In this document: positions 1-64,000 of the stretch, piece after piece | Numbering within the stretch: the stretch's first letter is position 1 | How the letters are laid out: each line of letters opens with the position of its first letter | From: a bacterium | GTDB lineage: Bacteria > Patescibacteriota > Patescibacteriia > UBA9570 | Assembly (NCBI GenBank): GCA_030698395.1 | Contig: JAUYKW010000018.1 | Location: forward strand, 44,726-108,725 | DNA: 64,000 nt | Reading direction: 5' to 3' | The notes under the pieces: model-generated | What the model was told of the DNA's origin: nothing | Databases searched by the model: none | What the model saw: the letters and a program-made list of their open reading frames with translations, nothing else | Made by a program: the position numbers and the translations under genes

Positions 1-311
1 TCGGTTACAGTACCAACAGTGGAACGAGGATTATGAGTAGTTGTTTTTTGATCTATAGAGATAGCAGGAGATAGTCCATCGATTCTGTCTACATCTGGTT
101 TATCCATTAAACCTAAAAATTGACGCGCATATGCTGATAAACTTTCTACATATCTACGTTGTCCTTCAGCATAAATTGTATCGAAAGCCAATGAAGATTT
201 ACCAGAACCTGATAAACCTGTAATTACAACTAATTTGTTTCGCGGAATGTCTATTGAGACATTTTTTAAGTTATGAACTCTCGCGTTTTTTATTGAAATC
301 GCATCTTCCAT
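1..311 (-). CDS. uvrA: Excinuclease ABC subunit A (UvrA), N-terminal part; the gene runs off the window start
   Basis: Reverse-strand translation from the ATG at 311 gives [67 protein letters not shown]. This is the canonical UvrA N-terminus with a Walker A motif and matches E. coli UvrA closely. An in-frame stop lies just upstream of the ATG. Confidence 0.9.
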
Positions 312-400
312 GATTTAGAAAAACATGTTTAACTAATTTGAACTCGAGTAGTATATATGAATATTTAATCTACGTCAAGGTGGTATACTAAGAGGAGCTT

Positions 401-1681
401 ATGACTAGCAAGGTAAAAAAACAATTAGCAACATTACCACAAAAGCCAGGAATTTATTTGTTTAAAAATTCTATTGGTAATGTACTTTATGTAGGTAAAG
501 CGAAGTCTTTAAGTAGCCGAGTTCGATCATACTTTAGACAGCATAATGATTTGAATGAAGCTAAACAAATTATGGTACGGCAAATTGTTGATGTAGATTG
601 GATAGAAACAAAAACTGAATCTGATGCCATAATTTTAGAAGATAAGTTGATCAAAGATTATCAACCTAGATTTAATGTATTAGCAAAGGATGATAAAAGT
701 TTTTTGTATATTCATATAACGGATGAGAAGTTTCCTCAGGTACTAGCAGTACGGAGACCAAATCTTCGTAAAGCTGGAATATTTTATGGACCATATCCAT
801 TTGCTCGTAGTATTAGAGAAGTTCTAAAATTATTACATAACATTTTTCCATATCGGACTTGTAAAAATTTACCAAAAAAGGCTTGTTTAGAATATTACAT
901 TTATAAATGTAAAGCACCGTGCATTAATAAGATTTCAGAATCAGATTATCAAGCATTGATATATGATGTGTTAGCTTTTTTTGAAGGTAGAAATACTTTA
1001 GAGCTAGAATCAAGATTGGAAGAAATGATGCAGGTAGCTTCTGAAGATAAAAAGTTCGAAGATGCAGCAAAGTATCGTGATCAGTTAAAAGCAATAAAAA
1101 AGCTGCGTTCATTTCAAAAAACTCCACGTGAGTATTTAACTGATTATTACCAATTTAAGGCTATCGATCCTGATTTAGGCCTTCAACAGCTACAGGATGC
1201 TCTGGTTTTGCCAGCTCAGCCAAAGAGGGTAGAAGTTTATGATATTTCAAATATCCAAGGAACATATGCGGTTGGATCGATGGTGGTGTTTATTGATGGA
1301 TTGCCAGCTAGGAGTGAATATCGGAGATTTAAAATTAAAACTGTCCAAGGTGCAGATGATTATAAAAGTTTGCAAGAAGTGGTTAGACGGCGATTAAAAA
1401 GAGATTGGCCAAAACCAGATTTAGCTATCATGGATGGAGGTAAGGGGCAATTAAATGCTGTAAAACATTTTTGGCAAGATCATGACGTATCAGTTGTTGC
1501 TTTAGCCAAGAAAAGAGAAGAGCTATTTCTACCTGATCAAGCGATACCAATTACAATGGAAGCTGGTAGTCAGGGATTATTTCTAATTCAAAGAATGCGT
1601 GATGAAGCGCATCGTTTTGCCATCACTTATTATCGTAAATTGCACTCTAAATCAATGCGAGCTAATACCACTAAAAGCTAG
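401..1681 (+). CDS. uvrC: Excinuclease ABC subunit C (UvrC), short form of 426 aa that lacks the C-terminal (HhH)2 domain
   Basis: It has an N-terminal GIY-YIG motif (GIYLFKN...LYVGKAKSLSSRVRSYF). A UVR motif follows (EDAAKYRDQLKAIKKL). The C-terminus is a UvrC RNase H-like endonuclease domain (VEVYDISNIQGTYAVGSMVVF...YRRFKIK). It sits divergent to uvrA. Confidence 0.85.
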   Translation: MTSKVKKQLATLPQKPGIYLFKNSIGNVLYVGKAKSLSSRVRSYFRQHNDLNEAKQIMVRQIVDVDWIETKTESDAIILEDKLIKDYQPRFNVLAKDDKSFLYIHITDEKFPQVLAVRRPNLRKAGIFYGPYPFARSIREVLKLLHNIFPYRTCKNLPKKACLEYYIYKCKAPCINKISESDYQALIYDVLAFFEGRNTLELESRLEEMMQVASEDKKFEDAAKYRDQLKAIKKLRSFQKTPREYLTDYYQFKAIDPDLGLQQLQDALVLPAQPKRVEVYDISNIQGTYAVGSMVVFIDGLPARSEYRRFKIKTVQGADDYKSLQEVVRRRLKRDWPKPDLAIMDGGKGQLNAVKHFWQDHDVSVVALAKKREELFLPDQAIPITMEAGSQGLFLIQRMRDEAHRFAITYYRKLHSKSMRANTTKS

Positions 1682-3083
1682 GGGGAGTAGCTGGTGGAGT
1701 ACCACTTGGTGTTGATGGAATTATTTCCGGAGAATTTGTTGGAGTAGGAGGAATTGGACCTGATGGGGGAATTCCCTGAGTAGGTGCTTGTGGTTGTTGT
1801 GGCAGTGTAGGTTCTAATATTTCAGGGGTAGTAGGAGGATTATCTTGAGTTGGTGGTATAGGTTGTTGAATTGTAGCTGTTTCATCAGCTAGAGTATTTG
1901 CAATCGATGGTTCAGCTTCGAAGGCTGGTGCCATTTCTAAGGAAGCTAAGTCGGTTGCATTAATACCGGTTTGGATTAGTTCAGCATCTGAAATATGAAT
2001 TGCATCTATACCAATTCCAATAACTATGCCATTTTTATCTTGAGAACGATATATTTTTGCATCCGAAGCTAACGAGGCGTTTAATTCTGGTTGTTCTAGA
2101 GTTTTTAATTTGTCTGTAATTGATGAGGGCTCAGTGGTGAGTGTAGATTTAACAGCTGGAGATTCAGTTTTTTGCGGTAGCATGTGCAAGTCTTCTGTTG
2201 TGATGTCAGCATCAGTTACTTCTGTCGGAGAAAAATGTACAGATCCAGTAGCATGTTCAATTAGTAATCCCATTTCGGGTGTGGCATATACTTGAGCACC
2301 GGAAACGACAGTGTTTGCAACTGCCGGATTAGTATCGGAGAATTTTTTATTAAGAATTTCTATAATTTGCTCTGGCGTTAATGACTCTCGCTCTTTCTCG
2401 AGTGGAGTAACAGGCGATTCGGGTGCTTCTTCAATTGGTGAAATAGCTGGTGTGTTCGAAGTTGCTGGAGGAATGGAACCAGATTTATCAATGGTAGGAG
2501 TTGGTTGTTCATCTGTTGAGTTGACTTCAACAGGATGAGGTTTAATAAATTCTAAATCTTTAAAGATGTCTTCACTTTTTTCTGGATCGGTTTTAATTTG
2601 TGTTCGAGCTTCTTGAATTTTCTTTATTTGGTTATTTAGTTTACCCTCATTACTTTCCATGAAGCCGGTTTGTTCAATGAGCTTCTTTAGTTTATCAATT
2701 AAGCCGGTTTGTTCAGAATTAATACTTTCTAATTCAGAGATTAGTTTTTCTTCTGCACTATCCAATTTAGCCAAATAATCGACAGTCGTATCGGATGGTA
2801 CATCTTGAAGGGGTATTACTTGTGGTTTTAGAGATTCTCCAGGATTTTCTACTGGTGTCGATGTTGTCATGGGTTCAGGAGATGTTGTATCAGATTCTGA
2901 AGTAGGTGTTACTGGATTAGTTGTAGCTGAAGCAGTATTCACAAAAGGAAGTGTGATAGCTGGTCCAGACGTTGGAGTAGTTGAATTATCGTTGGGTGTA
3001 CCCATTGGTTGAGGAGGTACTGGATTTGAGGTTGATTCATTCATAATTAATATAATAATAGCATTTTTTTTAAGAAAAATCAA
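1671..3083 (-). CDS. Hypothetical Pro/Thr/Ser-rich low-complexity protein with a central coiled coil and an N-terminal hydrophobic segment, possibly surface or secreted
   Basis: It is a 470-aa ORF. The N-terminus MIFLKKNAIIILIM is followed by long P/T/S-rich tracts (TPPATPPSF, PIPPTPTNSP). The middle has heptad-like segments (KLKKLIEQTGFMESNEGKLNNQIKKIQEARTQIK). I recognise no catalytic motif. Confidence 0.5.
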   Translation of the reverse strand: MIFLKKNAIIILIMNESTSNPVPPQPMGTPNDNSTTPTSGPAITLPFVNTASATTNPVTPTSESDTTSPEPMTTSTPVENPGESLKPQVIPLQDVPSDTTVDYLAKLDSAEEKLISELESINSEQTGLIDKLKKLIEQTGFMESNEGKLNNQIKKIQEARTQIKTDPEKSEDIFKDLEFIKPHPVEVNSTDEQPTPTIDKSGSIPPATSNTPAISPIEEAPESPVTPLEKERESLTPEQIIEILNKKFSDTNPAVANTVVSGAQVYATPEMGLLIEHATGSVHFSPTEVTDADITTEDLHMLPQKTESPAVKSTLTTEPSSITDKLKTLEQPELNASLASDAKIYRSQDKNGIVIGIGIDAIHISDAELIQTGINATDLASLEMAPAFEAEPSIANTLADETATIQQPIPPTQDNPPTTPEILEPTLPQQPQAPTQGIPPSGPIPPTPTNSPEIIPSTPSGTPPATPPSF

Positions 3084-3098
3084 GTTGAAATATTTTAG

Positions 3099-3133
3099 AA
3101 ATACAAAAAAGTGGAGCGTTAAACCCCACTTTT
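3099..3133 (-). terminator. Rho-independent terminator downstream of the 828-aa gene (minus strand)
   Basis: On the minus strand an 8-bp perfect stem (AAAAGTGG / CCACTTTT, 3107..3114 and 3126..3133) is followed by a TTTTTTGTATTT run. Confidence 0.7.
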
Positions 3134-3169
3134 ATAATTTGATTTAGTTATTTATTATTTTTTAATGCT

Positions 3170-5656
3170 TTAAACTGTAGCATTTGCATCAGGATGTTTA
3201 AGAGTTGGCAGTTCAGCTGATATTCTATCAACATTCTTTTCAGCTTCAGCATCTCTTGAGGCCTGAGCTATATCTCCGATTTTTCCAAAAGACATATATT
3301 CAGTAGGAAGTTCATCGTTTGCTACTGATTGCAGACCCTCTAAGGCTGTTTGGATATTTAACTGACCTGCATCTGCTAATGCCTCGGATAGTTGTGGTAA
3401 ATTGATATATTCAACCCCTGCATAATTACCTGGTTCGCCAGATAATATGTAAACACCCTGAGCATTTTGTGCAGTTGTGCCTTCTGGTAATCGAATATCA
3501 ATTAATCTTCCTTGTGCTGGCAAATCTACAAGCATGCGACGCAGATTGTCATTACTAGTTGCGAACTTTTTAGCTAAAGCATTTTTAATTTCGCTTACAT
3601 TATGTTCTCTCGTTTTTACTGCTTCAGTTTTTTCCGTTCCAGCTTCTGCATACGCTTTTTCTTCTGCTGCTTCAATCTGTTCAGACATGCGGGAATACTT
3701 ATTGTCTACACTTGGTGTTTGAACTGTTTCATTTCTGGCCGCTATGGAATCTTGAACGGATTTTGGTAAAGGTATACCAGATAAAGTAGCTTCTAGTTCC
3801 CAGGCATTTTCCATATTAGCATTTGCTTCATTACTAGCTTTTGTGGCTATTGATATTTTTTTATCAAGCGTAGCTAAAGCTTTGCGTAGTGCTCTGCCTT
3901 TTAGCGTTTCTGATTTTTCTAAGTTTGCTCTTTCAACAATTAAGTTACTTTCTATTTGTGAAGCTTTAATAAATGTGTTGGCAGCTTCCATAGATGCTTG
4001 AGATGCTTGTTCTATTGCTGCATTATCGGCATCTTCATTTGTTCTTGATAGTGTTTCAACGAGTTCTTGAGAGCCAGCAACATTGGCTTCAGCTTCTTTA
4101 ATACCAGCCTGAGTATCACGACTAATTTTTTCAAATAACTTGGCTCTTCCTTTTTCATCTGTTTTTCCTGCAAGGAAACGTTGATTTACTTCCCCAATCT
4201 TATCTGATCGTGCATCAAGTAAAGTTTTTAACTTCGCTTGTGCTTGTTCTAAACTTTGTTGAGCAGGCTCTAGAGCAGCGGATTTTTCTGCAGGCGTCAT
4301 TTGTTCCATTGGACGCATTGGTGTAATCATATCTTTAGCCAAAGCAGGGCTGTTTATTGTTACATCATATACGCTTTTGTCTGTTGTGAATCTAAAATCT
4401 TGTTTTTGTCTTGGCGAAAGTTTCGATGCACCTAGTGCTGTTTGTTCATATTCATCACGGAGTGCTCTCTGTTCATGTATATCCGATGGTGTTAGAGGAT
4501 TCATTGCCTCTCCATATTTAACTGGAGCTAGACCTTCTCCTTGTTTAAAAAATTCTTGTTCAACATCGTCACCAGCAAGTTCGCTAATGGCTTTTTCTGT
4601 TTGTTTATCTTCTACTTTTTGAATTTCAACTCCAAAATCACCTAAGTTAATAACTAGGCCACGAGCTCCATCAATTCTGCCATCATATTCTTCATTTATT
4701 TTTGCAATTGCCCGTTTAATCTCAGCGTCATTTAGTTTATCTGTATCAATTTCTGCAATTGCGATTGCCTTAGCATCCATAATTTGTTTGAGTTCTTCTT
4801 GAGCATTAGCAAGAGCTTTGGTTTTTTCTGCAGGTGTCATTTCTGGTTTATTAAAGTCCATGCGAGTTCTTGCTCCAGTACCGGATTCACCAACTTTTAT
4901 ACTATACGGGCTAGCTTGGCTTGATGTTGCAGTCTCTGTTCGTTGTAACTTAATACCACCACTAGCTGTGCGCATATAGAATTCATCTGCCATGTCATTG
5001 ACAATACTGGTCATGCCTGAATCTTGCATATGAGACATCTTCCACATGCTTTGGAATAACTTATTTTGATGTTCTGGGTCAGTAGAGGTTGCAATAGCTT
5101 CTCTTAATTTTCCTACAGCTTCTTGAATACGTTGTAGTTTAGTTTCTTGTCTGGTAAATAAACCAACACGTTCTGCTAGGCGTGTTACTTGAGCTCTTAG
5201 TACACTACGTTGCTCATCCATGGCTTCGTGTCGATTGCTAACAATCGTTTCTAATATTTTTAAGCTGTTAACCATGTGCTCTGCGCTAAGTAATCCTTCT
5301 GGTTTTTCAGCTGTAGCTTCTGCATCTTCATTAGGCAAATCTGAATAATCAACATCACTCATAGGTGTTTGGTAATTTCTAGCTTCAGGAATTCTATTAT
5401 AAGTTACCACTCCTTGGTCTTCTGGTTCTCCAATGTGTTGATCTAAATCTAACATTATGTCATCACTTGGGTCGTGGGAAATGTTTGGTAGTTGAGTTCT
5501 ATCTATTGGTGTTGTGGGGGCATTGTTATCTATATTGTCATCACCTGTATCTTCAAAACGTTCTGCGCCAGATAAAGGTAAGCCAGCATTATTTTCTATT
5601 TTTTTGGCTGGTAGATCTCTTTTATTTATTGGGTCTGTTCTTTCTCTTGCAACCAT
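3170..5656 (-). CDS. Large hypothetical coiled-coil protein of 828 aa with an acidic N-terminus
   Basis: It is a long uninterrupted ORF rich in A/E/K/Q with many heptad-like stretches (LEQAQAKLKTLLDARSDKIGE, AKAIAIAEIDTDKLNDAEIKRAIAKINEEYDGRIDG). It has no TM segments and I recognise no enzymatic motif. Confidence 0.5.
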   Translation of the reverse strand: MVARERTDPINKRDLPAKKIENNAGLPLSGAERFEDTGDDNIDNNAPTTPIDRTQLPNISHDPSDDIMLDLDQHIGEPEDQGVVTYNRIPEARNYQTPMSDVDYSDLPNEDAEATAEKPEGLLSAEHMVNSLKILETIVSNRHEAMDEQRSVLRAQVTRLAERVGLFTRQETKLQRIQEAVGKLREAIATSTDPEHQNKLFQSMWKMSHMQDSGMTSIVNDMADEFYMRTASGGIKLQRTETATSSQASPYSIKVGESGTGARTRMDFNKPEMTPAEKTKALANAQEELKQIMDAKAIAIAEIDTDKLNDAEIKRAIAKINEEYDGRIDGARGLVINLGDFGVEIQKVEDKQTEKAISELAGDDVEQEFFKQGEGLAPVKYGEAMNPLTPSDIHEQRALRDEYEQTALGASKLSPRQKQDFRFTTDKSVYDVTINSPALAKDMITPMRPMEQMTPAEKSAALEPAQQSLEQAQAKLKTLLDARSDKIGEVNQRFLAGKTDEKGRAKLFEKISRDTQAGIKEAEANVAGSQELVETLSRTNEDADNAAIEQASQASMEAANTFIKASQIESNLIVERANLEKSETLKGRALRKALATLDKKISIATKASNEANANMENAWELEATLSGIPLPKSVQDSIAARNETVQTPSVDNKYSRMSEQIEAAEEKAYAEAGTEKTEAVKTREHNVSEIKNALAKKFATSNDNLRRMLVDLPAQGRLIDIRLPEGTTAQNAQGVYILSGEPGNYAGVEYINLPQLSEALADAGQLNIQTALEGLQSVANDELPTEYMSFGKIGDIAQASRDAEAEKNVDRISAELPTLKHPDANATV

Positions 5657-5835
5657 ATATTTGATAGTTAAAGAATAGTGATTTTATTTGAATTTTTTAT
5701 TTTTGATTAATATAAGTATAGCAGAAATTTGAATTTTGTCAAGTAAAATAAGGCTTTTTGTATTATTTTTTATGGATTTTAAATGCTTATTACTTATATC
5801 AATTATTAGTAACATATTTGTATGATGATTAGACC

Positions 5836-5864
5836 TTGACAAATTGTAATATATCGGTGATAAT
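5836..5864 (+). promoter_or_regulatory. Sigma70-like promoter in front of the GC-rich island ORF
   Basis: TTGACA (5836..5841), a 17-nt spacer, then GATAAT (5859..5864). It lies in a very AT-rich intergenic region. The compositional shift to high GC begins a few nucleotides downstream, where a transcript would be expected to start. Confidence 0.5.
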
Positions 5865-6018
5865 GTTCTGTCCTCTTCGTTATGGAGGGGTCTGGTTCTT
5901 ACGGCACTCTATGTCGTTGGCGCCACGCTCTTTTTTACTAGACCGGTTTAGGATAATGCCCTATTCCAAATCGTCGTGCTTTTTCGACAAATCCTTAACT
6001 CACCACAAGGGAGATAAC

Positions 6019-6987
6019 ATGACTGCGCAAGTCATTCCTTTCCCTAGCGGTGGAAGCCGGTCAGGGAAACAAGATATCTATGCTGAGATTCGGCCAAGCC
6101 AATCTCGGCTACAACAACATCGTCAAACCACAATGCAGGTAATTACGGGGACTGAGTGGACGGAACAATACCTCCACCCCCAGAACGTACGCGTGGAGCT
6201 GCCCCAACGTGGGGATGCAGAGCTCTTCGTGACAGTACACGTTCACATCCCGGCAATTCGTGGCCGGCTCCAGATTGGAGCGCAGGCGCTTGAACCGGGT
6301 AGACGACCCAGTGGTTGGGTGATGGCACAGGTAGAGGTGAGCGATCTTCGGCACCACCTCGTGTATGGACCAAGATACAAGAAGGTTCAGTATACGGTGC
6401 GACATGCCTTGGATGGCACTCACATGACCTTCCGGGTCAAGGTGGATCAATTCCCCTTCGGTCAGGCACAGGTGGTGCTTTGGTGGGTAGGCAAGAACGC
6501 CAACACCGATGGCATTTTCGTGCAGGCCAGGGAGATACCAGCTCTGACCTTGTCGACGAACGACCCTACAAGAACGATCACGCCTACGGGAGCGGTCGAT
6601 CGAACGGGAAAGGTCGTCGATAGCAACGTTGTAGTCGAGACCCACAGGTACGCATCCGGGTTTTTAACCGACTTCATCATCAACCTCCCGCACATGGATG
6701 GACAACAACATCCTGGTGTACCGCGGGTTCTCCCACGGCTGGACAAGGTGAACGTGCAAAAGGTGAACGTGCAAGACGGCACGTTGACGGTGATTGACCA
6801 ACTCACTGGCTCTGCCAAGGTGTACGACCATATCGTCTTTACGTGCGAGCGTTCAGACGAGGCTACACACCTCCGGTTCAGAGTCGAGGGGATGGACGCA
6901 ATTCCTGTCGGGTCCGAAGAGCTGGTCCTAGAATGGAGATCGACGTCTCTGGGTGGTTACTACATCCAGGTGATCGTTGATCGCTGA
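6019..6987 (+). CDS. Orphan hypothetical protein of 323 aa encoded on a compositionally foreign high-GC island
   Basis: The ATG at 6019 is preceded by AGGGAGA at 6008..6014, a strong Shine-Dalgarno sequence. The ORF track extends the frame back to a TTG at 5836, which overlaps the promoter hexamers, so the extension is unlikely to be real. The open frame runs 969 bp through DNA far more GC-rich than the rest of the window, and codon choice differs from the neighbours. It has no TM segments and I recognise no motif (no RT, DDE or HNH signature). It is followed by a hairpin at 7011..7031. Confidence 0.55.
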   Translation: MTAQVIPFPSGGSRSGKQDIYAEIRPSQSRLQQHRQTTMQVITGTEWTEQYLHPQNVRVELPQRGDAELFVTVHVHIPAIRGRLQIGAQALEPGRRPSGWVMAQVEVSDLRHHLVYGPRYKKVQYTVRHALDGTHMTFRVKVDQFPFGQAQVVLWWVGKNANTDGIFVQAREIPALTLSTNDPTRTITPTGAVDRTGKVVDSNVVVETHRYASGFLTDFIINLPHMDGQQHPGVPRVLPRLDKVNVQKVNVQDGTLTVIDQLTGSAKVYDHIVFTCERSDEATHLRFRVEGMDAIPVGSEELVLEWRSTSLGGYYIQVIVDR

Positions 6988-7166
6988 AATGTCCAGCATG
7001 GAAGTGAGAGGTACTGCGTACAACGCAGGACTTGAAACGTCGTCGCACATCAACTGCTGACTACCTCTCCATCTTCCCCTTAATCTTATAAATTATGTTT
7101 TAGACTTTTTTGTTTGTAAGTAACACAAAAGTTGAAAGCAGAATTTGTTTCTTTTAGAATCGCTAA

Positions 7167-8093
7167 CTAAGTTATTTTTAAGAGCATTACGAATTGCTCG
7201 AATGCAGAAAAATATTTCTTCGGACGTAATGTTGTATTTTGGTATTCCAACATTACTTCTATCATATAATCATCATGTGTAAACAGAACTACTCGTGATG
7301 GAGAGCTGGTTGTTGTTTCTAACATTAATCCATTTCGTTGGGAGATTTCTGGAATTGATTCAAGAATGTTAGCATTAATATATTCTGGTCTGTATTTTTT
7401 AATCCAATCAAGTGTTGTAACAGTGTCATTTTCTGCTAGTGATATTGTAAGGCTAGCACTTTCTCGATCCTTTGTTTGTAATTTTATTTTGTCTGGACCG
7501 ACTGTATTTACTTCAAAATAGTCTTCATACTCAATCGATAACTCTCCAGCATTAGTATTGAATTGTCTTTCTTGCATTGCTACCGGGTGAGTTATTTTTC
7601 CGTAGGATATATTTTCATCATATGCAGACACCATATTAATATGAGAGCTATATACAACAACTAATACCATAAAACCAATTACAACTAACGCGCAAGCGCT
7701 AAAGAAATGTTCGCCAAAACTTAACTTATTAATTTTAGATTTTTCTTCAATAGTTATTACAGGTGTTTCATTGTCACTCTCAATAGATTCAATGGGTGCA
7801 ACAGAATCGATACTTTCTATCGGTGAAATTGGTTCTAATTCTAATTTTTCAACTATGGACTGTTTTTCTGGAACTGGTTTTGATTTCTTTTGTACTTTTT
7901 TCTTAGCAACAGGTTTCTTAACAACAGTCTTTTTTGTAGTAATTTTTTTAGGTGCTTTTTTAACGGCAATGCTTTTCTTCTTTTTATTAGCTGTAACCTT
8001 TGTTACTTTAGTCGGGGCTTTGGCTTTATTCTCTTTTGCCTTGCTGACTTTAGTATTTTTTGGTTTGCTTATTTTTTTTGTTATTTTTGCCAT
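7167..8093 (-). CDS. Membrane protein with an N-terminal lysine-rich histone-H1-like tail, one TM helix and a C-terminal extracytoplasmic domain
   Basis: The N-terminal roughly 75 aa are MAKITKKISKPKNTKVSKAKENKAKAPTKV...KKAPKKITTKKTVVKKPVAKKKVQKKSKP (KAPKK and KKPVAKK repeats). A short PIESI repeat follows. There is one hydrophobic helix, FSACALVVIGFMVLVVVY, and then a roughly 170-aa non-repetitive domain. Confidence 0.6.
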   Translation of the reverse strand: MAKITKKISKPKNTKVSKAKENKAKAPTKVTKVTANKKKKSIAVKKAPKKITTKKTVVKKPVAKKKVQKKSKPVPEKQSIVEKLELEPISPIESIDSVAPIESIESDNETPVITIEEKSKINKLSFGEHFFSACALVVIGFMVLVVVYSSHINMVSAYDENISYGKITHPVAMQERQFNTNAGELSIEYEDYFEVNTVGPDKIKLQTKDRESASLTISLAENDTVTTLDWIKKYRPEYINANILESIPEISQRNGLMLETTTSSPSRVVLFTHDDYMIEVMLEYQNTTLRPKKYFSAFEQFVMLLKIT

Positions 8094-8138
8094 GGTTTAA
8101 TATTATATTCCTCCAAATAAAAATATATTATAGCGAAG

Positions 8139-10208
8139 CTACATTTTTTCTACAAGTTTTTCTGGAATATCTGCAATAAATCTAGAAGCACTTACAATTT
8201 TTGTAGTACCAAACACAGTTCGCTGATTAGCATAAATAAGATATGCTCGTTCACGGGCGCGGGTTAATGCCACATAGCATAGACGACGCTCTTCCTCCAT
8301 TTCTAGTGGTTGGAATAAACTTCTGGCATGTGGAAATAGCCCTTCTTCCATACCTGCAACGAATACGTTATTGAATTCTAAACCTTTAGCAGCGTGTACA
8401 GTCATCATAGTGACTGCATTGGTGCTTTCGTCAACATCATCTTGATCTGAAATGAGAGCAACTTCTTCTAAGAAAGAGTTGATGCCAGCTTGACCAGGTA
8501 AATGATCGAATTTTTTGGTAACTGATTTTAATTCTTCAATATTTTCTATGCGACGTTGATCTTCTGATAGCTTTGGTGAGAATTGATCAGTGTAGCCGGT
8601 TTTGTCTGCAATCATAGTTAGTAAATCAGACGGAGTTTTTTCTGGAGCTGCCGCAATAATTTCTTGCATGGTTTTTTGAAAATTTAAAAAAGCTAGCCTT
8701 TGCTTTTCTCTTAAGGGTGGTAATTTGGTTTCAGATAATTCAACAAAGGTTGCTTCATTATCTCTGCAGGCTTGTTCTATTTTTAGCCAGCTATTTCTGC
8801 CTAATGATCTGGCAGGTATATTATAAATTCGTTCTAAACTTACCCAGTCAGCCGGATTAGCTACTACTTTCATATAAGCGATGAAATCCTTAATTTCTTT
8901 GCGCTCGTAAAATTTAATACCACCGATTAAACGATAAGGGATATTGTATTTCATGAAAGTTTCTTCTAGAGCACGTGATTGAGCATTGGTTCTATATAAA
9001 ATCACATACTCAGCAAGGTTGATATCTCGTTTTTGCCTTTTAATAACTTCTTCTAGAGCTAGATCCACTTTGTAATCTTTGAAAGTTTGACTTTTCATAA
9101 TTTTATCCAAAATGGACTCATCGGCTTCTGCTATTTGAATAGGGGTATATGAAATATCGTCATTGTCTTTTGGTTCGTTATTGTCCGAAAAATCAAATAT
9201 CTCTCTGATAATGAATTCTCCTTCGAGTTGTTCGTTTTCTACCTCTTTTACGACAATTTTATGTCCCCTGTCATTATCCGTCCAAAGAACCTTTTCCTTT
9301 TGAGAGGTATTATATTTAATAACTTCGTTGGCTGCTTCTAAAATACGTTTGGTGGATCGATAATTTTGTTCTAGTAGCACAACAACTGCATCTGGGTAAT
9401 CATCTTCGAAGTCTAGAATATTTTGTAAATTAGCTCCTCGCCATGAGTAGATGGACTGAAAGTCATCTCCTACTACACAGATATTATGATGCTTATCAGC
9501 TAATTGGTGGACTAATGTATATTGAGCATGATTAGTATCTTGATACTCATCAACCAAGATGTATTTAAATGCTGCTTGGTATTTTTTTAATACTTCTGGA
9601 TGTTCCTGAAAAAGTTTTACTGTTAATTGAATCAAATCATCAAAATCAAGTGCATTATTTCGTTGTAATTCCCCTTGATATTTACTATAAACATGAGCAG
9701 CAGTTTTTTCGATAGTTTCACTTGCCTCAGCTTCGTATGCACTAACATCCTTTAAATCATTTTTTGCACTCGATATCATGTATTTAATTATTTTAGGTGC
9801 GATTACTTTAGTATCGTATCCTAAATCTTTCATACATTTTTTAATCAAGGAATCACTATCCGATGCATCGTAGATGACATAATTAGTATCGTATCCTAAG
9901 ATTTCAATTTCTCGTCTTAAAATTTGTACACAAATTGAATGGAATGTACCTACTACCGGTAATTTTTTTACTTTGCCTTTAAGTAACTTTTGTAAGCGAT
10001 CTTTAATTTCTCCAGCAGCTTTGTTTGTGAATGTTACTGCTAAAATATTCCATGGCTTAACATCTTCCGTTGCAATAATGTAAGCAATCCGATGAATTAA
10101 GGTTTTGGTTTTTCCAGAACCAGCTCCAGCTAAAATTAAAAGGGGTCCATTAGTTTGTTGGACCGCTTTGCGTTGTCTATCGTTTAGAGGGGCTAGTAAT
10201 ATATGCAT
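8139..10208 (-). CDS. pcrA: ATP-dependent DNA helicase of the UvrD/PcrA family (superfamily 1)
   Basis: The N-terminus is LNDRQRKAVQQTNGPLLILAGAGSGKTKTLIHRIAYII (Walker A, helicase motif I). Motif II is DEYQDTN. The C-terminus is UvrD-like (VTMMTVHAAKGLEFNNVFVAGMEEGLFPH). The start is most likely the Met at 10208 (MHILLAPLN). The ORF track extends it 13 codons upstream to 10247. Confidence 0.85.
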   Translation of the reverse strand: MHILLAPLNDRQRKAVQQTNGPLLILAGAGSGKTKTLIHRIAYIIATEDVKPWNILAVTFTNKAAGEIKDRLQKLLKGKVKKLPVVGTFHSICVQILRREIEILGYDTNYVIYDASDSDSLIKKCMKDLGYDTKVIAPKIIKYMISSAKNDLKDVSAYEAEASETIEKTAAHVYSKYQGELQRNNALDFDDLIQLTVKLFQEHPEVLKKYQAAFKYILVDEYQDTNHAQYTLVHQLADKHHNICVVGDDFQSIYSWRGANLQNILDFEDDYPDAVVVLLEQNYRSTKRILEAANEVIKYNTSQKEKVLWTDNDRGHKIVVKEVENEQLEGEFIIREIFDFSDNNEPKDNDDISYTPIQIAEADESILDKIMKSQTFKDYKVDLALEEVIKRQKRDINLAEYVILYRTNAQSRALEETFMKYNIPYRLIGGIKFYERKEIKDFIAYMKVVANPADWVSLERIYNIPARSLGRNSWLKIEQACRDNEATFVELSETKLPPLREKQRLAFLNFQKTMQEIIAAAPEKTPSDLLTMIADKTGYTDQFSPKLSEDQRRIENIEELKSVTKKFDHLPGQAGINSFLEEVALISDQDDVDESTNAVTMMTVHAAKGLEFNNVFVAGMEEGLFPHARSLFQPLEMEEERRLCYVALTRARERAYLIYANQRTVFGTTKIVSASRFIADIPEKLVEKM

Positions 10209-10305
10209 AGCGGATGATAGAATACCACATTTTTTGCAGTGATACAATTTTTCTATATTTTACTAAATTTGTAACCAAGTTGTATTTTTGTGGTAACATT
10301 ATTCT

Positions 10306-11223
10306 ATGCAAGACTTTATAATAAAAACTTCAACCGGAGACGAAATTGAGGTTTATGCTGAACAGTTAGTTAAAAAAAGCAATCAAGGAACAATCGTTGC
10401 CGGTAAACATTTAGGAACCAATGAAGATGTGGTAGTAAAAATATCTCATCCTTTTTCTTTGATTAATGATACAGATCATACAGCTGGTGATAAGACTCAT
10501 GTATTAAGAGAATTAGAGATTTTACCACAGCTGTCTGGAGTTGATGGTATTCCAAAATTCATCGCATCTCATAAGCTGGTTGAGCCAGGAAAAAATGAAC
10601 GATATATTTTTGCAATGTCAAAAGTTAATGGGATTGATTTTGAAGAACGGCGGAAGCAAGATACGGAGCGAAGATTAACATGTGCGGAGGCGACAGATTT
10701 ATTAAAGCAAGTTGGATTAATTTTACAGCAAGCACATGAGCGGGATATTATTCATCGTGATTTAAAATTGAGTAACTTTATGATTTCACCGGATGGTAAG
10801 ATTTCGATAGTGGATTGGGGTACAGCTAAACATATTAGTCAGCCAAAAGATTCTTTTAGCGGTAGTACGCCAGATCATACTGTTATAGGAACGGTGCAAT
10901 TTGTTTCTTACGAACAGATAACTGGTCAGAAGCTAGATCAACGAACAGACATTTATTCACTTGGAGCAGTTACAGCATTGTTACGTTATGGGCCAAAAAT
11001 TAGTCAACGTTACGTGATTGATGAACAAGGTACGGTAACACAGCGCGAGAAAGGAAAGATAGCGAAAGCAGTTGCCGCTCGCGAAACTTTAAAATATGAA
11101 CTGTTTCCTAAGCCTGAAGATGACTGTGAACGTACTTTGCAGGCTGTACTTAAAAAAATGACAGATCCGGATAAGGAGAAGCGTTTTCAGTCAATGAGAG
11201 CAATGATTGAGGCAATTTCTTGA
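10306..11223 (+). CDS. Eukaryotic-like (Hanks-type) Ser/Thr protein kinase, cytoplasmic, 305 aa
   Basis: It has a VAIK-like lysine (VVVKISHP), the catalytic loop IIHRDLKLSNFMI, a DWG (DFG-like) motif in SIVDWGTAKH, and an APE-like region. It has no TM helix or PASTA domains. Confidence 0.8.
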   Translation: MQDFIIKTSTGDEIEVYAEQLVKKSNQGTIVAGKHLGTNEDVVVKISHPFSLINDTDHTAGDKTHVLRELEILPQLSGVDGIPKFIASHKLVEPGKNERYIFAMSKVNGIDFEERRKQDTERRLTCAEATDLLKQVGLILQQAHERDIIHRDLKLSNFMISPDGKISIVDWGTAKHISQPKDSFSGSTPDHTVIGTVQFVSYEQITGQKLDQRTDIYSLGAVTALLRYGPKISQRYVIDEQGTVTQREKGKIAKAVAARETLKYELFPKPEDDCERTLQAVLKKMTDPDKEKRFQSMRAMIEAIS

Positions 11224-11260
11224 TATATGTTGACGATGATAAAAGTGCATAATTTTAGAC

Positions 11261-11289
11261 GTTGACAATATATAACTAATATTGTAGTA
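11261..11289 (+). promoter_or_regulatory. Putative sigma70-like promoter for secG
   Basis: TTGACA (11261..11266), a 17-nt spacer, then TAGTAT, about 17 nt upstream of the secG ATG. Confidence 0.4.
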
Positions 11290-11305
11290 TCACTACGTTC
11301 AATTT

Positions 11306-11530
11306 ATGGATCTTAATATCGTAATTTTAATAGCACAGATCATAGTTTCCATTTTAATGGTTGTTGTGATATTGATGCAACAAAAAGGTGCAGGCTTGGG
11401 CTCGGCTTTTGGTGGTGGTGATGCAGTGTACACAACTCGGAGAGGACCAGAAAAGTTTATTTTCAATTCAACTATAATTTTAGCAGTATTATTCCTTGGT
11501 CTAAGTATAGTAGCCTTTTTTCTGCAGTAA
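11306..11530 (+). CDS. secG: Preprotein translocase subunit SecG
   Basis: A 74-aa protein with two TM helices flanking the conserved loop ILMQQKGAGLGSAFGGGDAVYTTRRGPEKF. Confidence 0.85.
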   Translation: MDLNIVILIAQIIVSILMVVVILMQQKGAGLGSAFGGGDAVYTTRRGPEKFIFNSTIILAVLFLGLSIVAFFLQ

Positions 11531-11538
11531 AGTAATTT

Positions 11539-13308
11539 ATGCCAAATAAGAATCGACGAGAGCGGGCAAGCCGACTTGTTGTGGGAGTATCTAAAAAGAA
11601 GATGCCTTCACTAGGACAGCTCCGCTACATTAATAATTTATTATCAGGTAAAGAAAGAATAATCATTGGATTGAGTTTTTTATTTTTTTTCCTGTCTATT
11701 ATTTTTATTGGGTCTTATCGTTATTTATCAACTACAGAAGTGCAACCAAAGATTGGTGGAGAATACATAGAAGCAGTGGTTGGACATCCGCAATATATTA
11801 ATCCAGTATTATCACAGACCAATGACGTTGATTTGGATATTTCTAAATTATTGTATTCTGGATTATTTATTCGGACCAAGGTTCAGCGTCTAGAACCTGA
11901 TTTAGTGAGCGATTATGAAATTTCAGAAGATCAACTAACATATACATTTTATTTACGAAGAGATGCATATTGGCATGATGGTGAGGCGTTAACTGCTAAT
12001 GACGTAATTTTTACAATACAATCAATTCAAGATCCAAATTATCAGAGTCCTTTAGAACCAAGTTTGCGTGGTGTAGAGGTAGTTAAAGTTGATGACTATA
12101 CATTAACTTTAACATTGAAAGAACCATTTGCTCCTTTCTTATCTAGCTTAACATTCGGTATTTTGCCGGAACATATTTGGTTTAATGCCTATAAAGGATC
12201 GGTACAAAATATTACATTGTCAGAATATAATGTGAAACCTATTGGATCCGGACCCTTCGTGTTTGATAAATTAGTAAAAGATAGTGCTGGAGTACTAAAA
12301 TCTTATACAGTAGTGCCATTTGAAAAATATTATGGAAAACATCCATATCTAGAAAGCGTTACTTTTGTTTTTACACCAGACTTAATAAGTGCTACAGAGT
12401 TATTGCGTCGGAAGGAAGTTGATGCTGTAGCTTTTATCTCACCAGATCAAAAGTTAGAGCTACAAAAACAACATAAACAATTACAATATTACAATTTGAA
12501 ATTGCCTCAGTATACAGCCTTATTTTTTAATCAGGAACATTCCGATATATTAGCTAGAGATGAGGTAAGACAAGCAATTGTGTGGGGTGTAGATCGTGAT
12601 TCAATGATAGAACAGGCATTGCAAGGAGATGGAGAGCCAATTTTCACACCAATTTTAAAAGGGTACATTGGACATAATGATGATATTGAAAAATATGGCT
12701 TTGATATTGCTAAGGGAATAGAAATATTGGAAGAAGGTGGCTGGATACTGGAGGATGGTACTGAATTTAGAACTCGTAAGGACGAAACTTTAGAATTTGG
12801 AATTGCTACGGTGAATCAAGATGAATTCTTAAAAACTTTAGAGATTTTAAAAGAGAATTGGACAAAAATGGGCATAAAGGTTACTGTAGATGTGTATGAG
12901 CCGGAGGATATTCATGAGCAAATCATAAAGCCACGTAAATACGAAGCATTACTATTTGGAGAGATTGTTGGTGTTGATCCAGATCCATACGCATTCTGGC
13001 ATTCAACTCAAATGGAGCATCCTGGGTTAGCATTATCTATTTTTTATCAAAAAAATATTGATGATTTGCTAGAAACTGCACGTAAAGAAAGTGATGAAGA
13101 AGAACGACGATTAAAATACTTACATTTCCAGAATATTTTAGCTGAAGAGTTACCGGCAATTTTCCTTTATAATCCATACTATACTTATGCAATCCATCGA
13201 GATGTGCAGGGTGTAGATCCACAATATATTACTACTCCGGCTGATAGATTTGCTGATATATCCAACTGGTATAGAAAAACTGAACGGGTAAAGAATACGG
13301 ACTCCTAA
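11539..13308 (+). CDS. ABC transporter substrate-binding protein, family 5 (oligopeptide/dipeptide/nickel type), TM-anchored
   Basis: It has an N-terminal signal-anchor helix (IIIGLSFLFFFLSIIFIGSY). Its length and sequence are typical of SBP_bac_5 (GGEYIEAVVGHPQYINPVL...KLLYSGLF...DGEALTANDVIFT). Confidence 0.75.
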   Translation: MPNKNRRERASRLVVGVSKKKMPSLGQLRYINNLLSGKERIIIGLSFLFFFLSIIFIGSYRYLSTTEVQPKIGGEYIEAVVGHPQYINPVLSQTNDVDLDISKLLYSGLFIRTKVQRLEPDLVSDYEISEDQLTYTFYLRRDAYWHDGEALTANDVIFTIQSIQDPNYQSPLEPSLRGVEVVKVDDYTLTLTLKEPFAPFLSSLTFGILPEHIWFNAYKGSVQNITLSEYNVKPIGSGPFVFDKLVKDSAGVLKSYTVVPFEKYYGKHPYLESVTFVFTPDLISATELLRRKEVDAVAFISPDQKLELQKQHKQLQYYNLKLPQYTALFFNQEHSDILARDEVRQAIVWGVDRDSMIEQALQGDGEPIFTPILKGYIGHNDDIEKYGFDIAKGIEILEEGGWILEDGTEFRTRKDETLEFGIATVNQDEFLKTLEILKENWTKMGIKVTVDVYEPEDIHEQIIKPRKYEALLFGEIVGVDPDPYAFWHSTQMEHPGLALSIFYQKNIDDLLETARKESDEEERRLKYLHFQNILAEELPAIFLYNPYYTYAIHRDVQGVDPQYITTPADRFADISNWYRKTERVKNTDS

Positions 13309-13409
13309 TAAATATAAAATATAACTTTGATAGCAGAGGGACTTCGCTAATGTCTCTGCTGTCGTAATTAATAAAGTACTAACAAATAATTGTTAGTTTA
13401 AGAATAAAT

Positions 13410-15218
13410 ATGATAAAAAAATCAGACAAAACATACAGATCAAATGAAGCAGATACAAGGAAGCGAAAAGCGCGAACACTGCAAAGAACGGTAAGTAAAA
13501 GATCCGGTGGTAGAAAAACATTAAGTATTAATGGTTACCAAGGACCAACAAATAAACGTTCAAAATTACGTGTTGCCATTGTAGGTGGCGCAGAAGAAGT
13601 AGGAAGAAACATGACCATGGTTGAATACGGTAATGATATCGTATTGATTGATTGTGGTTTACAGTTTCCAGAAGAAGATCAACCGGGTATTGATTACATC
13701 ATCCCAAATGTTTCTTATCTAAAGGGACGAGAAAAAGATGTAAAGGGTATTATAATTACTCACGGTCATTATGATCACATTGGTGGTATTCCACATATTT
13801 CACCAGTTCTTCACCATCCTCCAATTTATGGTACGAAATTAACTAATGGAATAATTAACAAGCGTCAGGATGATTTTCCTGATAAGGGTAAATTAGATTT
13901 ACGGGAAATTGATCCTGAGAAATCTATTCAACTTGGTATTTTTAACATCGAATTTTTTCGAGTGAATCATAACATCCCTGATTGCGTTGGTATTATTGTA
14001 CATACACCCGAAGGTACATTAGTTCATACTGGAGATTTTAAATTTGACCTTCAACCAATCATGGATGAAGTTACTGATTTTGCAAAGATTGCAAATATTG
14101 GTAAGCAAGGTGTATTAGCTTTGTTGTCCGATTCTACAAATGCTCCTTCACCAGGACATCAGTTATCTGAAAGTAAAATTGGCTTAACACTTGATGAAAT
14201 ATTTAGTAAGTCTACTGGACGAATTATAGTTGGAACATTTGCTTCGTTGTTAAATCGTTTACAGCAAGTAATCTGGATTTCTGAAAAATACGGTCGTAAA
14301 GTAGTTGTAGAAGGATATAGCATGAAGAGTAATATTGAAATATCTCATAAGTTGGGATATTTGAAAGTTAATCCAAAAACATTAATTTCACCAAAAGAAG
14401 CTTTGAAGTTACCAGATGATAAGGTAACTATCATGTGTACTGGTGCTCAAGGAGAGAGTAATGCTGCTTTGATGCGGATTGCAAATCGTGAGCATAGATT
14501 TTTCAAGATTGCTCAAGGAGATACAATAATCTTTTCTTCTTCAGTTATTCCTGGAAACGAAAGAACAGTACAGCGATTGAAAGATACTCTTTTAAAGGAA
14601 GGTGCACATGTAATTCATTATGAAATGATGGATGTTCATGCTGGTGGTCATGCTAAAGCTGAAGATTTGAAATTACTATTCAGATTGTTAAATCCAAAAT
14701 ACATTATCCCTGTGGAAGGAAATAGATTCTTATTAGAAGCTTCAAAAGGTATAGCGAAAGAGTTGGGTTGGACAGATGAGACCGCCTTAGTAACAACTAA
14801 CGGACAAATCATTCAATTTTCTGGTGGCGAAGGTAAGTTACTGAAAGAAAAAATTCCAACTGATTATGTAATGGTTGATGGATTAGGTGTTGGAGATGTA
14901 CAAGAAATTGTATTACGTGATCGACAGTTAATGAGTGAGGACGGAATGTTTGTGATTATCGTTACTATTAAGAAACAAACTGGAGAATTAATCGGTAGTC
15001 CAGATATTATTTCTCGTGGTTTCGTGTACATGAAAGATGCAAAGCATTTAATTGAGGATGCTCGTAGTCAAGTAAAGAAAATATGTGCTAAGAATAATCC
15101 AGAGAATGCATCAAATCCTATGTGGTTGAAGAATAAGTTGCGAGATGATATGGGTCAGTTCTTATTTCAAAGAATTCAAAGACGACCAATGATTCTGCCA
15201 GTTGTGGTAGAAGTTTAA
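13410..15218 (+). CDS. rnj: Ribonuclease J (metallo-beta-lactamase / beta-CASP RNase)
   Basis: Motifs: LRVAIVGGAEEVGRNMTMVEYGNDIVLIDCG; HxHxDH motif ITHGHYDHIGG; beta-CASP and C-terminal domains of RNase J. A basic N-terminal extension is present. Confidence 0.9.
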   Translation: MIKKSDKTYRSNEADTRKRKARTLQRTVSKRSGGRKTLSINGYQGPTNKRSKLRVAIVGGAEEVGRNMTMVEYGNDIVLIDCGLQFPEEDQPGIDYIIPNVSYLKGREKDVKGIIITHGHYDHIGGIPHISPVLHHPPIYGTKLTNGIINKRQDDFPDKGKLDLREIDPEKSIQLGIFNIEFFRVNHNIPDCVGIIVHTPEGTLVHTGDFKFDLQPIMDEVTDFAKIANIGKQGVLALLSDSTNAPSPGHQLSESKIGLTLDEIFSKSTGRIIVGTFASLLNRLQQVIWISEKYGRKVVVEGYSMKSNIEISHKLGYLKVNPKTLISPKEALKLPDDKVTIMCTGAQGESNAALMRIANREHRFFKIAQGDTIIFSSSVIPGNERTVQRLKDTLLKEGAHVIHYEMMDVHAGGHAKAEDLKLLFRLLNPKYIIPVEGNRFLLEASKGIAKELGWTDETALVTTNGQIIQFSGGEGKLLKEKIPTDYVMVDGLGVGDVQEIVLRDRQLMSEDGMFVIIVTIKKQTGELIGSPDIISRGFVYMKDAKHLIEDARSQVKKICAKNNPENASNPMWLKNKLRDDMGQFLFQRIQRRPMILPVVVEV

Positions 15219-15260
15219 GATCCTTTCCTGTCTGTAAAAATGTAGGGTCAGTATTTGAAA

Positions 15261-15299
15261 AGTAGAAACGTAGCATGCTACGTTTCTACTTTTTTATTT
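15261..15299 (+). terminator. Rho-independent terminator after rnj
   Basis: Stem AGTAGAAACGTAGC, loop ATG, stem GCTACGTTTCTACT (15261..15290), followed by TTTTTATTT. Confidence 0.8.
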
Positions 15300-15300
15300 A

Positions 15301-15309
15301 TGCTATAAT
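15301..15309 (+). promoter_or_regulatory. Extended -10 element (TGnTATAAT) directly in front of trpS, suggesting a leaderless transcript
   Basis: TGCTATAAT at 15301..15309, and the trpS ATG is at 15316. Only 6 nt separate the -10 from the ATG and there is no room for a Shine-Dalgarno sequence. Confidence 0.45.
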
Positions 15310-15315
15310 ACAAAT

Positions 15316-16296
15316 ATGAAAAAACGTATATTATCAGGAGTACAACCAACTGGAGCATTACATTTAGGTAATTATATTGGTGCTTTAAGACAATGGGTTG
15401 ATCTACAGCATGAAACAGATGCATATTTTTGTATCGTTGATTATCATGCTATTACCGTGAAACAGGATACTCAGGAATTGTATGATAATATTCATTCATT
15501 AGCAGCCATGTATGTGGCAGTAGGTTTAGATCCATCAAAAGTTACTTTATTCAAGCAATCTGATGTGTCGGCTCATACTGAGTTGGCATGGATTTTGAAT
15601 AATTTCACTCACATGGGAGAGCTACAGCGTATGACGCAGTATAAGGATAAAGCAAAGGGAAACGGTAAACAAACTGTTGGCCTGTTTACATATCCAGTAT
15701 TAATGGCAGCAGATATTTTGTTGTACCAACCGCACATGGTTCCAGTGGGTGAAGATCAAAAGCAACATGTTGAATTGACTAGGAATATAGCTCAGAGATT
15801 TAATAATAGATTTAGCGAAACTTTTCGTGTACCAGATGTAATGCATCCAAAAGACGGAGCAAGAATTATGAGTTTGGATGATCCTAATACCAAGATGAGC
15901 AAAACGGGATCTTCTCAGTGGGGATACATTGCTCTAAGTGATGCTCCAGATGTAGTGATGAAAAAAATTAAGAAGGCAGTAACTGATTCAGGTAGTACGA
16001 TAGAAGCATCTGCTGATAAACCAGCATTAACAAATTTATTAGTTATATATTCAGCAGTTTCCGGAAAAACAGTTGGTGAGTTAGAAGAATTGTATCATGG
16101 TCAGGGTTATGGAAAATTTAAGAAAGAATTAGGTGAAGCTATAGTTACTTGGTTAGAGCCGATTCAAGAACGATATCACGAGTTAATACAGAATTATGAT
16201 GAGTTACAGGCAATTCTTAAACAAGGTCAGGAACGAGCCTCAGTTGTAGCGCAGGTCACCTTGGATGATGTAAAAACAAAGATCGGAGTTATTTAG
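15316..16296 (+). CDS. trpS: Tryptophan--tRNA ligase
   Basis: Motifs: ILSGVQPTGALHLGNYIGAL (HIGH-type motif); KMSKTGS (KMSKS motif). Its 326-aa length is typical of class I TrpRS. Confidence 0.9.
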   Translation: MKKRILSGVQPTGALHLGNYIGALRQWVDLQHETDAYFCIVDYHAITVKQDTQELYDNIHSLAAMYVAVGLDPSKVTLFKQSDVSAHTELAWILNNFTHMGELQRMTQYKDKAKGNGKQTVGLFTYPVLMAADILLYQPHMVPVGEDQKQHVELTRNIAQRFNNRFSETFRVPDVMHPKDGARIMSLDDPNTKMSKTGSSQWGYIALSDAPDVVMKKIKKAVTDSGSTIEASADKPALTNLLVIYSAVSGKTVGELEELYHGQGYGKFKKELGEAIVTWLEPIQERYHELIQNYDELQAILKQGQERASVVAQVTLDDVKTKIGVI

Positions 16297-16297
16297 T

Positions 16298-17575
16298 ATG
16301 ATTTTAATTTTGGGATTAGGTAGCTATCCCCAAGGCAGTGGCACATCAGCTGCATTATTTTTAGCTAAACAAGGGCATGAACTTGTAGTGACTGACTTAA
16401 AAACAGCTAATCAACTTCATCAACCAACTTTACGTAAGTTGAAAGCATTTTCTAATGTTACATTAGTATTAAGAAAACATCGCAAGCAGGACATTAAGCG
16501 AGCAAAATTAATTGTCAGAAATCCTGGTGTACCAGATTGGTCACCTTTTATTGAATATGCTCATCAATTAAAGAAGCCTATTACAAATGATGTGGGATTA
16601 TTCCTGGATGCTTTACGAGAAAGGTACTCACATGCAGAGGTTCCTGTAATTGGTATAACTGGTACCAGAGGCAAGAGTACAACTACTGCGATTATGGGTG
16701 ATGTGTTTAAAACTCATTTTGGAGAGCAGACTATTCATGTTGGTGGAAATATTGGAAAATCCCCATTAACTTTTTTGCATCATATTAAGTCTAGACATAT
16801 TGTGATATTAGAATTATCTAGTTGGCTTTTACATGATTTGCACAAACCTAGATTTACGGTAACAGTGATGACAAATCTTTTGCGTGATCATATGAATTAT
16901 TATCCATCCATGACTTTGTATCGCAAAGATAAAGAAAGAATTTTTTTAGGCCAAACTGCTGATGAATATGCGATTGTTAATCAGGATGACGTGATAGTAC
17001 AAAAAATGGCCAAGCATACTAAAGCATCAGTAATAAGTTTTCAAAAGGAGCGAGTGGCTGGCATGAAGTTATTGGGAGAGCATAATCAATATAATATTGG
17101 CGCTGCAATTGAAGTAGCGAAACTATTTAATATTCCAACAACTACAATTGAGAGAGTTATTAAGAATTTTTCTGGAATAGCTAATCGGTTAGAACAAATC
17201 AGAGTATATAAAAAACGAGAATTCTATAATGATACGACTGCAACTACTCCAGATGCAACTATAGCGGCATTAAGATCGTTCAAGAAAAAGGTTATTCTAA
17301 TTGCGGGCGGTAACACCAAACGATTATCCTTGAAAGATTTAAATAAGGAGATCGTTGGCGGAGTAAAGAGTTTAATTTTACTTCCAGGAAATGCAACAAA
17401 TCAATTTCCAGCTGGTATTGAGGTAGCAACTATGAAACAAGCTGTACATACTGCGTGGAATTTATCAAAACAAGGAGATATTATTTTATTATCTCCGGGT
17501 GTAACTTGGTTACCAAAAATGAACGAGTTTGAGCGTGGCAAGCTATTCGTTCGTGAGGTTAAAAGATTAAAATAA
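16298..17575 (+). CDS. murD: UDP-N-acetylmuramoyl-L-alanine--D-glutamate ligase
   Basis: It has a MurD-type N-terminal Rossmann-like region, the Mur ligase P-loop GITGTRGKSTTTAIMGDVF, and central and C-terminal Mur ligase domains. Confidence 0.85.
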   Translation: MILILGLGSYPQGSGTSAALFLAKQGHELVVTDLKTANQLHQPTLRKLKAFSNVTLVLRKHRKQDIKRAKLIVRNPGVPDWSPFIEYAHQLKKPITNDVGLFLDALRERYSHAEVPVIGITGTRGKSTTTAIMGDVFKTHFGEQTIHVGGNIGKSPLTFLHHIKSRHIVILELSSWLLHDLHKPRFTVTVMTNLLRDHMNYYPSMTLYRKDKERIFLGQTADEYAIVNQDDVIVQKMAKHTKASVISFQKERVAGMKLLGEHNQYNIGAAIEVAKLFNIPTTTIERVIKNFSGIANRLEQIRVYKKREFYNDTTATTPDATIAALRSFKKKVILIAGGNTKRLSLKDLNKEIVGGVKSLILLPGNATNQFPAGIEVATMKQAVHTAWNLSKQGDIILLSPGVTWLPKMNEFERGKLFVREVKRLK

Positions 17576-17576
17576 T

Positions 17577-18320
17577 TTAGGCAACTGGTAGATGAGTGTG
17601 TTTTTCTACTTCACGTAGAAAAGATTTCTTATCGCCACTACATTCAAAAATGTATTTTGGTTCTGTTTGAGGATCTTCAAGTTTTTCTTTGCGCATTATT
17701 CGTAGTACATGCCTAGTCACAGCTTCATTGGAATCAAGAATGATGACGTCTGGTCCAAATTTATTTTGCAATTTTCCTTTTATTAAAGTGTAATGCGTGC
17801 AACCAAGAATTAATACATCTGCTGTTTTGGCATCTATAGTACATTTATTTAACAATTCATCTTGTTTCGCATCATCTCCGTACTCAACGGCGTCAGCTAA
17901 GCCACTGCAAGAAACTTTTATAATTTCGCAGTTTCCTGCAAAGCGACCAATTAGTTCTGAAATATATTTAGCTGATACTGTTGATGTTGTTGCTAGTAAA
18001 GCAATTTTTTTGGTTTGAGAAATATGAGCTGCTGTTTTAATAACTGGAACAACCGCGATAATTGGTATTTTAATATTTTCGCGATAATACGCTAGATCAT
18101 TTACCGAAGCAGTATTACAAGCGATCACTAGTAAGGAACATTTCTTTTCTAATTTTTTTAAACCAGCTAGAGTGATTTTTCTAATTTCTTCCATGCTACG
18201 ATCACCGAATGGAAAATATTTAGTATCACCAAAATAGAAGATACTTTCTTGAGGAAGTACTTGAATAATGGTATTAAATATACCTAGTCCGCCAATACCT
18301 GAATCGTAAATTCCTATCAT
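17577..18320 (-). CDS. murI: Glutamate racemase
   Basis: Motifs: IGIYDSGIGGLGIF; catalytic cysteine motifs VIACNTAS and LGCTHY. Confidence 0.9.
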   Translation of the reverse strand: MIGIYDSGIGGLGIFNTIIQVLPQESIFYFGDTKYFPFGDRSMEEIRKITLAGLKKLEKKCSLLVIACNTASVNDLAYYRENIKIPIIAVVPVIKTAAHISQTKKIALLATTSTVSAKYISELIGRFAGNCEIIKVSCSGLADAVEYGDDAKQDELLNKCTIDAKTADVLILGCTHYTLIKGKLQNKFGPDVIILDSNEAVTRHVLRIMRKEKLEDPQTEPKYIFECSGDKKSFLREVEKHTHLPVA

Positions 18321-18330
18321 GTGTTTATTA

Positions 18331-19167
18331 TTAGGGCACGCGATTGAATAAAATAGCTGATATTGTAATCAGTACTACGGAGAATATTACCAGAATTCCT
18401 ATATCTATCAATACTGTTGGATATATATTGAATACAGAGAACGATAATTTATTAATGGCATCTATGGGAATGTCTTGATTTATCAGTACTATTCTGCGCA
18501 TGCCATCAACTGCATAACTAGCAGGATTTAGCTTTACTAGCGGATTCATCCAAGCTGGAACTTGTCCTAATGGAAAAAGTGCGCCGGATAAGAAGAACAT
18601 GGGCATGTTTACGAAGTTTACTACATATTGAAAAGCTTCTTGATTATCGAAGAATGAAACCATTACCATACCAATTGATGTGAGAGCGAATGCTACTAGC
18701 CAAATCATCGGAATTAGCAGGACAACCATCGTAAGAGTAAGGTGAACGCCAATAAAGGGAGCAAGGATTAGAATTAGCGTACCTTGAATTGCTGAAGTTG
18801 AGGCTGCACCTAATGCTCTGCCAATTACTATTGTAGAACGGGGGACTGGAGCTACTAAAATTTCTTTTAGAAAACCAAATTCTTTATCTTTAACGGTGCT
18901 CAGGGCAGAAAAAATTGCATTGAAAATTAAACTCATAGCGATAACTCCAGGGAAGATGAATTGTATATAATCAACGCCACTACCATTTGTCATGCTTTGG
19001 CTAGATCCACTTAATGACGATGCCATGCCACCACCAAAAATGAACAGCCATAGCATGGGCATAGTTAAACCTACTAACGCTCTAATTCTATTACGCCAAT
19101 AATGTAACAAATCTCTTTTCCAAAGAATTAGCGCTACGTTGGTATATTTTTTAACAGTATTCATCAT
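18331..19167 (-). CDS. ABC-2 type transporter permease
   Basis: It has six predicted TM helices and an ABC-2 family signature. It is co-directional with, and 6 bp downstream of, the ATPase gene. Confidence 0.75.
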   Translation of the reverse strand: MMNTVKKYTNVALILWKRDLLHYWRNRIRALVGLTMPMLWLFIFGGGMASSLSGSSQSMTNGSGVDYIQFIFPGVIAMSLIFNAIFSALSTVKDKEFGFLKEILVAPVPRSTIVIGRALGAASTSAIQGTLILILAPFIGVHLTLTMVVLLIPMIWLVAFALTSIGMVMVSFFDNQEAFQYVVNFVNMPMFFLSGALFPLGQVPAWMNPLVKLNPASYAVDGMRRIVLINQDIPIDAINKLSFSVFNIYPTVLIDIGILVIFSVVLITISAILFNRVP

Positions 19168-19172
19168 ATTTT

Positions 19173-19985
19173 TTAGTGTGCAGGACCAGTTGGTCTTTGA
19201 GATCGTTGGCGGTTTTCTCCACTTAACTCATCATCTCGGATACCATGGCCGGTTGCTTCTAGAAACACCTGATTCATTGTTGGTACATTATATTTATCTT
19301 TTAGTTTAGCAGGAGTATCAAGATCAATTATTTTCCCTGAATCAATAATGGCAATGCGATCGCAATTTTCAACTTCATCAAGATAGTGAGTTGTAAGAAA
19401 AATTGTCATTTTATGTTCCCGCCGAACTTTATTAATATACTGCCAGATGTGTTCACGTGTTTGCGGATCTAGACCTAGAGTTGGTTCATCAAGAAATAAC
19501 ACTTCCGGAAAATGCATTAAACCGCGAGCGATCTCCAAGCGACGTTTCATACCTCCAGAAAATTGTTCAACAACAGAATGCGCCCTATCATCTAATTCAA
19601 CCATTTTGAGTAAGTGCGTTATTTGTTCTTTTCTTTGTTCTTTCGACATGCCATATAAAGTTCCGTGAAAATTCAAGTTTTCATATGCAGTGAGTTTTAT
19701 ATCTAATGTAGTATCTTGAAAAATGATACCAACCTTTTTTCTTACTTCATCTCTTTCTTTTATAATGTCATGGCCAGCAACTTTAGCACTTCCACCTGTA
19801 GGATTTAGCAAAGTTGTTAGCATCGAAATAGTTACACTTTTTCCAGCTCCGTTTGGACCAAGAAAGCCAAATAGTTCTCCAGGATTTACAGAAAATGAGA
19901 TACCATCTACTGCTTTTAGTATTTTGGCATTTTTCCCTTTAATCTTAAAAGTACGAGATAAATTCTCAACTTGTATAGTAGACAC
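19173..19985 (-). CDS. ABC transporter ATP-binding protein (ABC-2 exporter type)
   Basis: Motifs: Walker A GPNGAGKS; signature LSGGMKRRLEIARGL; Walker B LFLDEPTLGLD; H-loop. Confidence 0.9.
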   Translation of the reverse strand: MSTIQVENLSRTFKIKGKNAKILKAVDGISFSVNPGELFGFLGPNGAGKSVTISMLTTLLNPTGGSAKVAGHDIIKERDEVRKKVGIIFQDTTLDIKLTAYENLNFHGTLYGMSKEQRKEQITHLLKMVELDDRAHSVVEQFSGGMKRRLEIARGLMHFPEVLFLDEPTLGLDPQTREHIWQYINKVRREHKMTIFLTTHYLDEVENCDRIAIIDSGKIIDLDTPAKLKDKYNVPTMNQVFLEATGHGIRDDELSGENRQRSQRPTGPAH

Positions 19986-19989
19986 GATA

Positions 19990-21537
19990 CTATTGTTTAT
20001 CAGTGATAATTAAATTTTTCCCAGTCATTTCTACTGGTGGTTCTTCTCCTAACAGATAAAGTATAGTTGATGCACAATCTTGGAGTGTTCCATTGTCGCG
20101 TAATTTTGAATGTCTATTTTCTTCGTCTACCAAAATGAATGGAACAAACGAATCTGTATGGAAGGTATGTGGGCAATCCCATTCTTCATCCCACATAAGT
20201 TCGGCATCACCATGATCTGCTGTAATGATAATGACACCATTATGTTTGCGAATTTCAGTATATATTTCTGCTAGTGCCATATCAATTGCTTGTACGCCAA
20301 GGATAGCTGCATCTTTGTTTCCAGTATGTCCTAACATATCAGCATTTGGGAAGTTCATAAAGTAAGTATCAAAAGCCTGTGCTTGTAAATGCTTCACTGC
20401 TTCCTTCGCAATGTTAGCTGCTTGCATTTCTGGCTTTAAATCGTAAGTAGCAACTTTGTCGGATGGAATTAATATTCGTTCTTCACCAGCAAATGGATTT
20501 TCTCGCATAACATTGAATATTTTTGTCATGTATACCCACTTTTCTGTTTCGGTTAATCTTAATTGACTGTATTTACGATCACTTAACACTTCTCCCAAAA
20601 TATTTTTTACTTCTAGTTCAGTTCTTTCTAAGGCAGTAGGTGTTTTCATGTCTGCATAATATTTACTCATGCCAACATAATGTATCTTTGGCCAGTTGCG
20701 TCGTTCAAAATGTTCAAAATCATCTTCAATGAGAGCTTTGGTTATCTCAATTTCTCTATCAACACGAAAATTAAAATTAATAACTACATCATTTTCTTGA
20801 ATTGTGCCAGCTGGATCAATTAGTGTTGGTTGGATGAACTCATCAGTTTCACCTCGGCTATATGCATCGCTAATACCCATGTGAATATTTTGAGCTTCTT
20901 GCAATCCTTCACCTAAGACCAGTAGTTTGTAGGCAGCTTCTATTCTTTCCCAACGATTATCACGATCCATTACCCACCAACGTCCTTGGAGGGAAGCGAT
21001 GGTACCTACACCGGCTGTAGCTATTTTATTTTCTAGCTTGTGAGCAAATTTTGAAACTGATTTTGGTGGTACATCTCTACCATCACTAATTACATGTACA
21101 AAGACATTTGCGATATCATATTCCTTCGCGATGTCTAATAATTCATGACAAGCTCTATCATACGTGTGCACGCCACCATCCGATAATAATCCCATTAGAT
21201 GTAAACGGCCATTACCTTGAGAGGCTTTGGTCATAGCTTCTACGATTGCTGTATTTTTACGCAGACCTCCGCTTTCAATTGCACTCAATAGTTGCATTTG
21301 AGGTAATAGTAAATTTCGTCCAGCACCCATAATGAGGTGTCCCATTTCAGTTGAGCCCGGATGTCCATTTGGTAATCCAATATGTGGACCAGCTGCACCA
21401 ATTGGTTTATTAGGATAGTTTGCGAGGAAGAAATCAATTTGCGGTGTATCTGCTAAAAAAATTGCATTATGTGCATCATCAGTACCAATGCCCCAGCCAT
21501 CTAGGACAATAAACATTATTGGTCGCTTTGCTTTCAT
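19990..21537 (-). CDS. gpmI: 2,3-bisphosphoglycerate-independent phosphoglycerate mutase
   Basis: The N-terminus IMFIVLDGWGIG is followed by iPGM metal-binding motifs (TADHGD). A 515-aa length is typical. Confidence 0.9.
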   Translation of the reverse strand: MKAKRPIMFIVLDGWGIGTDDAHNAIFLADTPQIDFFLANYPNKPIGAAGPHIGLPNGHPGSTEMGHLIMGAGRNLLLPQMQLLSAIESGGLRKNTAIVEAMTKASQGNGRLHLMGLLSDGGVHTYDRACHELLDIAKEYDIANVFVHVISDGRDVPPKSVSKFAHKLENKIATAGVGTIASLQGRWWVMDRDNRWERIEAAYKLLVLGEGLQEAQNIHMGISDAYSRGETDEFIQPTLIDPAGTIQENDVVINFNFRVDREIEITKALIEDDFEHFERRNWPKIHYVGMSKYYADMKTPTALERTELEVKNILGEVLSDRKYSQLRLTETEKWVYMTKIFNVMRENPFAGEERILIPSDKVATYDLKPEMQAANIAKEAVKHLQAQAFDTYFMNFPNADMLGHTGNKDAAILGVQAIDMALAEIYTEIRKHNGVIIITADHGDAELMWDEEWDCPHTFHTDSFVPFILVDEENRHSKLRDNGTLQDCASTILYLLGEEPPVEMTGKNLIITDKQ

Positions 21538-22910
21538 GAATCTTTTCTAATGATTGCTAAAATTTCATCTGTTTTAGCTCGCATGGTTTCTTCGTTGATA
21601 GATTCTAAATTTAGTCGTAATACAGATTCGGTGTTAGATGGTCTAACGTTGAACCAATAATCTTCATATTCAACCGTGATGCCATCTAGTTTAGATATAC
21701 TTTTGGCATCTGCTTCATAAATTTCTAAAAGTTTATTCATTATGCCCTCTTTATCTTTAACTGCAGAATTAATCTCTCCAGAATGAGCATATTTTCTGTA
21801 TGGTCGAACCTGATCTGCTACTGATTCTTCTTTACGGCTAAAGAATTTAAGAAGCATCATTGCTACAATAACAGGTGTTTCAAATACACCGAGTTCTGTA
21901 CGCATAAAAAAGTGTCCAGATGATTCGCCAGCAAATGCAGCCCCTTCTTTAATGGCTTGATCTTTAATAAAAGAATGACCAACCTTTGTAACAGATGGCT
22001 TTCCTCCGGCTGCTTCTATCATATCGCGAGTGATACGACCGGGTCGGATATCATAACAAATAGTAGAATTTGGTTCGCGTTCTAGCACTAGTTTTGCAAC
22101 CAATCCTCGAATGATAGCTGGTTCAATCATATTCCCTTCATTATCGATAAAGAATATTCTATCACCGTCTCCATCTGTTGCAATTCCTAAATCTGCACCT
22201 TCCTCAACTACACGTTTCATTAAGTCTTGATTATTTTCTTCTTTGAATGGATCTGCTTCATGCGCCGGCATATTACCATCGAGCTCAAAATTCATTTCAA
22301 TAAGTTCACATGGTAGGTGAGAGAACATGGCTCGAACATATGTACTTCCCATTGCATTTGCACAATCAGCAACAATCTTAAATGGGCGAATTCCTTCAGT
22401 ACCAACCCAATCAACTTCGAATTTTGTATGTTCTTCTACAATGCCACTTTGTTCTTCAACGTTGCCACCAGCAGTTGGTGCAGCGAAGTTATCAGCAATT
22501 ACTGTATCTCTGATCTCAGCAATACCATTTTCCATGCTTACAGGCTTTACTCCGGCACGCACAAATTTTAAACCATTAAATTCTTTTGGATTATGTGATG
22601 CAGTTACCATGATGCCACCATCGTAGGCATACTTTGCCACAGCATAATAAAAAGCTGGCGTAGATACGATGCCAACGTGCATAACGTGTAAGCCCTCATC
22701 AGTAAGCCCAGCTATTACTTGATCTTTAAGTGACGGTGATGACAAACGCATATCTTCACCTACTGCAACTGTAAGTAGTTTACCTGCGTTTTCTTTTTTT
22801 AAAAGCTGCGCATATGCTCGAGCAGTTTTATATGTAACTTCTTCGGTTAGTTCAGATCCGTAAATTCCACGAATGTCGTATGCTTTATAAATGTTACTTG
22901 CTACTTCCAT
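21534..22910 (-). CDS. Phosphoglucomutase / phosphomannomutase family protein (alpha-D-phosphohexomutase)
   Basis: Motifs: active-site serine loop TASHNPKEFNGLKF; metal-binding loop DGDGDR; sugar-binding GESSGH. Its start overlaps the gpmI start region by 4 bp. Confidence 0.85.
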   Translation of the reverse strand: MEVASNIYKAYDIRGIYGSELTEEVTYKTARAYAQLLKKENAGKLLTVAVGEDMRLSSPSLKDQVIAGLTDEGLHVMHVGIVSTPAFYYAVAKYAYDGGIMVTASHNPKEFNGLKFVRAGVKPVSMENGIAEIRDTVIADNFAAPTAGGNVEEQSGIVEEHTKFEVDWVGTEGIRPFKIVADCANAMGSTYVRAMFSHLPCELIEMNFELDGNMPAHEADPFKEENNQDLMKRVVEEGADLGIATDGDGDRIFFIDNEGNMIEPAIIRGLVAKLVLEREPNSTICYDIRPGRITRDMIEAAGGKPSVTKVGHSFIKDQAIKEGAAFAGESSGHFFMRTELGVFETPVIVAMMLLKFFSRKEESVADQVRPYRKYAHSGEINSAVKDKEGIMNKLLEIYEADAKSISKLDGITVEYEDYWFNVRPSNTESVLRLNLESINEETMRAKTDEILAIIRKDS

Positions 22911-24204
22911 ATTTTGATTTTAAAAATAAGACGATTGCTCCCGTAGCCCAAATAATGCCAAGTGCATTAACAAAAGTGCCAATAAAATTGTAAGGAAACG
23001 GAATGCTACCAAGAATTGTAGTTATTAAATAAAAAATAGTTATACCTACAACCATGGATAAATAAATATTTTTTTGCTTTGGTAATATTATTTTTCCAAT
23101 AGCTAATCCAACATAAATTTTTGCTAGAAATACTGTTGTTCCAAATATCAATACGCCAAGAATACTGAGGGGAATTCCAATTAAGGAAAAAAGCAACATA
23201 GCAATTATTAAAGGAACTATAACCACGTAACCAAAGCCCCAGGCAAAACAGATTCCAGCTTTAGATAGCATTAGTTTTTTTACGGCTAGTGATTTTTCTT
23301 TCAGTACTACTAAAACAACTACACCTAACATTATGTAACCGAGCAAGCTAATTATTTTCCTAAGAAAAAACCACACGGTAAAACGAGATTTTTGTTCTTT
23401 CGGTTCTACTAAGGGAGGTGAATATGATTCTGTACCATTTATATGTGCCGCCGGATCAATTGTTGCATGGTTTGCAGATGAATAAAGTACGTCCCCACTA
23501 ATTTTTGCAGTTTCATTTATTATTAGATTGTTTACACTTTGAAAATATACATCGTTACCAATAGTACCGTTGATAGTTGCATTACCTATACTGCCCGATA
23601 GCTTTCCATTAATAACTCCATTTAATGTTAAGTCTCCAGCTTGTATTATGGCATCACGACTAATAACTGCACCTTTTTTTAGGGTGACTTTTCCTGCAGC
23701 CACAGTAAGGCTTCTATTTATATCTTCATTGATAATTACATTGTTACCACCAACTCTAAGATCCCCATCTACTGGAGCATTGATAGTTACGTTGGCTCCA
23801 ACAGCCATTAAATCTCCATCAACTATTCCATTAATGGTTACATTGTTGCCGATTACAATTACGTCACTTTTAAAATGACCAGTAACATCGATTGTTTCGC
23901 TAGCTACAAAATAAACGTCTTCATATATCTTTAAAGTAGATATATTTGGTGTTTCATCTAAAAATGATGTAGTGTCAATATTTTTCTCTAGTTCTGGAAA
24001 TCCTGAATTAATAACTTCTTCCGAGGCAGGCTTGGCAAGTTGTGCAGCTAGTTGACCAGTAGCAGTTTCTTGGTCTGCGGAAAAATCATCTGTCAGTAGC
24101 GCTGCATCAGCTTTAGAGAACGAAAAAAACAGTACGCTTACAACGAGTACTGCTCCAAAGGTGAATAATAATGGGAGTGCTTCTCGAAACTCTTTCATTT
24201 TCAT
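22894..24204 (-). CDS. Membrane-anchored protein with a bactofilin-like (DUF583) beta-helical repeat domain and a C-terminal bundle of 4-5 TM helices
   Basis: It has an N-terminal signal or anchor. Repeated ...VTINGIVDGDLMAVGANVTINAPVDGDLRVGGNNVIINEDI...GKVTLKKGAVISRDAIIQAGDLTLNGVINGKLSGSIGNATINGTIGNDV... windings follow. The C-terminal third is hydrophobic. Start is at the Met at 24204 or 24258. Confidence 0.55.
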   Translation of the reverse strand: MKMKEFREALPLLFTFGAVLVVSVLFFSFSKADAALLTDDFSADQETATGQLAAQLAKPASEEVINSGFPELEKNIDTTSFLDETPNISTLKIYEDVYFVASETIDVTGHFKSDVIVIGNNVTINGIVDGDLMAVGANVTINAPVDGDLRVGGNNVIINEDINRSLTVAAGKVTLKKGAVISRDAIIQAGDLTLNGVINGKLSGSIGNATINGTIGNDVYFQSVNNLIINETAKISGDVLYSSANHATIDPAAHINGTESYSPPLVEPKEQKSRFTVWFFLRKIISLLGYIMLGVVVLVVLKEKSLAVKKLMLSKAGICFAWGFGYVVIVPLIIAMLLFSLIGIPLSILGVLIFGTTVFLAKIYVGLAIGKIILPKQKNIYLSMVVGITIFYLITTILGSIPFPYNFIGTFVNALGIIWATGAIVLFLKSKYGSSK

Positions 24205-24300
24205 AACCGGTATACTATACAGAATTTGTTCGATTTTGGCAAGCACTAATAAGGCCATTTTTAGGGCTAAAAAAGCACCAATTCTAGCAATAAAATATGG

Positions 24301-24996
24301 TTATTTTTTCGCGATAGTGATGATGTTTCTACCTAACTTTTGATCAGTTTTTTCGTTATTTGTAGAGTAGAAGTTGTCAGCATTTTTCCATGATGCATCA
24401 TCTAGCAGTTCATTTAGTTCAGGAATTGTGAAACCATGATAATAACGTTCTGCTAACACTTCTCCTTGTTCGTTTTTCCAAGGAACGATTGCATCACCAT
24501 TTTCGAATTCATTTGGAACATTCGTAAAGTAGTCAGGTAATGCTGGTTGATATAAATTCCAGTTCATCATAAATAAAGAACCTCCCGGTTTAGTAACTCG
24601 GGACATTTCCTGTAAAGCTTGAAGACGATATTTTTTCGATGGAATGTGCTGTAAGCTTGCAATCGCGATAGTGACATTGAACTCCTCATTGGCAAAAGGA
24701 AGTTCCAGCATGGATCCTTGAACTAGTTTAATATCAGGGTATAATTTCTTACCTTCCGTGATTAGTTTTTTTGAGACATCAAGGCCAGTATAGTAACCCT
24801 TGATTTTTTCTATAATTTCCGCTAGTCTGCCATTGCCACAACCAACGTCCAATACTTGATCTTCCGGTTTTACTAACTTATGAAGTAGTTGAAATTCCGG
24901 CCAATCATGTTGACGAGTTTGAGAAAAGTGTGGCGCAATTAAATTATAATCACTTTCAACTTTTTTTATCAATTTTTGAGCAAATGAATCAAGCAT
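24301..24996 (-). CDS. Class I SAM-dependent methyltransferase
   Basis: Motif I is VLDVGCGNGR and the motif post I is acidic. The length is 231 aa. Its substrate is not inferable. Confidence 0.75.
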   Translation of the reverse strand: MLDSFAQKLIKKVESDYNLIAPHFSQTRQHDWPEFQLLHKLVKPEDQVLDVGCGNGRLAEIIEKIKGYYTGLDVSKKLITEGKKLYPDIKLVQGSMLELPFANEEFNVTIAIASLQHIPSKKYRLQALQEMSRVTKPGGSLFMMNWNLYQPALPDYFTNVPNEFENGDAIVPWKNEQGEVLAERYYHGFTIPELNELLDDASWKNADNFYSTNNEKTDQKLGRNIITIAKK

Positions 24997-26534
24997 TACG
25001 GGACATTATTAATAAATCTATAAATCGTAGCGTAAGTGACGTTTTAAGTTTGCGGAGTGTAAAAGCAGAGGTGGCAAAAGAGTATGGCATCCATATGCCT
25101 ACTAATGCTAACATATTGTCCGAATACAAAACAATGATAGAGCAGGGCGATGCAGAGGAGGATATGATATTTATGCAGGTATTGCAAGTGAGAAGTATTC
25201 GTACTCTTTCTGGAATTGCTCCTATTACAGTACTTACTAAGCCTTATGCGTGCCCAGGTAAATGCATATATTGTCCATCTGAAGCGAATATGCCCAAGAG
25301 CTATATTGATACTGAGCCAGGTGCTATGCGGGCGTTGGCTTTAAAATTTGATCCTTATGAACAAGTTAGCAAACGTTTAACTGCCTTAGAAAGAAATGGC
25401 CATATTCCAGAAAAGTGTGAGTTGTTAGTTTTGGGTGGCACTTGGTCATCTTATCCGCATGATTATCAAGAGTGGTTCATGAAACGTTGTTATGATGCTT
25501 TTAATGAGGAGGAGTCTGAGACTTTGGCAGAAGCGAAAATTAAAAATGAAACTGCTAAATACCGAGTTATCGGATGTACATTAGAAACTCGCCCGGATTT
25601 TATTACAGAGGAAGAAGTAAAACGCTTACGATGGTTTGGCGCAACTCGAATGCAGATAGGAGTTCAATCTTTAAATAAACATGTATTAGAGCTGAATCGG
25701 AGAGAACAAACGAATGAACAAGTCCAAGTAGCTACGAAGCTTTTAAAAGAGGCAGGAATAAAAATTTCGTATCATATGATGCAAAATTTACCAGGCTCTA
25801 CTCCAGAAGGTGATTTACAGGATATTAAAACAATTTTTTCTGATCCTGGATATCAGCCTGATCATATAAAAGTGTATCCATGTGTAGTGGTTAAGTCTGC
25901 TCCGTTGTATCGACATTGGAAAGCTGGAAGATATAAATCTTATTCCCGAGAAGTGCTTACTGATTTGCTGATCAAGATTAAAAATGAAGTTCCATATTAT
26001 TGTAGGATTGAGCGTTTAGTACGAGATATTCCAGAAAATTCTATTGAAGGTGGAAATACCGTTACAAATCTACGACAAATGATGCAAGATAAGGGCGCAC
26101 AGTGTAATTGCATTCGTTGTCGAGAACCGCGCGCTGATACAACAGGAATAGAAGATGCAAAAATGTATGTTGATGAATACGAATCTGCTGACGGTGTTGA
26201 ATATTTTATTTCATTAGAAAATGATGATCGGACAAAGTTATTTGGCTTCGTGCGATTACGTTTACAAGATCGAGAACAACATTGGCTGGAAGAGTTGCAA
26301 GATTGTGCAATTATTCGAGAGTTGCACGTGTATGGTCAGTTGGTTCCAGTGGCAGCAAAAGGTAAGGCAGTTCAACACAAGGGCTTCGGTCGTAAGTTGA
26401 TGGTTGCCGCAGAAAAGATTGCTCAAGAACAAGGTGCTAAAAAAATAGCAGTAATTGCCGGAGTTGGAGTGAGAAAGTATTATGAAAAATTGGGTTATCA
26501 GTTAGATCAGGAATACATGATAAAATCACTTTAG
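24984..26534 (+). CDS. Elp3-family radical-SAM / GNAT protein (bacterial homologue of the elongator catalytic subunit; putative tRNA wobble-uridine modifying enzyme)
   Basis: The N-terminal region has KAEVAKEYGIHMPTNANILSEY. A radical-SAM cysteine cluster is present (CPGKCIYCPS). The C-terminal GNAT has QHKGFGRKLMVAAEKIA, matching the Elp3 QHxGxG acetyl-CoA motif. The start is uncertain between 24930, 24984 and 25095. The earlier starts overlap the divergent methyltransferase 5' end. Confidence 0.75.
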   Translation: MNQALRDIINKSINRSVSDVLSLRSVKAEVAKEYGIHMPTNANILSEYKTMIEQGDAEEDMIFMQVLQVRSIRTLSGIAPITVLTKPYACPGKCIYCPSEANMPKSYIDTEPGAMRALALKFDPYEQVSKRLTALERNGHIPEKCELLVLGGTWSSYPHDYQEWFMKRCYDAFNEEESETLAEAKIKNETAKYRVIGCTLETRPDFITEEEVKRLRWFGATRMQIGVQSLNKHVLELNRREQTNEQVQVATKLLKEAGIKISYHMMQNLPGSTPEGDLQDIKTIFSDPGYQPDHIKVYPCVVVKSAPLYRHWKAGRYKSYSREVLTDLLIKIKNEVPYYCRIERLVRDIPENSIEGGNTVTNLRQMMQDKGAQCNCIRCREPRADTTGIEDAKMYVDEYESADGVEYFISLENDDRTKLFGFVRLRLQDREQHWLEELQDCAIIRELHVYGQLVPVAAKGKAVQHKGFGRKLMVAAEKIAQEQGAKKIAVIAGVGVRKYYEKLGYQLDQEYMIKSL

Positions 26535-26615
26535 ACCAAAAATTCATTAATTTGAGGACTATTATAGTATTTGGTAGGGGTGGAATTGCATAGCTAGTAA
26601 TAAGATATTTATCTG

Positions 26616-26624
26616 TGCTACAAT
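26616..26624 (+). promoter_or_regulatory. Extended -10 promoter element upstream of glyA
   Basis: TGCTACAAT (TGn-extended -10) sits 33 nt upstream of the glyA ATG. Confidence 0.4.
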
Positions 26625-26657
26625 AGGGATGAATTAATCATTTATTCATAAATTTTC

Positions 26658-27899
26658 ATGTTAGAACACCTCAAAAAACAGGATCCAGACTTAGCTGGAT
26701 ATATCGAAGGGGAGCTAGAGCGACAGCGAACTAATTTAGAGTTGATTCCTTCGGAAAATTTTGTATCTCCAGCAGTATTAGAAGCTTTAGGTAGTATTTG
26801 TACGAATAAATATTCGGAAGGTTATCCAGGAAAGCGTTATTATGGTGGTCAGGAATGGATCGATAAAATTGAACAGTTAGCAATTGATAGAGCAAAGGAC
26901 ATATTTCAAGCCGAACATGTGAACGTTCAGCCGTTATCTGGTGCACCAGCAAATTTGGCTGTATATACAGCGCTATTAGAACAAGGAGATACGGTATTAG
27001 GAATGGATCTTTCACATGGTGGTCATCTTACTCATGGTCATCCGGTTACATTCATGGCTAAGGTGTACAATTTTGTTCGTTATAAGACAGGTGCTGATGG
27101 CTTGATTGATTTTGATAATTTACGGGAGATGGCTTTAGAGCATAAACCAAAAATGATTCTAGCTGGTTTCTCTGCTTATTCTCGAGATTTAGATTATGCT
27201 AAGTTCAAGGAAATTGCTGATGAAGTAGGAGCTCTTACGATGGCTGATATTGCTCATATTTCTGGATTGATCGCTGCTGGAGAATTAAATAATCCAGTGC
27301 CACATTTTGATGTTGTATCTACCACCACTCATAAGACTTTGCGTGGTCCTCGGGGTGGCATGATTATGTGCAAAGCAAAACATGCCAAAGCGATTAATAA
27401 AGCAGTATTCCCAGGATTGCAGGGTGGCCCACATGAAAATCAGATTGCAGCTTTAGCAGTTGCTTTAGGTGAAGCTCAACAGCCAGAGTTTAAAGATTAT
27501 GCTGCTCAAATTCGGAAGAATGCAAAAGTATTGTGTAATAAATTGCAAGAAGCTGGATTGAAAATAATGTTTGGAACTACTGATAATCATCTTATTTTGG
27601 CAGATGTTACACCGCTTGGAATTACAGGTAAGATCGCGCAGACAGTTTTAGATGAAGCTCGCATGACACTTAATATGAATATGATTCCGGATGATCCACG
27701 ATCACCAATGGATCCATCTGGTATTAGGTTAGGTACACCCCCTGTCACAACCCGCGGAATGAAAGAACCGGAGATGGAGCAAATTGCTGAGATGATGATC
27801 CGTGTTTTAACTAATCATGAAGACGAGTCTGTAAAAGAGGAAGTTCGGCAGGAAGTGAAAGCTTTAACCGATAGATTTCCACTTTATCCAGGCATGTAA
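26658..27899 (+). CDS. glyA: Serine hydroxymethyltransferase
   Basis: Motifs: LELIPSENFVSPAVLEALGS; PLP-lysine region TTTHKTLRGPRGG. Length 413 aa. Confidence 0.95.
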   Translation: MLEHLKKQDPDLAGYIEGELERQRTNLELIPSENFVSPAVLEALGSICTNKYSEGYPGKRYYGGQEWIDKIEQLAIDRAKDIFQAEHVNVQPLSGAPANLAVYTALLEQGDTVLGMDLSHGGHLTHGHPVTFMAKVYNFVRYKTGADGLIDFDNLREMALEHKPKMILAGFSAYSRDLDYAKFKEIADEVGALTMADIAHISGLIAAGELNNPVPHFDVVSTTTHKTLRGPRGGMIMCKAKHAKAINKAVFPGLQGGPHENQIAALAVALGEAQQPEFKDYAAQIRKNAKVLCNKLQEAGLKIMFGTTDNHLILADVTPLGITGKIAQTVLDEARMTLNMNMIPDDPRSPMDPSGIRLGTPPVTTRGMKEPEMEQIAEMMIRVLTNHEDESVKEEVRQEVKALTDRFPLYPGM

Positions 27900-27905
27900 A
27901 ATATA

Positions 27906-28958
27906 ATGGCATTACAGTTAGGAATTGTTGGTCTACCAAATGTTGGAAAATCTACATTATTCAAAGCACTTACCAAGCAACAAGTTGAAGCTAGCAACTA
28001 TCCTTTTTGTACTATCGATCCAAATGTAGGGTGCGTTTCTGTTCCTGATGAACGTTTAGAAAAATTACGGAATCTTTCTCAATCAGAAAATATTATTCCG
28101 GCTGCTATTGAATTTGTGGATATTGCCGGACTAGTTGCAGGCGCACATAAAGGTGAGGGCTTAGGAAATAAGTTTTTAGCAAATATTCGAGAGGTAGATG
28201 CAGTTGTGCAAGTAGTGAGAAATTTTACTGATGAAAATGTTACGCATGTACATAACGATGTGAATCCAAAAAATGATATTGAAGTGATTAATTTAGAATT
28301 AATCATGGCTGACGTTCAGTTATTGCAAAGCCATTATCAAAAAGTAGAAAAAAAAGCAAAGGGGCAAGATAAAGAAGCGATGCAAGAAAAAGCTGTAATA
28401 GAGAAGGTACTACCAATTTTAGAGGGTGGCGTGATGGCAAACACAATTGTATTAGATCCAGAAACTGAAGAACCATTTATTAAACATTTAAATTTACTCA
28501 CCCGCAAACCATTTCTATATGTAGTGAATGTTGATGAAGGAGAAACTGTTACACCCATTGAAGGGGCAGTGGTAATATCTGCAAAGATTGAAGCCGAGCT
28601 TACGGAATTATCAGACACTGAAGCAAAAGAGATGATGGATGCTTTGGGAATGGAATCTACTGGTTTGAATAAACTCATTCAAGCAGGGTATAAACTTCTT
28701 AATTTGATATCATATTTCACAACTGGAGAAAAAGAAACCAGAGCTTGGACCGTTGAACGTGGTGCTTTGGCGCCTGAAGCAGCTGGAGTTATTCATTCTG
28801 ATTTTGAGGAAAAGTTTATTAGAGCGGAGGTTATTGGTTGGGAGAAGTTGTTAGAGGCTGGAAGTTGGAGCTCTGCAAGAGATAAGGGTTGGCTGAGAAT
28901 GGAAGGCAAGGAATATGAGACTCAGGATGGAGATGTGATGGTATTTCATCATTCTTAA
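27906..28958 (+). CDS. ychF: Ribosome-binding ATPase YchF (Obg-family)
   Basis: It has the G1 motif GIVGLPNVGKSTLF and the TGS/YchF C-terminal domain. Length 350 aa. Confidence 0.9.
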   Translation: MALQLGIVGLPNVGKSTLFKALTKQQVEASNYPFCTIDPNVGCVSVPDERLEKLRNLSQSENIIPAAIEFVDIAGLVAGAHKGEGLGNKFLANIREVDAVVQVVRNFTDENVTHVHNDVNPKNDIEVINLELIMADVQLLQSHYQKVEKKAKGQDKEAMQEKAVIEKVLPILEGGVMANTIVLDPETEEPFIKHLNLLTRKPFLYVVNVDEGETVTPIEGAVVISAKIEAELTELSDTEAKEMMDALGMESTGLNKLIQAGYKLLNLISYFTTGEKETRAWTVERGALAPEAAGVIHSDFEEKFIRAEVIGWEKLLEAGSWSSARDKGWLRMEGKEYETQDGDVMVFHHS

Positions 28959-28961
28959 AAA

Positions 28962-30827
28962 ATGAATAAAAAAAAATATCAAGCTAAATTTGATGCTTTC
29001 ATAAAAAGGCATCCATTATTGTTACCAGTTATTGTTTCAGTTTTATGTGGATTGGTGTTATTAATTATTGCATTAAAATCTAGTGGTTCAGATTGGTTTT
29101 TTTCGGAGGTGTTAGCGGAGACAATCTATTCAGCAATTGTCTATCATCATGAGTTTCCATTTTTTTCTTACTTTCTAAATGGTGGAACACCTTTTATTCA
29201 AGATCCACAAGGGCCATTATTATCTATTAGTACGTTATGGATTTTGATATTTGGGCCTTGGGGTGGCTTAAGATTTGCCGCATTTTTTTGGGGATTTATC
29301 GGTACCTTTTCCTGCTGGGGGTGGCTAAGACCTAAATTAGGAAGTGGGCCAGCGTTAGTTTCTGCTACTGCCTGGATTTTGAGCATGGGTTTCTTTTGGC
29401 GTTTAGTAGTTGGTCACGATATGTTCTTGTGGCACTTAGCATTACCATTATTTTTAATAGTTATTGAAAAGTTAATATTTAAACCAACATGGAAGAATAG
29501 TATATTACTTGGATTGCTAACTGGATTATTTATCCTCGGACCATCATTACATTCACTTTTATATTTTATTATCCCAGCTGTAGTAATCTGGTACGTGGTG
29601 TTGTTGGTTGGTAATCACAAAAGAATAGCTATTAAGAATATATTTCTATTTTCAGCAATGGCTATTGTTATAGCATTAGCAATTGCATCACCAAAAGTTG
29701 CTGCATGGTCACGGCTAGATATGGTGAGAGAGACACAGAGTGAAAGTGCAATGTATTTAAAGGATGCTTTAATATCAATTGTTGACACTCAAGTTAGATC
29801 TGATCGTGGGTATTTGCTGGACGAGAAGTATGAGCGGGAAAGTTGGGGTATTTGGGAAAGTAATGTTGCCGCAACACCAATAATTCTTACATTAGCAATA
29901 TTAGCGCTTTTCATAGTAGCTTTCAAAAAAGAAAAACCAAATAGTTTGTTCATTTTTTCTATTACACTGTTTTTTGTAGGATTATTTATTGCGACAAACT
30001 CTTGGTTTTGGCAAGTATTTAGAGAATTATCGAATGGTAGTTTTAGGGTATCAGGCAGATTTTTAGGATTAGCTAATTTTTCAATAATTATCTTAGCGGG
30101 TATCGCAACAAAGTATTTGACAGGAATTGTCTCAAAAAAAATTCCTCATTTATCTGCAATTTTTATATTATCAACATTTGTTTTTAGTGCATTACTGATC
30201 TATCAAGCGAGCGTGACATTATCACCATATGTAAGTTCTGGAGGTAATATCCTTAAGCCAATCACAGCTATCTGGAATCATTCAAAAAAGAAAACTGACT
30301 CACCCATGTTAACAGGAGTAAATCATTATTATTATGATCAGGAGATAGAAGCAAATCAAATTAGTTCTGGTAACCTATATTTATTATATGGTCATAAAAT
30401 AATTGGAGATTCTGTTTCTGAAATACCTCTTGATGATTTTATGAAGATATTACCGAATAAAGATATAGAAATTCCAGTCTCACCAGAATTATCACCAGAT
30501 CGTTTAGAAGTATTTCATACTAAATTAGTGATTAGTAATTTACAGCCATTGGAAGAAGTAAACATCAGATTAAAGGTTGCACCATTAGGACAGGAAATTA
30601 TCACAGAACCTAGCGGGGCTAATATCACATTAGAGGAAAATGCAGGCACAATGACATTAATTAATAATGAGAATTACTTAATAGAAAAAATTACGATAAA
30701 ACCAAAGTCTCCTGTACCAGTAATAGCATGGATAGTGTCAATATTAACGTTAATAGCCTCTATAGGCTATCTAGTGGCCAAATCTGGAATTAGTGCTAGA
30801 ATAAGGTTTCAAAAAAATAAGGCATAA
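28962..30827 (+). CDS. Polytopic membrane protein (at least 10 TM) with a C-terminal extracytoplasmic domain; putative GT-C-fold glycosyltransferase
   Basis: It is 621 aa. The N-terminal two-thirds are multi-TM and a soluble C-terminal domain of about 180 aa ends in a final TM. It sits immediately upstream of a Dpm1-like GT2. It could not be assigned to a named family by eye. Confidence 0.45.
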   Translation: MNKKKYQAKFDAFIKRHPLLLPVIVSVLCGLVLLIIALKSSGSDWFFSEVLAETIYSAIVYHHEFPFFSYFLNGGTPFIQDPQGPLLSISTLWILIFGPWGGLRFAAFFWGFIGTFSCWGWLRPKLGSGPALVSATAWILSMGFFWRLVVGHDMFLWHLALPLFLIVIEKLIFKPTWKNSILLGLLTGLFILGPSLHSLLYFIIPAVVIWYVVLLVGNHKRIAIKNIFLFSAMAIVIALAIASPKVAAWSRLDMVRETQSESAMYLKDALISIVDTQVRSDRGYLLDEKYERESWGIWESNVAATPIILTLAILALFIVAFKKEKPNSLFIFSITLFFVGLFIATNSWFWQVFRELSNGSFRVSGRFLGLANFSIIILAGIATKYLTGIVSKKIPHLSAIFILSTFVFSALLIYQASVTLSPYVSSGGNILKPITAIWNHSKKKTDSPMLTGVNHYYYDQEIEANQISSGNLYLLYGHKIIGDSVSEIPLDDFMKILPNKDIEIPVSPELSPDRLEVFHTKLVISNLQPLEEVNIRLKVAPLGQEIITEPSGANITLEENAGTMTLINNENYLIEKITIKPKSPVPVIAWIVSILTLIASIGYLVAKSGISARIRFQKNKA

Positions 30828-30830
30828 TCT

Positions 30831-31592
30831 ATGGATATAAAAGTATCAGTAATACTTCCAACTTATAATGAAAAGGATAATATTGGAGATTTAGTATTGG
30901 CCATTGATAAGGAAGTTCAAGCTAGTAAAGAAATTATTGTGGTTGACGACGATTCTCCAGATGGGACGTCTCAAATAATTCAAAAGATGATCGATCAGCA
31001 TCAGGTGCTTAATTTAAGATTGATTACAAGAAAACAAGATAAGGGATTAACCAATAGTATTTGGGAAGGAATTCAGCAAGCACATGGTGAGATTGTGCTA
31101 TGGATGGATTGTGATTTTTCAATGCCTCCAAAAGATATACCTCGTTTATTAAAGAAAATTGATGAAGGTAATGATGTTGCAGTTGGTTCTCGTTTTGTGA
31201 AGGGTGGAAGCTTTAAAGAAGATACGTCAGATTCAGAAGATTCTTGGTTGGCAGTTGTGCTTAGTAGATTGATGAATGTATTTATTCGCATGATGTTAGG
31301 TAGAGATTTTAAGGATTATACGAGTGGTTTTATTGCTATTAAACGAAGCATCTTTGATAAGATAACTCTTACTGGAGATTATGGAGAATATTTTATAGAT
31401 TTGATTGTGCGAGCTAAATTATTCAATTTTAAAATTATTGAAATTCCATATACATGCTTACCCCGTGAAAAAGGTGAGTCTAAGACTGGTAGTAATTTAT
31501 CTGATTATATTAAGCGTGGCAGTAAATACGTTTGGGTGACTTTAAAGCTTTTTAAATTAAGGATGAAGTATAAGTTTTTTAGAATTGTGTAG
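30831..31592 (+). CDS. GT2 polyprenyl-phosphate glycosyltransferase (Dpm1/GtrB/ArnC-like)
   Basis: Motifs: VSVILPTYNEKDNI; VVDDDSPDGT (DxD region); LWMDCDFSMPP; VGSRF. Its 253-aa length is typical of dolichyl/undecaprenyl-phosphate sugar synthases. Confidence 0.8.
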   Translation: MDIKVSVILPTYNEKDNIGDLVLAIDKEVQASKEIIVVDDDSPDGTSQIIQKMIDQHQVLNLRLITRKQDKGLTNSIWEGIQQAHGEIVLWMDCDFSMPPKDIPRLLKKIDEGNDVAVGSRFVKGGSFKEDTSDSEDSWLAVVLSRLMNVFIRMMLGRDFKDYTSGFIAIKRSIFDKITLTGDYGEYFIDLIVRAKLFNFKIIEIPYTCLPREKGESKTGSNLSDYIKRGSKYVWVTLKLFKLRMKYKFFRIV

Positions 31593-31596
31593 GACT

Positions 31597-32181
31597 ATGG
31601 TTTTACCATTAAAAAAAGAAAGTATTTCAAAAGTAGTAGATCTTCATAAGCAAGTATTGGGACACACTCTAAACGCTAGAATAGGTTCATGGTTTTTAGA
31701 GAAATTATATGAAGAGACTATGCTAGCAAAAGAAAATGGTAGGTGCTTTGTCTCGTTTGAGGATGAAAAAGTTGTTGGCTTTGTTAGTATTTGTTTAGAT
31801 TATGAAGCTCTCAGTTCACGAATTATGAGTTCATTAACATTGGTACAAAAAATTAAGGTAAGCATTTTTATGGGAAGTCATTTTTGGTTAATACCAGATT
31901 TTTTCAAGAAGCAATTGTTCTCTAGATACATAAAAGCAAATATGCCACAGCCATATCCTATGGTATTAACAATTGGTGTAGATTCTAACCAACAGGGTAA
32001 TGGGATTGGTAAACAATTGATGCATGAGGTAAAAACTAGCTTTCGTAAGCATAATTTAACAGAATTTTATCTAGATACAGAAGAAACAAACGAACAGGCT
32101 ATCGGATTTTATAAGAAAATTGGTTTTGATGAGATTGCCAGGAAATACGGCAACGTAGTTTTGCAATATAAATTGAACTGA
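31597..32181 (+). CDS. GNAT-family N-acetyltransferase
   Basis: It has the acetyl-CoA binding motif QQGNGIGKQLMHEV in a GNAT fold. The C-terminus has EETNEQAIGFYKKIGF. Start is probably the Met at 31597. Confidence 0.7.
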   Translation: MVLPLKKESISKVVDLHKQVLGHTLNARIGSWFLEKLYEETMLAKENGRCFVSFEDEKVVGFVSICLDYEALSSRIMSSLTLVQKIKVSIFMGSHFWLIPDFFKKQLFSRYIKANMPQPYPMVLTIGVDSNQQGNGIGKQLMHEVKTSFRKHNLTEFYLDTEETNEQAIGFYKKIGFDEIARKYGNVVLQYKLN

Positions 32182-33440
32182 TGAGCATTGGTAAGAGAGA
32201 AATTAAAAAGGAGCATCTTCCGATTATAGTATTGGTTGCATTTAGTATCTTGGTGCAGTTAGCAATCTTGCCAAATTTTGGTTCTTTAGATACTAATGCA
32301 TTTATTAGAGTTGTTGATACAGTGGAGGCTTTTGGATTAAAACAAGGGTATGCAATTTATAATTTAGTGTATCCGCCACTAAGCTCCATCTTTGCATATG
32401 GTATTCATTTGATAATTCCGCTTTATTCTTTTATGCCTAAGCATCTACAGGTATTGGCTATAAAAGTGGGTTTGGCAATATTTCATTATGGTTTCCTAGC
32501 TTGTATATTATTGTTTCATAGAAAAAATAAAAAGTTATCTTGGTTCGCAGCAACAAAAGAAACAATTCCTATTTTATTGAACATTGCATTGATTGAGTCT
32601 ACGTTTATTATAGGATCATTTGATATTCTTTTGGCCATTCCGTTATTTTTTGCTTTTTATTTTGTATATAAGAAAAAGTTTTTTTGGTCTGGTTTTTTTC
32701 TCGCCACCGCTTTTTGTACTAAATTATTGCCGATTCTTTTAATTCCAGCTTTTTTAGTTTTCTTTTCATCGAAATTGTCGAAGGAAAAAATTACCCTTAA
32801 TTGGAGAGCGGTAAATTTATTTTTTCTGGGTATGTTAGTTGTAGTTGTACCTTTAGTGGCGTATTTTGGTTATCCGGAGATTAGAGAAATATTTGTAAAA
32901 TCATCAGTTCATAGTGATAAGTTGTCAGCGGCTTTTAATTTTAATAGAATAGTTCGTGAATTATTTATGCCGGAGAATATAACTACGCCGGCTATTTACT
33001 ATTTTGGTCGAGGAGTATTCTTTCTAACCTCAGCATTTTTACTAATAAGATTATGGATGAGTCCAAAGAATATTCAAAATCTACTATATACTAGCATTGG
33101 AATAATCATAACTTATTTTACTTTTCTTGCTGGCGTGCATCAGAATCATATTTTTCCGGCACTAATCTTTGCTATCCTCTTGGTGATGTATAACAAAAAT
33201 AGCATAAATATGTTTATTTATTATTCTATCACTGCAATAGCCTTTATAAATTGGTTCGCACCTTATGGGTTTGGATATTTTGAAACTGTTGAATATACCG
33301 GAATTAGATATTTGTGGCAGCTTCCAGTTACTACCATTGGTTTGATATATGCTTTGTTAAGCTTGCTTACTGTTTTCTTTTTTGGGGGATATATGTGGTT
33401 GGTGTTACGACCAAAATTCTTCAGGCAGACTGAGAAATAA
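32181..33440 (+). CDS. Polytopic membrane protein, putative GT-C-like mannosyltransferase family (DUF2029/GT87-like)
   Basis: It has about 11 TM helices across 419 aa and hydrophobic loops rich in aromatic residues. It lies in a glycosylation context. The family assignment is tentative. Confidence 0.4.
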   Translation: MSIGKREIKKEHLPIIVLVAFSILVQLAILPNFGSLDTNAFIRVVDTVEAFGLKQGYAIYNLVYPPLSSIFAYGIHLIIPLYSFMPKHLQVLAIKVGLAIFHYGFLACILLFHRKNKKLSWFAATKETIPILLNIALIESTFIIGSFDILLAIPLFFAFYFVYKKKFFWSGFFLATAFCTKLLPILLIPAFLVFFSSKLSKEKITLNWRAVNLFFLGMLVVVVPLVAYFGYPEIREIFVKSSVHSDKLSAAFNFNRIVRELFMPENITTPAIYYFGRGVFFLTSAFLLIRLWMSPKNIQNLLYTSIGIIITYFTFLAGVHQNHIFPALIFAILLVMYNKNSINMFIYYSITAIAFINWFAPYGFGYFETVEYTGIRYLWQLPVTTIGLIYALLSLLTVFFFGGYMWLVLRPKFFRQTEK

Positions 33441-34530
33441 GTTTCATTTGTTCACAAACATAATCAATCTGTTCATCTGTGATTGCTAGACCAGAAGGTA
33501 AATATAGGCCATGTTTTGCTATGTAATCCGTGTTGGGGTAGGATCCAATATCCCCGTAAGTATTTATTAGTACTGGCTGATCTGTTGGCGAGTAAAAGAA
33601 ATCTCTAGTATCAATATCTACTTCTTTTAGCTGTGTTCGGACTTCGTCTTTAGTTTTGCCAAATTCCTCTTCAATTAAAATTGCATACATCCAAAAAACA
33701 TTTTTATTTTTCGGAAGTGTGGTTGGCAACTTAATACCTGGAATATCTTTTAGTACGCTATTATACCTTTCTGCCATCTGATTCTTCTTTTCAATATATT
33801 CATCAATATGCTGAAGTTCCCCGCATCCTATTGCAGCTTGCATATTAGTCATTCTATAGTTATAGCCAACGTGTTCATGGATGAATCTTGTATCAGAGTG
33901 ATAGAGATCTTTTAATTTTCTAGCTTTTTCAGCAATTGCATCGTCATTTGTTACTACCATACCGCCTTCTCCAGTAGTGATTATTTTATTTCCATAAAAA
34001 CTAAAACATGCAATGTCGGACATGCTTCCACAAATTCTTCCTTTGTAGGTTGCACCATGAGCTTCAGCAGCATCTTCAATTACGATCAAATTATGTTTCT
34101 GGGCAATTTCTAATATTGGATCCATATCGCAGGAATGGCCATAGATATGAACGGGCATTATTGCTTTGGTATTTTTGGTAATTTTTTCTTCAAGTTTAGC
34201 TGGATCTAAATTATATGTTTCTAATTCACAATCTACAAAAACTGGTTTAGCCCCAGTGTACATTACTGCAAATATTGTTGCGATCATTGTAAACGCAGGT
34301 ACGATTACTTCATCTCCAGGTCCAATATTCATTGTGAGTAAGGCAGTGTGTAATGCTGTTGTTCCATTATTTGTAGTAATGGCGTGCTTAACACCAAGAT
34401 AAGATGCGAACTTGTTTTCGAATTCTTCTACAAATTTTCCAGCAGATGAGATCCAACCTGTTTCTACTGCTTCTAATATATTTTTTTTTGCTTCTTCTGA
34501 TATCAGCGGTTCATTAACGGGTACACGCAT
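33421..34530 (-). CDS. DegT/DnrJ/EryC1/StrS-family PLP-dependent sugar aminotransferase
   Basis: The N-terminal VNEPLISEEAKKNILEAVETGWIS is typical of this family. Further motifs are NNGTTALHTAL and the conserved lysine region SFYGNKIITTGEGG. Length 369 aa. It is compatible with a perosamine-synthase-like C4-aminotransferase or an FdtB-like C3-aminotransferase. Confidence 0.85.
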   Translation of the reverse strand: MRVPVNEPLISEEAKKNILEAVETGWISSAGKFVEEFENKFASYLGVKHAITTNNGTTALHTALLTMNIGPGDEVIVPAFTMIATIFAVMYTGAKPVFVDCELETYNLDPAKLEEKITKNTKAIMPVHIYGHSCDMDPILEIAQKHNLIVIEDAAEAHGATYKGRICGSMSDIACFSFYGNKIITTGEGGMVVTNDDAIAEKARKLKDLYHSDTRFIHEHVGYNYRMTNMQAAIGCGELQHIDEYIEKKNQMAERYNSVLKDIPGIKLPTTLPKNKNVFWMYAILIEEEFGKTKDEVRTQLKEVDIDTRDFFYSPTDQPVLINTYGDIGSYPNTDYIAKHGLYLPSGLAITDEQIDYVCEQMKLISQSA

Positions 34531-34533
34531 ATA

Positions 34534-34950
34534 TTAATCCATAAATATTTTAGCTTTCTTATCTCCAGGATATGGGCCTTGTTTGATTTCAATGATTCTA
34601 CATTTACTTAACATTTTAAATGAATGACCGCCAGCAACGAATAGTGCAAAATCTCCTTTATTTAGTTTAACTTTTTTTAGTACGGTCCAATCATTGCGGT
34701 AAATAGTAGCTTCAACACTGCCCTTTTCAATGTAGAGAAATTCTTGAGTAGTGGATACATTGTATTTTAAGCTTGGATGTCGATGAGGTTTTACTTTGTG
34801 ACCTTTAGGATGTTCTAATAGACCAACTTGAAGCGGGTAATTTTGTGGAGTTAAAAAACGCACTCCATCAGCCTTCATGTCTGCGGAATAAATTAAGGCG
34901 TAGACTTTTTTCCCCTCTGTAATTTCGTTTACTGCTTTCATTTGATGCAA
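34534..34950 (-). CDS. Cupin-fold WxcM/FdtA-like sugar 3,4-ketoisomerase (putative)
   Basis: It is a 138-aa single cupin with a paired-His motif (KPHRHP) positioned like the catalytic HxH of FdtA. It lies directly downstream of, and is co-oriented with, the DegT aminotransferase. Confidence 0.5.
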   Translation of the reverse strand: MHQMKAVNEITEGKKVYALIYSADMKADGVRFLTPQNYPLQVGLLEHPKGHKVKPHRHPSLKYNVSTTQEFLYIEKGSVEATIYRNDWTVLKKVKLNKGDFALFVAGGHSFKMLSKCRIIEIKQGPYPGDKKAKIFMD

Positions 34951-35073
34951 GTATTAATTGAAAATCAGATTATATTATAGGTTCAAAGTACGGGGGAGTC
35001 AATTATTGAAGAATTTCATTATCATTGTTTTTTTTAACCTTTGTCTATATAATAAAGCCTCATTGAAATAATT

Positions 35074-35496
35074 ATGAAACAGTTTATTAGTCAGTTTGTA
35101 AAATTTTGTATTACGGGAACAATCAATGCTGGCATTGATTTCTTAGTATATTTAGGGTTAACGCGCTACTTTGATTTTTGGGAAAATCGTTTAGTCATGG
35201 CCACCGGAGTTGCGTTTGTGATAGCAAATATCAATAGTTATATCATGAATAAATACTGGACATTTCGAGATCCTAACGGTAGGCACAAAATACAATATCC
35301 AAAATTCTTTGCAGTTTCATTGGTTGGTTTAGCAATAAACTTAGCTGTCTTTTATTATCTAGTTCATGTATTAATGATAGACGACATTCTTAGCAAGGTA
35401 ATAGTTGCAGCAATTGTATTAGTATGGAATTTTTTCGCGAATAAATTTTGGACTTTTATTAAGCCAAAAAAAGATTTATTGGAATCTAAAAGTTAA
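35074..35496 (+). CDS. GtrA-family small membrane protein (polyprenyl-phosphate sugar handling / flippase-like)
   Basis: It is 140 aa with four TM helices and the GtrA signature FVKFCITGTINAGIDFLVY...NKYWTF...NKFWTF. Confidence 0.8.
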   Translation: MKQFISQFVKFCITGTINAGIDFLVYLGLTRYFDFWENRLVMATGVAFVIANINSYIMNKYWTFRDPNGRHKIQYPKFFAVSLVGLAINLAVFYYLVHVLMIDDILSKVIVAAIVLVWNFFANKFWTFIKPKKDLLESKS

Positions 35497-36615
35497 TTAG
35501 CCTTGATAGGTTAGAAATAGTATTTTACGTACTACTCGTGCTTCTGGTCGGGAGTAAAAAATTGGTTCATGAAATTGTGAGTAGTTTAGTTTTGTATAAT
35601 ATTTTGCCAGCGGTAATGTCAAAGTATCATCATGTCTGCGCCATGCTGGTACAGCCAATACTATTCTGGCTTGAGGAGCAAGAATATCTGTAAGTGCTAG
35701 AAATGTTTCTTCATATAACTTGATCATTTGGCGATGAACTTTATCTGTTTTCTTTGGTCGCAGCGGTCCCAGATATCCTTCAGCGACAACTCTATTTATT
35801 GACTCTTTTCCTAAAATATTTTTAATATCCTTAACATCACTAACATGTAATGGAATTTTTGGTAGGTTTAACCATGCCAGATTATCTGTTGTGTCTAAAA
35901 TACTTTTCTTCGAAATGTCGGAACCTATTACATTTTTGTAGCCTGATAATAGAGCTTCCTGCAATATAGTGCCTGATCCGCAAAAGGGATCTAGAATAGT
36001 ATCATCTAAATTTGGTTGTGAAATATTTATCATCATTCTAGCGATTTTTGGTGGGAGCATTCCAGAATGATGATCTCTTTGTGGTCTGCCGTAATCTCGT
36101 TTTGAAAAATCTCTGAATGGTTGTACTGAGGTGGTGCGAGCTAATAAAATACTCTTATTATAAAGCACTAAACAAAAATCTGTTTGGTTATCTAACAAAT
36201 GTTCTTTTTGTACAATTACAGAAGACAGCGCTGGTTCTTTACTACTAACATATCTAATTGATTTACCGGTAGCTCTGACTTCTTTTTTCCAGTCTATCCC
36301 TATGCGTTCTAATTTTTTTGCGTAATGCTTTACTATATTATCGGTCATGGCATTTTCTCCTGCATAAACACTAAAACCAAACCTAATTTTATTTTCTCCT
36401 GTTAAGTATTTTTTAAAAATATCCAAGCCCGCTAAATCACGGGATATTTCATCAACGACTGTACATATTTTTATGGTACCTCCTAAGATATTAATGTCTA
36501 CATCATTAGAAAGTTCTGCTATATTTCCGCCAGACCATTTTTTCAAAACATTAAGTGATTCTAATTCTAATGCTGAGAGATCTGGTGTAGTACCAAGAAT
36601 TGCTATTTGTTTCAT
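35497..36615 (-). CDS. Putative SAM-dependent methyltransferase with a Trm11/RlmL-like (UPF0020) catalytic domain and an N-terminal non-catalytic domain
   Basis: Motif I is ILDPFCGSGTILQEALLSGY, preceded by HSGMLPPKIARMMINI, a pattern seen in N2-guanine RNA methyltransferases. I could not find a clear DPPY motif IV. Start is at the Met at 36615 (MKQIAILG) or 36636. Confidence 0.45.
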   Translation of the reverse strand: MKQIAILGTTPDLSALELESLNVLKKWSGGNIAELSNDVDINILGGTIKICTVVDEISRDLAGLDIFKKYLTGENKIRFGFSVYAGENAMTDNIVKHYAKKLERIGIDWKKEVRATGKSIRYVSSKEPALSSVIVQKEHLLDNQTDFCLVLYNKSILLARTTSVQPFRDFSKRDYGRPQRDHHSGMLPPKIARMMINISQPNLDDTILDPFCGSGTILQEALLSGYKNVIGSDISKKSILDTTDNLAWLNLPKIPLHVSDVKDIKNILGKESINRVVAEGYLGPLRPKKTDKVHRQMIKLYEETFLALTDILAPQARIVLAVPAWRRHDDTLTLPLAKYYTKLNYSQFHEPIFYSRPEARVVRKILFLTYQG

Positions 36616-37550
36616 ATACGATTGTTTTGATACCATGAGGCAAATTTATTTAAACCTTCTTCTAGACTTGTAGTTGGTTTAAAGTTTAAAAGTTTTTTTG
36701 CTTTATCTATATTAGCGTATGTTTGATGAACGTCACCTGGTTGCATGCCAACCTGTTTAATGATTGCAGTTTTACCAGTAACTTTTTCTACAGTAGCAAT
36801 GAAATCATTTAACGAGATTGGTTCATTATTTCCTAGGTTGATAATTTCATAAGGAAATGGATTTTCTACGGCAGCTTTTACACCCTGTACTATGTCTGCT
36901 ATGTAAGTATAATCTCTACTAGTATTTCCATCACCAAATTTTATAATTTCCTTTTCTTTTAGAATTTTTTCTGTAAATAGATATGGAGCCATGTCTGGCC
37001 TACCACGTTCACCATATACTGTGAAGAATCGTAGGATGGTAGTTTGAATGTTGTGCAAATGATGATTGGTATAAAGCATTAGTTCAGCTGCTCGTTTTGT
37101 AGCTGCATATGGAGAAATCGGCTCATTAACATTTACATCTTCTGAAAAAGGCACTGTCGTAGTATCTCCGTAAACCGCGGAAGTTGATCCGAAGATAAAA
37201 CGATTTACATTATATTCCATCGCTAACTTTGCTAAATTTGTTGTGCCTAGTAAATTTACTTTCGCATATAAATCTGGTTCTAGCAAAGATGATCGGACAC
37301 CTGCACGAGCTGCCAAATGAATTATCAGATCAAATTTATGATCTTTAAATATTTCAGTTAGAGCTGTAGAATCTGTAACATCAACTTGATAAAATTTTTC
37401 TGGTCGTAATAATGCTAAATTTTCTTTTTTGAATTCTGGATTATAGTAATCATTAATATTATCAATAATTACAACGTTATGATCAGCTTGTAGAGCTTCT
37501 ACTATATGAGAGCCAATGAAACCAGCGCCTCCGGTTACTAATATATTCAT
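36612..37550 (-). CDS. NAD-dependent nucleotide-sugar epimerase (extended SDR; UDP-hexose/hexuronate 4-epimerase-like)
   Basis: Motifs: ILVTGGAGFIGSHIVEAL; catalytic YAATK. Length 312 aa. Confidence 0.8.
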   Translation of the reverse strand: MNILVTGGAGFIGSHIVEALQADHNVVIIDNINDYYNPEFKKENLALLRPEKFYQVDVTDSTALTEIFKDHKFDLIIHLAARAGVRSSLLEPDLYAKVNLLGTTNLAKLAMEYNVNRFIFGSTSAVYGDTTTVPFSEDVNVNEPISPYAATKRAAELMLYTNHHLHNIQTTILRFFTVYGERGRPDMAPYLFTEKILKEKEIIKFGDGNTSRDYTYIADIVQGVKAAVENPFPYEIINLGNNEPISLNDFIATVEKVTGKTAIIKQVGMQPGDVHQTYANIDKAKKLLNFKPTTSLEEGLNKFASWYQNNRI

Positions 37551-37582
37551 ATTAAATTTTTATCCATTACTTCCATATTCTA

Positions 37583-37831
37583 TCACCTTTTCTTAATAAC
37601 GAGCATCATAATACCAGCTATCATCGATAAAGCAATACTAAACCATGTAAATGCCCATGCAGCAAAAGCTCTTTGGTGAGCTAAAATTTGATCTTCATAA
37701 TATGGATCTCCTAATAGAGTGGTATCTTGCAAGGTGGCTAAATAGATAATATAAATAGCAGTTAGCGCAATTAGTGCAGTGATTACCCACATAATAGATG
37801 AAAAAATCTTATTTTTAAGGTTTGAGGTCAT
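37583..37831 (-). CDS. Small two-TM membrane protein, hypothetical
   Basis: It is 82 aa with two hydrophobic helices. It overlaps the start of the upstream GT-C-like gene by 17 bp and is co-oriented with it. Confidence 0.4.
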   Translation of the reverse strand: MTSNLKNKIFSSIMWVITALIALTAIYIIYLATLQDTTLLGDPYYEDQILAHQRAFAAWAFTWFSIALSMIAGIMMLVIKKR

Positions 37832-39383
37832 AAATAACGTATGATGTATTTTCGTAAATAACAGGATAATATTCTGATTTGTTTGTACTCCAGATACTTT
37901 TATAAACCGGTGAATCTTTACTAATAATGAAGTAACTAATACCTAGCTCAGCAATATTGGATGTATTTCTTTCGTTTTTTGGTTTAGCAATAATAGTATA
38001 CATTGCATGAAGTCTTTGATAAGTTGGGTTTTCTGGTTGATTGATAATTTCGGAAAATGGAGAAGATGGATTAAGAACATTAAATTTTTGTATATCACGA
38101 TGATTTAAACTGTACCATGGGTAATAAATAGTATGGCCAGAGTACCATAATGGAGCATGGAGAATTTCTTGATTAGTTGCGCTTTGGACACCTAATAACC
38201 TGCCAGTATGATTCGTATCATCTAGCCATTCAAGCGCTTCAGCAAAACCATCATGTGGTCGATAGCGGAAAGACCACCCTTCGATATCATCTTTCATAAA
38301 CACTACGGCATGAGTTGCTTGTGCACCTACAATTAAAACTGCAAACAAGACAAATACAATAGGTGTAAATTTTAAATACTTTCGTAATTCTACTAAGCCG
38401 AAACTTGCAAAAATAGCCAGACTTATCCAAGCAAAAGGAATGAATCTGTTAGGTAGGATGCCAATTCCAAACAATGGTAGGTGGCCTAGAATTATAGGTA
38501 CTAGCAACATGATTAGAAGTAACCATTTTATTTGTTTAGTTATTTTTGATAAACCAAAAACTAAACCAACTCCTGCTAGCATTGTAATTAAGTATCCCCA
38601 AATTGCTGGATGATCCCAAATTGGATGATAAAAACCAGGCAGACTATTATTTATGAAGTAGCCGATCATACCTTTGATAGACACAGGAAATATAGCTAAT
38701 GTAAAATCAAGCACTAAAACAATAATTCCAGTAGTAATTAGACCAATTTTTATTTTCCATGATTTTATATAAAAAAGAACAAACCATGAGGAAAATACAA
38801 TTGCCGCAATGCCGAAAGATAAATCATGAACGAGAGCTAGTAGGCTAAATGGTGACAAAGCAAAAGCGATCCATCGATGTTGCTGTTTAGTGATGGCCAA
38901 AATAGCAAAAATAATACAAAAAATAATTAGCATATAACCAAATAGATTTTGCGGAGTCAAAACTAATGACCTTATTAGAGCAGGAGACAAAGCAGAAAAT
39001 AATCCAGCAAATAGAGCAATGGTTGGAGATTTACTTAATAACCAGCCTATTAACCAAACTCCTACAACGCATGCCAAAAAAGCTAGACCACCTGTTAATA
39101 ATAATAGATGATGACTTTGGATGGGCAATATTTTTAATAATCCTGCATGGATGATTTGTAGAACAGGATAGGTAGATGGTCGCCAACACATTTCATAACT
39201 ATTTCCGGTTAATGAATAAGTACTGAACTCACCGGTTTCGGCTAATACTTTGGCTCCGCAGGCTAATCCACTAGCATCTGGCGTGATGGCAAAATCATTC
39301 CAATATAGTGATATGAAAACTAAAAATATAGCCACTATTGCTACAATACTTAAGCTGAGGGTGATTTTTAATTTTTTATTCAT
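37815..39383 (-). CDS. Polytopic membrane protein, putative GT-C-fold glycosyltransferase (PMT/ArnT/YfhO-like architecture)
   Basis: It is 522 aa with about 12 TM helices. The first extracytoplasmic loop carries acidic residues (TPDASGLACGAKVLAETGEF). The C-terminal soluble domain is about 150 aa. It sits divergent from a polyprenyl-P GT2 plus DUF2304 pair. Confidence 0.45.
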   Translation of the reverse strand: MNKKLKITLSLSIVAIVAIFLVFISLYWNDFAITPDASGLACGAKVLAETGEFSTYSLTGNSYEMCWRPSTYPVLQIIHAGLLKILPIQSHHLLLLTGGLAFLACVVGVWLIGWLLSKSPTIALFAGLFSALSPALIRSLVLTPQNLFGYMLIIFCIIFAILAITKQQHRWIAFALSPFSLLALVHDLSFGIAAIVFSSWFVLFYIKSWKIKIGLITTGIIVLVLDFTLAIFPVSIKGMIGYFINNSLPGFYHPIWDHPAIWGYLITMLAGVGLVFGLSKITKQIKWLLLIMLLVPIILGHLPLFGIGILPNRFIPFAWISLAIFASFGLVELRKYLKFTPIVFVLFAVLIVGAQATHAVVFMKDDIEGWSFRYRPHDGFAEALEWLDDTNHTGRLLGVQSATNQEILHAPLWYSGHTIYYPWYSLNHRDIQKFNVLNPSSPFSEIINQPENPTYQRLHAMYTIIAKPKNERNTSNIAELGISYFIISKDSPVYKSIWSTNKSEYYPVIYENTSYVIYDLKP

Positions 39384-39643
39384 GCGAAACAGACTGTGTT
39401 ATTTTACGTATATAATTAAGTCTTGAATATTAGCACTATAGCGCACGTTGGTCGATATTGCCTTATATTGTTATCCTTCTATTAGATTTGAGATGATTGA
39501 GATCTATAAATATGACAATAATGACAATTAATTATAACATGATCAATTAAGCTGGTTTAGTATAATATAATATCATTATCTCTTGCAAATATTGAGAAAA
39601 TGTGGTTTTCTTAACGATACATTAGTAAAAATTAAGTAAATTC

Positions 39644-40306
39644 ATGAAATCAATAGCAGTAATACCGGCATATAATGAAGAGATTCATTTACAAGAAGTG
39701 TTAGATAAAGTTAGGTCATATGTATCTCAAGTTATTGTGATTGATGATGGTTCATCAGATAGTAGTTTTGAGATCGCAGATAGTATGGGTGGCCAGGTAA
39801 TCGCTCTTCAGCATGAAATAAATTTAGGAAAGGGAGCAGCTCTAAAGACTGGATGTGACGCTGCCAAAAAGTTGGGTGCAGATTATATAATATGTATGGA
39901 TGCGGATAATCAGCACAAGCCAGAGAGTATACCAAAATTTCTAGATGCATTAGTAGATGAAGATATTGATATAGTATTCGGAGCAAGACAGTTTAATAAA
40001 GATATGCCATTTATGATGTTTATGGGAAATAGAGTTTTATCGGTAATTATTAATAAACTTTTTCATATTTTTGTTCACGACACTCAATCTGGCTATCGGG
40101 CGTTTACAGTTGATGCTTATGATAAGTTGAAATGGGAGAGTAGTGGATATGAGGCAGAAACCGAAATGATTGTTCGAGCCAGTGAGTATCATTTAAAATA
40201 TGCAGAGGTAGATATTGATACTATTTATCATGATGACTATAAAGGGACTACAGCAATAGACGGGATCAAGATATTACTTCAAATAATTAAGTGGAAACTT
40301 CTATGA
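39644..40306 (+). CDS. GT2 polyprenyl-phosphate glycosyltransferase (GtrB/CsbB/ArnC-like)
   Basis: Motifs: IAVIPAYNEEIHL; VIVIDDGSSDSS; ICMDADNQH; FGARQ. Length 220 aa. Confidence 0.8.
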   Translation: MKSIAVIPAYNEEIHLQEVLDKVRSYVSQVIVIDDGSSDSSFEIADSMGGQVIALQHEINLGKGAALKTGCDAAKKLGADYIICMDADNQHKPESIPKFLDALVDEDIDIVFGARQFNKDMPFMMFMGNRVLSVIINKLFHIFVHDTQSGYRAFTVDAYDKLKWESSGYEAETEMIVRASEYHLKYAEVDIDTIYHDDYKGTTAIDGIKILLQIIKWKLL

Positions 40307-40650
40307 CAAATATTCAAATAGTAGCATCAATTTTTGGCTTAGCTATGATATATATGACGTTTTTGCAGTATAAACGAGGAGCGTTCAATAGATATCAATT
40401 TGTTATTTGGGTAGTATTATTTCTTAGTTTTGTAATTGTAATTTGGTTGCCGGATAAGTTTAATTTTATAACGGAACGTTTAGGTATTTCACGCGCATTT
40501 GATTTATTTTCTATCATTGCTTTTGTTATCATATTGTTTCTTACATTTCATAATTATTTATTAATAACGAGGATAGAAAAGAGATTAGAAACTAAAGTTC
40601 GAGAAAAAACTTTAACGAAAGTAGATTCATTTAAGGATAAACAACAATAA
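40291..40650 (+). CDS. DUF2304-family small membrane protein (frequent partner of polyprenyl-P GT2 enzymes)
   Basis: It is 119 aa with three or four TM helices and overlaps the 3' end of the preceding GT2 gene. The GT2-plus-small-membrane-protein pair is typical of this family. Confidence 0.6.
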
Positions 40651-40660
40651 TAAAATTTTT

Positions 40661-41710
40661 ATGAAAAAAGCATTACTAATTGGAATCACAGGACAAGACG
40701 GATCTTACTTAGCAGAACTATTATTAGACAAAGGCTATGAAGTTCATGGTACAATGCGGAGATCTAGCCAATTTAATACTGGACGAATTGATCACTTGTA
40801 TAAGGATCCACATTTAAATGGAGTAAGACTTTTTTTACATTATAGTGATTTAACTGATGGAAGTAATTTAGCTAGATTAATTAGAGAAATTAAACCAGAC
40901 GAAATTTATAATTTAGGTGCTCAAAGTCATGTGCGGGTTAGTTTTGATATTCCGGAATATACAGCTATGGTGACTGGATTAGGAACGCTTAAAATTTTAG
41001 ATGCGATTCGCGATGTAAAAAAGGATACAAAGTTTTATCAAGCATCAAGTTCAGAGATGTTTGGTTTAGTACAGGAAGTACCACAAAAAGAAGATACGCC
41101 TTTTTATCCAAGATCACCATATGCAGTGGCTAAAGTTTATTCATACTGGATTACTAGAAATTACCGGGAAGGATATGATCTTTTTGCTAGTAATGGTATT
41201 TTGTTTAATCATGAATCACCCCGACGTGGAGAAACATTCGTAACTAGAAAGATAACCAGAGCTTTATCTAAGATAAAATTGGGCATCGATAAAAAATTGT
41301 ATTTGGGCAACATGGATGCAAAACGTGATTGGGGATATGCTCCTGATTATGTTGAAGCTATGTGGATGATGATGCAACAAGATAAACCAGATGATTATGT
41401 AATAGCAACTGGGGAAACTCATTCAGTGCGAGAGTTTGTAGAAGTTGCTGCAAAATGTTTGGATATTGATGTTATTTGGGAGGGTAAGGGAGTTGATGAG
41501 AAAGGCTATAATAAAAAAACGGGAGAGGAAATTGTTAATATAGATCCTAAATATTTTCGACCAACTGAGGTTGATTTATTAATTGGTGATTATTCCAAAG
41601 CTAAGAAAGATTTAGGTTGGGAACCGAAAGTTACTTTTAAAGAGCTAACTCAAATCATGATAGATGCGGATTACGATTATTATGTACGCGAGAAAGGACA
41701 TATAAAATAG
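40661..41710 (+). CDS. gmd: GDP-mannose 4,6-dehydratase
   Basis: Motifs: [29 protein letters not shown]; [19 protein letters not shown] (catalytic YxxxK); [10 protein letters not shown]. Length 349 aa. Confidence 0.9.
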
Positions 41711-41711
41711 T

Positions 41712-42641
41712 ATGGATAAAAATGATAAAATATATATTGCTGGACACCGAGGATTAGTTGGTAGTGCGATAGTACGAAAGTTGGAAGCAGAGGGTTTTAC
41801 TAACATTATTAAGCGTACTAGAAAAGAATTAGATTTAGTAAATCAAGCAGCCGTTACAGAATTTTTTGCTACTGAAAAACCAGATTATGTATTTTTAGCT
41901 GCAGCTAAAGTAGGTGGCATTAATGCTAACGATATTTATCCTGGTGATTTTATTTATCAGAATTTACAGATTCAGAATAACATTATTAGTAATGCTAAAG
42001 AAGTTGGAGTTAAGAAATTATTGTTTTTAGGCAGTAGCTGTATTTATCCTAAATTGTCTAAGCAGCCAATGAAAGAAGAGTATCTTTTAACAGGAACTTT
42101 AGAGCCAACAAATGAACCGTATGCTATAGCAAAGATTGCTGGTATAAAAATGTGTCAATCATACAATAAACAATATGGGACGAATTTTATCTCTGTGATG
42201 CCGACAAATTTATTTGGTTTTAATGATAACTTTGATTTAGAAAAATCACATGTACTACCAGCATTATTACGAAAAATTTATGAAGCAAAAAAAAATAATC
42301 AATCCACTGTTACGGTTTGGGGAACAGGAAAGCCACGTCGTGAATTTTTGTTTGTTGACGATTTAGCTGATGCAGTTTATTTTTTGATGCAGAACTATGA
42401 TGAGGATGAAATAGTAAATATTGGCACTGGTGAAGATATTATGATTTCAGAGTTAGCAGAATTGATTAAGAAGGTAATAGGTTTTGAAGGCGAAATTGTA
42501 TATGACGCAAGTAAACCTGATGGAACTCCGCGAAAATTATTAGATGTAAGTAAATTAAATGGACTTGGTTGGAAAGCAGATACTTCGCTTGAGGACGGTA
42601 TTAGAAAAACTTTTGAATGGTTTCAGGCTAACTTGCCTTAA
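41712..42641 (+). CDS. fcl: GDP-L-fucose synthase (GDP-4-keto-6-deoxy-D-mannose 3,5-epimerase/4-reductase)
   Basis: The N-terminus [19 protein letters not shown] is typical of this family. Further motifs are catalytic YAIAKIAG and [23 protein letters not shown]. It is immediately downstream of gmd. Confidence 0.9.
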
Positions 42642-42643
42642 AT

Positions 42644-43414
42644 ATGAAGGTATCTATAATTACACCTTCATATAATCAGAAAAATTTTATTGCCCAAACA
42701 ATAGAAAGCGTTATTAATCAGCGTGGTGATTTTGAGTTGGAGTATATTATTATTGATGGTTCATCTACTGATGGATCAATTGATATTATTAAAAAGTATG
42801 CAGCAATGGATGCTAGAATAAAATGGCTTTCTGAAGAGGATCGTGGGCAATCACATGCAATCAATAAAGGATTAAAAATGGCTACTGGTGATATAGTTGC
42901 TTATTTGAATTCGGATGATGTTTATCTAAAAGATGCTTTAAAAAAATTAGTGGCAGAATTTTCCAAACAGAAAGACTTAAAATGGTTATATGGTGGTTGT
43001 AATATCATAGATGAATCTGGAGATGAAACACGAGGCATAATAACAAAATATAAAGAGTGGCTAGGAAAAAAATATTCGTATAACAAACTATTAGTAGTGA
43101 ATTTTATTAGCCAGCCAGCAGTTTTTTGGCGACGGGATTTATTAGATGAAATTGGATTTATCAATGAAGATGAGCACTTAGTTATGGATTATGAATATTG
43201 GTGCAGACTTGGCAAGAAGTACCAACCTTATAAGCTAACAGATAACATAGCTGCGTTTCGTTCGTATACTGATAATAAAAGTAGCCAAGGTTTTGTAAAG
43301 CAATTTAAGCGAGAAGCACAAATAGCTAAAAAATATTCCAATAGTTTTATATTAAACATTTTGCATTTGATACACGTAGGAGGAATAATTATGATTTATA
43401 AAATAATTTCTTAG
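42644..43414 (+). CDS. GT2 family glycosyltransferase
   Basis: Motifs: VSIITPSYNQKNFI; IIIDGSSTDGS; YLNSDD (DxD). Confidence 0.8.
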   Translation: MKVSIITPSYNQKNFIAQTIESVINQRGDFELEYIIIDGSSTDGSIDIIKKYAAMDARIKWLSEEDRGQSHAINKGLKMATGDIVAYLNSDDVYLKDALKKLVAEFSKQKDLKWLYGGCNIIDESGDETRGIITKYKEWLGKKYSYNKLLVVNFISQPAVFWRRDLLDEIGFINEDEHLVMDYEYWCRLGKKYQPYKLTDNIAAFRSYTDNKSSQGFVKQFKREAQIAKKYSNSFILNILHLIHVGGIIMIYKIIS

Positions 43415-44578
43415 ATGAAAATTCTTCAGGTTATTCCATATTTTGTGCCGGCCTTTAGTTATGGCGGTCCTATCCAGACATGTTTAGTTATATCTCAGCA
43501 CATGGTTAATAATGGCCATGAGGTAACTGTTGCTACAACAGATACTCTTGATGGTAAAGAGAGAATATATTTTCTAAATGAGGATATCGATGGAATTAGA
43601 GTTGTGAGGTTTCGGAATGTAAGTAATTCAATTGCAAAAAAAACTAATTTATTTTTGCCGATAGGTTTTAGAAAATGGTGTAAAGATAATATAAAACAAT
43701 TTGATATTATTCATTGTCATGATTTTTTTACGTACCAAAATATTGTAGTTAGGTACTATGCAAAGAAATATCACATTCCTTTCATAATTCAACCACATGG
43801 ATCTTTAGAGGATGTGCGATTACAGGCTAGGTTTGGTTTTATAAAAAGATTTTTTATTCGAAAAGTTCTTTTTTTATTATTAGAAGCTAAATATGTTATT
43901 GCTCTAACTAAAGCAGAACAACTGACAATAAATAAGATTGATTCAAATGCAAATGTTTCAATTGTACCAAATGGCATTAATTTGGATCAGTATTATGATG
44001 TTCAAGAAATTAATTTGCATGCGAAATATAATTTACCTGCAGATACAAAGTTAATTTGTTTCTTAGGAAGAGTACAATACATCAAGGGATTAGATCATTC
44101 CTTATTAACACTTAAGCATCTAGTTGGTAAGGTGGCATTTCATTTTTTTATTATCGGACCCAACGAAGGTGATGAACAACAACGATTAGAGAATATAATT
44201 AAAGAAGATAATTTAGAAAAATTTGTTACTTTTGTAGGATTATTATCTGGAATGGAAAAGAAGCAATTTATTAAATCATGTGATTCATTTTTAATGTTAT
44301 CACGCAGTGAAGGATTGCCAATATCTATTTTAGAAGCTGCGGCCGTTGGTTTACCGACTATGATTTCATATGAGTGTCATGTTCCAGAATTAGCAGTTTT
44401 AAATGCTGGGTACGAAGTTGATAAGATTGATTATGTTAATAATGCAAAAATACTCAAGAATTTTTTTGATTCTTCTGATATTTCAGATAACATGCGGATG
44501 CAAGCAAGGGCAGTAGTTGCGGATAAATTTTCCGTCCCAAAGATGGTAACCAAAATAAAGTCTTTATATCAGGATTAG
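43415..44578 (+). CDS. GT4 (group 1) glycosyltransferase
   Basis: The N-terminus KILQVIPYFVPAFSYGGP is typical of GT4. The C-terminal half has the EGLPISILEAAAVGLP (E-x7-E) motif. Confidence 0.8.
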   Translation: MKILQVIPYFVPAFSYGGPIQTCLVISQHMVNNGHEVTVATTDTLDGKERIYFLNEDIDGIRVVRFRNVSNSIAKKTNLFLPIGFRKWCKDNIKQFDIIHCHDFFTYQNIVVRYYAKKYHIPFIIQPHGSLEDVRLQARFGFIKRFFIRKVLFLLLEAKYVIALTKAEQLTINKIDSNANVSIVPNGINLDQYYDVQEINLHAKYNLPADTKLICFLGRVQYIKGLDHSLLTLKHLVGKVAFHFFIIGPNEGDEQQRLENIIKEDNLEKFVTFVGLLSGMEKKQFIKSCDSFLMLSRSEGLPISILEAAAVGLPTMISYECHVPELAVLNAGYEVDKIDYVNNAKILKNFFDSSDISDNMRMQARAVVADKFSVPKMVTKIKSLYQD

Positions 44579-46554
44579 CTATCTGGCGTATTTATTTTTT
44601 TGGTACCGTATATTGTACGGTATTTTTTGTGATTGAATTTGTAGAGCATCCATTGTGTTCGGTTGCCAATTCTCTGTTCATCTACTTTGGTAAATGCTAA
44701 AGGGTATTTATCTAATACCTTGTAAAATTCTTGGAGATCTTTTTGATTATTACTATTATTTAGGATCCAGTAATAATTAATTCCATTTTTACGTAACTTA
44801 TTTGTGAGTAGTTCATTTGGTTTGATGGTGAAATATCTTTGTTGGTAATTTGTGTCGAATGTTCTAATAAGGGCTACAGCGTGATTATTACGAATTTGTA
44901 TATCTGAGGAATAGTATTGAGTTTCATAGAAATGAGCATTACTAGCTATTAAACCATTATTAGATGCATTTTTTAATGAGTCTGTAGCGGTAGGTGCGCC
45001 ATAATCATATCCGTAAGTTGCTAAGGACAACTTGTTATTAAAATAAAAAGGAGCCATTTTTAAACAGAGTAAGGTAATTATTATTAATCCGAGGATGGGG
45101 TATTTCTGTTTGAGTTTTATCTTTGGGAATAATATGACTCCTATTAAGAGAATCACAAAAAGTGCAATAAAAATTATCGGTTTATAAGTTAATAGAGTTG
45201 CAAGAAATGAGGCATTTGCTAGTGCACTACCATATACAAGATCTTTGATATCAAACCAATACAAAATTACAAAAAATATAAATACTGATGAAAATATAAT
45301 TGATTGTCGTTTGGAGAATTTTGTTAGTATTTGGCGAGCGGCGAGAAATGTAAAGTAAATAATACAAACTAATATTGGCAATGTAACTCGGAAACCAATA
45401 ATGCTTTCAGCCTCATGATAATTCAGATAAACGAATACGAGGAGTAATGTCATCATTACAATGTCTGGTCGTATTTTACTATAATGTTTTTTAAAATTGT
45501 TAAATATTCGCTTTGCACTTATCCAAATCCCTAGAGATGTTAAAGGTAAAATAAAAATATTTAAATCTTGCTCGGAAAAATTATAAGAATAAATCAACCA
45601 AAGTTTTTGAAAGAAGTTAGCAGGTGCGCGTTGAATTTGAGATTCAACTAATCCTGTTGGAATTTCTCTTGAGTATTCCGCAATAGCAATTTTAGATTGG
45701 CTTAATTCACTTATTAGTGGAGTATCAGATGGGCTAAGAGAAAGAATTTGATCCAGCACAGAAAAAATAAGTTTGTTGATGAAAATGTATATATCACCAA
45801 ATACAAAACGAAGAAGATTTTCATATAAGCGGGGATATGGCAACATGTTAAAATCTAGTAATAGTATCGTTGCAATAAAAGTAGGGAAGGCAATTATTAA
45901 AGATTCTTTTATGATATATAATATTTTATATGATATTTCTTTATTTATTTTCCAAGAGTCTAGTATAGTAATTGTAAAAATCATTGGAGCAGCCAGCAAC
46001 AAATAGTAATCTTTTATCAACATTAGCAACAATAGGCCAAGACCAATTTGATATGCTTTGGCTTTTTTTGCCAGTAAGTAGACTAGGAAAGTAAATGCAA
46101 AAGTTGCTGGAATGTCTAGCATTAAACGAACCGAGAATATCCAAAAACCTGGAATTAGTAATAAGATAAAAAGAAACCACTTGCGTCTTTCCTTTTTAAT
46201 GTCTAAATGATTAGTAAGTAAATAAAGGGATATTATAAATCCAGCAGCGAAGATAAAAATTGGAATTCTATATTCAGTTAGAGTCTGAGGATTTGTGATT
46301 AGATTGTATAAAAATGCTACAAACGCCACTAAAAATGTATGCTCTGTATTAATGTTATACCAGGAAATTTCTCCATTAAATGCACCTTTGAAAGCGTTAA
46401 CAATGTTTGCATAGATATACTCATCAGGTGTGGGCCATATCCAGTTATTTAAAAGGGCAAGAAATATTAAGGAAAATAATAAAAAAAATATCAAGGTAGA
46501 ATGTTGTTTGAGGAATTTTACTAGTTGTTGTATTATCTTCATTTTATATCTCAC
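44575..46554 (-). CDS. GT-C-fold membrane glycosyltransferase (PMT/ArnT, GT39/GT83-like)
   Basis: It is 659 aa with about 12 TM helices. The first loop carries WPTPDEYIYANIV, matching the DE-x-Y catalytic motif of PMT/ArnT-type polyprenyl-phosphate-sugar-dependent transferases. The C-terminal soluble domain is about 160 aa. Confidence 0.6.
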   Translation of the reverse strand: MRYKMKIIQQLVKFLKQHSTLIFFLLFSLIFLALLNNWIWPTPDEYIYANIVNAFKGAFNGEISWYNINTEHTFLVAFVAFLYNLITNPQTLTEYRIPIFIFAAGFIISLYLLTNHLDIKKERRKWFLFILLLIPGFWIFSVRLMLDIPATFAFTFLVYLLAKKAKAYQIGLGLLLLMLIKDYYLLLAAPMIFTITILDSWKINKEISYKILYIIKESLIIAFPTFIATILLLDFNMLPYPRLYENLLRFVFGDIYIFINKLIFSVLDQILSLSPSDTPLISELSQSKIAIAEYSREIPTGLVESQIQRAPANFFQKLWLIYSYNFSEQDLNIFILPLTSLGIWISAKRIFNNFKKHYSKIRPDIVMMTLLLVFVYLNYHEAESIIGFRVTLPILVCIIYFTFLAARQILTKFSKRQSIIFSSVFIFFVILYWFDIKDLVYGSALANASFLATLLTYKPIIFIALFVILLIGVILFPKIKLKQKYPILGLIIITLLCLKMAPFYFNNKLSLATYGYDYGAPTATDSLKNASNNGLIASNAHFYETQYYSSDIQIRNNHAVALIRTFDTNYQQRYFTIKPNELLTNKLRKNGINYYWILNNSNNQKDLQEFYKVLDKYPLAFTKVDEQRIGNRTQWMLYKFNHKKYRTIYGTKKINTPDS

Positions 46555-46586
46555 TAGAAGCAGGCTTTATTATATAAAAAAGTCTA

Positions 46587-47450
46587 TTATCTCACCAATT
46601 TGAACGGGGATAGAATAGCTACTTTTGTAATTTTTATAGCATGAAATCCAATAAGTAGGACAATATGCTTTATTTTGTAGTATTGGTTGGGACAATTCTT
46701 TAATAAATATTTAATCATATAAATCATATTGCTGTGTGATTTTATATGAAAGGCATCATCAAAAGCTTGTTTGAGAGTTGGGTTTTTTATCCTAGATTCA
46801 ATTCCTGATTTAATCCCAGTATCGTGAGAAACAGCATCATAAGATACCACCATTTTAAAACCAGCCCTTTTTACTTGCAGAAAAAAATCATAATCTGATA
46901 GATAATGGGGAAAGCGTTTATAATCAAAGGCAACTTTAGAAAAAACTTCTATCGGTAGGAGCGTGAATCTGCCTGTCATTACATCAATCTGTCCATCATA
47001 AACACCATTTTCTTGAATTGGTATCAGAGGATATGTTCTGGTTTTCCATTTAGCTACATGCCCGCCACTAATTATTTTTCCCGTGGAATTTTTTATTGCT
47101 GCAGCAACGACAGCTCTATTATACTTCAAGCTAGTTTGATAGCAGATTTCTAAAGCATCTTTTTCTGGAAAGTGATCATTGTTAGCAAACAGAATGAAAT
47201 CTTCCGGTTGAGCTTCTTTTTTTATATACTCAACCCCCATAGCCATGGTTCTTGTCCAGAAAACGTCACCCTTAGTAGATAGTATTTTTACTTTTGGAAA
47301 ATGTTTTTTTATTGCTTCAACCGAACCATCTGTTGAAGCATCATCAACTACCACAATTTCAAAATCTTGCATTGTTTGGCTATAAATTTTTTCTATAAAC
47401 TTGAGCGTAGTGTCTCGACGATTATAAATGGCTGTTAATACATAAATCAT
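46587..47450 (-). CDS. GT2 family glycosyltransferase
   Basis: Motifs: YVLTAIYNRRDTTLKFI; VVVDDASTDGS; FANNDH. Confidence 0.75.
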   Translation of the reverse strand: MIYVLTAIYNRRDTTLKFIEKIYSQTMQDFEIVVVDDASTDGSVEAIKKHFPKVKILSTKGDVFWTRTMAMGVEYIKKEAQPEDFILFANNDHFPEKDALEICYQTSLKYNRAVVAAAIKNSTGKIISGGHVAKWKTRTYPLIPIQENGVYDGQIDVMTGRFTLLPIEVFSKVAFDYKRFPHYLSDYDFFLQVKRAGFKMVVSYDAVSHDTGIKSGIESRIKNPTLKQAFDDAFHIKSHSNMIYMIKYLLKNCPNQYYKIKHIVLLIGFHAIKITKVAILSPFKLVR

Positions 47451-47462
47451 AATTGATACAAT

Positions 47463-48635
47463 CTATTCAGAAAGTTCTAATAAATTATCAGCAAAGGCTT
47501 TGATGGTGAATTTCTGTTGGGAGCGTAGATAGTTACTTTCCAAAATTTTTGTTCGTTCAGTATCATCAAGATTTAAACAGAAAAGTATTTTTTCTATCAT
47601 GGATTGTTGATTTCCTTGCTGAAAGATAAATCTATCATCTCCTACAACTTCAGGGATTGCTCCATTGTTACTTCCAAGAATTAATGTTTTCGTCATCATA
47701 GCTTCAACCAAAACTCTTCCAAATAATTCATAGAAGTCTCTCTTTCCTTTATTAGTAGGCAAAATAAGTAAATCAATTATATTATATAGATATACTAGAC
47801 GATCGTAATCTTGGGCACCTAACATAAAGCAACGTTTTTCTAATTTATGTTCTGTAATGTATTTTTTACATTTCATAATATATTCTTCATTCCCATCACC
47901 AGCCACTACAAATGAAACATGTTCTGGTAAATCAGCTAATGCTTGAATTATATTCAATACTCCTTTTTCAGGAACAACTCGGCCAACAAAGCCGAGAATA
48001 TATTTTTGATCAAAAATAATTTCCTGCTTTAACTTTTTTACGAGTTTTGCACTTGATAAGTTAAGAGGTTTAAATTGAGCGGGGTCACTACTCCAGTAAA
48101 CAGTTTTAACTTTATTGCCGATTGGTAAAGCTTTCTTAATTCTTTCTTCTTGGCCATGGTTACGGGCTACAAATCTATGGGCAAATAACTTATTAAATTT
48201 TAAAAGTATTCTAACAGGCCATGGTAGGTAGCTGGAATCTTCAAAATATTTTGCCTGACTCCAGGTAACAATACGATATCGTTTAAAGAAGAGTAATTTG
48301 TAAAGAACTACAAAGAACGTATCGAATGTAAAGGTTTCATCGGTTACAATTATTATATCTGGATTATGTTGCATGATAGCCAAAGGTAAGGCTGGGAAGT
48401 ATCCAGATAATAGATACGTTTTTTTTCTGAATAATTTTCCCGGAATGTACTCAACATTATTAATCGTTTTACGTTCCAGAAAATATTGTGGCTGATATCC
48501 ATTGGTATATTGCACTTCTTTTGGTAAAACTACTTTTACCTCAAATCCAGGTCGATTTCCTATTTCACTAAAAAAATCTTGAAATTGGTGATTTGCCCCG
48601 TAATGGCTTAAGAATAGAATTTTTGTGATATCCAT
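47463..48635 (-). CDS. GT4 (group 1) glycosyltransferase
   Basis: It has the C-terminal GT4 Rossmann domain with ...GRVVPEKG... and ELFGRVLVEAMMTKTLILGSNNGAIPEVV. Start is at the Met at 48635 or 48683. Confidence 0.75.
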   Translation of the reverse strand: MDITKILFLSHYGANHQFQDFFSEIGNRPGFEVKVVLPKEVQYTNGYQPQYFLERKTINNVEYIPGKLFRKKTYLLSGYFPALPLAIMQHNPDIIIVTDETFTFDTFFVVLYKLLFFKRYRIVTWSQAKYFEDSSYLPWPVRILLKFNKLFAHRFVARNHGQEERIKKALPIGNKVKTVYWSSDPAQFKPLNLSSAKLVKKLKQEIIFDQKYILGFVGRVVPEKGVLNIIQALADLPEHVSFVVAGDGNEEYIMKCKKYITEHKLEKRCFMLGAQDYDRLVYLYNIIDLLILPTNKGKRDFYELFGRVLVEAMMTKTLILGSNNGAIPEVVGDDRFIFQQGNQQSMIEKILFCLNLDDTERTKILESNYLRSQQKFTIKAFADNLLELSE

Positions 48636-48721
48636 AAATTGCCTACTATTTTCATTGTAGCTTTGTGTATGGTAACAGAACAATGATATGAGGACAATAT
48701 CATGGATACATTATCATTGCC

Positions 48722-49573
48722 TTGTCACACAGCTATATTTTCAGTATAATATCGACAACTTTATATAACTCCAAATTCAACTGCATGAGCCTCATTTCGC
48801 ATCTAGCAACAGTTGCAAAGCCAAGTAATGTTTTGGAAAGCATTAAGAGTATCAAGTTATCGTCCCAATATTCGATTAAGGGGGACTATAAACGGATATA
48901 TCTATATCATATTCGAAAAACTGGTGGAACAAGCTTAAACCACATGTTTTTATCTCTAGGTGGTAGAGATGGCAGAGATGTTTATCGAGAGATGATGCAA
49001 AAGCCTAATCATCGAATAATTAGTAGCAATAAGGTATTTGCTGGTTTTAACCACAGTATAATTAAAAGGGGTAATTATTATTATGCTTTTTCTCATGAGC
49101 CAATGCATGAAGTTGTGATTCCTGATAAAACCTTTACTGTTACTTGTGTACGAGATCCCTTAGAAAGAGTTGTGTCTCATTATAAAATGTTGATTGAAAT
49201 GAAACAGGATAATGCAAAACATCCGGGAATGCAAAAACAAAGTAAATGGCTAGGAAATAGTTTTGAAGATTTTTTAAAGAATATTCCAAAAAAGTTTTTA
49301 TTAAATCAGTTATACATGTTTTCAAAGGAATATAGTATAGACGAAGCTACTACTAATATTGTATCTTGTTCACATTTTTTCTTCACAGAAAATTTTTCGC
49401 AAGGTGTTGCTGGGTTATCCGATAAGTTAGGAATTCAACTGCAAGCTCTTCATACTCGTAAGACCCCAAGTAGCATTATGGTTACAGAAAAAGAGCAAGA
49501 TCAGCTACGAGAAATGTTGGAACCTGAATATATTTTATATAAAAAATTATCACAAATAAAAGAATCAGCTTAA
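48722..49573 (+). CDS. Sulfotransferase (carbohydrate-sulfotransferase-like, Sulfotransfer_2-type)
   Basis: A 5'-phosphosulfate-binding loop is present (YLYHIRKTGGTSLNHMF). A 3'-phosphate-binding motif is present (TCVRDPLERVVSHYKML, RDPxxRxxS). The true start may be an internal Met. Confidence 0.6.
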   Translation: MSHSYIFSIISTTLYNSKFNCMSLISHLATVAKPSNVLESIKSIKLSSQYSIKGDYKRIYLYHIRKTGGTSLNHMFLSLGGRDGRDVYREMMQKPNHRIISSNKVFAGFNHSIIKRGNYYYAFSHEPMHEVVIPDKTFTVTCVRDPLERVVSHYKMLIEMKQDNAKHPGMQKQSKWLGNSFEDFLKNIPKKFLLNQLYMFSKEYSIDEATTNIVSCSHFFFTENFSQGVAGLSDKLGIQLQALHTRKTPSSIMVTEKEQDQLREMLEPEYILYKKLSQIKESA

Positions 49574-49575
49574 TT

Positions 49576-50316
49576 ATGAATGTTTTTAATATACCCTCAG
49601 TTATTTGGAAGAGAGTTAATAACAAAGTATATGGTTTACTAGGTAAAGATCCATTAACCAAGGAGAAAATTTATCAAGTTAAGACTGAACGAATCGGTAC
49701 AAATTATGGTGGCTGGGTGATTCCAGCAAATTATCTAACTAAAGATTCAGTTTGTTATTGTGCAGGCGTTGGTGAAGATGTTAGTTTTGATTTGGGTATA
49801 ATTAAAAAATATGTTTGTAAAGTTTATGCTTTTGATCCTACGCCACGCGCGCAAGAATACATAGAGAAAAATGTTGAGCCAGATCCAAATTTTGTTTTTG
49901 TGGACGTTGGTTTATGGGATGAAGACACCACCATGAAGTTTTATTCTCCAAAAAATCCAGATCATGTCTCACATTCGATTGTGAATCTACAGAAAACTGA
50001 TACTTATTTTGAAGCAAAGGTAAAAAGATTATCGACTATTATGAGAGAGTTACAGCATGATAAATTATCTTTATTAAAGTTAGACATTGAAGGTGCTGAG
50101 TATAAAGTGTTAGATTCTTTAGTAGATGATAAGGTTGATATTGATATATTATGTATCGAATTTGATGAGGGGCATACTAAAATGGACAATGATTATAAAT
50201 CTCGAATCAAAGGATCGTTAGAAAAACTTTTTGCCATGGGTTACGTGATGATAGATGTTGATCAGAGTTGTAATTACACCTTGATTAAAGAGAATATGTT
50301 AAGAGAATTGGCTTAG
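49576..50316 (+). CDS. FkbM-family methyltransferase
   Basis: The signature SLLKLDIEGAEYKVLDS is typical of FkbM. The SAM-binding region is CYCAGVGEDVSFDLG. Length 246 aa. Confidence 0.75.
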   Translation: MNVFNIPSVIWKRVNNKVYGLLGKDPLTKEKIYQVKTERIGTNYGGWVIPANYLTKDSVCYCAGVGEDVSFDLGIIKKYVCKVYAFDPTPRAQEYIEKNVEPDPNFVFVDVGLWDEDTTMKFYSPKNPDHVSHSIVNLQKTDTYFEAKVKRLSTIMRELQHDKLSLLKLDIEGAEYKVLDSLVDDKVDIDILCIEFDEGHTKMDNDYKSRIKGSLEKLFAMGYVMIDVDQSCNYTLIKENMLRELA

Positions 50317-50319
50317 AGC

Positions 50320-51570
50320 ATGAAAGTTGCACAGTTGAGTACAATGGATATCAAAGGAGGTGGCGGTTCTATGGCCGCCTATCGCTTGCATACTGCTTTG
50401 CGTGCTAACAATGTAGATTCTTCACTATTGGTAAAATTCAAATATAGTGATGATAAAAATGTAATCGGTAAACATCCGACTAACGAGTTAGTAAGAAAAA
50501 TTAGTTCGTTCAGTTCATTTATGGATGAAATTCCTGGTAAATTTTCTAACTCGCCTGATACGGTGTATCGTTCGAGTGCATGGTATCCGGATGGTGTGGC
50601 ACGAAAGTTAAAAGAGTTGAATCCTGACGTAATAAATCTACATTGGATTAATGGTGGCTTTGTGCGATTGGAATCTCTTGCTAAGTGGCAAGGGTCAATT
50701 GTATGGACGATGCATGATATGTGGGCATTTTGTGGCACAGAGCATTACACTAGTGATCAACGTTATCAAGAGGGATATTTAAAAACAAATCGACCAGCTG
50801 GAGAATCTGGATTTGATGTAAATCGTTGGACGTGGCAACGAAAACAAAAGGCATGGTCTACACTAACTGATCTAGTTGTAGTAACACCTAGTAAGTGGTT
50901 AGCAAGTTGTGTTCGAAAAAGTGTATTGTTCAAGAATTATCGAATTGAAGTAATTCCAAATAGTGTTAACCAAGAAATTTTTAAACCACAAGAAAAGATT
51001 GTGTTACGAAAGAAACATAATATAAATCCACAGAGTAAACTTATTTTGTTTGGCGCTGGAAATACTGCTAGTCCAAGAAAGGGAGTGGATTTACTAAAAA
51101 AAGCATTAAAAAAATTAAGTGTTAATGCTACACATAATTATATTGAGTTAGTAGTTTTTGGTAAGTATCAGCCAGAGGATTACAGTGATATTAATTTACC
51201 AATTAAGCATTTAGGTCATGTTGCTGGAGAGTCTGAGATTGCAGAAATATATTCTATGGCCGATGTATTTGTTGCTCCGTCCCGCCAAGATAATCTACCA
51301 AATACAATTGTAGAGGCTTTAGCTTGTGGAACACCATGTGTGGCATTTAATATTGGCGGCATGCCAGATATGATTGATCATCAAAATAATGGGTATTTAG
51401 CTAAAGCATTTGATGTGGATGAATTAGCTGCTGGAATTGTTTGGGTATTGGAAGATAAAGAACGATGGCAGAAGCTTTCTAGTCAATCTAGAATTAAGGC
51501 TGAAAATAATTATACATATTCAGAGCAAGCAAAAAAATATAGTGAACTTTATCAAAGCATCACTGTTTAA
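50320..51570 (+). CDS. GT4 (group 1) glycosyltransferase
   Basis: Motifs: VAQLSTMDIKGGGGS; C-terminal RQDNLPNTIVEALACGTPCVAFNIGGMPDMI (E-x7-E). Confidence 0.8.
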   Translation: MKVAQLSTMDIKGGGGSMAAYRLHTALRANNVDSSLLVKFKYSDDKNVIGKHPTNELVRKISSFSSFMDEIPGKFSNSPDTVYRSSAWYPDGVARKLKELNPDVINLHWINGGFVRLESLAKWQGSIVWTMHDMWAFCGTEHYTSDQRYQEGYLKTNRPAGESGFDVNRWTWQRKQKAWSTLTDLVVVTPSKWLASCVRKSVLFKNYRIEVIPNSVNQEIFKPQEKIVLRKKHNINPQSKLILFGAGNTASPRKGVDLLKKALKKLSVNATHNYIELVVFGKYQPEDYSDINLPIKHLGHVAGESEIAEIYSMADVFVAPSRQDNLPNTIVEALACGTPCVAFNIGGMPDMIDHQNNGYLAKAFDVDELAAGIVWVLEDKERWQKLSSQSRIKAENNYTYSEQAKKYSELYQSITV

Positions 51571-51582
51571 GGAGTTGTCTTT

Positions 51583-52479
51583 TTATTGACCTGCCTTATA
51601 TATAGCGTATCGATCAGCTAACCAATTTTGGGGAGATTGTTTTTTTGGTTGGAGTTTAGCTAGCTCGGATAAGATAGATTCAATATTATATCCAAGGAGG
51701 GATAATTTTTCTGAGTCTAATGAACGTAGATATTTTTTTGCGTACTGTATACGTAAATTTGTATTGAATGTAGTTTTCCATTTTTCTAATGACTTATTCT
51801 GTACCTGTTTTTCTTTAGCTATATAGGGATCTCCCATGGTGCCATGAAGTTTTTCTTTTTGAATATTTTGGATCATATTTGAATTGAATGGTATTTCTAG
51901 ATAGTTACAAATCTTCTCTGTAACTTCGCTTGATTTTTCTACTAACTCTTCATATTTAATTAATATACTTTTTTCTTTCAGCAATTCATATCCATCACTC
52001 AGGAGATGTGGACCTTCATACAGATCTGTATTTGAAGGTTTTACATTTAATTTACCAAAGTTCCATGTTTCAATCACTGAAGCTAATGTTGCCAAAGGAT
52101 TTCTGCCTAAAAAAATAAATTTTGCCTCAGGAAATAATTTTGCTATTTCTGGAATAATAAAATAGTAACGAGGAGTTTTATCAAGAAAATATTTTTCATT
52201 GTCACAAGCTGAACTATATATGTCAGTGACAAATTCTTTTAATGACTTATCATAAGAAAACATTTTTTTTGGAAGTTCTGAAAAAAAATCTTGTAGCGCT
52301 TGACGACAAACTTCCTTATCGTAATCTACTGTTAGATCATTTTGTTTTTTTGGATATAGGAGTGGTAACAATATCCATGGTTCAGATACAGAACAAATTT
52401 CTGGATGAGACATTAATATTTTCTGCAGTAAAGTTGAACCAGAACGAGGTGTGGAAAAGAGGAAGATTAAATTATCCAT
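51583..52479 (-). CDS. Sulfotransferase (Sulfotransfer_3-type, PAPS-dependent)
   Basis: Motifs: 5'-PSB loop FLFSTPRSGSTLLQKIL; 3'-PB region FIFLGRNPLATLASV. Length 298 aa. Confidence 0.7.
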   Translation of the reverse strand: MDNLIFLFSTPRSGSTLLQKILMSHPEICSVSEPWILLPLLYPKKQNDLTVDYDKEVCRQALQDFFSELPKKMFSYDKSLKEFVTDIYSSACDNEKYFLDKTPRYYFIIPEIAKLFPEAKFIFLGRNPLATLASVIETWNFGKLNVKPSNTDLYEGPHLLSDGYELLKEKSILIKYEELVEKSSEVTEKICNYLEIPFNSNMIQNIQKEKLHGTMGDPYIAKEKQVQNKSLEKWKTTFNTNLRIQYAKKYLRSLDSEKLSLLGYNIESILSELAKLQPKKQSPQNWLADRYAIYKAGQ

Positions 52480-53491
52480 TTTTTCTAATTAATTTGCTAT
52501 AAGCTAGAGCTAACATATCTTGAAGTTGAGTTTTTTTACAAGAAATTATTCTTCGACGTAAATCATTTGGTATTACTTGCTGAATATCATCTTGCTCATT
52601 TAATTCTTGTATTTCAGCAACATAATCTTTATTTTTTTCGTAGAGTATATCAGCGTATTCTGTTCTATCAGATAGCTTTGGATTATTATGTTCCTCAGGC
52701 CACTTTAAAAGTTGTTCTTGCAATTTAAAATAAAGTTTAACTTTTTCACTAGTTCGTAAACCATTAGTCCCAATTGGATGCCATGGGTGTGCCGTGTATG
52801 TGTCTGTAAGTACAGCTCCTTTGCTGTTAGCGGCCATTTCCAATCTGATACTGACATCTTCTCCAATTTTGGATAGAGAAGTACTCCAAAGAGGATTAGT
52901 GTCATATCCTTCTATTATATCCCAATACTTTCTTGCCGCGGATATCATTGGTCCAAAATTTCGGCGGGGTGGAAATAATTCAGGTTGTCTATATTTTGTT
53001 GGGCAAGTTGCTAGCACAGATGCTAGATCGTTGTTAGCATTTTGCCATTCCTTAAAGGATGCCCCAGCTGGGTATTGAGCCATTCTACGAAACGCATTAA
53101 ATACTTTGTACTTTCCTTGTTGATGATGCTTTGTTAGCACAGTTAGAAAGTCTTTAGGTAGAAGTTGATCTCCATCCATTACTGAAATTATATCGCCTTG
53201 AGATGCCGCTATGCCAGCATTATTACATTTTGATAAGTGATAAGCTTCAGTATTAACATTCTCGTCCAAATAAATTATCTTGATATTCATTTGGTCTTTA
53301 ACTTCTTTATGGCGATCGAACAGCGATTTTAATCCCTTTTTGTGATTATACTTATCGGCAAATTCACGGCTTCTTTGTTCAACATAAATAAGTTCAAAAT
53401 TATTCCTAGGGAAATCTTGATTTAGTAGACCATTAATTAGATGAAAAAAATTACGATAACTCGAGTCCCAACTAATGATAGAGTGTAACAT
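52472..53491 (-). CDS. GT-A-fold glycosyltransferase-like protein (GT2-related)
   Basis: It has ISVMDGDQLLP (DxD-like) after a Rossmann-like N-terminus. Length 339 aa. No close named family was recognised. Confidence 0.5.
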   Translation of the reverse strand: MLHSIISWDSSYRNFFHLINGLLNQDFPRNNFELIYVEQRSREFADKYNHKKGLKSLFDRHKEVKDQMNIKIIYLDENVNTEAYHLSKCNNAGIAASQGDIISVMDGDQLLPKDFLTVLTKHHQQGKYKVFNAFRRMAQYPAGASFKEWQNANNDLASVLATCPTKYRQPELFPPRRNFGPMISAARKYWDIIEGYDTNPLWSTSLSKIGEDVSIRLEMAANSKGAVLTDTYTAHPWHPIGTNGLRTSEKVKLYFKLQEQLLKWPEEHNNPKLSDRTEYADILYEKNKDYVAEIQELNEQDDIQQVIPNDLRRRIISCKKTQLQDMLALAYSKLIRKNG

Positions 53492-53495
53492 ATAG

Positions 53496-54467
53496 TTATT
53501 TTATATCAGTCAACCAAGCTCTTACAAGTTTGATTTCGTCGTTGGATACAAATCCATTTTTATGAAGAGCAGTGTAAACAATTTCTAAGTTTTTCAATAA
53601 ATCTTTACCTAGTTTTATATTTTGAAGTAATTCAATGATTGGTTTAGTGTTTTGATATACTTCAACTTCATCAGCAAAATCTTTCATTAAGTTGTGAGCA
53701 TTTCTTTCTTGGTAAACAGTTGCCTCAGTAAAACCTAAATGCATGCCATGTAGCCACATAATATGTTGTGCCAGATAACCTCTTAGAATATCAGTAAATC
53801 TAAAACTAACAGTTGCGGGGAGATATAATAATGGAAATGCTTTTTTTTGCCAGAAAGTATTTTGCGAATTAAACGGACAGTAACACTTTTTTGGTAAATG
53901 AATACTTTTTTTTCGATCGAATTTGGTAGTGTCGTTAAAGACTAAGCGATAAATGGCATCAACATCTGGATCTGTATCAGCTAAACCTTGCCATGCTCCA
54001 ATACTAGTTAATTTAGAATGTTGTTTTAACTTGCTCTTATTTTTTGTTTGAATGAGGTCTAACGGGTATCCTCGTGGCCAAATTAATTTCTTTGAAAAGT
54101 AATTGTATACATTATAATATTTGTCTTTTGTCTCTATACTTCTTTTGCTAGTAAAATCTGGACACTTCCAATGTTTGTATGGCAGATTGTCGTCATCTGT
54201 ATCATAGATAATATCTGCTCCTTGACGCATTGCATAAATATACCCGATGTTTTTTCTAGTATAGTGGTTATAAGGACTGTAGCGAACAAATTCGTAGCCT
54301 AGTTTTTTTTGATCTTGAACTGAAAGGAAGGTTAAGTTTTTTGAACTTTTAATTTGTGGAGTTTTTTTATCTCCAACAAGAACAACGTGCCAATCTGGAA
54401 TTTTTTCAAAAGCTTTTACCGCTTTAGTTCTGTCGTTAATGCTAGTTATGACTATGAATTTTTTCAT
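53496..54467 (-). CDS. GT75/RGP-like (DUF288/STELLO-like) protein; possible nucleotide-sugar mutase or glycosyltransferase
   Basis: It has KFIVITSINDRT...WHVVLVGDKKTPQI...RKNIGYIYAMRQGADIIYDTDDDNLPY. This parallels the RGP/UDP-arabinopyranose-mutase pattern (IV.T.R......W......H.I.V.DGD....I...........R..GY........YI...DDDC.P). Confidence 0.45.
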   Translation of the reverse strand: MKKFIVITSINDRTKAVKAFEKIPDWHVVLVGDKKTPQIKSSKNLTFLSVQDQKKLGYEFVRYSPYNHYTRKNIGYIYAMRQGADIIYDTDDDNLPYKHWKCPDFTSKRSIETKDKYYNVYNYFSKKLIWPRGYPLDLIQTKNKSKLKQHSKLTSIGAWQGLADTDPDVDAIYRLVFNDTTKFDRKKSIHLPKKCYCPFNSQNTFWQKKAFPLLYLPATVSFRFTDILRGYLAQHIMWLHGMHLGFTEATVYQERNAHNLMKDFADEVEVYQNTKPIIELLQNIKLGKDLLKNLEIVYTALHKNGFVSNDEIKLVRAWLTDIK

Positions 54468-55675
54468 GATAGTTGCGTAATTTTATAATCAGTTGGAGGA
54501 CAAGATCCTAAGACATCTCTGCGCGACACAATAAAAGGATCAATTACACTAGTTGGTTGCATTTCAAAGAATAATAATTGTGGACGGTAAAAAATTCCTG
54601 TATCAAGCAGTCCCAGCCCTAAGCTAATGCTGTAATTTCCGGGTGGAAGATTTGTATCTTCAGCAGAAATTTCAAGTTTATGTTTTCCTTTAGGAATGGC
54701 ATCTATTTTTGCTGTAACTGTCATGATGCGTGCTAACTGACTGTTAAATATTTGGATACCAACTCTAATATTATTGAGTTCTTTATCGGTGTTATTAGTT
54801 ACTAGCAACTCTGTAATCAGAGGCTTGCTGTACTGCATTTGGGACAATCTAATTTGTTCAATAGTAAAGTTTTTGATTTTTGTATCAAACGGACCAGTTC
54901 CTGATTCTTGAGAATTTGTCAGGCGTAGATATTCTTGAACAGCTTTGTCTGTATCTGCGATCGTTACAATTTTTCCTTGATTCAGCACAACGCATGATTT
55001 ACATAAGCTTTGAATTGCTCCCATATTGTGGCTAACAAAAATGATAGTGCGACCATCTTCTTTTGTTACTTCATCCATTTTGCCAAGGCACTTTTTTTGA
55101 AACTGGGTATCACCAACAGCTAGTACTTCATCTACTAAAAGAATCTCTGGTTCTAGATGGGCAGCTACAGCAAATGCTAAACGCACGCGCATCCCACTAG
55201 AATATCTTTTTACTGGGGTGTCTAAGAATTTTTCTACTTCTGCGAATTCAACAATTTCATCAAACTTTTTTGAGATTTCTCTTTTTGTCATGCCCAATAC
55301 AGCTCCATTTAGAAATACATTTTCTCGGCCAGTTAATTCTGGATGAAATCCAGTGCCAACTTCCAATAAGCTAGCAACTCTGCCACGTAAAGTTATTTTA
55401 CCAGTGGTTGGTGATGTGATGCGGGACAATACTTTTAATAGGGTACTTTTACCAGCTCCGTTACTACCGATTAATCCTATTACTTCACCTTTCTCTATAG
55501 AAAAATTTATATCTTTAAGTGCCCAGAATGTTTCTCGATGGGATTCTTTGTTTGTGAACCATTTTTTTGGATTTAAAGATTTAGCAATTACATCACGTAA
55601 AGCTACATAGGGTTCCATTTCCCCTAGTTGATATTGTTTTGAAATATTTTCAGCTAGAATTACAGGTTTGGACAT
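54464..55675 (-). CDS. wzt: ABC exporter ATP-binding protein, Wzt/TagH type, with a C-terminal substrate-binding beta-domain
   Basis: Motifs: Walker A GSNGAGKST; signature SSGMRVRLAFAVA; Walker B LLVDEVLAVGD. An extra non-ATPase domain of about 150 aa follows, as in O-antigen Wzt proteins. Confidence 0.85.
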   Translation of the reverse strand: MSKPVILAENISKQYQLGEMEPYVALRDVIAKSLNPKKWFTNKESHRETFWALKDINFSIEKGEVIGLIGSNGAGKSTLLKVLSRITSPTTGKITLRGRVASLLEVGTGFHPELTGRENVFLNGAVLGMTKREISKKFDEIVEFAEVEKFLDTPVKRYSSGMRVRLAFAVAAHLEPEILLVDEVLAVGDTQFQKKCLGKMDEVTKEDGRTIIFVSHNMGAIQSLCKSCVVLNQGKIVTIADTDKAVQEYLRLTNSQESGTGPFDTKIKNFTIEQIRLSQMQYSKPLITELLVTNNTDKELNNIRVGIQIFNSQLARIMTVTAKIDAIPKGKHKLEISAEDTNLPPGNYSISLGLGLLDTGIFYRPQLLFFEMQPTSVIDPFIVSRRDVLGSCPPTDYKITQLS

Positions 55676-55679
55676 AATT

Positions 55680-56501
55680 TTATACTACATCTGCGAACTT
55701 TTGTTCGGTTTTACGGAAATAAAATAAGCCTACAATAAATAACAATATTGAAATACCTATAGACATGGCTAGACTTTCTAGATTAATTGGCGTATTTCCA
55801 ATAATGATGGCACGAGCGTTTTCAATTACACCAGACATTGGATTAAGATTTAGAATCCATTGGTATTTCTCGCCAGCAATTTTTGCGGGATAAATTACGG
55901 GTGTTAAAAAAAGTAGCATTTGAATAAAAAACGGAATAATATATCGGACATCACGATATTTTACATTTACTGCTGATAGAAATAATCCCATACCTAAACT
56001 AGTGAAGTAGGTAATGAGAATCAATATTGGAATAAGAAATAGACTAATTGGTTTAGGGACGAATTGATAATAAAACATCATGGCACAGAGGATGGAGCTG
56101 GCAATTAAGAAATCAATAAAAGCAACAATTACTGTTGATGATGGTAATATTAATCTTGGAAAATAGATTTTTTTGATCATCTCTTGATCAGATACTAAGC
56201 TACCGCTAGCACTTGATAGTGCTTGTGAGAAAAAGAGCCAGAAAACTAAACCAACATAAACAAATATTGGATATGGAGCACCGCTAGAATCTATTTGAGC
56301 TAGGTTTCCAAAAAAGACTGTAAAAATTACCATACTTATGATAGGTACAAAAAAAGCCCACAATATTCCAATGGCTGTTTGTTTGTATCTTACTTTTACA
56401 TCTCTAAGTGCAAGAAAGTAAAAGAGATCTTTATATTGGAGCATTTCCCGGAAGTCTATCCGTAGCCAGCTACGTTTTGGTAGGATAATTGTTTCTTTCA
56501 T
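55680..56501 (-). CDS. wzm: ABC-2 exporter permease, Wzm/TagG type
   Basis: It is 273 aa with six TM helices. The N-terminus (ETIILPKRSWLRIDFREMLQYKDLFYFLALRDVKVRYKQTAIGILWAF) is typical of polysaccharide ABC-2 permeases. It is immediately upstream of wzt. Confidence 0.85.
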   Translation of the reverse strand: MKETIILPKRSWLRIDFREMLQYKDLFYFLALRDVKVRYKQTAIGILWAFFVPIISMVIFTVFFGNLAQIDSSGAPYPIFVYVGLVFWLFFSQALSSASGSLVSDQEMIKKIYFPRLILPSSTVIVAFIDFLIASSILCAMMFYYQFVPKPISLFLIPILILITYFTSLGMGLFLSAVNVKYRDVRYIIPFFIQMLLFLTPVIYPAKIAGEKYQWILNLNPMSGVIENARAIIIGNTPINLESLAMSIGISILLFIVGLFYFRKTEQKFADVV

Positions 56502-56575
56502 TTACGAAGAATATTTATAATTGAGCAGGCATACTCTACTATTTTTAAGGGTATAAGTCAACAAGTTTTATTAGT

Positions 56576-57586
56576 CTATGCTTTTTCCAGAAATACAATA
56601 AAGCTCTCTCCTTTGCCGGCTTTATCGCGTATCCGCCATGCTGGAATGGTGAAGTAACTATTCAATAATGCTAGAACTCTCAAACTGAATTCTTTGAAAC
56701 TTAAGTATTTAATATATTCTAATGTATTCATGTTCTTAGGACGCGGTTGCCAGATGGTTTCTTTGTTTCCCAGTGATACTCGTTCTTTTTTATTGGTAAG
56801 ATATTGTAATGCAACCCAACCCATTGGAGTGGTAGTTTCGGATTTAAGAACTTTGAATCCAGTTTCTTTAGCCAGAACATTTATACTTTTTTGTGAAAAA
56901 AAATTTACGTGATATGGAATGTGCCAGTTAATCCATTTTTTTTCGGTTCGCTTTGCATTTGCACTTTCTATATTTGGTGTACTAAGAATTATTTTACCAC
57001 CAACCTTTAATTTTTTTGATATTTTGATTAAAAAATCTTTAGGATCAGGTATATGTTCTATTAACTGACTCATTGTGATGAAATCAAAGAAATCATCAGG
57101 GTAAGGCATTGTGTCTATGTCGCCAAAATGTATTTCTAAATTTAGTTCGTCTGCAATTGGTTTTATATTTTTATCTAGTTCTGTTCCGTATGCATCACCA
57201 CCAAGTTTAGTAATTTCTAAAAGAGATACTCCGTTTCCGCAACCTATATCCAAAACTTTGCTACCAGCAGTTATATAACTATGACATTTATTTTTTTCTC
57301 CTTGTAGATTGTTTTTGTCGCTATTTGGTTTTCTAGAGAAATTATCAGCAGTTGCTTTTACATCATCAGCAGTCATTGCTTTTCTGGGATAATAATCTGT
57401 ATAAATACTTTCTAATACTTCACTAGATGGAATTGGGTTAATTTCAGCAAAGTTACATGATGAACATTTATTCACTGAGTATTGTTCAGGGTATCCATAA
57501 CGATCATCATGCATTTCATTGTACAGGAGTGTCGTCGGAGATTTGCATATTTTGCAGTATAATACTGCATTTTCTTCACTTAGCAT
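56576..57586 (-). CDS. Class I SAM-dependent methyltransferase with an N-terminal Cys4 zinc-ribbon
   Basis: The N-terminus has CKICKS...CSSCNF. Motif I is VLDIGCGNGVSLLEI. Length 336 aa. It is co-oriented with wzm-wzt. Confidence 0.7.
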   Translation of the reverse strand: MLSEENAVLYCKICKSPTTLLYNEMHDDRYGYPEQYSVNKCSSCNFAEINPIPSSEVLESIYTDYYPRKAMTADDVKATADNFSRKPNSDKNNLQGEKNKCHSYITAGSKVLDIGCGNGVSLLEITKLGGDAYGTELDKNIKPIADELNLEIHFGDIDTMPYPDDFFDFITMSQLIEHIPDPKDFLIKISKKLKVGGKIILSTPNIESANAKRTEKKWINWHIPYHVNFFSQKSINVLAKETGFKVLKSETTTPMGWVALQYLTNKKERVSLGNKETIWQPRPKNMNTLEYIKYLSFKEFSLRVLALLNSYFTIPAWRIRDKAGKGESFIVFLEKA

Positions 57587-57816
57587 GCTTTATTGGGTTG
57601 AAAAGATTCAATAGTTATCATGTATAGATCGCTTGTAACTAGATTAGTCTACAATTTTCATTATCTAGCGTCAATTGCCAGCTCTTGACTGAAAATATCC
57701 TTTTTGTTACTGTTTGTTCACTAAATAAATAATACTTCTACTCTTTAATCCATATTATAGGAGCGAGATCATATCGCGACGCTATAATGGGTAGTTGTTA
57801 AGAACAATACAATACA

Positions 57817-58470
57817 ATGATACAACACTATGAACTTATGTTCATTATACCTGGTTCTATTGATGCGGCTGCAGTTAAGCCCGTTCAGGAGCGAGTATTT
57901 GAACTAATCAAGCAAGCTAACGCTACTATGTCTAGTCAGTATGACATGGGACGGCGAAAATTAGCATACAAAATTAAACAGCAAACATATGGCCATTACT
58001 ATGTGTTGCAGTTTGATGCAGAAGCAGAAGTAATAAAAGATTTGGATACTAAATTACGACTCGATCACGAGATTTTGCGTTATATGTTAGTTAAGGGAAA
58101 GCCTTTGACTAATGAACAATTGAAAGCGATGATTGAGGAGCCAGAAAAGGAAGAAGTGGAACCGGCAGAGGAAATGAGCGACATATCAGGCGCACTCCCT
58201 GCGGAGCCACAGGTGCAAGTACAACCAGTTGTAAAATCTGCAACAGAGGTTAAGGTTGAAGCAGAGCCTGTTACAGAAGTAGCAGAGCCAGAAACTGTAA
58301 CAACTGAAGTTGTGGAAGAATCTATTGTTACAGAGGTTGCTGAACCAGAAGTAGCGGAATCAACTCCAACTCCAGAATCAGAGGTTATGAAATCAAAATT
58401 AACTATGGAAGAACTGGATAAAAAATTGGAAGATATTCTAGGTGATACTGATTTAGAATCACAATTATAA
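57817..58470 (+). CDS. rpsF: 30S ribosomal protein S6 with a long acidic C-terminal extension
   Basis: The N-terminus MIQHYELMFIIPGS...GRRKLAYKI is S6. The C-terminal roughly 110 aa are E/P/V/T-rich repeats (EVAEPE..., VTEVAEPE). Confidence 0.85.
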   Translation: MIQHYELMFIIPGSIDAAAVKPVQERVFELIKQANATMSSQYDMGRRKLAYKIKQQTYGHYYVLQFDAEAEVIKDLDTKLRLDHEILRYMLVKGKPLTNEQLKAMIEEPEKEEVEPAEEMSDISGALPAEPQVQVQPVVKSATEVKVEAEPVTEVAEPETVTTEVVEESIVTEVAEPEVAESTPTPESEVMKSKLTMEELDKKLEDILGDTDLESQL

Positions 58471-58506
58471 CTTAGTAACAAAACATAACTACTAAATTAC
58501 AAATAT

Positions 58507-58944
58507 ATGGATCTTAATAAAGTAATGATAATTGGTAGAATTACCAAAGATCCAGAAGTGCGTACAATTACTTCTGGACAAACTGTTGCATCGTTCTCTA
58601 TTGCAACAAATCGACAGTGGAAAGACCAATCTGGCCAAAAACAAGAAAAAGCAGAATTTCATAATGTTGTTGCTTGGAGAAAATTGGCTGAGATAATCCA
58701 ACAATATGTAAAAAAAGGATCAAAAATTTACATAGAAGGTAGATTAGAAACTCGTTCTTGGGATGATCCTCAGGGAGTGAAAAAATATCGTACAGAAATT
58801 GTTGCTGATAATATGATCATGCTTGATTCAAAAGGATCAGTAGCCAATACAGGTGGAGGATCTGTTCCTGCACCATCTATTGCCCCAGAGCCAGCTGTTG
58901 AAGATCCTGGAGAAGAAATCACAGTTGAGGATATTCCATTCTAG
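58507..58944 (+). CDS. ssb: Single-stranded DNA-binding protein
   Basis: It has an OB-fold N-terminus (MDLNKVMIIGRITKDPEVRT...FHNVVAWRKLAE), a Gly-rich linker, and the acidic tail ending DIPF. Confidence 0.9.
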   Translation: MDLNKVMIIGRITKDPEVRTITSGQTVASFSIATNRQWKDQSGQKQEKAEFHNVVAWRKLAEIIQQYVKKGSKIYIEGRLETRSWDDPQGVKKYRTEIVADNMIMLDSKGSVANTGGGSVPAPSIAPEPAVEDPGEEITVEDIPF

Positions 58945-58962
58945 AAATTAATATATATAACA

Positions 58963-59196
58963 ATGAGACCACAAAAAAGAAAAAATAGAAAAAAGCGAGA
59001 TCCACTAGATATTAGTATCGATGATATTGATTACAAAAATGTTGCAGTACTAAGAAAAGTTGTATCAAATTACTCAAAAATTTTACCAGCAAAACGTACG
59101 GGTGCAAGTTCTAAGATGCAACGTAAATTTGCTAAGGAAATTAAGCGAGCTCGCACCATGGGTTTATTGCCATTTATTCCATTCATTAAGAAGTAG
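58963..59196 (+). CDS. rpsR: 30S ribosomal protein S18
   Basis: The core IDYKNVAVLRKVVSNYSKILPAKRTGASSKMQRKFAKEIKRARTMGLLPF matches S18. It completes the rpsF-ssb-rpsR arrangement. Confidence 0.9.
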   Translation: MRPQKRKNRKKRDPLDISIDDIDYKNVAVLRKVVSNYSKILPAKRTGASSKMQRKFAKEIKRARTMGLLPFIPFIKK

Positions 59197-59208
59197 GGTA
59201 TGTTAAAC

Positions 59209-59757
59209 ATGAGTGACATCAAAATGGGGAAGGTTGTCGATATGGATGGCGCTCCCTTTCAGGTGATGAATACCGATCATTTGCAAATGGGCCGAGGTAG
59301 TGCAGTATTGCGTACAAAATTACGTAATTTAATTGATGGTTCTGTTCGTGAGCATACATTTAAATCTGGAGATAAAATTGAGGAAGCTGATTTATCACGG
59401 ATGCGAGCGAGCTTTCTTTATCGAGAGGATGATCAATTTCATTTTATGAATAATGAAAATTACGAGCAGTTCGCATTTGATCTTGAACAGATTGGAGAAA
59501 TCTCTAATTTTGTAAAGGAAGGTGAGGATGTTGATGTAATGAGTTTTAATGGTAATCCAGTAACTATTACAATACCTACAAAGGTAGAGCTTAAAGTAGT
59601 TGAATCTCCTCCGGGAATAAAAGGTGATTCTGCAGCTAATGTTACTAAACGAGTAAAGTTAGAAACAGGTTATGAAATTCCAGTACCATTATTTGTAAAA
59701 CAAGATGATATAATCAGAGTGAATACTGAGACTGGAGAATACGTAGAGCGAGTGTAA
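59209..59757 (+). CDS. efp: Elongation factor P
   Basis: The protein reads SDIKMGKVVDMDGAPFQVMNTDHLQMGRGSAVLRTKLRNLIDGS. The modification-site loop has GRGSA, and KOW/OB domains are present. Start is at the Met at 59209 or 59200. Confidence 0.9.
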   Translation: MSDIKMGKVVDMDGAPFQVMNTDHLQMGRGSAVLRTKLRNLIDGSVREHTFKSGDKIEEADLSRMRASFLYREDDQFHFMNNENYEQFAFDLEQIGEISNFVKEGEDVDVMSFNGNPVTITIPTKVELKVVESPPGIKGDSAANVTKRVKLETGYEIPVPLFVKQDDIIRVNTETGEYVERV

Positions 59758-59785
59758 TTTATATCCGAGCATAGAAAAATATAAT

Positions 59786-59820
59786 AAAGGCGCTAATATT
59801 TGCGCCTTTATTACTTTATA
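59786..59820 (+). terminator. Rho-independent terminator after efp
   Basis: Stem AAAGGCGC, loop TAATATTT, stem GCGCCTTT (59786..59809), followed by a T-rich run, ATTACTTTATATTT. Confidence 0.6.
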
Positions 59821-59846
59821 TTTCATATTATGCTAAAATTATTGAT

Positions 59847-61271
59847 ATGAAAAAAACAAAAATTGTCTGTACAATCGGACCAGCATCAGAGAATAAAATA
59901 GTATTAGAAAAAATGGCGCGAGCCGGAATGAATGTTGCTCGGCTTAATTTTTCGCACGGTACATATGATAATCATAGACTGTTGATTAAGAATATTCGGG
60001 ATATGGCAAAAAAAGTTGGGACACCAATTGCAATTATGCAAGATTTGCAAGGGCCTCGCATTAGGGTTGGTGATGTACATAAAGATGGTATTGATATATT
60101 AAGAGGAGAAAAAGTAGTATTGGTTCCTGAGAAACTGATTAACTATAAATTATTAGTTACTGGTGATGATAAAATTATTCCGATTGGATATCAAGATTTA
60201 CATAAGTATGTAAAAGTTGGTGGACACGTTCTAATTAGTGATGGTCTGATAGATATTAAAGTAAATAAGGTTAAAGATGGATTTATTCATGGTAAAGTTA
60301 TCAAACCTGGTATTATTTTGTCTCATAAAGGAATTAATTTACCAGGTACGTTAATTGAAGCTGAGGTAATCACAGCTAAAGATAAAAAGGATTTAATATT
60401 TGGTCTATCACAAGGAATTGATTTTGTTGCCCTTTCATTTGTGAAGGATGCAGCAAACGTAATAGCATTGAGAAAATTATTAGGTAATAAAGATGTTCAA
60501 ATAATATCAAAGATAGAACGCAAAGAAGCATTGAATAATTTCGATGAAATTTTAGAAGTTACAGATGGTGTGATGGTTGCTCGGGGAGATTTAGGTATTG
60601 AGATTCCACCAGCTGATGTACCATTAGCTCAAAAAGATATGATTCAGAGATGTATGCTAGTTGGTAAGCCTGTTATTGTAGCAACACAAATGTTGGAATC
60701 AATGATGTTAAATCCACGACCAACCAGAGCTGAAGTTTCAGATGTTGCTAACGCAGTAATTGATCATACAGATGCAGTGATGCTTTCTGGTGAGTCTGCT
60801 TATGGTAAATATCCGGTAGAGTCCGTGCAGATGATGGCGGATGTTATTAAAAAAACAGAAGCTTCTAGATTTGACGATTTACCTGGACATTACTTAAAAA
60901 TTACTCATCCTAATATTCAAGATTCAATATCTATTGTAGCCTATGATTTAGCATTGCAAGAAGATGTGAAAGCTATTGTGGTAAATTCTCTTTCTGGTAG
61001 AGCTGCGCGCATGGTTGTTCGGCATCGTCCGGAAACAACTATTGCAGTATTGACTAATAACCAGAGAACTCAAAATAAACTTGCTTTGTCTTGGGGGATT
61101 CAAGCATTACTATTACCTAAGTGCAAAACTTTGGATGAGTTGATTCGTAAATCGGTTACTTTAATGAAAAATAGTAAATTAGTTAAAGCGGGAGATAATA
61201 TTGTATTGGTATCCGGACATCCAGTAGGAACATCTGAAGGGGTTAACATGGTAAAACTTCATTCAATATAA
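59847..61271 (+). CDS. pyk: Pyruvate kinase
   Basis: Motifs: KIVCTIGPASENKIVLEKMARAGMNVARLNFSHG; MVARGDLGIEIP; sugar-phosphate binding region. Length 474 aa. Confidence 0.95.
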   Translation: MKKTKIVCTIGPASENKIVLEKMARAGMNVARLNFSHGTYDNHRLLIKNIRDMAKKVGTPIAIMQDLQGPRIRVGDVHKDGIDILRGEKVVLVPEKLINYKLLVTGDDKIIPIGYQDLHKYVKVGGHVLISDGLIDIKVNKVKDGFIHGKVIKPGIILSHKGINLPGTLIEAEVITAKDKKDLIFGLSQGIDFVALSFVKDAANVIALRKLLGNKDVQIISKIERKEALNNFDEILEVTDGVMVARGDLGIEIPPADVPLAQKDMIQRCMLVGKPVIVATQMLESMMLNPRPTRAEVSDVANAVIDHTDAVMLSGESAYGKYPVESVQMMADVIKKTEASRFDDLPGHYLKITHPNIQDSISIVAYDLALQEDVKAIVVNSLSGRAARMVVRHRPETTIAVLTNNQRTQNKLALSWGIQALLLPKCKTLDELIRKSVTLMKNSKLVKAGDNIVLVSGHPVGTSEGVNMVKLHSI

Positions 61272-61432
61272 AAAAACAGCTAGAAGCTAGATATTAAAAT
61301 TCATTATCTATTGGGTGATTTTTTTATGTTCTACGGAGAACAATCAATAATTTATTTATTTTCTGATTAAGGATAAAAAACTACTAAGATTAGTACATAA
61401 TAGATTCTATCCACCGTTGTTGTGTATATAAG

Positions 61433-61461
61433 TAGACAATAGTACGCGGTTTTTATATAAT
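61433..61461 (+). promoter_or_regulatory. Sigma70-like promoter upstream of ppsA
   Basis: TAGACA (61433..61438), a 17-nt spacer, then TATAAT (61456..61461). Confidence 0.45.
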
Positions 61462-61528
61462 ACGCCTTAGTGTGTCCATATCGAAAATGGACTTTTATTT
61501 ATCTCGAATAGTAAACAGAATAAAGATT

Positions 61529-63967
61529 ATGGCAGACAATAAGCAAACAGATTACATTCTATGGTTTAAAGATCTTGGTATTGAAGATGTACCTTTAGTA
61601 GGCGGAAAAAATGCATCCTTGGGTGAGATGTATCAAAACATGGCTGAAAAAGGAGTTGCAGTACCAAATGGCTTTGCTATTACTGCATATGCATATGAGC
61701 ATTTCTTAGAAGAAACAGGTGTGAAACAGCAAATTGTTGATATTTTGGCTACGTTAGATACTGCGGATTTAAGAAACTTGCAGGAGCATGGCCTAAAAGT
61801 AAGAGAAGCTATATTACGAGCAGAATTACCAGATGATTTGAAAACAGCAATTGAGAAAGCTTATAAAGAAATGACTGAGTTAGAAGGAAATGGTGAGAAT
61901 ATGGATGTAGCAGTGCGGAGCTCTGCAACAGCAGAAGATATGCCAGATGCTTCATTTGCAGGACAACAAGAAACATTCTTAAATATTCGTGGTGGTTTTG
62001 AGGTTATTGAAGCTACAAAAAAATGTATGGCATCACTTTTTACAAATCGAGCAATTTCTTATCGGCATGATAAGGGATATGATCAGTTTAATGTTTCTTT
62101 ATCTGTTGGTGTACAAAAGATGGTGCGAGCTGATGAAGCTGGTTCTGGTGTAATGTTTACAATTGATACAGAATCTGGTTTTCAAAACGCTGTGTTGATA
62201 AATGCATCGTGGGGATTAGGTGAAATGGTTGTACAAGGTAAAGTTGAGCCAGATGAGTACTATGTTTATAAACCAACATTAAAAGAAGGATCTACCAGAA
62301 ATGATGATGACACGCTAAATTTTAAGTATCGTCCAATAGTTGCGAAGAGCCTTGGTAATAAAGAAGAAAAAATGATTTACAGCTTAGAAGGTAACGATCC
62401 TGTGAGAGAGGTGCCAGTAGCAGAGGAAGATAGAAAGAAATTTGTTCTAACTGATGACGAAGTATTGCAATTGGCATACTGGGCATGTTTAATCGAGGAT
62501 CATTATGGCAAACCAATGGATATTGAGTGGGCCAAGGATGGTATCACTGAAAAGTTATATATCGTACAAGCCAGACCAGAGACTGTACATGCACAGGTTG
62601 AAGGAAATATATTGGAAGAGTACGAAATCCATGGTAAAGGTGAAATATTAACTGAAGGTGTATCAGTGGGATCAAAGATTGGTCAAGGTAAAGTACATGT
62701 GTTAAAAGATGCATCAGAAATTCATGATTTTAAAGAAGGTGAAGTATTAGTAACAGAAATTACTGATCCGGATTGGGAGCCAATCATGAAAATCGCATCT
62801 GCCATTGTTACAAATTCAGGTGGTAGAACTTCTCATGCAGCAATTGTGTCTCGTGAGTTAGGTATTCCAGCAGTTGTAGGAACTAAAGATGCAACCATGG
62901 TATTAAAGACTGGCCAAGAAGTAACAGTCTCTTGTGCTGAAGGTGAGAAGGGATTTATTTACGATGGTAATGTTCCTTATGATATAAAGAAAACAGATTT
63001 GGGAGATCTAAGGCCACCGAAAACTGACATTATGCAAATTGTGGGAGATCCATCACGGGTGTTTGATTTTTCCATGATTCCAAATCGTGGCGTTGGTTTG
63101 GCTCGTTTAGAAATGATTATCCTTAATGCTATTAAAGTTCATCCATTAGCATTACTTAAATTTGATGAGCTAGAAGAGGAAGAAGTAAAAAAAGAAATAA
63201 CTGAGCTAACTCGTAACTACGAAAAGAAGGAAGATTTCTTTATTGATCAATTAGCATTAGGAGTGGGAAGAATTGCTGCGGCTTATGCTCCACATCAGGT
63301 GATTGTGCGTATGTCGGATTTTAAATCTAATGAATATGCAAATTTGATTGGTGGAAAGCAATTTGAACCACATGAAGAAAATCCTATGCTAGGTTGGAGA
63401 GGAGCTTCTCGTTATTACTCTGAAGAATATAAAGATGCTTACATCTTAGAGTGTAAAGCGATGAAGATTGTGCGTGAAGAAATGGGATTAACTAACATGA
63501 AATTGATGATTCCTTTTGTGCGCACTCCAGAAGAGGGCCAAAAAGTTATTGATATTCTGGCTGAAAATGGTTTGAAGCAAGGAGATGGTGGGCTAGAAAT
63601 TTACATGATGTGCGAGATACCATCAAATGTACTTTTAGCTGAAGAGTTTATTAAAATCTTTGATGGTTTCTCAATCGGATCAAATGATCTTACTCAACTT
63701 ACATTAGGCTTAGATCGTGATTCTGGATTAGTAGCTCATATCTATGATGAGCGTAATGAGGCTGTAAAGAAGTTGTTAGGACAAGCTATCGATGTAGTTC
63801 ACGCTGCTGGTAAGAAGATTGGTATTTGCGGGCAAGCACCATCTGATTTTCCAGAAATTGCTGAGTTTTTAGTTGATAAGGGAATCGATACTATATCTGT
63901 CACTCCTGATACTGGATTAAAGACATGGCTTAACGTAGCAGCTTACGAAGAAAAAGTCGGCAAATAA
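61529..63967 (+). CDS. ppsA: Phosphoenolpyruvate synthase (pyruvate, water dikinase)
   Basis: It has the N-terminal ATP-grasp region ILWFKDLGIEDVPLVGGKNASLGEMY. The phospho-His domain has GGRTSHAAIVSRELGIPAVVG. The C-terminal PEP-utilising domain has GICGQAPSD. Start is most likely the Met at 61529 (MADNKQ). The ORF track extends it to 61472. Confidence 0.9.
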   Translation: MADNKQTDYILWFKDLGIEDVPLVGGKNASLGEMYQNMAEKGVAVPNGFAITAYAYEHFLEETGVKQQIVDILATLDTADLRNLQEHGLKVREAILRAELPDDLKTAIEKAYKEMTELEGNGENMDVAVRSSATAEDMPDASFAGQQETFLNIRGGFEVIEATKKCMASLFTNRAISYRHDKGYDQFNVSLSVGVQKMVRADEAGSGVMFTIDTESGFQNAVLINASWGLGEMVVQGKVEPDEYYVYKPTLKEGSTRNDDDTLNFKYRPIVAKSLGNKEEKMIYSLEGNDPVREVPVAEEDRKKFVLTDDEVLQLAYWACLIEDHYGKPMDIEWAKDGITEKLYIVQARPETVHAQVEGNILEEYEIHGKGEILTEGVSVGSKIGQGKVHVLKDASEIHDFKEGEVLVTEITDPDWEPIMKIASAIVTNSGGRTSHAAIVSRELGIPAVVGTKDATMVLKTGQEVTVSCAEGEKGFIYDGNVPYDIKKTDLGDLRPPKTDIMQIVGDPSRVFDFSMIPNRGVGLARLEMIILNAIKVHPLALLKFDELEEEEVKKEITELTRNYEKKEDFFIDQLALGVGRIAAAYAPHQVIVRMSDFKSNEYANLIGGKQFEPHEENPMLGWRGASRYYSEEYKDAYILECKAMKIVREEMGLTNMKLMIPFVRTPEEGQKVIDILAENGLKQGDGGLEIYMMCEIPSNVLLAEEFIKIFDGFSIGSNDLTQLTLGLDRDSGLVAHIYDERNEAVKKLLGQAIDVVHAAGKKIGICGQAPSDFPEIAEFLVDKGIDTISVTPDTGLKTWLNVAAYEEKVGK

Positions 63968-64000
63968 AATTACAAATAACGGATAGAAAAGTAGCGACAT

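Follow-up and report, generated by a model that had tools for sequence, protein, structure and literature searches.

Where would a Patescibacteria cell get the activated sulfate to decorate a surface glycan? This is the main question raised by a locus in which two PAPS-type sulfotransferases, ST1 and ST2, and an FkbM methyltransferase are found inside what sequence comparison identifies as a Wzm/Wzt glycan locus of ~18 kb (39.6–57.6 kb), GDP-L-fucose synthesis included (Table 1). Positions are those of the window, the whole stretch of 64,000 nucleotides that was analysed. The reading favoured here, with a probability of roughly 0.7, is that ST1 and ST2 are cytoplasmic PAPS-dependent O-sulfotransferases of different families that would decorate a fucose-containing, methylated cell-surface glycan. 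The host fits a Kerfeldbacteria-like Patescibacteria MAG: RNase J encoded in the window shares 81% identity with a protein of Candidatus Kerfeldbacteria, and the remaining named matches are to Kerfeldbacteria or other Patescibacteria. The reduced-genome organism supposed in the first-pass annotation agrees with this.

Table 1. Predicted features of the sulfotransferase locus, in window positions
Feature	Position	Strand	Remarks
GacI/PpgS-like GT2, DUF2304 (GacJ-like), Gmd, Fcl, GT2, GT4	39644..44578	+	
Polytopic membrane protein (659 aa, 10 TM, without Pfam family), GT2 and GT4	44575..48683	-	divergent from ST1
Candidate sigma-70-like promoter TTGTCA-17-TATAAT	48722..48750	+	11/12 matches; divergent intergenic region upstream of ST1
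ST1, soluble Sulfotransfer_2-type PAPS-dependent sulfotransferase, 262 aa, NCBI MDP3970733.1	48785..49573	+	
FkbM-family SAM methyltransferase	49576..50316	+	2 bp after ST1; PF05050, TIGR01444
GT4 glycosyltransferase	50320..51570	+	3 bp after FkbM; PF00534, PF13439
ST2, soluble Sulfotransfer_3-type PAPS-dependent sulfotransferase, 298 aa, NCBI MDP3970736.1	51583..52479	-	PF13469
GT2-like glycosyltransferase	52472..53491	-	PF00535 31.9 bits; stop overlaps ST2 start by 8 bp
STELLO-like glycosyltransferase	53496..54467	-	PF03385 54.2 bits, profile positions 1-103 of 387 only
Wzt ABC ATPase, ~150 aa C-terminal extension (possible carbohydrate-binding domain)	54464..55675	-	PF00005 89.7 bits
Wzm ABC-2 permease	55680..56501	-	PF01061 68 bits; 6 TM-like segments
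Class I SAM methyltransferase, first gene of predicted minus-strand operon	56576..57586	-	PF13489 87.9 bits

Are both proteins sulfotransferases? By sequence and structural model, ST1 is a genuine Sulfotransfer_2-type sulfotransferase with a sulfotransferase fold. Translation places its motifs HIRKTGGTSL at 48908–48937 and RDPLERVVS at 49151–49177 (both plus strand), and PF03567 matches with 35.6 bits (gathering 22, E 1.4e-8), covering profile positions 3–140 of 252 only. H42, K45, G48, T49 and S50, as well as R123, P125, R128 and S131, are invariant in an alignment of 34 homologues; these PAPS-binding residues, of the 5'-PSB and the 3'-PB motif respectively, align with 'PKTASTS' and 'RDPIERLVS' of HS2OST. 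The pair S103-H104 is also invariant and stands at the end of strand 100–103; H104 is a candidate catalytic base, which a weak HS2OST alignment puts three residues after the catalytic His position. The AF2 model has a pLDDT of 93.9, and its top structural matches are PAPS sulfotransferases (heparan-sulfate O-sulfotransferases). The heparan sulfate 2-O-/6-O-sulfotransferases (PF03567) are nevertheless distant: identity to ST1 is 16–19%, phmmer against the PDB gives a non-significant E of 0.75, the Pfam match takes in only the N-terminal half, and they are Golgi membrane proteins whereas ST1 is a soluble bacterial protein. No transmembrane segments were found in ST1 or ST2. The start of ST1 had at first been put at TTG 48722, which is probably 63 nt too early; ATG 48785 is most likely the start and is the one used in both public gene calls. 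The sigma-70-like match covers this TTG. It is the best such match in 44000–58000, by consensus only, with the total number of such sites no higher than the shuffled expectation.

ST2 is, on the same kinds of evidence, a genuine Sulfotransfer_3-type sulfotransferase. PRSGSTLL lies at 52426–52449 and RNP at 52096–52104 (both minus strand), PF13469 matches over profile positions 2–215 of 216 (108.6 bits, gathering 27, E 7e-31), and PF00685 matches too (44 bits). R12, E33, K101, R126 and S134 are invariant among 32 homologues. As in TPST and the CurM/OLS ST domains (PF13469), there is a PRSG(S/T)T loop with aligned Glu, Lys, Arg and Ser: in TPST1 the 'GEETR' Glu is aligned with E33, the 'NKDP' Lys with K101, and the Arg and Ser of 'RD...S' with R126 and S134, while in CurM ST the counterpart of E33 is the 'PPELH' Glu. 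The aligned residues have catalytic roles in TPST and CurM ST. The AF2 model (pLDDT 92.3) retrieves only PAPS sulfotransferases among the top 50 PDB matches in Foldseek (TPST: E 1.7e-10, TM 0.70); by sequence, CurM ST is matched at E 2e-16, and the family profile matches OLS ST at 1.8e-23. ST2 is without the C-terminal tail of ~25 aa seen in homologues.

Of the Pfam profiles that the first-pass annotation proposed for both proteins, PF03567 matches ST1, and PF13469 and PF00685 match ST2. With scores above gathering, invariant residues and high-confidence models, its assignment of both proteins to PAPS-type families holds, as does its description of four open reading frames with the FkbM methyltransferase and a GT4 between the two sulfotransferases. 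P-loop kinases of another type were considered and rejected, as the top structural matches are sulfotransferases only. NCBI annotation already calls both proteins sulfotransferases. Other statements need adjustment. The coordinates given for ST2 are right, but the gene runs on the minus strand and converges with the GT4 gene. The pair was termed unrelated, which is borne out by sequence (hhalign probability 0.3%) but not by fold, as both have the same sulfotransferase fold. Carbohydrate sulfation was said to be rare in bacteria, and this is overstated: the ST2 family has 3685 matches, and members of the ST1 subfamily are present in at least 201 GTDB species from many phyla.

What do these enzymes act on? 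Nine glycosyltransferases accompany Wzm, Wzt, Gmd and Fcl; the sulfotransferase genes lie among the glycosyltransferase genes, with export genes in the same locus. Within each strand block the genes are 2–3 bp apart or overlap. Gmd (TIGR01472, 577 bits, cutoff 415) and Fcl (NF047922, 511.7 bits, cutoff 500) indicate GDP-L-fucose synthesis at equivalog level. The FkbM methyltransferase scores 53.3 bits with PF05050 (cutoff 22.7) and 64 bits with TIGR01444 (cutoff 37.7), and the GT4 between ST1 and ST2 scores 105.8 bits with PF00534 and 42.6 bits with PF13439. No initiating phosphoglycosyltransferase (PF00953 or PF02397; WecA/TagO or WbaP type) was found among the window open reading frames scanned; its gene may be elsewhere in the genome. 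From this neighbourhood we infer, with good support, a carbohydrate acceptor for both enzymes.

Could the acceptor instead be a protein or peptide tyrosine (as for TPST and RaxST), a lipid or a small metabolite, with the glycan locus incidental? The solved structures and sequences closest to ST2 are those of tyrosylprotein sulfotransferases and the CurM/OLS acyl sulfotransferase domains, and TPST and CurM ST act on protein tyrosine or an acyl-ACP hydroxyl (for CurM/OLS ST a beta-hydroxyacyl-ACP), not on sugars. ST2 and its close homologues, however, sit in a polysaccharide assembly context: ST2 overlaps the GT2 gene and would close the wzm-wzt operon, and homologues at 46–52% identity are interleaved with glycosyltransferases and flippases. 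Furthermore, carbohydrate sulfotransferases are the nearest structures to ST1, ST1 domains occur in fusions with GT2 domains and with methyltransferase domains of the sugar type, and the window shows neither a PKS gene nor a candidate peptide substrate. A non-glycan acceptor for either or both enzymes is therefore very improbable.

In the favoured reading of a sulfated, methylated glycan, the GT2 and GT4 enzymes of the locus would build the chain at the inner membrane face, attached to a polyprenyl carrier. Sulfation and methylation would take place at this same face, because PAPS and SAM are cytoplasmic, and the Wzm/Wzt ABC transporter would then export the modified glycan. ST1 and the FkbM methyltransferase beside it would form a functional unit, and ST2, probably the last gene of a predicted wzm-wzt operon, would share a transcript with wzm-wzt and two glycosyltransferase genes. 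Most likely the two enzymes differ in the position or the residue that they sulfate. As a member of the Patescibacteria the host probably lacks an outer membrane; its glycan would then be linked to the wall, to lipid or to protein and would not be an LPS O-antigen.

Is fucose one of the sulfated residues? The sole NCBIfam match of ST2 is to NoeE (NF052394; E 6.5e-24, residues 4–141 only), and at 84.3 bits against an equivalog cutoff of 500, membership was rejected in favour of a distant relationship. NoeE, the Nod-factor fucose 3-O-sulfotransferase of Rhizobium sp. NGR234, sulfates C3 of 2-O-methylfucose (PMC5080398). The window locus, too, joins GDP-L-fucose synthesis, methyltransferases and sulfotransferases. 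The substrate of NoeE is a lipochitooligosaccharide, whereas here it would be a polymer. Fucose as the ST2 acceptor is a guess from this analogy.

A variant compatible with the sulfated-glycan reading would confine modification to the chain end: ST1 and FkbM (and/or ST2 or the class I methyltransferase) would act on the non-reducing terminal sugar only, and the sulfate/methyl cap would stop elongation and be the export signal for the Wzt C-terminal domain, a part played by methyl, methyl-phosphate or Kdo caps in E. coli O8/O9a, A. aeolicus and K. pneumoniae O12. Like the E. coli O9a WbdD and A. aeolicus WzmWzt systems, the locus has a Wzm/Wzt pair with a Wzt C-terminal extension, and here methyltransferase genes flank the transporter genes. 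The best PDB match of Wzt is A. aeolicus Wzt (8dku, E 1e-68), a protein bearing a carbohydrate-binding domain (CBD), with which Wzt and its extension are aligned over residues 43–354. Wzt_C itself matches weakly, at 21.9 bits under a Pfam cutoff of 30.4, and the CBD assignment stays below that cutoff, but two Wzt proteins adjoining ST1 homologues (loci L084 and L085) have clear Wzt_C domains. ST1 domains are also found in long multidomain methyltransferase/glycosyltransferase proteins, an architecture known from WbdD-like terminators; V. cholerae RfbT is an FkbM-type enzyme, and the FkbM gene beside Wzt in the Patescibacteria locus L086 matches the RfbT family. In A. salmonicida a sulfotransferase-domain open reading frame follows wzt, and the bulk O-antigen showed no sulfate (PMC4483657). 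Known Wzm/Wzt caps, however, are methyl, methyl-phosphate or Kdo, and sulfate is absent from them (PMC9445017). The C-terminal 153 aa of Wzt have no detectable similarity to the Wzt of other ST1-linked loci and so give no hint of a cap in common. Unlike cap-dependent export in E. coli O9a (WbdD), the window locus has no WbdD-like kinase. Of the 43 full-flank ST1 loci, no more than 18 have a Wzt-like ATPase (by a profile that is not Wzt-specific), and close ST2 homologues occur in Wzx-flippase-type loci. A cap is thus a tentative and rather unlikely refinement.

Related loci show how widely these combinations recur. In 16 of the 43 full-flank loci the ST1 homologue has a sulfotransferase of the second family no more than 10 kb away, so that pairing of the two families is common, and GT4 homologues are near ST1 homologues in 24 of them. 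The module Wzm-Wzt-FkbM-ST1-MT-GT4-GT2 recurs in Nitrosomonadales, Desulfobulbus and Patescibacteria. Three ST2 paralogues are interleaved with GT2 genes in Flexistipes. The closest named ST2 homologue, at 52% identity, is in a Wzx-type polysaccharide locus of Deferribacter thermophilus, and two APS-kinase genes and CysD-, CysN- and CysQ-family genes lie within ~7 kb of it. Homologues of cysC, cysDN or cysQ are found within 10 kb of ST1 homologues in five loci, in one of which (L048) a cysC-like gene abuts the ST1 gene.

The PAPS supply of the present organism is a different matter. No PAPS-synthesis gene (cysDN/sat, cysC), PAP phosphatase (cysQ) or sulfate transporter was found in the ~68.6 kb covered (the window of 64 kb plus 4.6 kb upstream, on a contig of 112,874 bp), nor in the two other Patescibacteria loci with ST1 homologues, L029 (Falkowbacteria) and L086. 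Did the genes arrive horizontally with the glycan locus, to remain inactive in a host that cannot make or obtain PAPS? Besides the missing genes, the nearest homologues of ST1 and ST2 are only 52–57% identical and mostly from other phyla, and ST2 has the shortened C-terminus. But both open reading frames are intact with all family-invariant residues present, GC content is the same as in the surrounding genome, and the genes are tightly packed in predicted operons. The recurrence of ST1 homologues in the Falkowbacteria and L086 loci also speaks against inactive cargo, and the absence of PAPS genes covers ~68.6 kb of the genome only. Such silence is judged improbable.

The favoured sulfated glycan has counterparts. 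Synechan synthesis (xss) in Synechocystis uses two sulfotransferases, xssA and xssE, and the capsule locus of Vibrio sp. KMM 8419 has three, together with its own cysNDC, called a hallmark of such loci by its authors (PMC13125312, PMC11641403). Both resemble the window locus in having several sulfotransferases among glycosyltransferases with Wzx/Wzy or ABC-transporter export; unlike the Vibrio locus, the stretch read here has no PAPS genes. A literature search on Patescibacteria found no report of sulfotransferases. For the architecture proposed here, in which an ABC transporter exports a wall glycan and the cell lacks an outer membrane, the streptococcal group A carbohydrate pathway (GacDE export, side-chain addition by GacI/GacJ/GacL) is a parallel. 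The GT2 and DUF2304 pair at 39644–40650 resembles GacI/GacJ, GacJ being a DUF2304 member, and polytopic membrane proteins could, by analogy, take the role of GacL. The likeness is one of architecture; the group A carbohydrate has a rhamnan backbone without sulfation, whereas the window locus would make a fucose-containing glycan.

Most of the above is a sound and fairly ordinary annotation; the one new detail is the association of ST1 with FkbM. The two domains are fused in five of ten long homologues scanned, and in 5 of 80 loci they are neighbours or fused. This frequent fusion or adjacency suggests that sulfation and methylation are coupled.

Two sulfotransferases, ST1 of the Sulfotransfer_2 type and ST2 of the Sulfotransfer_3 type, are encoded in the window with an FkbM methyltransferase and a GT4 glycosyltransferase between them. 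This observation, made in the first-pass annotation, is confirmed: all four open reading frames are present at the positions claimed, the motifs quoted for both sulfotransferases are exact on translation, and Pfam matches exceed the gathering score in all four cases (see table). Interpretation of the two proteins as sulfotransferases is supported. The names are already public and correct, as PGAP lists MDP3970733.1 (ST1) as 'sulfotransferase family 2 domain-containing protein' and MDP3970736.1 (ST2) as 'sulfotransferase'.

Details of the gene calls need revision. The ST1 open reading frame stands, but not its proposed start at 48722, where a TTG merely opens the longest frame; two public gene calls both use the ATG at 48785, giving a protein of 262 aa. 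Positions 48722-48750 carry the best sigma-70-like match of the region, TTGTCA-17-TATAAT, which is a consensus match only. The coordinates of ST2 hold, but the gene lies on the minus strand. Judged by family-wide conservation, its correct start is that of the 298 aa form, since one public call (Logan contig L001, 3496-4326) begins 22 codons late, and the resulting 276 aa protein would lose the PRSGST PAPS-binding loop, conserved from residue 1 throughout the family.

Features of the window, with coordinates where these apply
Feature	Position	Strand	Match or detail
Four large ORFs	1671-8093		470, 828, 383 and 308 aa
ORF in stretch of raised GC	5836-6987		GC 0.44 (window 0.35)
Elp3-type radical-SAM/GNAT enzyme	24930-26534	+	TIGR01211, 523 bits (cutoff 350)
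Polytopic protein	28962-30827	+	621 aa
Second glycan module	30831-37550		ArnC-like GT2, GNAT, GT87, LegC/PseC-type aminotransferase, WbuC cupin, GtrA, epimerase
Polytopic protein	37815-39383	-	522 aa
GacI/PpgS-like GT2 and DUF2304 (GacJ-like)	39644-40650	+	16 bp overlap; GT2 best NCBIfam PpgS 118 bits, AglJ 107 bits
Gmd	in 39.6-57.6 kb locus		TIGR01472, 577 bits (cutoff 415)
Fcl	in 39.6-57.6 kb locus		NF047922, 511.7 bits (cutoff 500)
GT2 and GT4	in 39.6-57.6 kb locus		in plus-strand block 39644-44578
10-TM protein without known family (the 659 aa polytopic protein of the next row), GT2, GT4		other strand
Polytopic protein	44575-46554	-	659 aa
ST1	48785-49573	+	PF03567 Sulfotransfer_2, 35.6 bits (cutoff 22); N-terminal half of model only
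ST1 HIRKTGGTSL	48908-48937	+	translation
ST1 RDPLERVVS	49151-49177	+	translation
FkbM methyltransferase	49576-50316	+	PF05050, 53.3 bits
GT4 between ST1 and ST2	50320-51570	+	PF00534 105.8 bits, PF13439 42.6 bits
ST1-FkbM-GT4 block			gaps of 2 and 3 bp
ST2	51583-52479	-	PF13469 Sulfotransfer_3, 108.6 bits (cutoff 27); PF00685, 44 bits
ST2 RNP	52096-52104	-	translation
ST2 PRSGSTLL	52426-52449	-	translation
Class I methyltransferase, Wzm, Wzt, STELLO-like GT, GT2, ST2			convergent to ST1 block
STELLO-like GT	53496-54467	-	323 aa; C-terminal 100 residues match first 103 of 387 model positions, 54 bits
Wzm/Wzt	56501-54464	-	ABC glycan exporter
Ribosomal protein S6	57817-58470	+	217 aa; Pfam S6 domain at residues 4-93 only

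Relatives of ST1 are widespread. A word-index protein search gave 436, and an exhaustive profile search through 1.84 billion cluster representatives gave 386 at E <= 1e-30. They occur in at least 201 of 185,579 GTDB species, with carriers that include Planctomycetota, Desulfobacterota, Cyanobacteria, Bacteroidota, Chloroflexota, Actinomycetota, Proteobacteria and Ca. Falkowbacteria; the best match among GTDB representatives has 58% identity. Across 34 homologues of 44-55% identity, the 5'-PSB loop (H42, K45, G48, T49, S50), the S103-H104 pair and the 3'-PB residues R123, P125, R128 and S131 are invariant, and His104 is a candidate for the catalytic base. AF2 models ST1 with confidence (pLDDT 93.9), and sequence similarity to solved structures is marginal (HS2OST, E 0.75).

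The ST2 family is larger, with 3685 relatives at E <= 1e-5; the top relatives with a name (46-52% identity) are from Deferribacter, Flexistipes and Maribellus. Residues invariant in the family alignment include P11, R12, G14, S15, T16 and E33-P34-W35, as well as D100-K101-T102-P103-R104, R126, P128 and S134. The protein and its family profile match CurM ST, the OLS ST domain and TPST1/2 in the PDB (E 2e-16 to 1.8e-23). In these alignments E33 falls on a Glu, that of 'GEETR' in TPST1 and that of 'PPELH' in CurM ST, K101 on the Lys of 'NKDP', and R126 and S134 on 'RD...S', which are the known catalytic and PAPS-binding residues of TPST and CurM. The model is again confident (pLDDT 92.3), and its top 50 Foldseek matches are all PAPS sulfotransferases, TPST being the best (E 1.7e-10, TM 0.70). 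Of the NCBIfam families ST2 matches only NoeE, with 84 bits where the cutoff is 500, and over the N-terminal 140 residues; NoeE adds sulfate to C3 of the 2-O-methylfucose of Nod factors (PMC5080398). ST2 lacks the C-terminal tail of about 25 residues found in homologues and ends 12 bp from the stop of the convergent GT4. Neither ST1 nor ST2 has a TM segment.

Are the two enzymes related? By hhalign the two family profiles have no detectable similarity (probability 0.3%), which bears out the earlier view of two distinct families; the fold is nonetheless common to both. Their pairing in one locus is not unusual, as a second-family sulfotransferase, detected with an iterated ST2 profile, lies within 10 kb of an ST1 homologue in 16 of the 43 loci with full flanks. 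Flexistipes carries three ST2 paralogues in a single locus, two sulfotransferases take part in synechan biosynthesis, and three are encoded in a capsule locus of Vibrio. Multi-sulfotransferase polysaccharide loci are already known from cyanobacteria, Vibrio and others. Mildly new are the Patescibacteria host, the lack of PAPS genes nearby, and a recurrent ST1-FkbM fusion together with the wzm-wzt association.

The window belongs to a contig of 112,874 bp in an NCBI MAG, whose source sample is SRR13727534. As to the host, the RNase J of the window has 81% identity to a Candidatus Kerfeldbacteria protein, the remaining named matches are to Kerfeldbacteria or other Patescibacteria, and part of the window shows synteny with a contig from Patescibacteria (L086); the description 'reduced-genome organism' is therefore fair. 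GC of the locus genes is 0.27-0.36, bracketing the window mean of 0.35, and no RNA feature was found in the window with Rfam or by tRNA scanning. Elsewhere in the window, the Elp3-type tRNA-modification enzyme is full-length; its family is known mainly from archaea and eukaryotes, so that its presence in a bacterium is notable. The four large ORFs near the start of the window have no Pfam or NCBIfam match, and ribosomal protein S6 has a long C-terminal extension.

The sulfotransferases lie in a glycan locus at 39.6-57.6 kb of the window, whose ST2-bearing block has 4 bp gaps or 4-8 bp overlaps past its first gene. The best PDB match of Wzt is the CBD-bearing Wzt of A. aeolicus (E 1e-68). The GT2/DUF2304 pair is arranged as in GacI/GacJ or PpgS/Rv3632, an arrangement that makes polyprenyl-phosphate sugar for extracytoplasmic glycan decoration. 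Enzyme identities and gene content of the locus are shown, whereas acceptor, sequence of steps and operon structure are inferred. In the simplest mechanism, a glycan with fucose would be assembled at the cytoplasmic side of the membrane, linked to a polyprenyl carrier, and its O-methylation and O-sulfation would also take place there; Wzm/Wzt would then export it, and further decoration outside the membrane may follow via the GacI/J-type route.

Several other proteins of the region merit mention. The STELLO-like protein has no NCBIfam match, and no homologue in 80 ST1-linked loci. Three polytopic proteins, with 10-11 TM-like segments each, match no Pfam family significantly and are candidates for GT-C, ligase or GacL-like enzymes; that of 659 aa weakly matches (26 bits) an NCBIfam family for 'cell surface glycopolymer formation'. 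The second glycan module is partly syntenic with L086 (10784-14450), where the ST1 homologue is immediately followed by GT2-GNAT-GT87-aminotransferase. The distance between the module and ST1 in the window is about 15 kb, and the locus has therefore been rearranged between relatives.

A module of Wzm, Wzt with Wzt_C, FkbM, ST1, class I methyltransferase, GT4 and GT2 recurs in a Nitrosomonadales MAG, Desulfobulbus rhabdoformis and a Patescibacteria MAG. In five loci an ST1 homologue has cysC, cysDN or cysQ no more than 10 kb away, and in one of these (L048) a cysC-like match directly adjoins the ST1 gene. Around the closest named ST2 homologue, which lies in a polysaccharide locus, two APS-kinase genes and genes of the CysD, CysN and CysQ families are found at distances of up to about 7 kb. 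Recurrence of the module and the proximity of PAPS genes support a probable PAPS dependence and glycan acceptor for both families.

Genes for APS kinase, ATP sulfurylase, CysQ or a sulfate transporter are absent from the window itself, from the 4.6 kb further upstream on a Logan contig (L090) and from the Patescibacteria ST1 loci L029 and L086. In a tblastn search of the window and 90 loci, APS-kinase-, CysD-, CysN- and CysQ-family proteins of the Deferribacter locus likewise matched nothing in the window, L090, L029 or L086. As the stretch read is a very small fraction of the genome, this absence proves nothing about the genome as a whole. A literature search found nothing relevant on sulfotransferases in Patescibacteria, nor on APS kinase in CPR.

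What might ST1 and FkbM do together? Among the 150 best ST1-family representatives, 11 exceed 500 aa, and five of ten long proteins scanned carry an FkbM domain, others having GT2, Methyltransf_11, TylF or Sulfotransfer_4. ST1-type domains occur inside multidomain proteins of 600-1260 aa (P0364-P0380, P0459 and P0475; loci L031 2306-4768 and L067 6253-9204), an architecture that is uncharacterised. A profile of ten FkbM domains detected an FkbM-like ORF within 10 kb in 11 of 80 loci, adjacent or fused in five. Such a Rosetta-stone pattern indicates a common substrate on which ST1 and FkbM would both act.

Such a substrate could be every repeat unit of the glycan, or the pair could modify the terminal residue only, as a cap that stops chain growth and is read by the C-terminal CBD of Wzt. 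The cap is conceivable but doubtful. In its favour are the C-terminal extension of the window Wzt, the Wzt_C domains in Wzt of the Nitrosomonadales and Desulfobulbus loci, and the RfbT-type FkbM that adjoins Wzt in L086; against it, the Wzt_C match of the window Wzt scores below cutoff and close ST2 homologues are harboured by loci of the Wzx-flippase type. A cap-binding Wzt domain common to ST1-linked loci was sought and rejected: the C-terminal 153 aa had no tblastn match (E <= 1e-3) beyond the own organism, so that the Wzt C-terminus is not conserved among these loci and conservation of a cap is not supported. A Wzt-like ATPase was counted in 18 of 43 ST1 loci, an upper bound, as the iterative 'Wzt' profile may catch other ABC ATPases. 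Sulfate is not among the known caps. In favour of a cap is the unexplained ORF19 of the wb cluster for O-antigen in Aeromonas salmonicida, which is conserved, encodes a sulfotransferase domain in 216 aa and comes immediately after wzt, although the O-antigen structure is reported without sulfate (PMC4483657). That a sub-stoichiometric terminal modification accounts for this is speculation.

A sulfated, methylated cap made by ST1-FkbM for a CBD-bearing Wzt, or PAPS or its precursors drawn from a partner cell, two proposals that are not exclusive, is improbable at roughly 15%. If the cap reading is true, sulfate would join methyl, methyl-phosphate and Kdo as cap chemistry; if the partner supplies PAPS, a host without its own pathway would build a sulfated surface glycan. 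The recurrent ST1-FkbM fusion, frequently sited beside wzm-wzt, defines an uncharacterised enzyme pair and a possible chain terminator. If the enzymes are active, a Patescibacteria (CPR) cell would bear a sulfated surface glycan. Does such a cell, in a group known for reduced genomes, synthesize its own PAPS or rely on a partner cell?

Follow-up and report, generated by a model that had tools for sequence, protein, structure and literature searches.

Our analysis of a 64,000-nucleotide stretch of a Patescibacteriota genome (hereafter the window) points to an enzyme of the GT75 fold, encoded within a surface-glycan export operon, that may interconvert the ring forms of a nucleotide sugar. That the protein combines this fold with an intact active site is nearly certain. 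The chances that its reaction is of the mutase type are about even, and so are those of our full reading, by which it would be a mutase that depends on metal and interconverts the pyranose and furanose forms of an NDP-sugar, perhaps GDP-L-fucose. GDP-L-fucose as the actual substrate, taken separately, is possible but on the unlikely side.

The predicted gene was found exactly at 53496..54467 on the minus strand. It starts with ATG and encodes a soluble protein of 323 aa and 38 kDa, and no competing ORF of at least 80 aa was found inside these bounds on either strand. It is a genuine gene and not a chance ORF, because a 100% identical protein is listed by NCBI ("STELLO glycosyltransferase family protein"), homologues run into thousands, an exhaustive search returned 4,707 cluster representatives, and the AlphaFold model has a mean pLDDT of 95.2. 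The model comprises one globular domain, and the protein has no transmembrane segment (maximal 19-residue hydropathy 1.12). All the motifs quoted in the original prediction are in place: IVITSIN at aa 5-11, W-HVVLVGD at aa 26-33, RKNIGY at aa 71-76 and DTDDDN-P at aa 89-96.

The original prediction had likened the protein both to plant reversibly glycosylated polypeptides (RGPs) and to STELLO-like DUF288 proteins. Profile searches bore out the second likeness, with a PF03385 (STELLO/DUF288) match of 54.2 bits against a cut-off of 27.8 bits, but not the first as a direct match, as PF03214 (RGP) gave none at E<=0.1; a fragment of MtdL, by contrast, scores 47.6 bits on PF03214. The PF03385 match spans aa 223-323, starting at the RFTD motif, and takes up only profile positions 1-103 of 387. 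The only sequence relative in the PDB is MtdL, a GT75 mutase (E 1.6e-19 with the single sequence and 6.6e-34 with the family profile, using HMMER). The similarity to GT75/DUF288 proteins is significant, and no unrelated GT-A family gave a better match. The model superposes on MtdL at 2.2 Å over 316 residues and shows the overall GT75 fold, with a GT-A Rossmann-like N-domain, the GT75-specific core and a C-terminal helical domain; the core, which buries the sugar in MtdL, is kept in its entirety. The kinship to GT75 is that of sister families, and the gene adds a member to a bacterial family already known and labelled STELLO/DUF288 by NCBI and Pfam. This family has more than 7,600 homologues at E<=1e-3 (best E 1e-136), and the cluster representatives amount to at least 4,700 family clusters at 50% identity. 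The top 120 homologues are at least 52% identical to our protein, while the GT2-like glycosyltransferase encoded next to it has 53 homologues in total. Being far larger and more conserved than the adjoining acceptor-specific glycosyltransferase, the family shows the pattern of a nucleotide-sugar-modifying enzyme. Members fused to GT2, sulfotransferase and O-FucT domains were found. No functional study of the bacterial family was found in the literature on DUF288/PF03385/STELLO in bacteria or on GT75 in bacterial polysaccharides.

Residue conservation was evaluated in 74 homologues from many phyla, with 39-58% identity (motif positions in Table 1). In MtdL, the D109-D111 DxD motif binds the metal, the ribose and the sugar. 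Arg159 is the self-glycosylated nucleophile of GT75 mutases, and Asp195 orients this arginine and is essential to mutase activity (PMC9937993). Arg257 contacts the beta-phosphate and the ring oxygen, and Asp260 is the proposed general base (PMC9937993). Arg289 and His292 belong to the diphosphate-binding loop A. Save for Asp87, each MtdL residue found essential by mutagenesis is matched by the same residue in our protein, with no variation among the 74 homologues (MtdL/our protein: D109/D91, R159/R132, D195/D168, Q229/Q202, R257/R223, D260/D226). The DxD and arginine residues, for which the original prediction had suggested a conservation check, proved invariant (D91-D93 and R132), as are W130, P131 and G133 around the arginine (74/74), and little or no variation was seen at D168, S201/Q202, R223, D226, R255 and H258. 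Altogether some 25 polar pocket-lining residues do not vary, as expected where an enzyme encloses a small substrate. Two sites depart from MtdL. Q253 stands at the position of the Mn ligand His287 (glutamine in 73/73 aligned homologues, histidine in one homologue, P0089), a residue kept in active RGPs and lost in the inactive AtRGP5 (PMC9937993). H68 and Y69 (72/74 and 74/74) take the places of Ser86, which governs base selectivity, and Asp87, which contacts sugar O4/O6 and whose replacement in D87N and D87S abolishes MtdL activity (PMC9937993). Thr8, present in 73/74 homologues, likely occupies the position of MtdL Thr13, which favours GDP and is replaced by Pro in RGPs (PMC9937993).

Table 1. 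Genes around the focal gene and active-site motifs of its protein (positions in the window).
Feature	Position	Strand	Remarks
gmd	40661..41710	+	TIGR01472, 577 bits (cut-off 415)
fcl, GDP-L-fucose synthase	41712..42641	+	NF047922, 511.7 bits (cut-off 500); candidate substrate supply
Sulfotransferase	51583..52479	-	Sulfotransfer_3, 108.6 bits; overlaps end of GT2-like gene; closes the run
Divergent GT2-like glycosyltransferase	52472..53491	-	Pfam, 31.9 bits; starts 4 nt past the focal stop
QERNAH, Q253-H258	53694..53711	-	R255, H258 align with MtdL Arg289, His292
RFTD, R223-D226	53790..53801	-	R223, D226 align with MtdL Arg257, Asp260
NSQNT, N200-T204	53856..53870	-	S201/Q202 align with MtdL Ser228/Gln229
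DPDVD, D166-D170	53958..53972	-	D168 aligns with MtdL Asp195
WPRGYP loop with Arg132	54063..54080	-	Aligns with MtdL Arg159, OsUAM1 Arg158
DDDN, D91-D92-D93-N94	54186..54197	-	Aligns with MtdL D109-D110-D111-N112; invariant in 74/74
H68-Y69	54261..54266	-	At MtdL Ser86, Asp87 positions
wzt, ABC-transporter ATPase with C-terminal extension	54464..55675	-	Pfam and NCBIfam
wzm, ABC-2 permease of glycan exporter	55680..56501	-	Pfam ABC2_membrane, 68 bits
SAM-dependent methyltransferase, N-terminal Cys-rich segment	56576..57586	-	Methyltransf_23, 87.9 bits; opens the minus-strand run

The gene lies, as predicted, between a GT-A-like gene and wzt. The glycan cluster of the window encodes Wzm, Wzt, GT2 and GT4 glycosyltransferases, methyltransferases and sulfotransferases, with wzm and wzt adjacent and co-oriented, and our gene is hosted by an ABC-transporter-dependent surface-glycan cluster. 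The stop of wzt overlaps the start of the focal gene by 4 nt (ATGA), and the C-terminal extension of Wzt (aa 260-403) matches Wzt_C weakly. Neither the window nor the 80 homologous loci encode a FAD-dependent UDP-galactopyranose mutase (UGM, Glf).

In nine other genome loci, from different phyla, wzt is found directly upstream of the homologue, and all nine Wzt proteins carry a C-terminal extension (total length 402-456 aa). Most homologues do not adjoin wzt, and some are encoded beside Wzx-type flippases or in Wzy/Wzc clusters. The C-terminal domain of the window's Wzt is conserved in only three of about 17 Wzt-bearing loci (L011 and L039 at about 40%, L002 at 26%) and is unrelated in the remaining wzt-adjacent loci, and co-variation of our gene with this domain, such as a chain terminator would show, was rejected as a general explanation. 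Sulfotransferases are encoded near the family in 10/80 loci. Gmd or Fcl-like genes were found in 14/80 homologous loci, compared with 2/80 for the rhamnose gene RmlA; among the full-length loci, 14/43 have at least one of the fucose markers Gmd, Fcl and GT11, and two thirds have none within 10 kb. In one locus, L085, the window's order methyltransferase-wzm-wzt-focal gene-GT2-like recurs within a single run, manC-gmd-fcl-MT-wzm-wzt-focal gene-GT2-like...GT11. In Azospirillum brasilense Sp7 the homologue (plasmid p5, AMK58_RS30180) is accompanied by gmd, fcl, manC and wzm/wzt, and another homologue carries a fused O-FucT domain. Homologues are also present in the culturable Sporomusa silvacetica DSM 10669 and Flagellimonas onchidii. 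The GT2-like gene is a frequent, not an obligate, downstream partner: it accompanies the family in L001, L008, L011, L083, L085 and L087 and occurs without it in L084, L086, L088 and L089, where L086 retains a wzm-wzt-GT2-like module. It was considered as an obligate partner and candidate furanosyltransferase and rejected, with four of seven sampled homologues having no focal gene nearby; since it occurs without our gene, no dedicated furanosyltransferase partner was identified. For the neighbour family c18, only the seven loci with true members were counted; a fused TylF-type methyltransferase domain had contaminated the iterative profile search.

By analogy with MtdL, the protein would be a cytoplasmic, divalent-cation-dependent enzyme whose nucleotide sugar is bound by D91-93 of the DDD motif together with Gln253, Arg223, Arg255 and His258. 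Asp226 would deprotonate Arg132, which would attack C1 of the sugar and displace the NDP; on the enzyme-bound adduct the ring would open and re-close through O4, and re-attack by the NDP would release an NDP-furanose. A glycosyltransferase of the same operon may then consume this product, and the polymer, made on the cytoplasmic face and methylated and/or sulfated, would be exported by Wzm/Wzt. The likeliest substrate would be a GDP-sugar, and the leading candidate is GDP-L-fucose produced by the enzymes of the cluster's gmd and fcl genes. UDP-Arap and UDP-Galp, with which the original prediction had proposed to assay the protein, are disfavoured by the context: the pathway encoded by the cluster, and by many of the homologous loci, is that to GDP-L-fucose; no genes for UDP-xylose or UDP-arabinose lie nearby; and the residues at the nucleotide-contacting positions differ from those of RGPs. 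The literature searched yielded no description of L-fucofuranose from bacterial surface polysaccharides.

The main rival to a mutase is a conventional inverting Leloir glycosyltransferase built on the GT75/STELLO scaffold, which would transfer the sugar of an NDP-sugar, possibly GDP-fucose, to the lipid-linked glycan or to a conserved primer such as Und-PP-GlcNAc, with Asp226 as the base for the external acceptor and Arg132 merely binding. We consider it a serious possibility, if one with somewhat less than an even chance. It would fit the match to the STELLO model and not to the RGP model, and the two departures from the proven mutases, Mn-ligand His to Gln253 and Asp87 to Tyr69, all of which count against a mutase. 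In plant STELLO, moreover, the DxD motifs are needed for complementation, while the arginine equivalent to the nucleophile is dispensable (R271A; PMC4906169). The nearby GDP-fucose genes would serve a fucosyltransferase equally well, which weakens their co-occurrence as an argument for a GDP-fucose mutase; the GT2, sulfotransferase and O-FucT fusions resemble multi-domain glycan assembly enzymes; and strong conservation could mirror a conserved acceptor. However, the nucleophile arginine and both its aspartate partners are invariant in the 74 homologues, and a glycosyltransferase that does not use them would have no reason to keep them. The retention of the entire sugar-burying GT75-specific core and the much stronger conservation of the family than of the adjoining glycosyltransferases likewise speak against transfer, and glycosylation of an external acceptor has been shown for no GT75-fold protein (PMC9937993).

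The overlap with wzt raises another alternative, a chain-terminating or cap-forming enzyme tied to the exporter, which would make or add a non-reducing-end residue read by the C-terminal domain of Wzt. Such a role is a special case of either the mutase or the glycosyltransferase; it would explain the translational coupling to wzt and agrees with the extended Wzt proteins of the nine wzt-adjacent loci and with the methyltransferase and sulfotransferase genes that flank the module. We find it improbable, as the Wzt domain is shared with only L011, L039 and L002, most homologues are located away from wzt, including those near Wzx-type flippases or Wzy/Wzc, and L086 has the export module without our gene. 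Less probable still is an accessory protein, non-catalytic or only self-glycosylating, that would act as a scaffold of a glycan assembly or export complex, like class-2 UAM/AtRGP5 or as proposed for STELLO in assembly. GT75 does include inactive members that act in complexes (OsUAM2, AtRGP5), STELLO has been called an assembly factor (PMC4906169), and the Mn-ligand histidine is absent here. Yet the inactive members have lost the DDD motif (having DDN instead), the Arg257 equivalent and the histidine, whereas the present family keeps DDD, Arg223 and the other catalytic residues invariant, and conservation of some 25 pocket residues is unexpected of a scaffold. We therefore rejected a non-catalytic protein on the grounds of the invariant active site.

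Furanose sugars, which mammals lack, are immunodominant in the surface glycans of bacteria. To our knowledge, the flavoenzyme UGM and its relatives are the only widely known bacterial route to furanose sugars, and we know of the metal-dependent GT75 route in bacteria only from two antibiotic pathways, those of MtdL and Hyg20. If the mutase chemistry is right, L-Fucf and other unusual furanoses would be far commoner in the surface glycans of environmental bacteria and candidate phyla than structural databases suggest, and thousands of "STELLO glycosyltransferase" annotations would be misnamed; in addition, the biochemistry of plant STELLO would gain a bacterial model that is soluble and tractable. 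Were it an ordinary glycosyltransferase, the finding would be routine. In its widest form, which we put forward tentatively and with rather less than even confidence, the proposal is that of a very large, taxonomically ubiquitous FAD-independent, metal- and Arg-dependent mutase family, in bacteria including CPR and in some archaea, that supplies unusual furanoses (for instance, L-fucofuranose made out of GDP-L-fucose) to surface glycans which are exported and frequently carry sulfate or methyl groups. Taken further, plant STELLO may owe its GT75-like half to a mutase-plus-transferase pair.

Among known systems, the closest are the bacterial GT75 GDP-L-galactose/GDP-L-fucose pyranose-furanose mutases, MtdL of Marinactinospora thermotolerans (PDB 7XPR/7XPU/7YUA) and Hyg20. 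Our protein has in common with MtdL the DDD-N motif, the nucleophile arginine and the equivalents of Asp195, Ser228/Gln229, Arg257, Asp260, Arg289 and His292; like MtdL it is soluble, cytoplasmic and associated with GDP-L-fucose supply, and it probably has a threonine at the guanine-contacting position. It differs in being about 50 residues shorter, in giving no PF03214 match, and in the replacement of His287 by Gln253, Asp87 by Tyr69, Ser86 by His68 and Asn42 probably by Lys35. While MtdL and Hyg20 are encoded in antibiotic gene clusters, our family is found in surface-glycan export operons of many phyla. FAD-dependent UGM (Glf) and its relatives, Fcf2 and the C. jejuni heptose mutases, catalyse the type of reaction proposed here and occur in the same kind of cluster, but their fold and cofactor are unrelated and they show no similarity to our protein in sequence or structure. 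The plant RGP/UAM proteins of GT75 (OsUAM1, AtRGP1-3, and OsUAM2, structure 8CID) share with it the DDD motif, the R-G-(Y/F)-P self-glycosylation loop and the third DxD, at an identity of just 13-14% and without its matching the RGP profile PF03214. Where RGPs have Pro, Asp and Asp, which favour UDP, our protein has Thr, Lys and His, and genes for UDP-xylose or UDP-arabinose are missing from its vicinity. Arabidopsis STELLO1/2 (PF03385, formerly DUF288) are Golgi-lumenal GT75-related proteins needed for assembly of the cellulose synthase complex. They share with our protein the PF03385 match and the GT75-homology region with its DxD motifs and DVD motif, but are about 770 aa long, with a cytosolic N-terminal region, a single transmembrane anchor, a lumenal catalytic domain and a second domain, whereas ours is a soluble single domain of 323 aa; in some bacteria, STELLO profile positions ~190-340, from the second half of the model, are weakly matched by the product of a separate adjacent gene.

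The focal gene starts with ATG and encodes a protein of 323 aa, and no competing ORF of at least 80 aa was found against it on either strand. The motifs quoted in the original prediction, which had read it as an RGP/STELLO-like protein, are all present (IVITSIN at aa 5-11, W-HVVLVGD at 26-33, RKNIGY at 71-76 and DTDDDN-P at 89-96). With a mass of 38 kDa, a pI of 9.5 and a maximum 19-residue hydropathy of 1.12, the protein is predicted to be soluble. In a word-indexed search more than 7,600 homologues reached E≤1e-3, the top 120 being 52-62% identical. An exhaustive HMM search covered 1.84 billion cluster representatives, of which 4,707 matched at E≤1e-3 and 1,538 of these also at E≤1e-30. This is a real gene from a very large family. 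Family-level annotation already exists, as the identical NCBI protein, encoded on a 112,874-bp contig, is named "MAG: STELLO glycosyltransferase family protein [bacterium]".

The sole Pfam match of the protein is to STELLO (PF03385, formerly DUF288; 54.2 bits, cut-off 27.8), while the RGP model (PF03214) did not match at E≤0.1 and NCBIfam gave no match; of the two profile similarities anticipated, the one to DUF288 was found, over profile positions 1-103 of 387, and the one to RGP was not. Plant STELLO proteins consist of a GT75-homologous region followed by DUF288 (PMC4906169), which explains why the match does not start before the last third of the protein (aa 223-323). Among all PDB sequences only the MtdL chains, which were deposited under the name "Transglycosylse", are related to it, with E 1.6e-19 for the single sequence (aa 64-302) and E 6.6e-34 for a 34-sequence family profile. 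[quoted passage not shown] Unlike the focal protein, the MtdL fragment matches PF03214 (47.6 bits) and not PF03385. An AlphaFold2 model built from the family alignment (mean pLDDT 95.2, pTM 0.93) was compared with the PDB by Foldseek, where MtdL reached TM 0.83-0.85 (E about 1e-26) and rice UAM2 (8CID) TM 0.70 (E 1e-13), against at most 0.42 for generic GT-A proteins (TarP and others). By these scores the protein has the complete GT75 architecture, and with it the core domain and the C-terminal helical domain, which according to the MtdL authors are found in GT75 alone (PMC9937993). The RGP/STELLO-like reading is thus supported by the Pfam match and by similarity to MtdL in both sequence and fold, with no unrelated GT-A family scoring higher.

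Active sites were compared using HMMER alignments together with a MAFFT alignment in which MtdL was set beside 74 species-level homologues (39-58% identity). The DxD motif and the arginine singled out in the original prediction are in place: D91-D92-D93-N94 and R132 (in WPRGYP) align with MtdL D109-D110-D111-N112 and R159, the nucleophile/autoglycosylation site, and are kept in 74/74 homologues, as is D168 (MtdL D195). MtdL S228 and Q229 correspond to S201 (S or T in all) and Q202 (Q in 73/73), and R257, D260 (the proposed general base), R289 and H292 to the conserved R223, D226, R255 and H258. [quoted passage not shown] We regard it as established that the focal protein is a GT75-fold enzyme whose nucleotide-sugar pocket is intact and strongly constrained. 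Three positions differ from MtdL: the Mn ligand His287 is Gln253 (Gln in 73/73 homologues; a single sequence of the first alignment carries His), Asp87 is Tyr69 (74/74) and Ser86 is His68 (His in 72/74). According to the alignments, these differences are specific to the focal family and invariant within it.

The focal ATG overlaps the stop codon of wzt (ATGA), the downstream gene begins 4 nt past the focal stop, and there is no terminator-like site on the minus strand within the run of six genes. Co-transcription of the focal gene, a member of a bacterial family annotated STELLO/DUF288, with a glycan exporter is likewise established. From about 30 to 57 kb the window contains a glycan cluster which, besides several GT2 and GT4 genes, encodes an FkbM methyltransferase, another sulfotransferase and large membrane proteins that lack annotation. 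Since gmd and fcl also belong to it, at a distance of about 11 kb from the focal gene, the cluster makes GDP-L-fucose. The presence of two sulfotransferases, which belong to different Pfam families, suggests a sulfated surface glycan; in L086, a locus with a related module, ATP sulfurylase and APS kinase are present. Among the remaining genes, the 659-aa protein looks membrane-type, being rich in hydrophobic stretches by eye, and gave a weak match, far below cut-off, to the NCBIfam 'AZOBR_p60025 family cell surface glycopolymer formation protein' (26 bits). In the syntenic locus L083, ribosomal S6, SSB and S18 genes directly follow the matching glycan module, suggesting a close relative of the window's organism.

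Features of the window discussed in the text
Feature	Coordinates	Strand	Remarks
methyltransferase	56576-57586	-	gene 1 of run
wzm	55680-56501	-	gene 2 of run
wzt	54464-55675	-	gene 3 of run; with C-terminal extension
focal gene	53496-54467	-	gene 4 of run
divergent GT2-like gene	52472-53491	-	gene 5 of run
sulfotransferase	51583-52479	-	gene 6 of run; Sulfotransfer_3
sulfotransferase	48722-49573	+	Sulfotransfer_2
gmd	40661-41710	+	TIGR01472, 577 bits
fcl, GDP-L-fucose synthase	41712-42641	+	NF047922, 511.7 bits, cut-off 500
large protein	44575-46554	-	659 aa; no Pfam match
large protein	37815-39383	-	522 aa; no Pfam match
large protein	28962-30827	+	621 aa; no Pfam match
ribosomal protein S6-like (by eye)	57817-58470	+	217 aa; N-terminus MIQHYELMFII...; long acidic repeat-like C-terminal extension
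Elp3-like (bacterial) in appearance	24930-26534	+	534 aa; Radical_SAM, Radical_SAM_C, GNAT, weak ELP3_N

Scanning one genome per GTDB species gave a homologue in at least 576 species, and 80 loci with flanks of up to 10 kb per side were kept for ORF calling and clustering. They span Chloroflexota, Nitrospirota, Planctomycetota, Cyanobacteria, Patescibacteria, Desulfobacterota, Bacteroidota, Firmicutes, Proteobacteria, Verrucomicrobiota and archaea. As in the window, wzt lies directly upstream in nine loci (L002, L006, L008, L011, L023, L028, L029, L036 and L039), and wzm/wzt occur within 10 kb in about 20 of the 80; other loci have Wzx-type flippases and, in Sphingomonas, a Wzc/Wza system. Sulfotransferases, present in the window, recur in 10/80. 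Gmd was found in 10 loci and an Fcl-like protein in 12 (14 for their union), GT11 fucosyltransferases in seven, and any fucose marker in 19/80, or 14/43 among loci with full flanks. RmlA was confined to two loci and RmlB to one; since L-Rha is commoner than L-Fuc in E. coli O antigens (PMC7685785), the bias is the reverse of this baseline. In L085 a single co-oriented run reads manC-gmd-fcl-methyltransferase-wzm-wzt-focal gene-GT2-like-...-GT11. The focal-family domain is fused to GT2 in three homologous proteins (P0181, P0216, P0241), to a sulfotransferase in P0263 and to O-FucT (PF10250) in P0253, and it occurs twice in P0121 and three times in P0218. A family of ~240-330-aa proteins adjoins the focal homologue in seven loci (L005, L035, L049, L052, L056, L060, L079); in L060 one copy carries a fused methyltransferase domain. 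Of eight members tested, five match STELLO Pfam positions about 190-340 weakly (E 2e-6 to 2e-3, sub-threshold), and some bacteria thus seem to encode the halves of the plant STELLO domain in two separate, adjacent genes; the window has no such neighbour.

The Wzt C-terminal domain is conserved with that of the window only in L011 and L039 (about 40%) and L002 (26%); the focal gene, then, is not bound to a single Wzt recognition specificity. For the GT2-like neighbour, just 53 homologues could be detected. Among seven sampled, the focal gene is directly upstream in three (L083, L085, L087) and not in four (L084, L086, L088, L089), L086 being wzm-wzt-GT2-like without it, and we rejected the GT2-like gene as an obligate partner. 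In L089 the GT2-like homologue, P0317, lies near phage capsid and prohead-protease genes and may be a prophage or phage-borne glycan-modification gene.

We favour a GT75-type mutase, at about an even chance, because invariance falls on precisely the residues with which MtdL performs its arginine-mediated ring contraction, because the GT75-specific sugar-enclosing domains are kept, and because the family is conserved as nucleotide-sugar enzymes are, unlike the acceptor-specific glycosyltransferases alongside. The clusters, moreover, have no alternative mutase: FAD-dependent UGM is absent from the window and all 80 loci (query sequence validated against 1I8T). Counting against a mutase are the replaced metal-ligand histidine and Asp87, the match to the STELLO rather than the RGP model, the dispensability of the arginine in plant STELLO (PMC4906169), and the lack of an identified furanosyltransferase partner, the GT2-like neighbour not being obligate in the seven sampled loci. 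A further point against it is that a fucosyltransferase would account just as well for the association with fucose genes. A conventional transferase is a serious but somewhat doubtful alternative. We consider a capping role coupled to Wzt, or one without catalysis, unlikely.

The interest of the family lies in its size and spread together with its intact mutase machinery, and metal-dependent furanose formation may be widespread in bacterial surface glycans. Azospirillum brasilense Sp7, culturable and genetically tractable, offers a practical system for testing homologue function: its homologue (L081, plasmid p5, 74109-75128 of the record; 41% identical) lies in a glycan cluster whose other genes include two of gmd type, fcl, manC and wzm/wzt as well as those for a GH99-like protein and a GT61. 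GDP-L-fucose is the leading candidate substrate of the focal enzyme, because it is accepted by the two bacterial GT75 enzymes that have been characterised and because no other sugar pathway is represented as often among the neighbouring genes. The N-terminal nucleotide-base contacts of MtdL could not be aligned with the focal family by sequence and were mapped from the strands of the model (β1 at 3-9, β2 at 26-32), where T13, I15, D40 and N42 of MtdL probably correspond to T8, I10, D33 and K35. The three specificity positions are Pro, Asp and Asp in RGPs and Thr, Asn and Ser in the GDP-specific MtdL (PMC9937993); the focal family, with Thr, Lys and His, is unlike the UDP-type RGP pattern and would be compatible with a guanine nucleotide.

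What the first reader, a model, noticed from the sequence alone, without database searches (positions are those of the whole stretch)
54464..57586. Wzm-Wzt exporter with an extended Wzt C-terminal domain and an adjacent zinc-ribbon SAM methyltransferase: a possible chain-terminator cap system
In the E. coli O8/O9a and Klebsiella ABC-transporter-dependent O-antigen pathways, chain length is set by a terminator enzyme (WbdD) that methylates or phosphomethylates the non-reducing end. The Wzt C-terminal carbohydrate-binding module recognises that cap. Here Wzt carries an extra roughly 150-aa C-terminal beta-rich domain. The gene directly upstream of wzm on the same strand is a SAM methyltransferase with an N-terminal Cys4 ribbon. 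The FkbM methyltransferase and sulfotransferases in the same locus could alternatively provide the terminal cap. A sulfate cap, if that is the case, would be unprecedented as an export signal.
Basis: established knowledge. Interest (0 to 1): 0.5.

Follow-up and report, generated by a model that had tools for sequence, protein, structure and literature searches.

The report
Glycan exporter likely reading a sulfate cap
This is a sugar-polymer export pump whose built-in "reader" domain belongs to a rare subgroup that, across unrelated bacteria, nearly always sits next to sulfate-adding enzymes, which suggests that a sulfate tag, not the proposed methyl tag, licenses export.

Summary
On the minus strand, 54464-57586 encodes a Cys4 zinc-ribbon SAM methyltransferase, Wzm, and a 403-aa Wzt with a ~150-aa all-beta C-terminal domain. 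That domain models confidently (pLDDT 90.5). Its best structural matches are the solved Wzt carbohydrate-binding domains of A. aeolicus, R. terrigena O12 and E. coli O9a. A CBD-gated exporter is therefore supported, and it is a common, known architecture.

The proposed cap enzyme is not supported. The methyltransferase is not WbdD-like: it has no kinase and no coiled coil, and its closest structure is the NDP-sugar methyltransferase TcaB9. Its family is coupled to a ~290-aa GT2 in 73 of 78 loci. Wzt proteins next to its homologues carry unrelated CBDs.

The window's CBD subfamily instead tracks sulfotransferases. Eleven of 12 external loci with this CBD type have one or more sulfotransferases just downstream of wzt. 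None of 27 control Wzt loci does (Fisher p = 7e-9). Two of the 11 loci have no methyltransferase at all.

It rests only on comparative genomics. The closest CBD relative lacks a sulfotransferase, no PAPS-synthesis genes lie in the window, and terminal versus internal sulfation is unresolved.

The parts
56576..57586 (-). Zinc-ribbon (Cys4) class I SAM methyltransferase, 336 aa. It belongs to a widespread, uncharacterised family of about 320 aa with DDRYG and WxxWHxPxH motifs.
55680..56501 (-). Wzm, the ABC-2 permease of the glycan exporter.
   Evidence: ABC2_membrane, E 1e-18. Best NCBIfam hits are the galactan and KpsM permeases.
54926..55675 (-). Wzt nucleotide-binding domain (aa 1-250).
   Evidence: ABC_tran, E 3e-25. 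Best PDB sequence match is A. aeolicus WzmWzt 8dku/7k2t, E 1e-68.
54464..54925 (-). Wzt C-terminal carbohydrate-binding domain (aa 251-403) plus the stop codon. It belongs to a rare, divergent CBD subfamily that is linked to sulfotransferases.
   Evidence: Pfam Wzt_C is below threshold (21.9 vs 30.4 bits). Only 29 representatives among 1.84 billion proteins. AF2 pLDDT 90.5. Foldseek top hits are the Wzt CBDs 8dky, 6o14, 5hno and 2r5o. Context association is shown.
53496..54467 (-). STELLO-like putative glycosyltransferase. Its start overlaps the wzt stop by 4 nt.
   Evidence: PF03385, E 1.4e-14. A homologue lies directly after wzt in L083, L085, L086 and L087, and one is also present in L001.
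52472..53491 (-). Divergent GT2-like protein, 339 aa.
   Evidence: Glycos_transf_2, E 1.6e-7. Homologues occur in the sulfotransferase-rich loci L091 and L094.
51583..52479 (-). Sulfotransferase (Sulfotransfer_3, distantly NoeE-like). It is the last gene of the exporter operon and overlaps the preceding gene by 8 nt.
   Evidence: PF13469, 108.6 bits against a cutoff of 27. NoeE, E 6.5e-24. The motifs TPRSGST and RNPLATLAS can be read from the translation.
50320..51570 (+). GT4 glycosyltransferase, convergent with the exporter operon.
   Evidence: Glycos_transf_1, E 2e-30.
49576..50316 (+). FkbM-family methyltransferase, an alternative candidate for a methyl cap.
   Evidence: Methyltransf_21, 53.3 bits against 22.7. 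TIGR01444, 64 bits against 37.7.
48722..49573 (+). Second sulfotransferase (Sulfotransfer_2).
   Evidence: PF03567, 35.6 bits against 22. The motifs RKTGGTS and RDPLERVVS can be read from the translation.
46587..47450 (-). GT2 of the ~290-aa family that partners with the zinc-ribbon methyltransferase elsewhere. Here it lies about 9 kb from the methyltransferase gene.
   Evidence: 70 BLAST hits to the partner cluster, best 40% identity. Glycos_transf_2, E 5e-19.
42644..43414 (+). Second GT2 that falls in the same partner cluster.
   Evidence: 42 hits to the partner cluster, best 50% identity.
40661..42641 (+). GDP-mannose 4,6-dehydratase and GDP-L-fucose synthase, which supply GDP-L-fucose.
   Evidence: TIGR01472, 577 bits against 415. 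NF047922, 511.7 bits against 500.

Best explanation
This is an ABC-transporter-dependent glycan pathway in a probable Patescibacteria-type genome. A lipid-linked polymer is completed and chemically decorated in the cytoplasm. Wzm-Wzt then exports it, but only after the Wzt C-terminal carbohydrate-binding domain has recognised a finishing mark. The most likely mark is a sulfated non-reducing-end sugar, possibly a fucose that is also O-methylated. The operon's PAPS-dependent sulfotransferase(s) would install it. The zinc-ribbon methyltransferase is best read as a glycan O-methyltransferase that works with a GT2 partner, as an add-a-sugar-and-methylate-it module like WsaE. It is not a WbdD-type terminator or molecular ruler.

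Shown: the gene identities, the CBD fold, the coupling of the methyltransferase family to a GT2, and the co-variation of this CBD clade with sulfotransferases.

Inferred: that the CBD gates export, that sulfate is part of the epitope it reads, and that the sulfate is terminal.
For: CBD fold:
- The AF2 model has pLDDT 90.5.
- All top Foldseek hits are solved Wzt CBDs, including 8dky bound to 3-O-methyl-mannose.
- The subfamily profile hits the A. aeolicus CBD at E 1.4e-5.

Established precedent:
- Every studied terminated polymer has a CBD-bearing Wzt, and only capped chains are exported (PMC11231755; PMC9445017).

Sulfotransferase link:
- Eleven of 12 external loci with this CBD type carry Pfam-confirmed sulfotransferases 0-5 genes after wzt.
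- None of 27 Wzt loci with other CBDs does, and none of 53 further loci does. Fisher p = 7e-9.
- NBD identity to the window overlaps between the two groups: 59-67% against 45-66%. The CBD type, not overall relatedness, tracks sulfotransferases.
- The sulfotransferases span three Pfam families and at least seven BLAST families, in differing gene orders. This argues against a single inherited operon.
- L090 and L091 have sulfotransferases beside wzt but no methyltransferase.

In the window:
- The window sulfotransferase is translationally coupled into the wzm-wzt operon.
- Both window sulfotransferases keep the PAPS-binding motifs.
- GDP-fucose genes are present, and GT10/GT11 fucosyltransferases recur in sister loci.
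- CBDs of this clade are less acidic than control CBDs (weak evidence).
Against: - No biochemical evidence exists, and the polymer structure is unknown.
- The closest CBD relative (L092, 36.6% identity) has no sulfotransferase within 10 kb.
- No PAPS-synthesis genes lie in the 64-kb window.
- Several sulfotransferases per locus could mean sulfation of internal repeat units. The CBD might then read some other feature shared by these glycans.
- Some sister loci are clearly the same operon (L085/L086, L089/L090, L083/L087), so there are only about 8 independent observations.
- The control loci were chosen because they contain the methyltransferase family. They are not a random sample.
Confidence: 0.45

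Rival explanations
1. The zinc-ribbon methyltransferase O-methylates the non-reducing terminal sugar. This stops elongation and creates the cap that the Wzt CBD reads.
For: The methyltransferase gene sits directly upstream of wzm on the same strand. Homologues lie within 10 kb of a CBD-bearing Wzt in about 27-29 of 80 loci, sometimes immediately after wzt (L073, L081) or as a GT2-methyltransferase fusion after wzt (L021). Methyl caps made by stand-alone or GT-fused methyltransferases are known: the P. syringae TET operon (PMC7820976) and WsaE (PMC2943079). The best structural match of the CBD binds a 3-O-methyl sugar.
Against: Wzt proteins next to homologues of this methyltransferase have CBDs with no detectable similarity to the window's CBD, even where the NBDs are up to 66% identical. 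Only 1 of 12 loci with the window-type CBD has this methyltransferase family, and two have no methyltransferase at all. The family's near-universal partner is a GT2, not Wzt (73 of 78 loci). It also occurs in Rhizobium loci with nonulosonic-acid genes and no wzt. It has no WbdD similarity, no kinase and no coiled coil.
Confidence: 0.2
2. The FkbM-family methyltransferase (49576-50316) makes a methyl cap, analogous to V. cholerae RfbT. Sulfation would then be a separate decoration.
For: FkbM (Methyltransf_21) genes recur downstream of wzt in loci with the window-type CBD: L083, L084 and L089. In L001 an RfbT-like FkbM gene directly follows wzt. From my own knowledge, RfbT methylates the terminal perosamine of an O antigen made by the ABC-transporter-dependent pathway.
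Against: FkbM is absent from most loci of the CBD clade (L085-L088 and L090-L094). In L001 it occurs with a different CBD type. In the window it is on the opposite strand, outside the exporter operon.
Confidence: 0.1
3. The CBD recognises a feature that is not sulfate, such as a terminal fucose or another sugar epitope common to these polymers. Sulfate and methyl groups would be internal decorations with no role in export.
For: Fucosyltransferases or GDP-fucose genes recur in the clade. Several sulfotransferases per locus fit repeat-unit sulfation. L092 keeps the CBD type without a sulfotransferase. Sulfated repeat units are known in marine bacteria (PMC11641403).
Against: Fucosyltransferases are found in only about half of the loci, whereas sulfotransferases are in 11 of 12. 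Every characterised Wzt CBD reads a non-reducing-end modification, not the plain repeat unit (PMC9445017, PMC11231755).
Confidence: 0.2
4. The zinc-ribbon methyltransferase acts on a nucleotide-sugar precursor, as TcaB9, KijD1 and MtmC do, and not on the polymer. It would then be irrelevant to capping.
Against: There is no Pfam hit to the family's Methyltransf_13 or Methyltransf_14 domains. The C-terminal sugar-nucleotide-binding domain of TcaB9 is not matched (222 of 336 residues aligned). Sequence similarity is confined to the generic methyltransferase core (E about 1e-6). Tight translational coupling and fusion to a GT2 fit action on the transferred sugar better.
Confidence: 0.15

Closest known systems
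Aquifex aeolicus WzmWzt with its carbohydrate-binding domain (PDB 7k2t, 8dku, 8dky, 6o14)
   Same: The Wzt has the same length and architecture. It is the best sequence match in the PDB (E 1e-68), the best structural match for the CBD (TM about 0.6), and the only PDB CBD that the subfamily profile detects.
   Different: The CBDs are only 19-20% identical. The methyl-pocket residues of A. aeolicus (Leu300, Thr346, Ala348, Trp362; PMC9445017) are not conserved in the profile alignment. The A. aeolicus CBD reads a 3-O-methyl cap, whereas this clade is linked to sulfotransferases.
E. coli O9a/O8 and K. pneumoniae O3/O5 WbdD-Wzt termination-export coupling
   Same: The concept is the same: a cytoplasmic terminal modification is read by the Wzt CBD before export. 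The CBD fold matches 2r5o.
   Different: The window has no WbdD homologue, no kinase, no coiled-coil ruler and no evident polymerase-recruitment region. Chain-length control by a ruler is therefore not expected.
P. syringae TET operon and P. aeruginosa CPA (PA5457/PA5459) stand-alone methyltransferases
   Same: A small stand-alone SAM methyltransferase is encoded beside wzm-wzt(CBD). Methyltransferase-glycosyltransferase fusions occur in some strains (PMC7820976), as I saw for L021.
   Different: I could not test homology between those methyltransferases and the zinc-ribbon family. Those loci are not reported to carry sulfotransferases.
Geobacillus stearothermophilus S-layer glycan pathway (wzm-wzt-wsaE)
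   Same: It is an ABC-transporter-dependent glycan in a cell without LPS. A methyltransferase domain is joined to rhamnosyltransferase domains and makes a 2-O-methyl cap (PMC2943079). This parallels the methyltransferase + GT2 module here.
   Different: WsaE is a single trifunctional protein. The window has no recognisable oligosaccharyltransferase of the WsaB type. Instead it has several large GT-C-like membrane proteins.
Rhizobial NoeE and other PAPS-dependent carbohydrate sulfotransferases; sulfated marine polysaccharides
   Same: The operon sulfotransferase is a distant NoeE relative (E 6.5e-24). Sulfotransferases in polysaccharide gene clusters mark sulfated polymers (PMC11641403).
   Different: In none of those systems is sulfate proposed as the signal read by an exporter. 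Those clusters carry cysNDC genes for PAPS synthesis, which the window lacks.

Membership tests
Wzm-Wzt glycan ABC exporter | An ABC-2 permease gene next to an ABC ATPase gene of the Wzt/TagH type | tested here: met
   ABC2_membrane, E 1e-18, and ABC_tran, E 3e-25. The top PDB hits are WzmWzt, TarGH and mycobacterial Wzm-Wzt. The two genes are 4 nt apart.
Wzt carbohydrate-binding domain (Pfam Wzt_C, PF14524) | A score above the Pfam gathering threshold | tested here: not met
   21.9 bits against a cutoff of 30.4, E 1.8e-4, covering aa 291-373. The domain is a divergent subfamily.
Wzt carbohydrate-binding domain (Pfam Wzt_C, PF14524) | A beta-sandwich (jelly-roll) fold that superposes on solved Wzt CBDs | tested here: met
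   AF2 pLDDT 90.5. Foldseek ranks 1-13 are A. aeolicus and R. terrigena Wzt CBDs, with 2r5o at rank 19. TM 0.50-0.64.
Wzt carbohydrate-binding domain (Pfam Wzt_C, PF14524) | Sequence homology to a characterised CBD | tested here: met
   The profile of the subfamily hits the A. aeolicus CBD at E 1.4e-5 and nothing else in the PDB.
Wzt carbohydrate-binding domain (Pfam Wzt_C, PF14524) | Binds the non-reducing terminal modification and is required for export | not testable with these tools
   This needs binding assays or genetics.
WbdD-type chain terminator | A methyltransferase domain homologous to WbdD | tested here: not met
WbdD-type chain terminator | A kinase domain (O9a/O3 type) | tested here: not met
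   Only methyltransferase families hit the protein.
WbdD-type chain terminator | An extended coiled-coil molecular ruler | tested here: not met
   In the AF2 model the longest helices are about 16 residues.
TcaB9/TylC3-type NDP-hexose C-methyltransferases | An N-terminal Cys4 zinc domain followed by a SAM methyltransferase core | tested here: met
TcaB9/TylC3-type NDP-hexose C-methyltransferases | The family-specific Pfam domains (Methyltransf_13 and Methyltransf_14) and the C-terminal sugar-nucleotide-binding domain | tested here: not met
   No such Pfam hits at E<=0.01. Profile similarity is limited to core positions 98-244.
PAPS-dependent sulfotransferases | A Pfam sulfotransferase domain above threshold, with the 5'-PSB and 3'-PB motifs | tested here: met
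   Sulfotransfer_3, 108.6 bits against 27, and Sulfotransfer_2, 35.6 bits against 22. The motifs were read from the translations.
PAPS-dependent sulfotransferases | A PAPS supply (ATP sulfurylase and APS kinase) in the genome | tested here: inconclusive
   None is present in the 64-kb window. The rest of the genome was not available.
FkbM/RfbT methyltransferases | A Methyltransf_21 domain above threshold | tested here: met
   53.3 bits against 22.7, and TIGR01444 at 64 bits against 37.7.

The most novel reading that the evidence does not exclude
A distinct clade of Wzt carbohydrate-binding domains has specialised to read a sulfated non-reducing-end sugar. It is found in Patescibacteria-like, Nitrospinales, probable Bacteroidota and other lineages. 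Sulfation would then join methyl, methyl-phosphate and Kdo as a chain-finishing and export-licensing cap in ABC-transporter-dependent glycan assembly. In the window organism this would operate in a probable monoderm that has no LPS.
Probability: 0.4. Interest if true: 0.75.

Novelty: new variant of a known kind. Interest (0 to 1): 0.55.

Why it matters
The known export-licensing caps in ABC-transporter-dependent glycan assembly are methyl, methyl-phosphate and Kdo. A sulfate-reading CBD clade would add a new chemical class of cap. It would give a sequence marker for predicting sulfated surface glycans directly from genomes: this CBD type, with conserved N311, S312, R316, R385/R386 and D387. 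It would also offer a small soluble domain that could be developed as a reagent for binding sulfated sugars. In addition, it points to elaborate, quality-controlled surface glycan synthesis in candidate-phyla-radiation bacteria, whose envelopes are largely unknown.

Separately, the zinc-ribbon methyltransferase + GT2 pair is a very widespread, uncharacterised two-gene module that deserves biochemical study.

Tried and rejected
2. **Rhizobium anchor.** I looked for an experimentally characterised Rhizobium relative, the R. etli wre methyltransferases. Two literature searches and one DOI look-up gave nothing usable. The Rhizobium loci carry NeuB/PseG-like genes and no wzt.
3. **Metagenome scan with the full CBD alignment.** It failed because the alignment had no conserved stretch. 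A reduced alignment returned only three loci.
4. **Pocket mapping.** I tried to map the A. aeolicus methyl-pocket residues onto the window CBD. Only a low-confidence profile alignment was possible, because model coordinates are not exposed.
5. **Promoter and terminator scan of the operon.** Counts were at chance level and gave no information.
6. **CBD net charge as a proxy for anion binding.** There is a trend (p = 0.005), but it weakens with a broader sequence set (p = 0.06). I treat it as weak evidence.
7. **PAPS genes in the window.** None were found.
8. **Literature on sulfate and Wzt CBDs.** Nothing was found in the held library. That library omits most papers from subscription journals.

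Full report
**1. Observation**

- a methyltransferase at 56576-57586 (336 aa)
- wzm at 55680-56501 (273 aa)
- wzt at 54464-55675 (403 aa)

Pfam assigns ABC2_membrane to Wzm, ABC_tran (aa 53-184) to Wzt, and Methyltransf_23/11 to the methyltransferase.

The operon continues downstream with tight coupling:
- A STELLO-like glycosyltransferase (53496-54467) overlaps the wzt stop codon by 4 nt.
- A divergent GT2 follows at 52472-53491.
- A Sulfotransfer_3 gene (51583-52479) overlaps the GT2 by 8 nt.

On the other strand lie a GT4, an FkbM methyltransferase and a Sulfotransfer_2 gene (48722-51570).

The source is a 112.9-kb MAG contig labelled only "bacterium" (Wzt MDP3970739.1). The nearest relatives of several genes are from Kerfeldbacteria and other Patescibacteria, and GC content is about 34%. 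A candidate-phyla-radiation organism is therefore likely. This is an inference.

**2. The Wzt C-terminal domain is a genuine Wzt carbohydrate-binding domain (CBD), but a rare kind**

At the sequence level, Pfam Wzt_C scores below its threshold (21.9 vs 30.4 bits). An exhaustive search of 1.84 billion representative proteins with aa 255-403 found only 29 relatives at E<=1e-3.

AlphaFold2 with a 22-sequence alignment gave a confident all-beta model (pLDDT 90.5). Its best Foldseek matches in the PDB are all solved Wzt CBDs:
- A. aeolicus: 8dky (bound to 3-O-methyl-mannose) and 6o14, TM about 0.6
- R. terrigena O12: 5hno and 5hnp
- E. coli O9a: 2r5o

A profile of the subfamily detects the A. aeolicus CBD at E 1.4e-5 and nothing else in the PDB.

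The extended Wzt architecture itself is ordinary: thousands of homologues are 400-430 aa long, and most carry PF14524. In every studied system a CBD-bearing Wzt exports only chains that carry a non-reducing-end cap (PMC11231755; PMC9445017).

**3. The zinc-ribbon methyltransferase**

The four cysteines (C11, C14, C41, C44) are invariant in 42 homologues, as are a DDRYG motif and a WxxWHxPxH motif. The GenBank model starts at M25 and removes the first CxxC. An independent gene call gives the full 336 aa.

The AF2 model is very confident (pLDDT 94.7) and has no long coiled coil. Comparisons with known structures gave the following:
- The TcaB9-family Pfam domains and its C-terminal substrate domain are not matched.

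Eighty loci from a genome-collection scan show the family's real partner. A GT2 of about 290 aa is present in 73 of 78 loci. It lies directly downstream, usually with overlapping stop and start codons, in 40 of 69 same-strand cases. In one Woesebacteria locus it is fused to the methyltransferase as a 643-aa GT2-methyltransferase protein immediately after wzt.

In the window, two members of that GT2 family lie 9-14 kb away (46587-47450 and 42644-43414).

A Wzt gene is within 10 kb in only about 27-29 of the 80 loci. Rhizobium members instead sit beside nonulosonic-acid genes.

The family therefore looks like a general module that adds a sugar and methylates it. It is comparable to the methyltransferase-glycosyltransferase enzyme WsaE (PMC2943079) and to the methyltransferase-glycosyltransferase fusions of the P. 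syringae TET operon (PMC7820976). It does not look like a dedicated WbdD-like terminator.

**4. The cap reader and the proposed cap writer do not co-vary**

The Wzt proteins encoded next to homologues of this methyltransferase have NBDs 45-66% identical to the window's. Their CBDs show no detectable similarity to the window's CBD (BLASTP E>1).

**5. What does co-vary with this CBD type: sulfotransferases**

I fetched the genomic context of every Wzt with a window-type CBD that I could reach. Nine loci came from exact-protein look-ups and three from a metagenome scan. They are L083-L094.

- **Main result.** Eleven of the 12 loci carry one to four sulfotransferases 0-5 genes downstream of wzt. 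Pfam confirms them all. This includes a 1.8-kb contig whose only other gene is a sulfotransferase.
- **Controls.** An iterative search seeded with ten diverse sulfotransferases, plus a motif scan, found none in the 27 control Wzt loci or in the other 53 methyltransferase-family loci. Fisher's exact p = 7e-9.
- **Not explained by overall relatedness.** NBD identity to the window overlaps between the two groups: 59-67% against 45-66%.
- **Not a single inherited operon.** The sulfotransferases belong to three Pfam families and at least seven BLAST-level families, in different gene orders. Some pairs (L085/L086, L089/L090, L083/L087) are clearly the same operon, so I count about eight independent architectures.
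- **Methyl is not the common factor.** L090 and L091 have sulfotransferases adjacent to wzt and no methyltransferase in the fetched region. Only L083 carries the zinc-ribbon methyltransferase family.
- **Other recurring neighbours.** These are a STELLO-like gene directly after wzt, FkbM or DUF268 methyltransferases, and GT10/GT11 fucosyltransferases. The window itself encodes GDP-mannose dehydratase and GDP-fucose synthase, both above the NCBIfam cutoffs. Its operon sulfotransferase is a distant relative of NoeE.
- **Conserved residues of the clade.** They include N311, S312, R316 (K/R in 91%), R385/R386 and D387.
- **Charge.** The clade's CBDs are on average less acidic than the controls. This is weak evidence.

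**6. Caveats**

- The closest CBD relative (L092, 36.6% identity, a similar CPR-type locus) has no sulfotransferase within 10 kb. The gene after its wzt is a 1,089-aa GT-C-like membrane protein.
- The window has no PAPS-synthesis genes.
- Several sulfotransferases per locus fit internal sulfation as well as a cap.
- The control set was defined by presence of the methyltransferase family. It is not a random sample.
- I could not inspect model coordinates to locate a sulfate pocket.
- Literature searches found no report linking sulfate to a Wzt CBD, but the library is incomplete.

**7. Mechanism proposed**

Shown:
- gene identities
- the CBD fold
- coupling of the methyltransferase family to a GT2
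- co-variation of the CBD clade with sulfotransferases

Inferred:
1. The polymer is assembled on a lipid carrier in the cytoplasm by the GT2 and GT4 enzymes, using GDP-fucose and other precursors.
2. It is methylated and sulfated in the cytoplasm.
3. The CBD binds the finished non-reducing end, whose distinguishing element is most likely a sulfate ester.
4. Wzm-Wzt then exports it.
5. The several GT-C-like membrane proteins, the DPM1-like synthases and GtrA in the cluster act outside the membrane.

With no coiled-coil protein present, chain length is more likely set by competition between elongation and capping than by a molecular ruler.

**8. Verdict**

The general idea of a cap-gated exporter is supported and is a known kind of system. 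The specific candidate, the zinc-ribbon methyltransferase as terminator, is not supported. It would be a new variant of the known termination-export coupling. I put about 0.4-0.45 on it.

Noticed in passing
window 57515-57586 (minus strand; N-terminal 24 codons of the methyltransferase): The GenBank gene model (MDP3970741.1, 312 aa) starts at M25. It omits the first CxxC of a Cys4 motif that is invariant in 42 homologues. The 336-aa ORF is the likely true product.
   Followed up: yes
L003-L082; window 46587-47450 and 42644-43414: The zinc-ribbon methyltransferase family is almost always paired with a GT2 of about 290 aa (73 of 78 loci). The GT2 is often translationally coupled and is once fused to it (L021, 643 aa). 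This widespread two-gene module has no characterised member that I could find.
   Followed up: partly
window 18331-19985 (minus strand): A second ABC-2 exporter pair is present: a 278-aa permease and a 270-aa ATPase with no C-terminal domain. It is DrrAB-like by NCBIfam and lies next to phosphoglucomutase and iPGM genes.
   Followed up: partly
window 28962-30827, 32181-33440, 37815-39383, 44575-46554: The glycan cluster holds four large polytopic membrane proteins. One is GT87-like and three have no Pfam hit. They are probably GT-C glycosyltransferases acting outside the membrane. A relative of the 659-aa protein forms the C-terminal half of a 1,089-aa protein directly after wzt in L092.
   Followed up: partly
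protein P0242, aa 725-2150: A 2,513-aa protein carries 16 tandem copies, with a 92-aa period, of a segment about 35% identical to CBD aa 64-109 (Wzt aa 314-359). A piece of this CBD-like beta-sandwich has been reused as a repeat.
   Followed up: no
window 57817-58470: Ribosomal protein S6 is 217 aa long. It has an acidic, proline- and valine-rich C-terminal extension of about 120 aa beyond the Pfam S6 domain (aa 4-93).
   Followed up: no
window 35497-36636: A 379-aa protein with UPF0020 and N6_N4 methylase-type domains, typical of nucleic-acid methyltransferases, sits inside the glycan gene cluster.
   Followed up: no
L089 and L090, genes upstream of wzm: In two sister loci, two proteins of about 690 aa with PKD repeats and a Por_Secre_tail (a type IX secretion signal) lie directly upstream of wzm-wzt-sulfotransferase. 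This suggests a Bacteroidota origin and a possible link to secreted surface proteins.
   Followed up: no
L091 13682-14611: A sulfatase-family gene lies within a wzt locus that carries four sulfotransferase-like genes.
   Followed up: no
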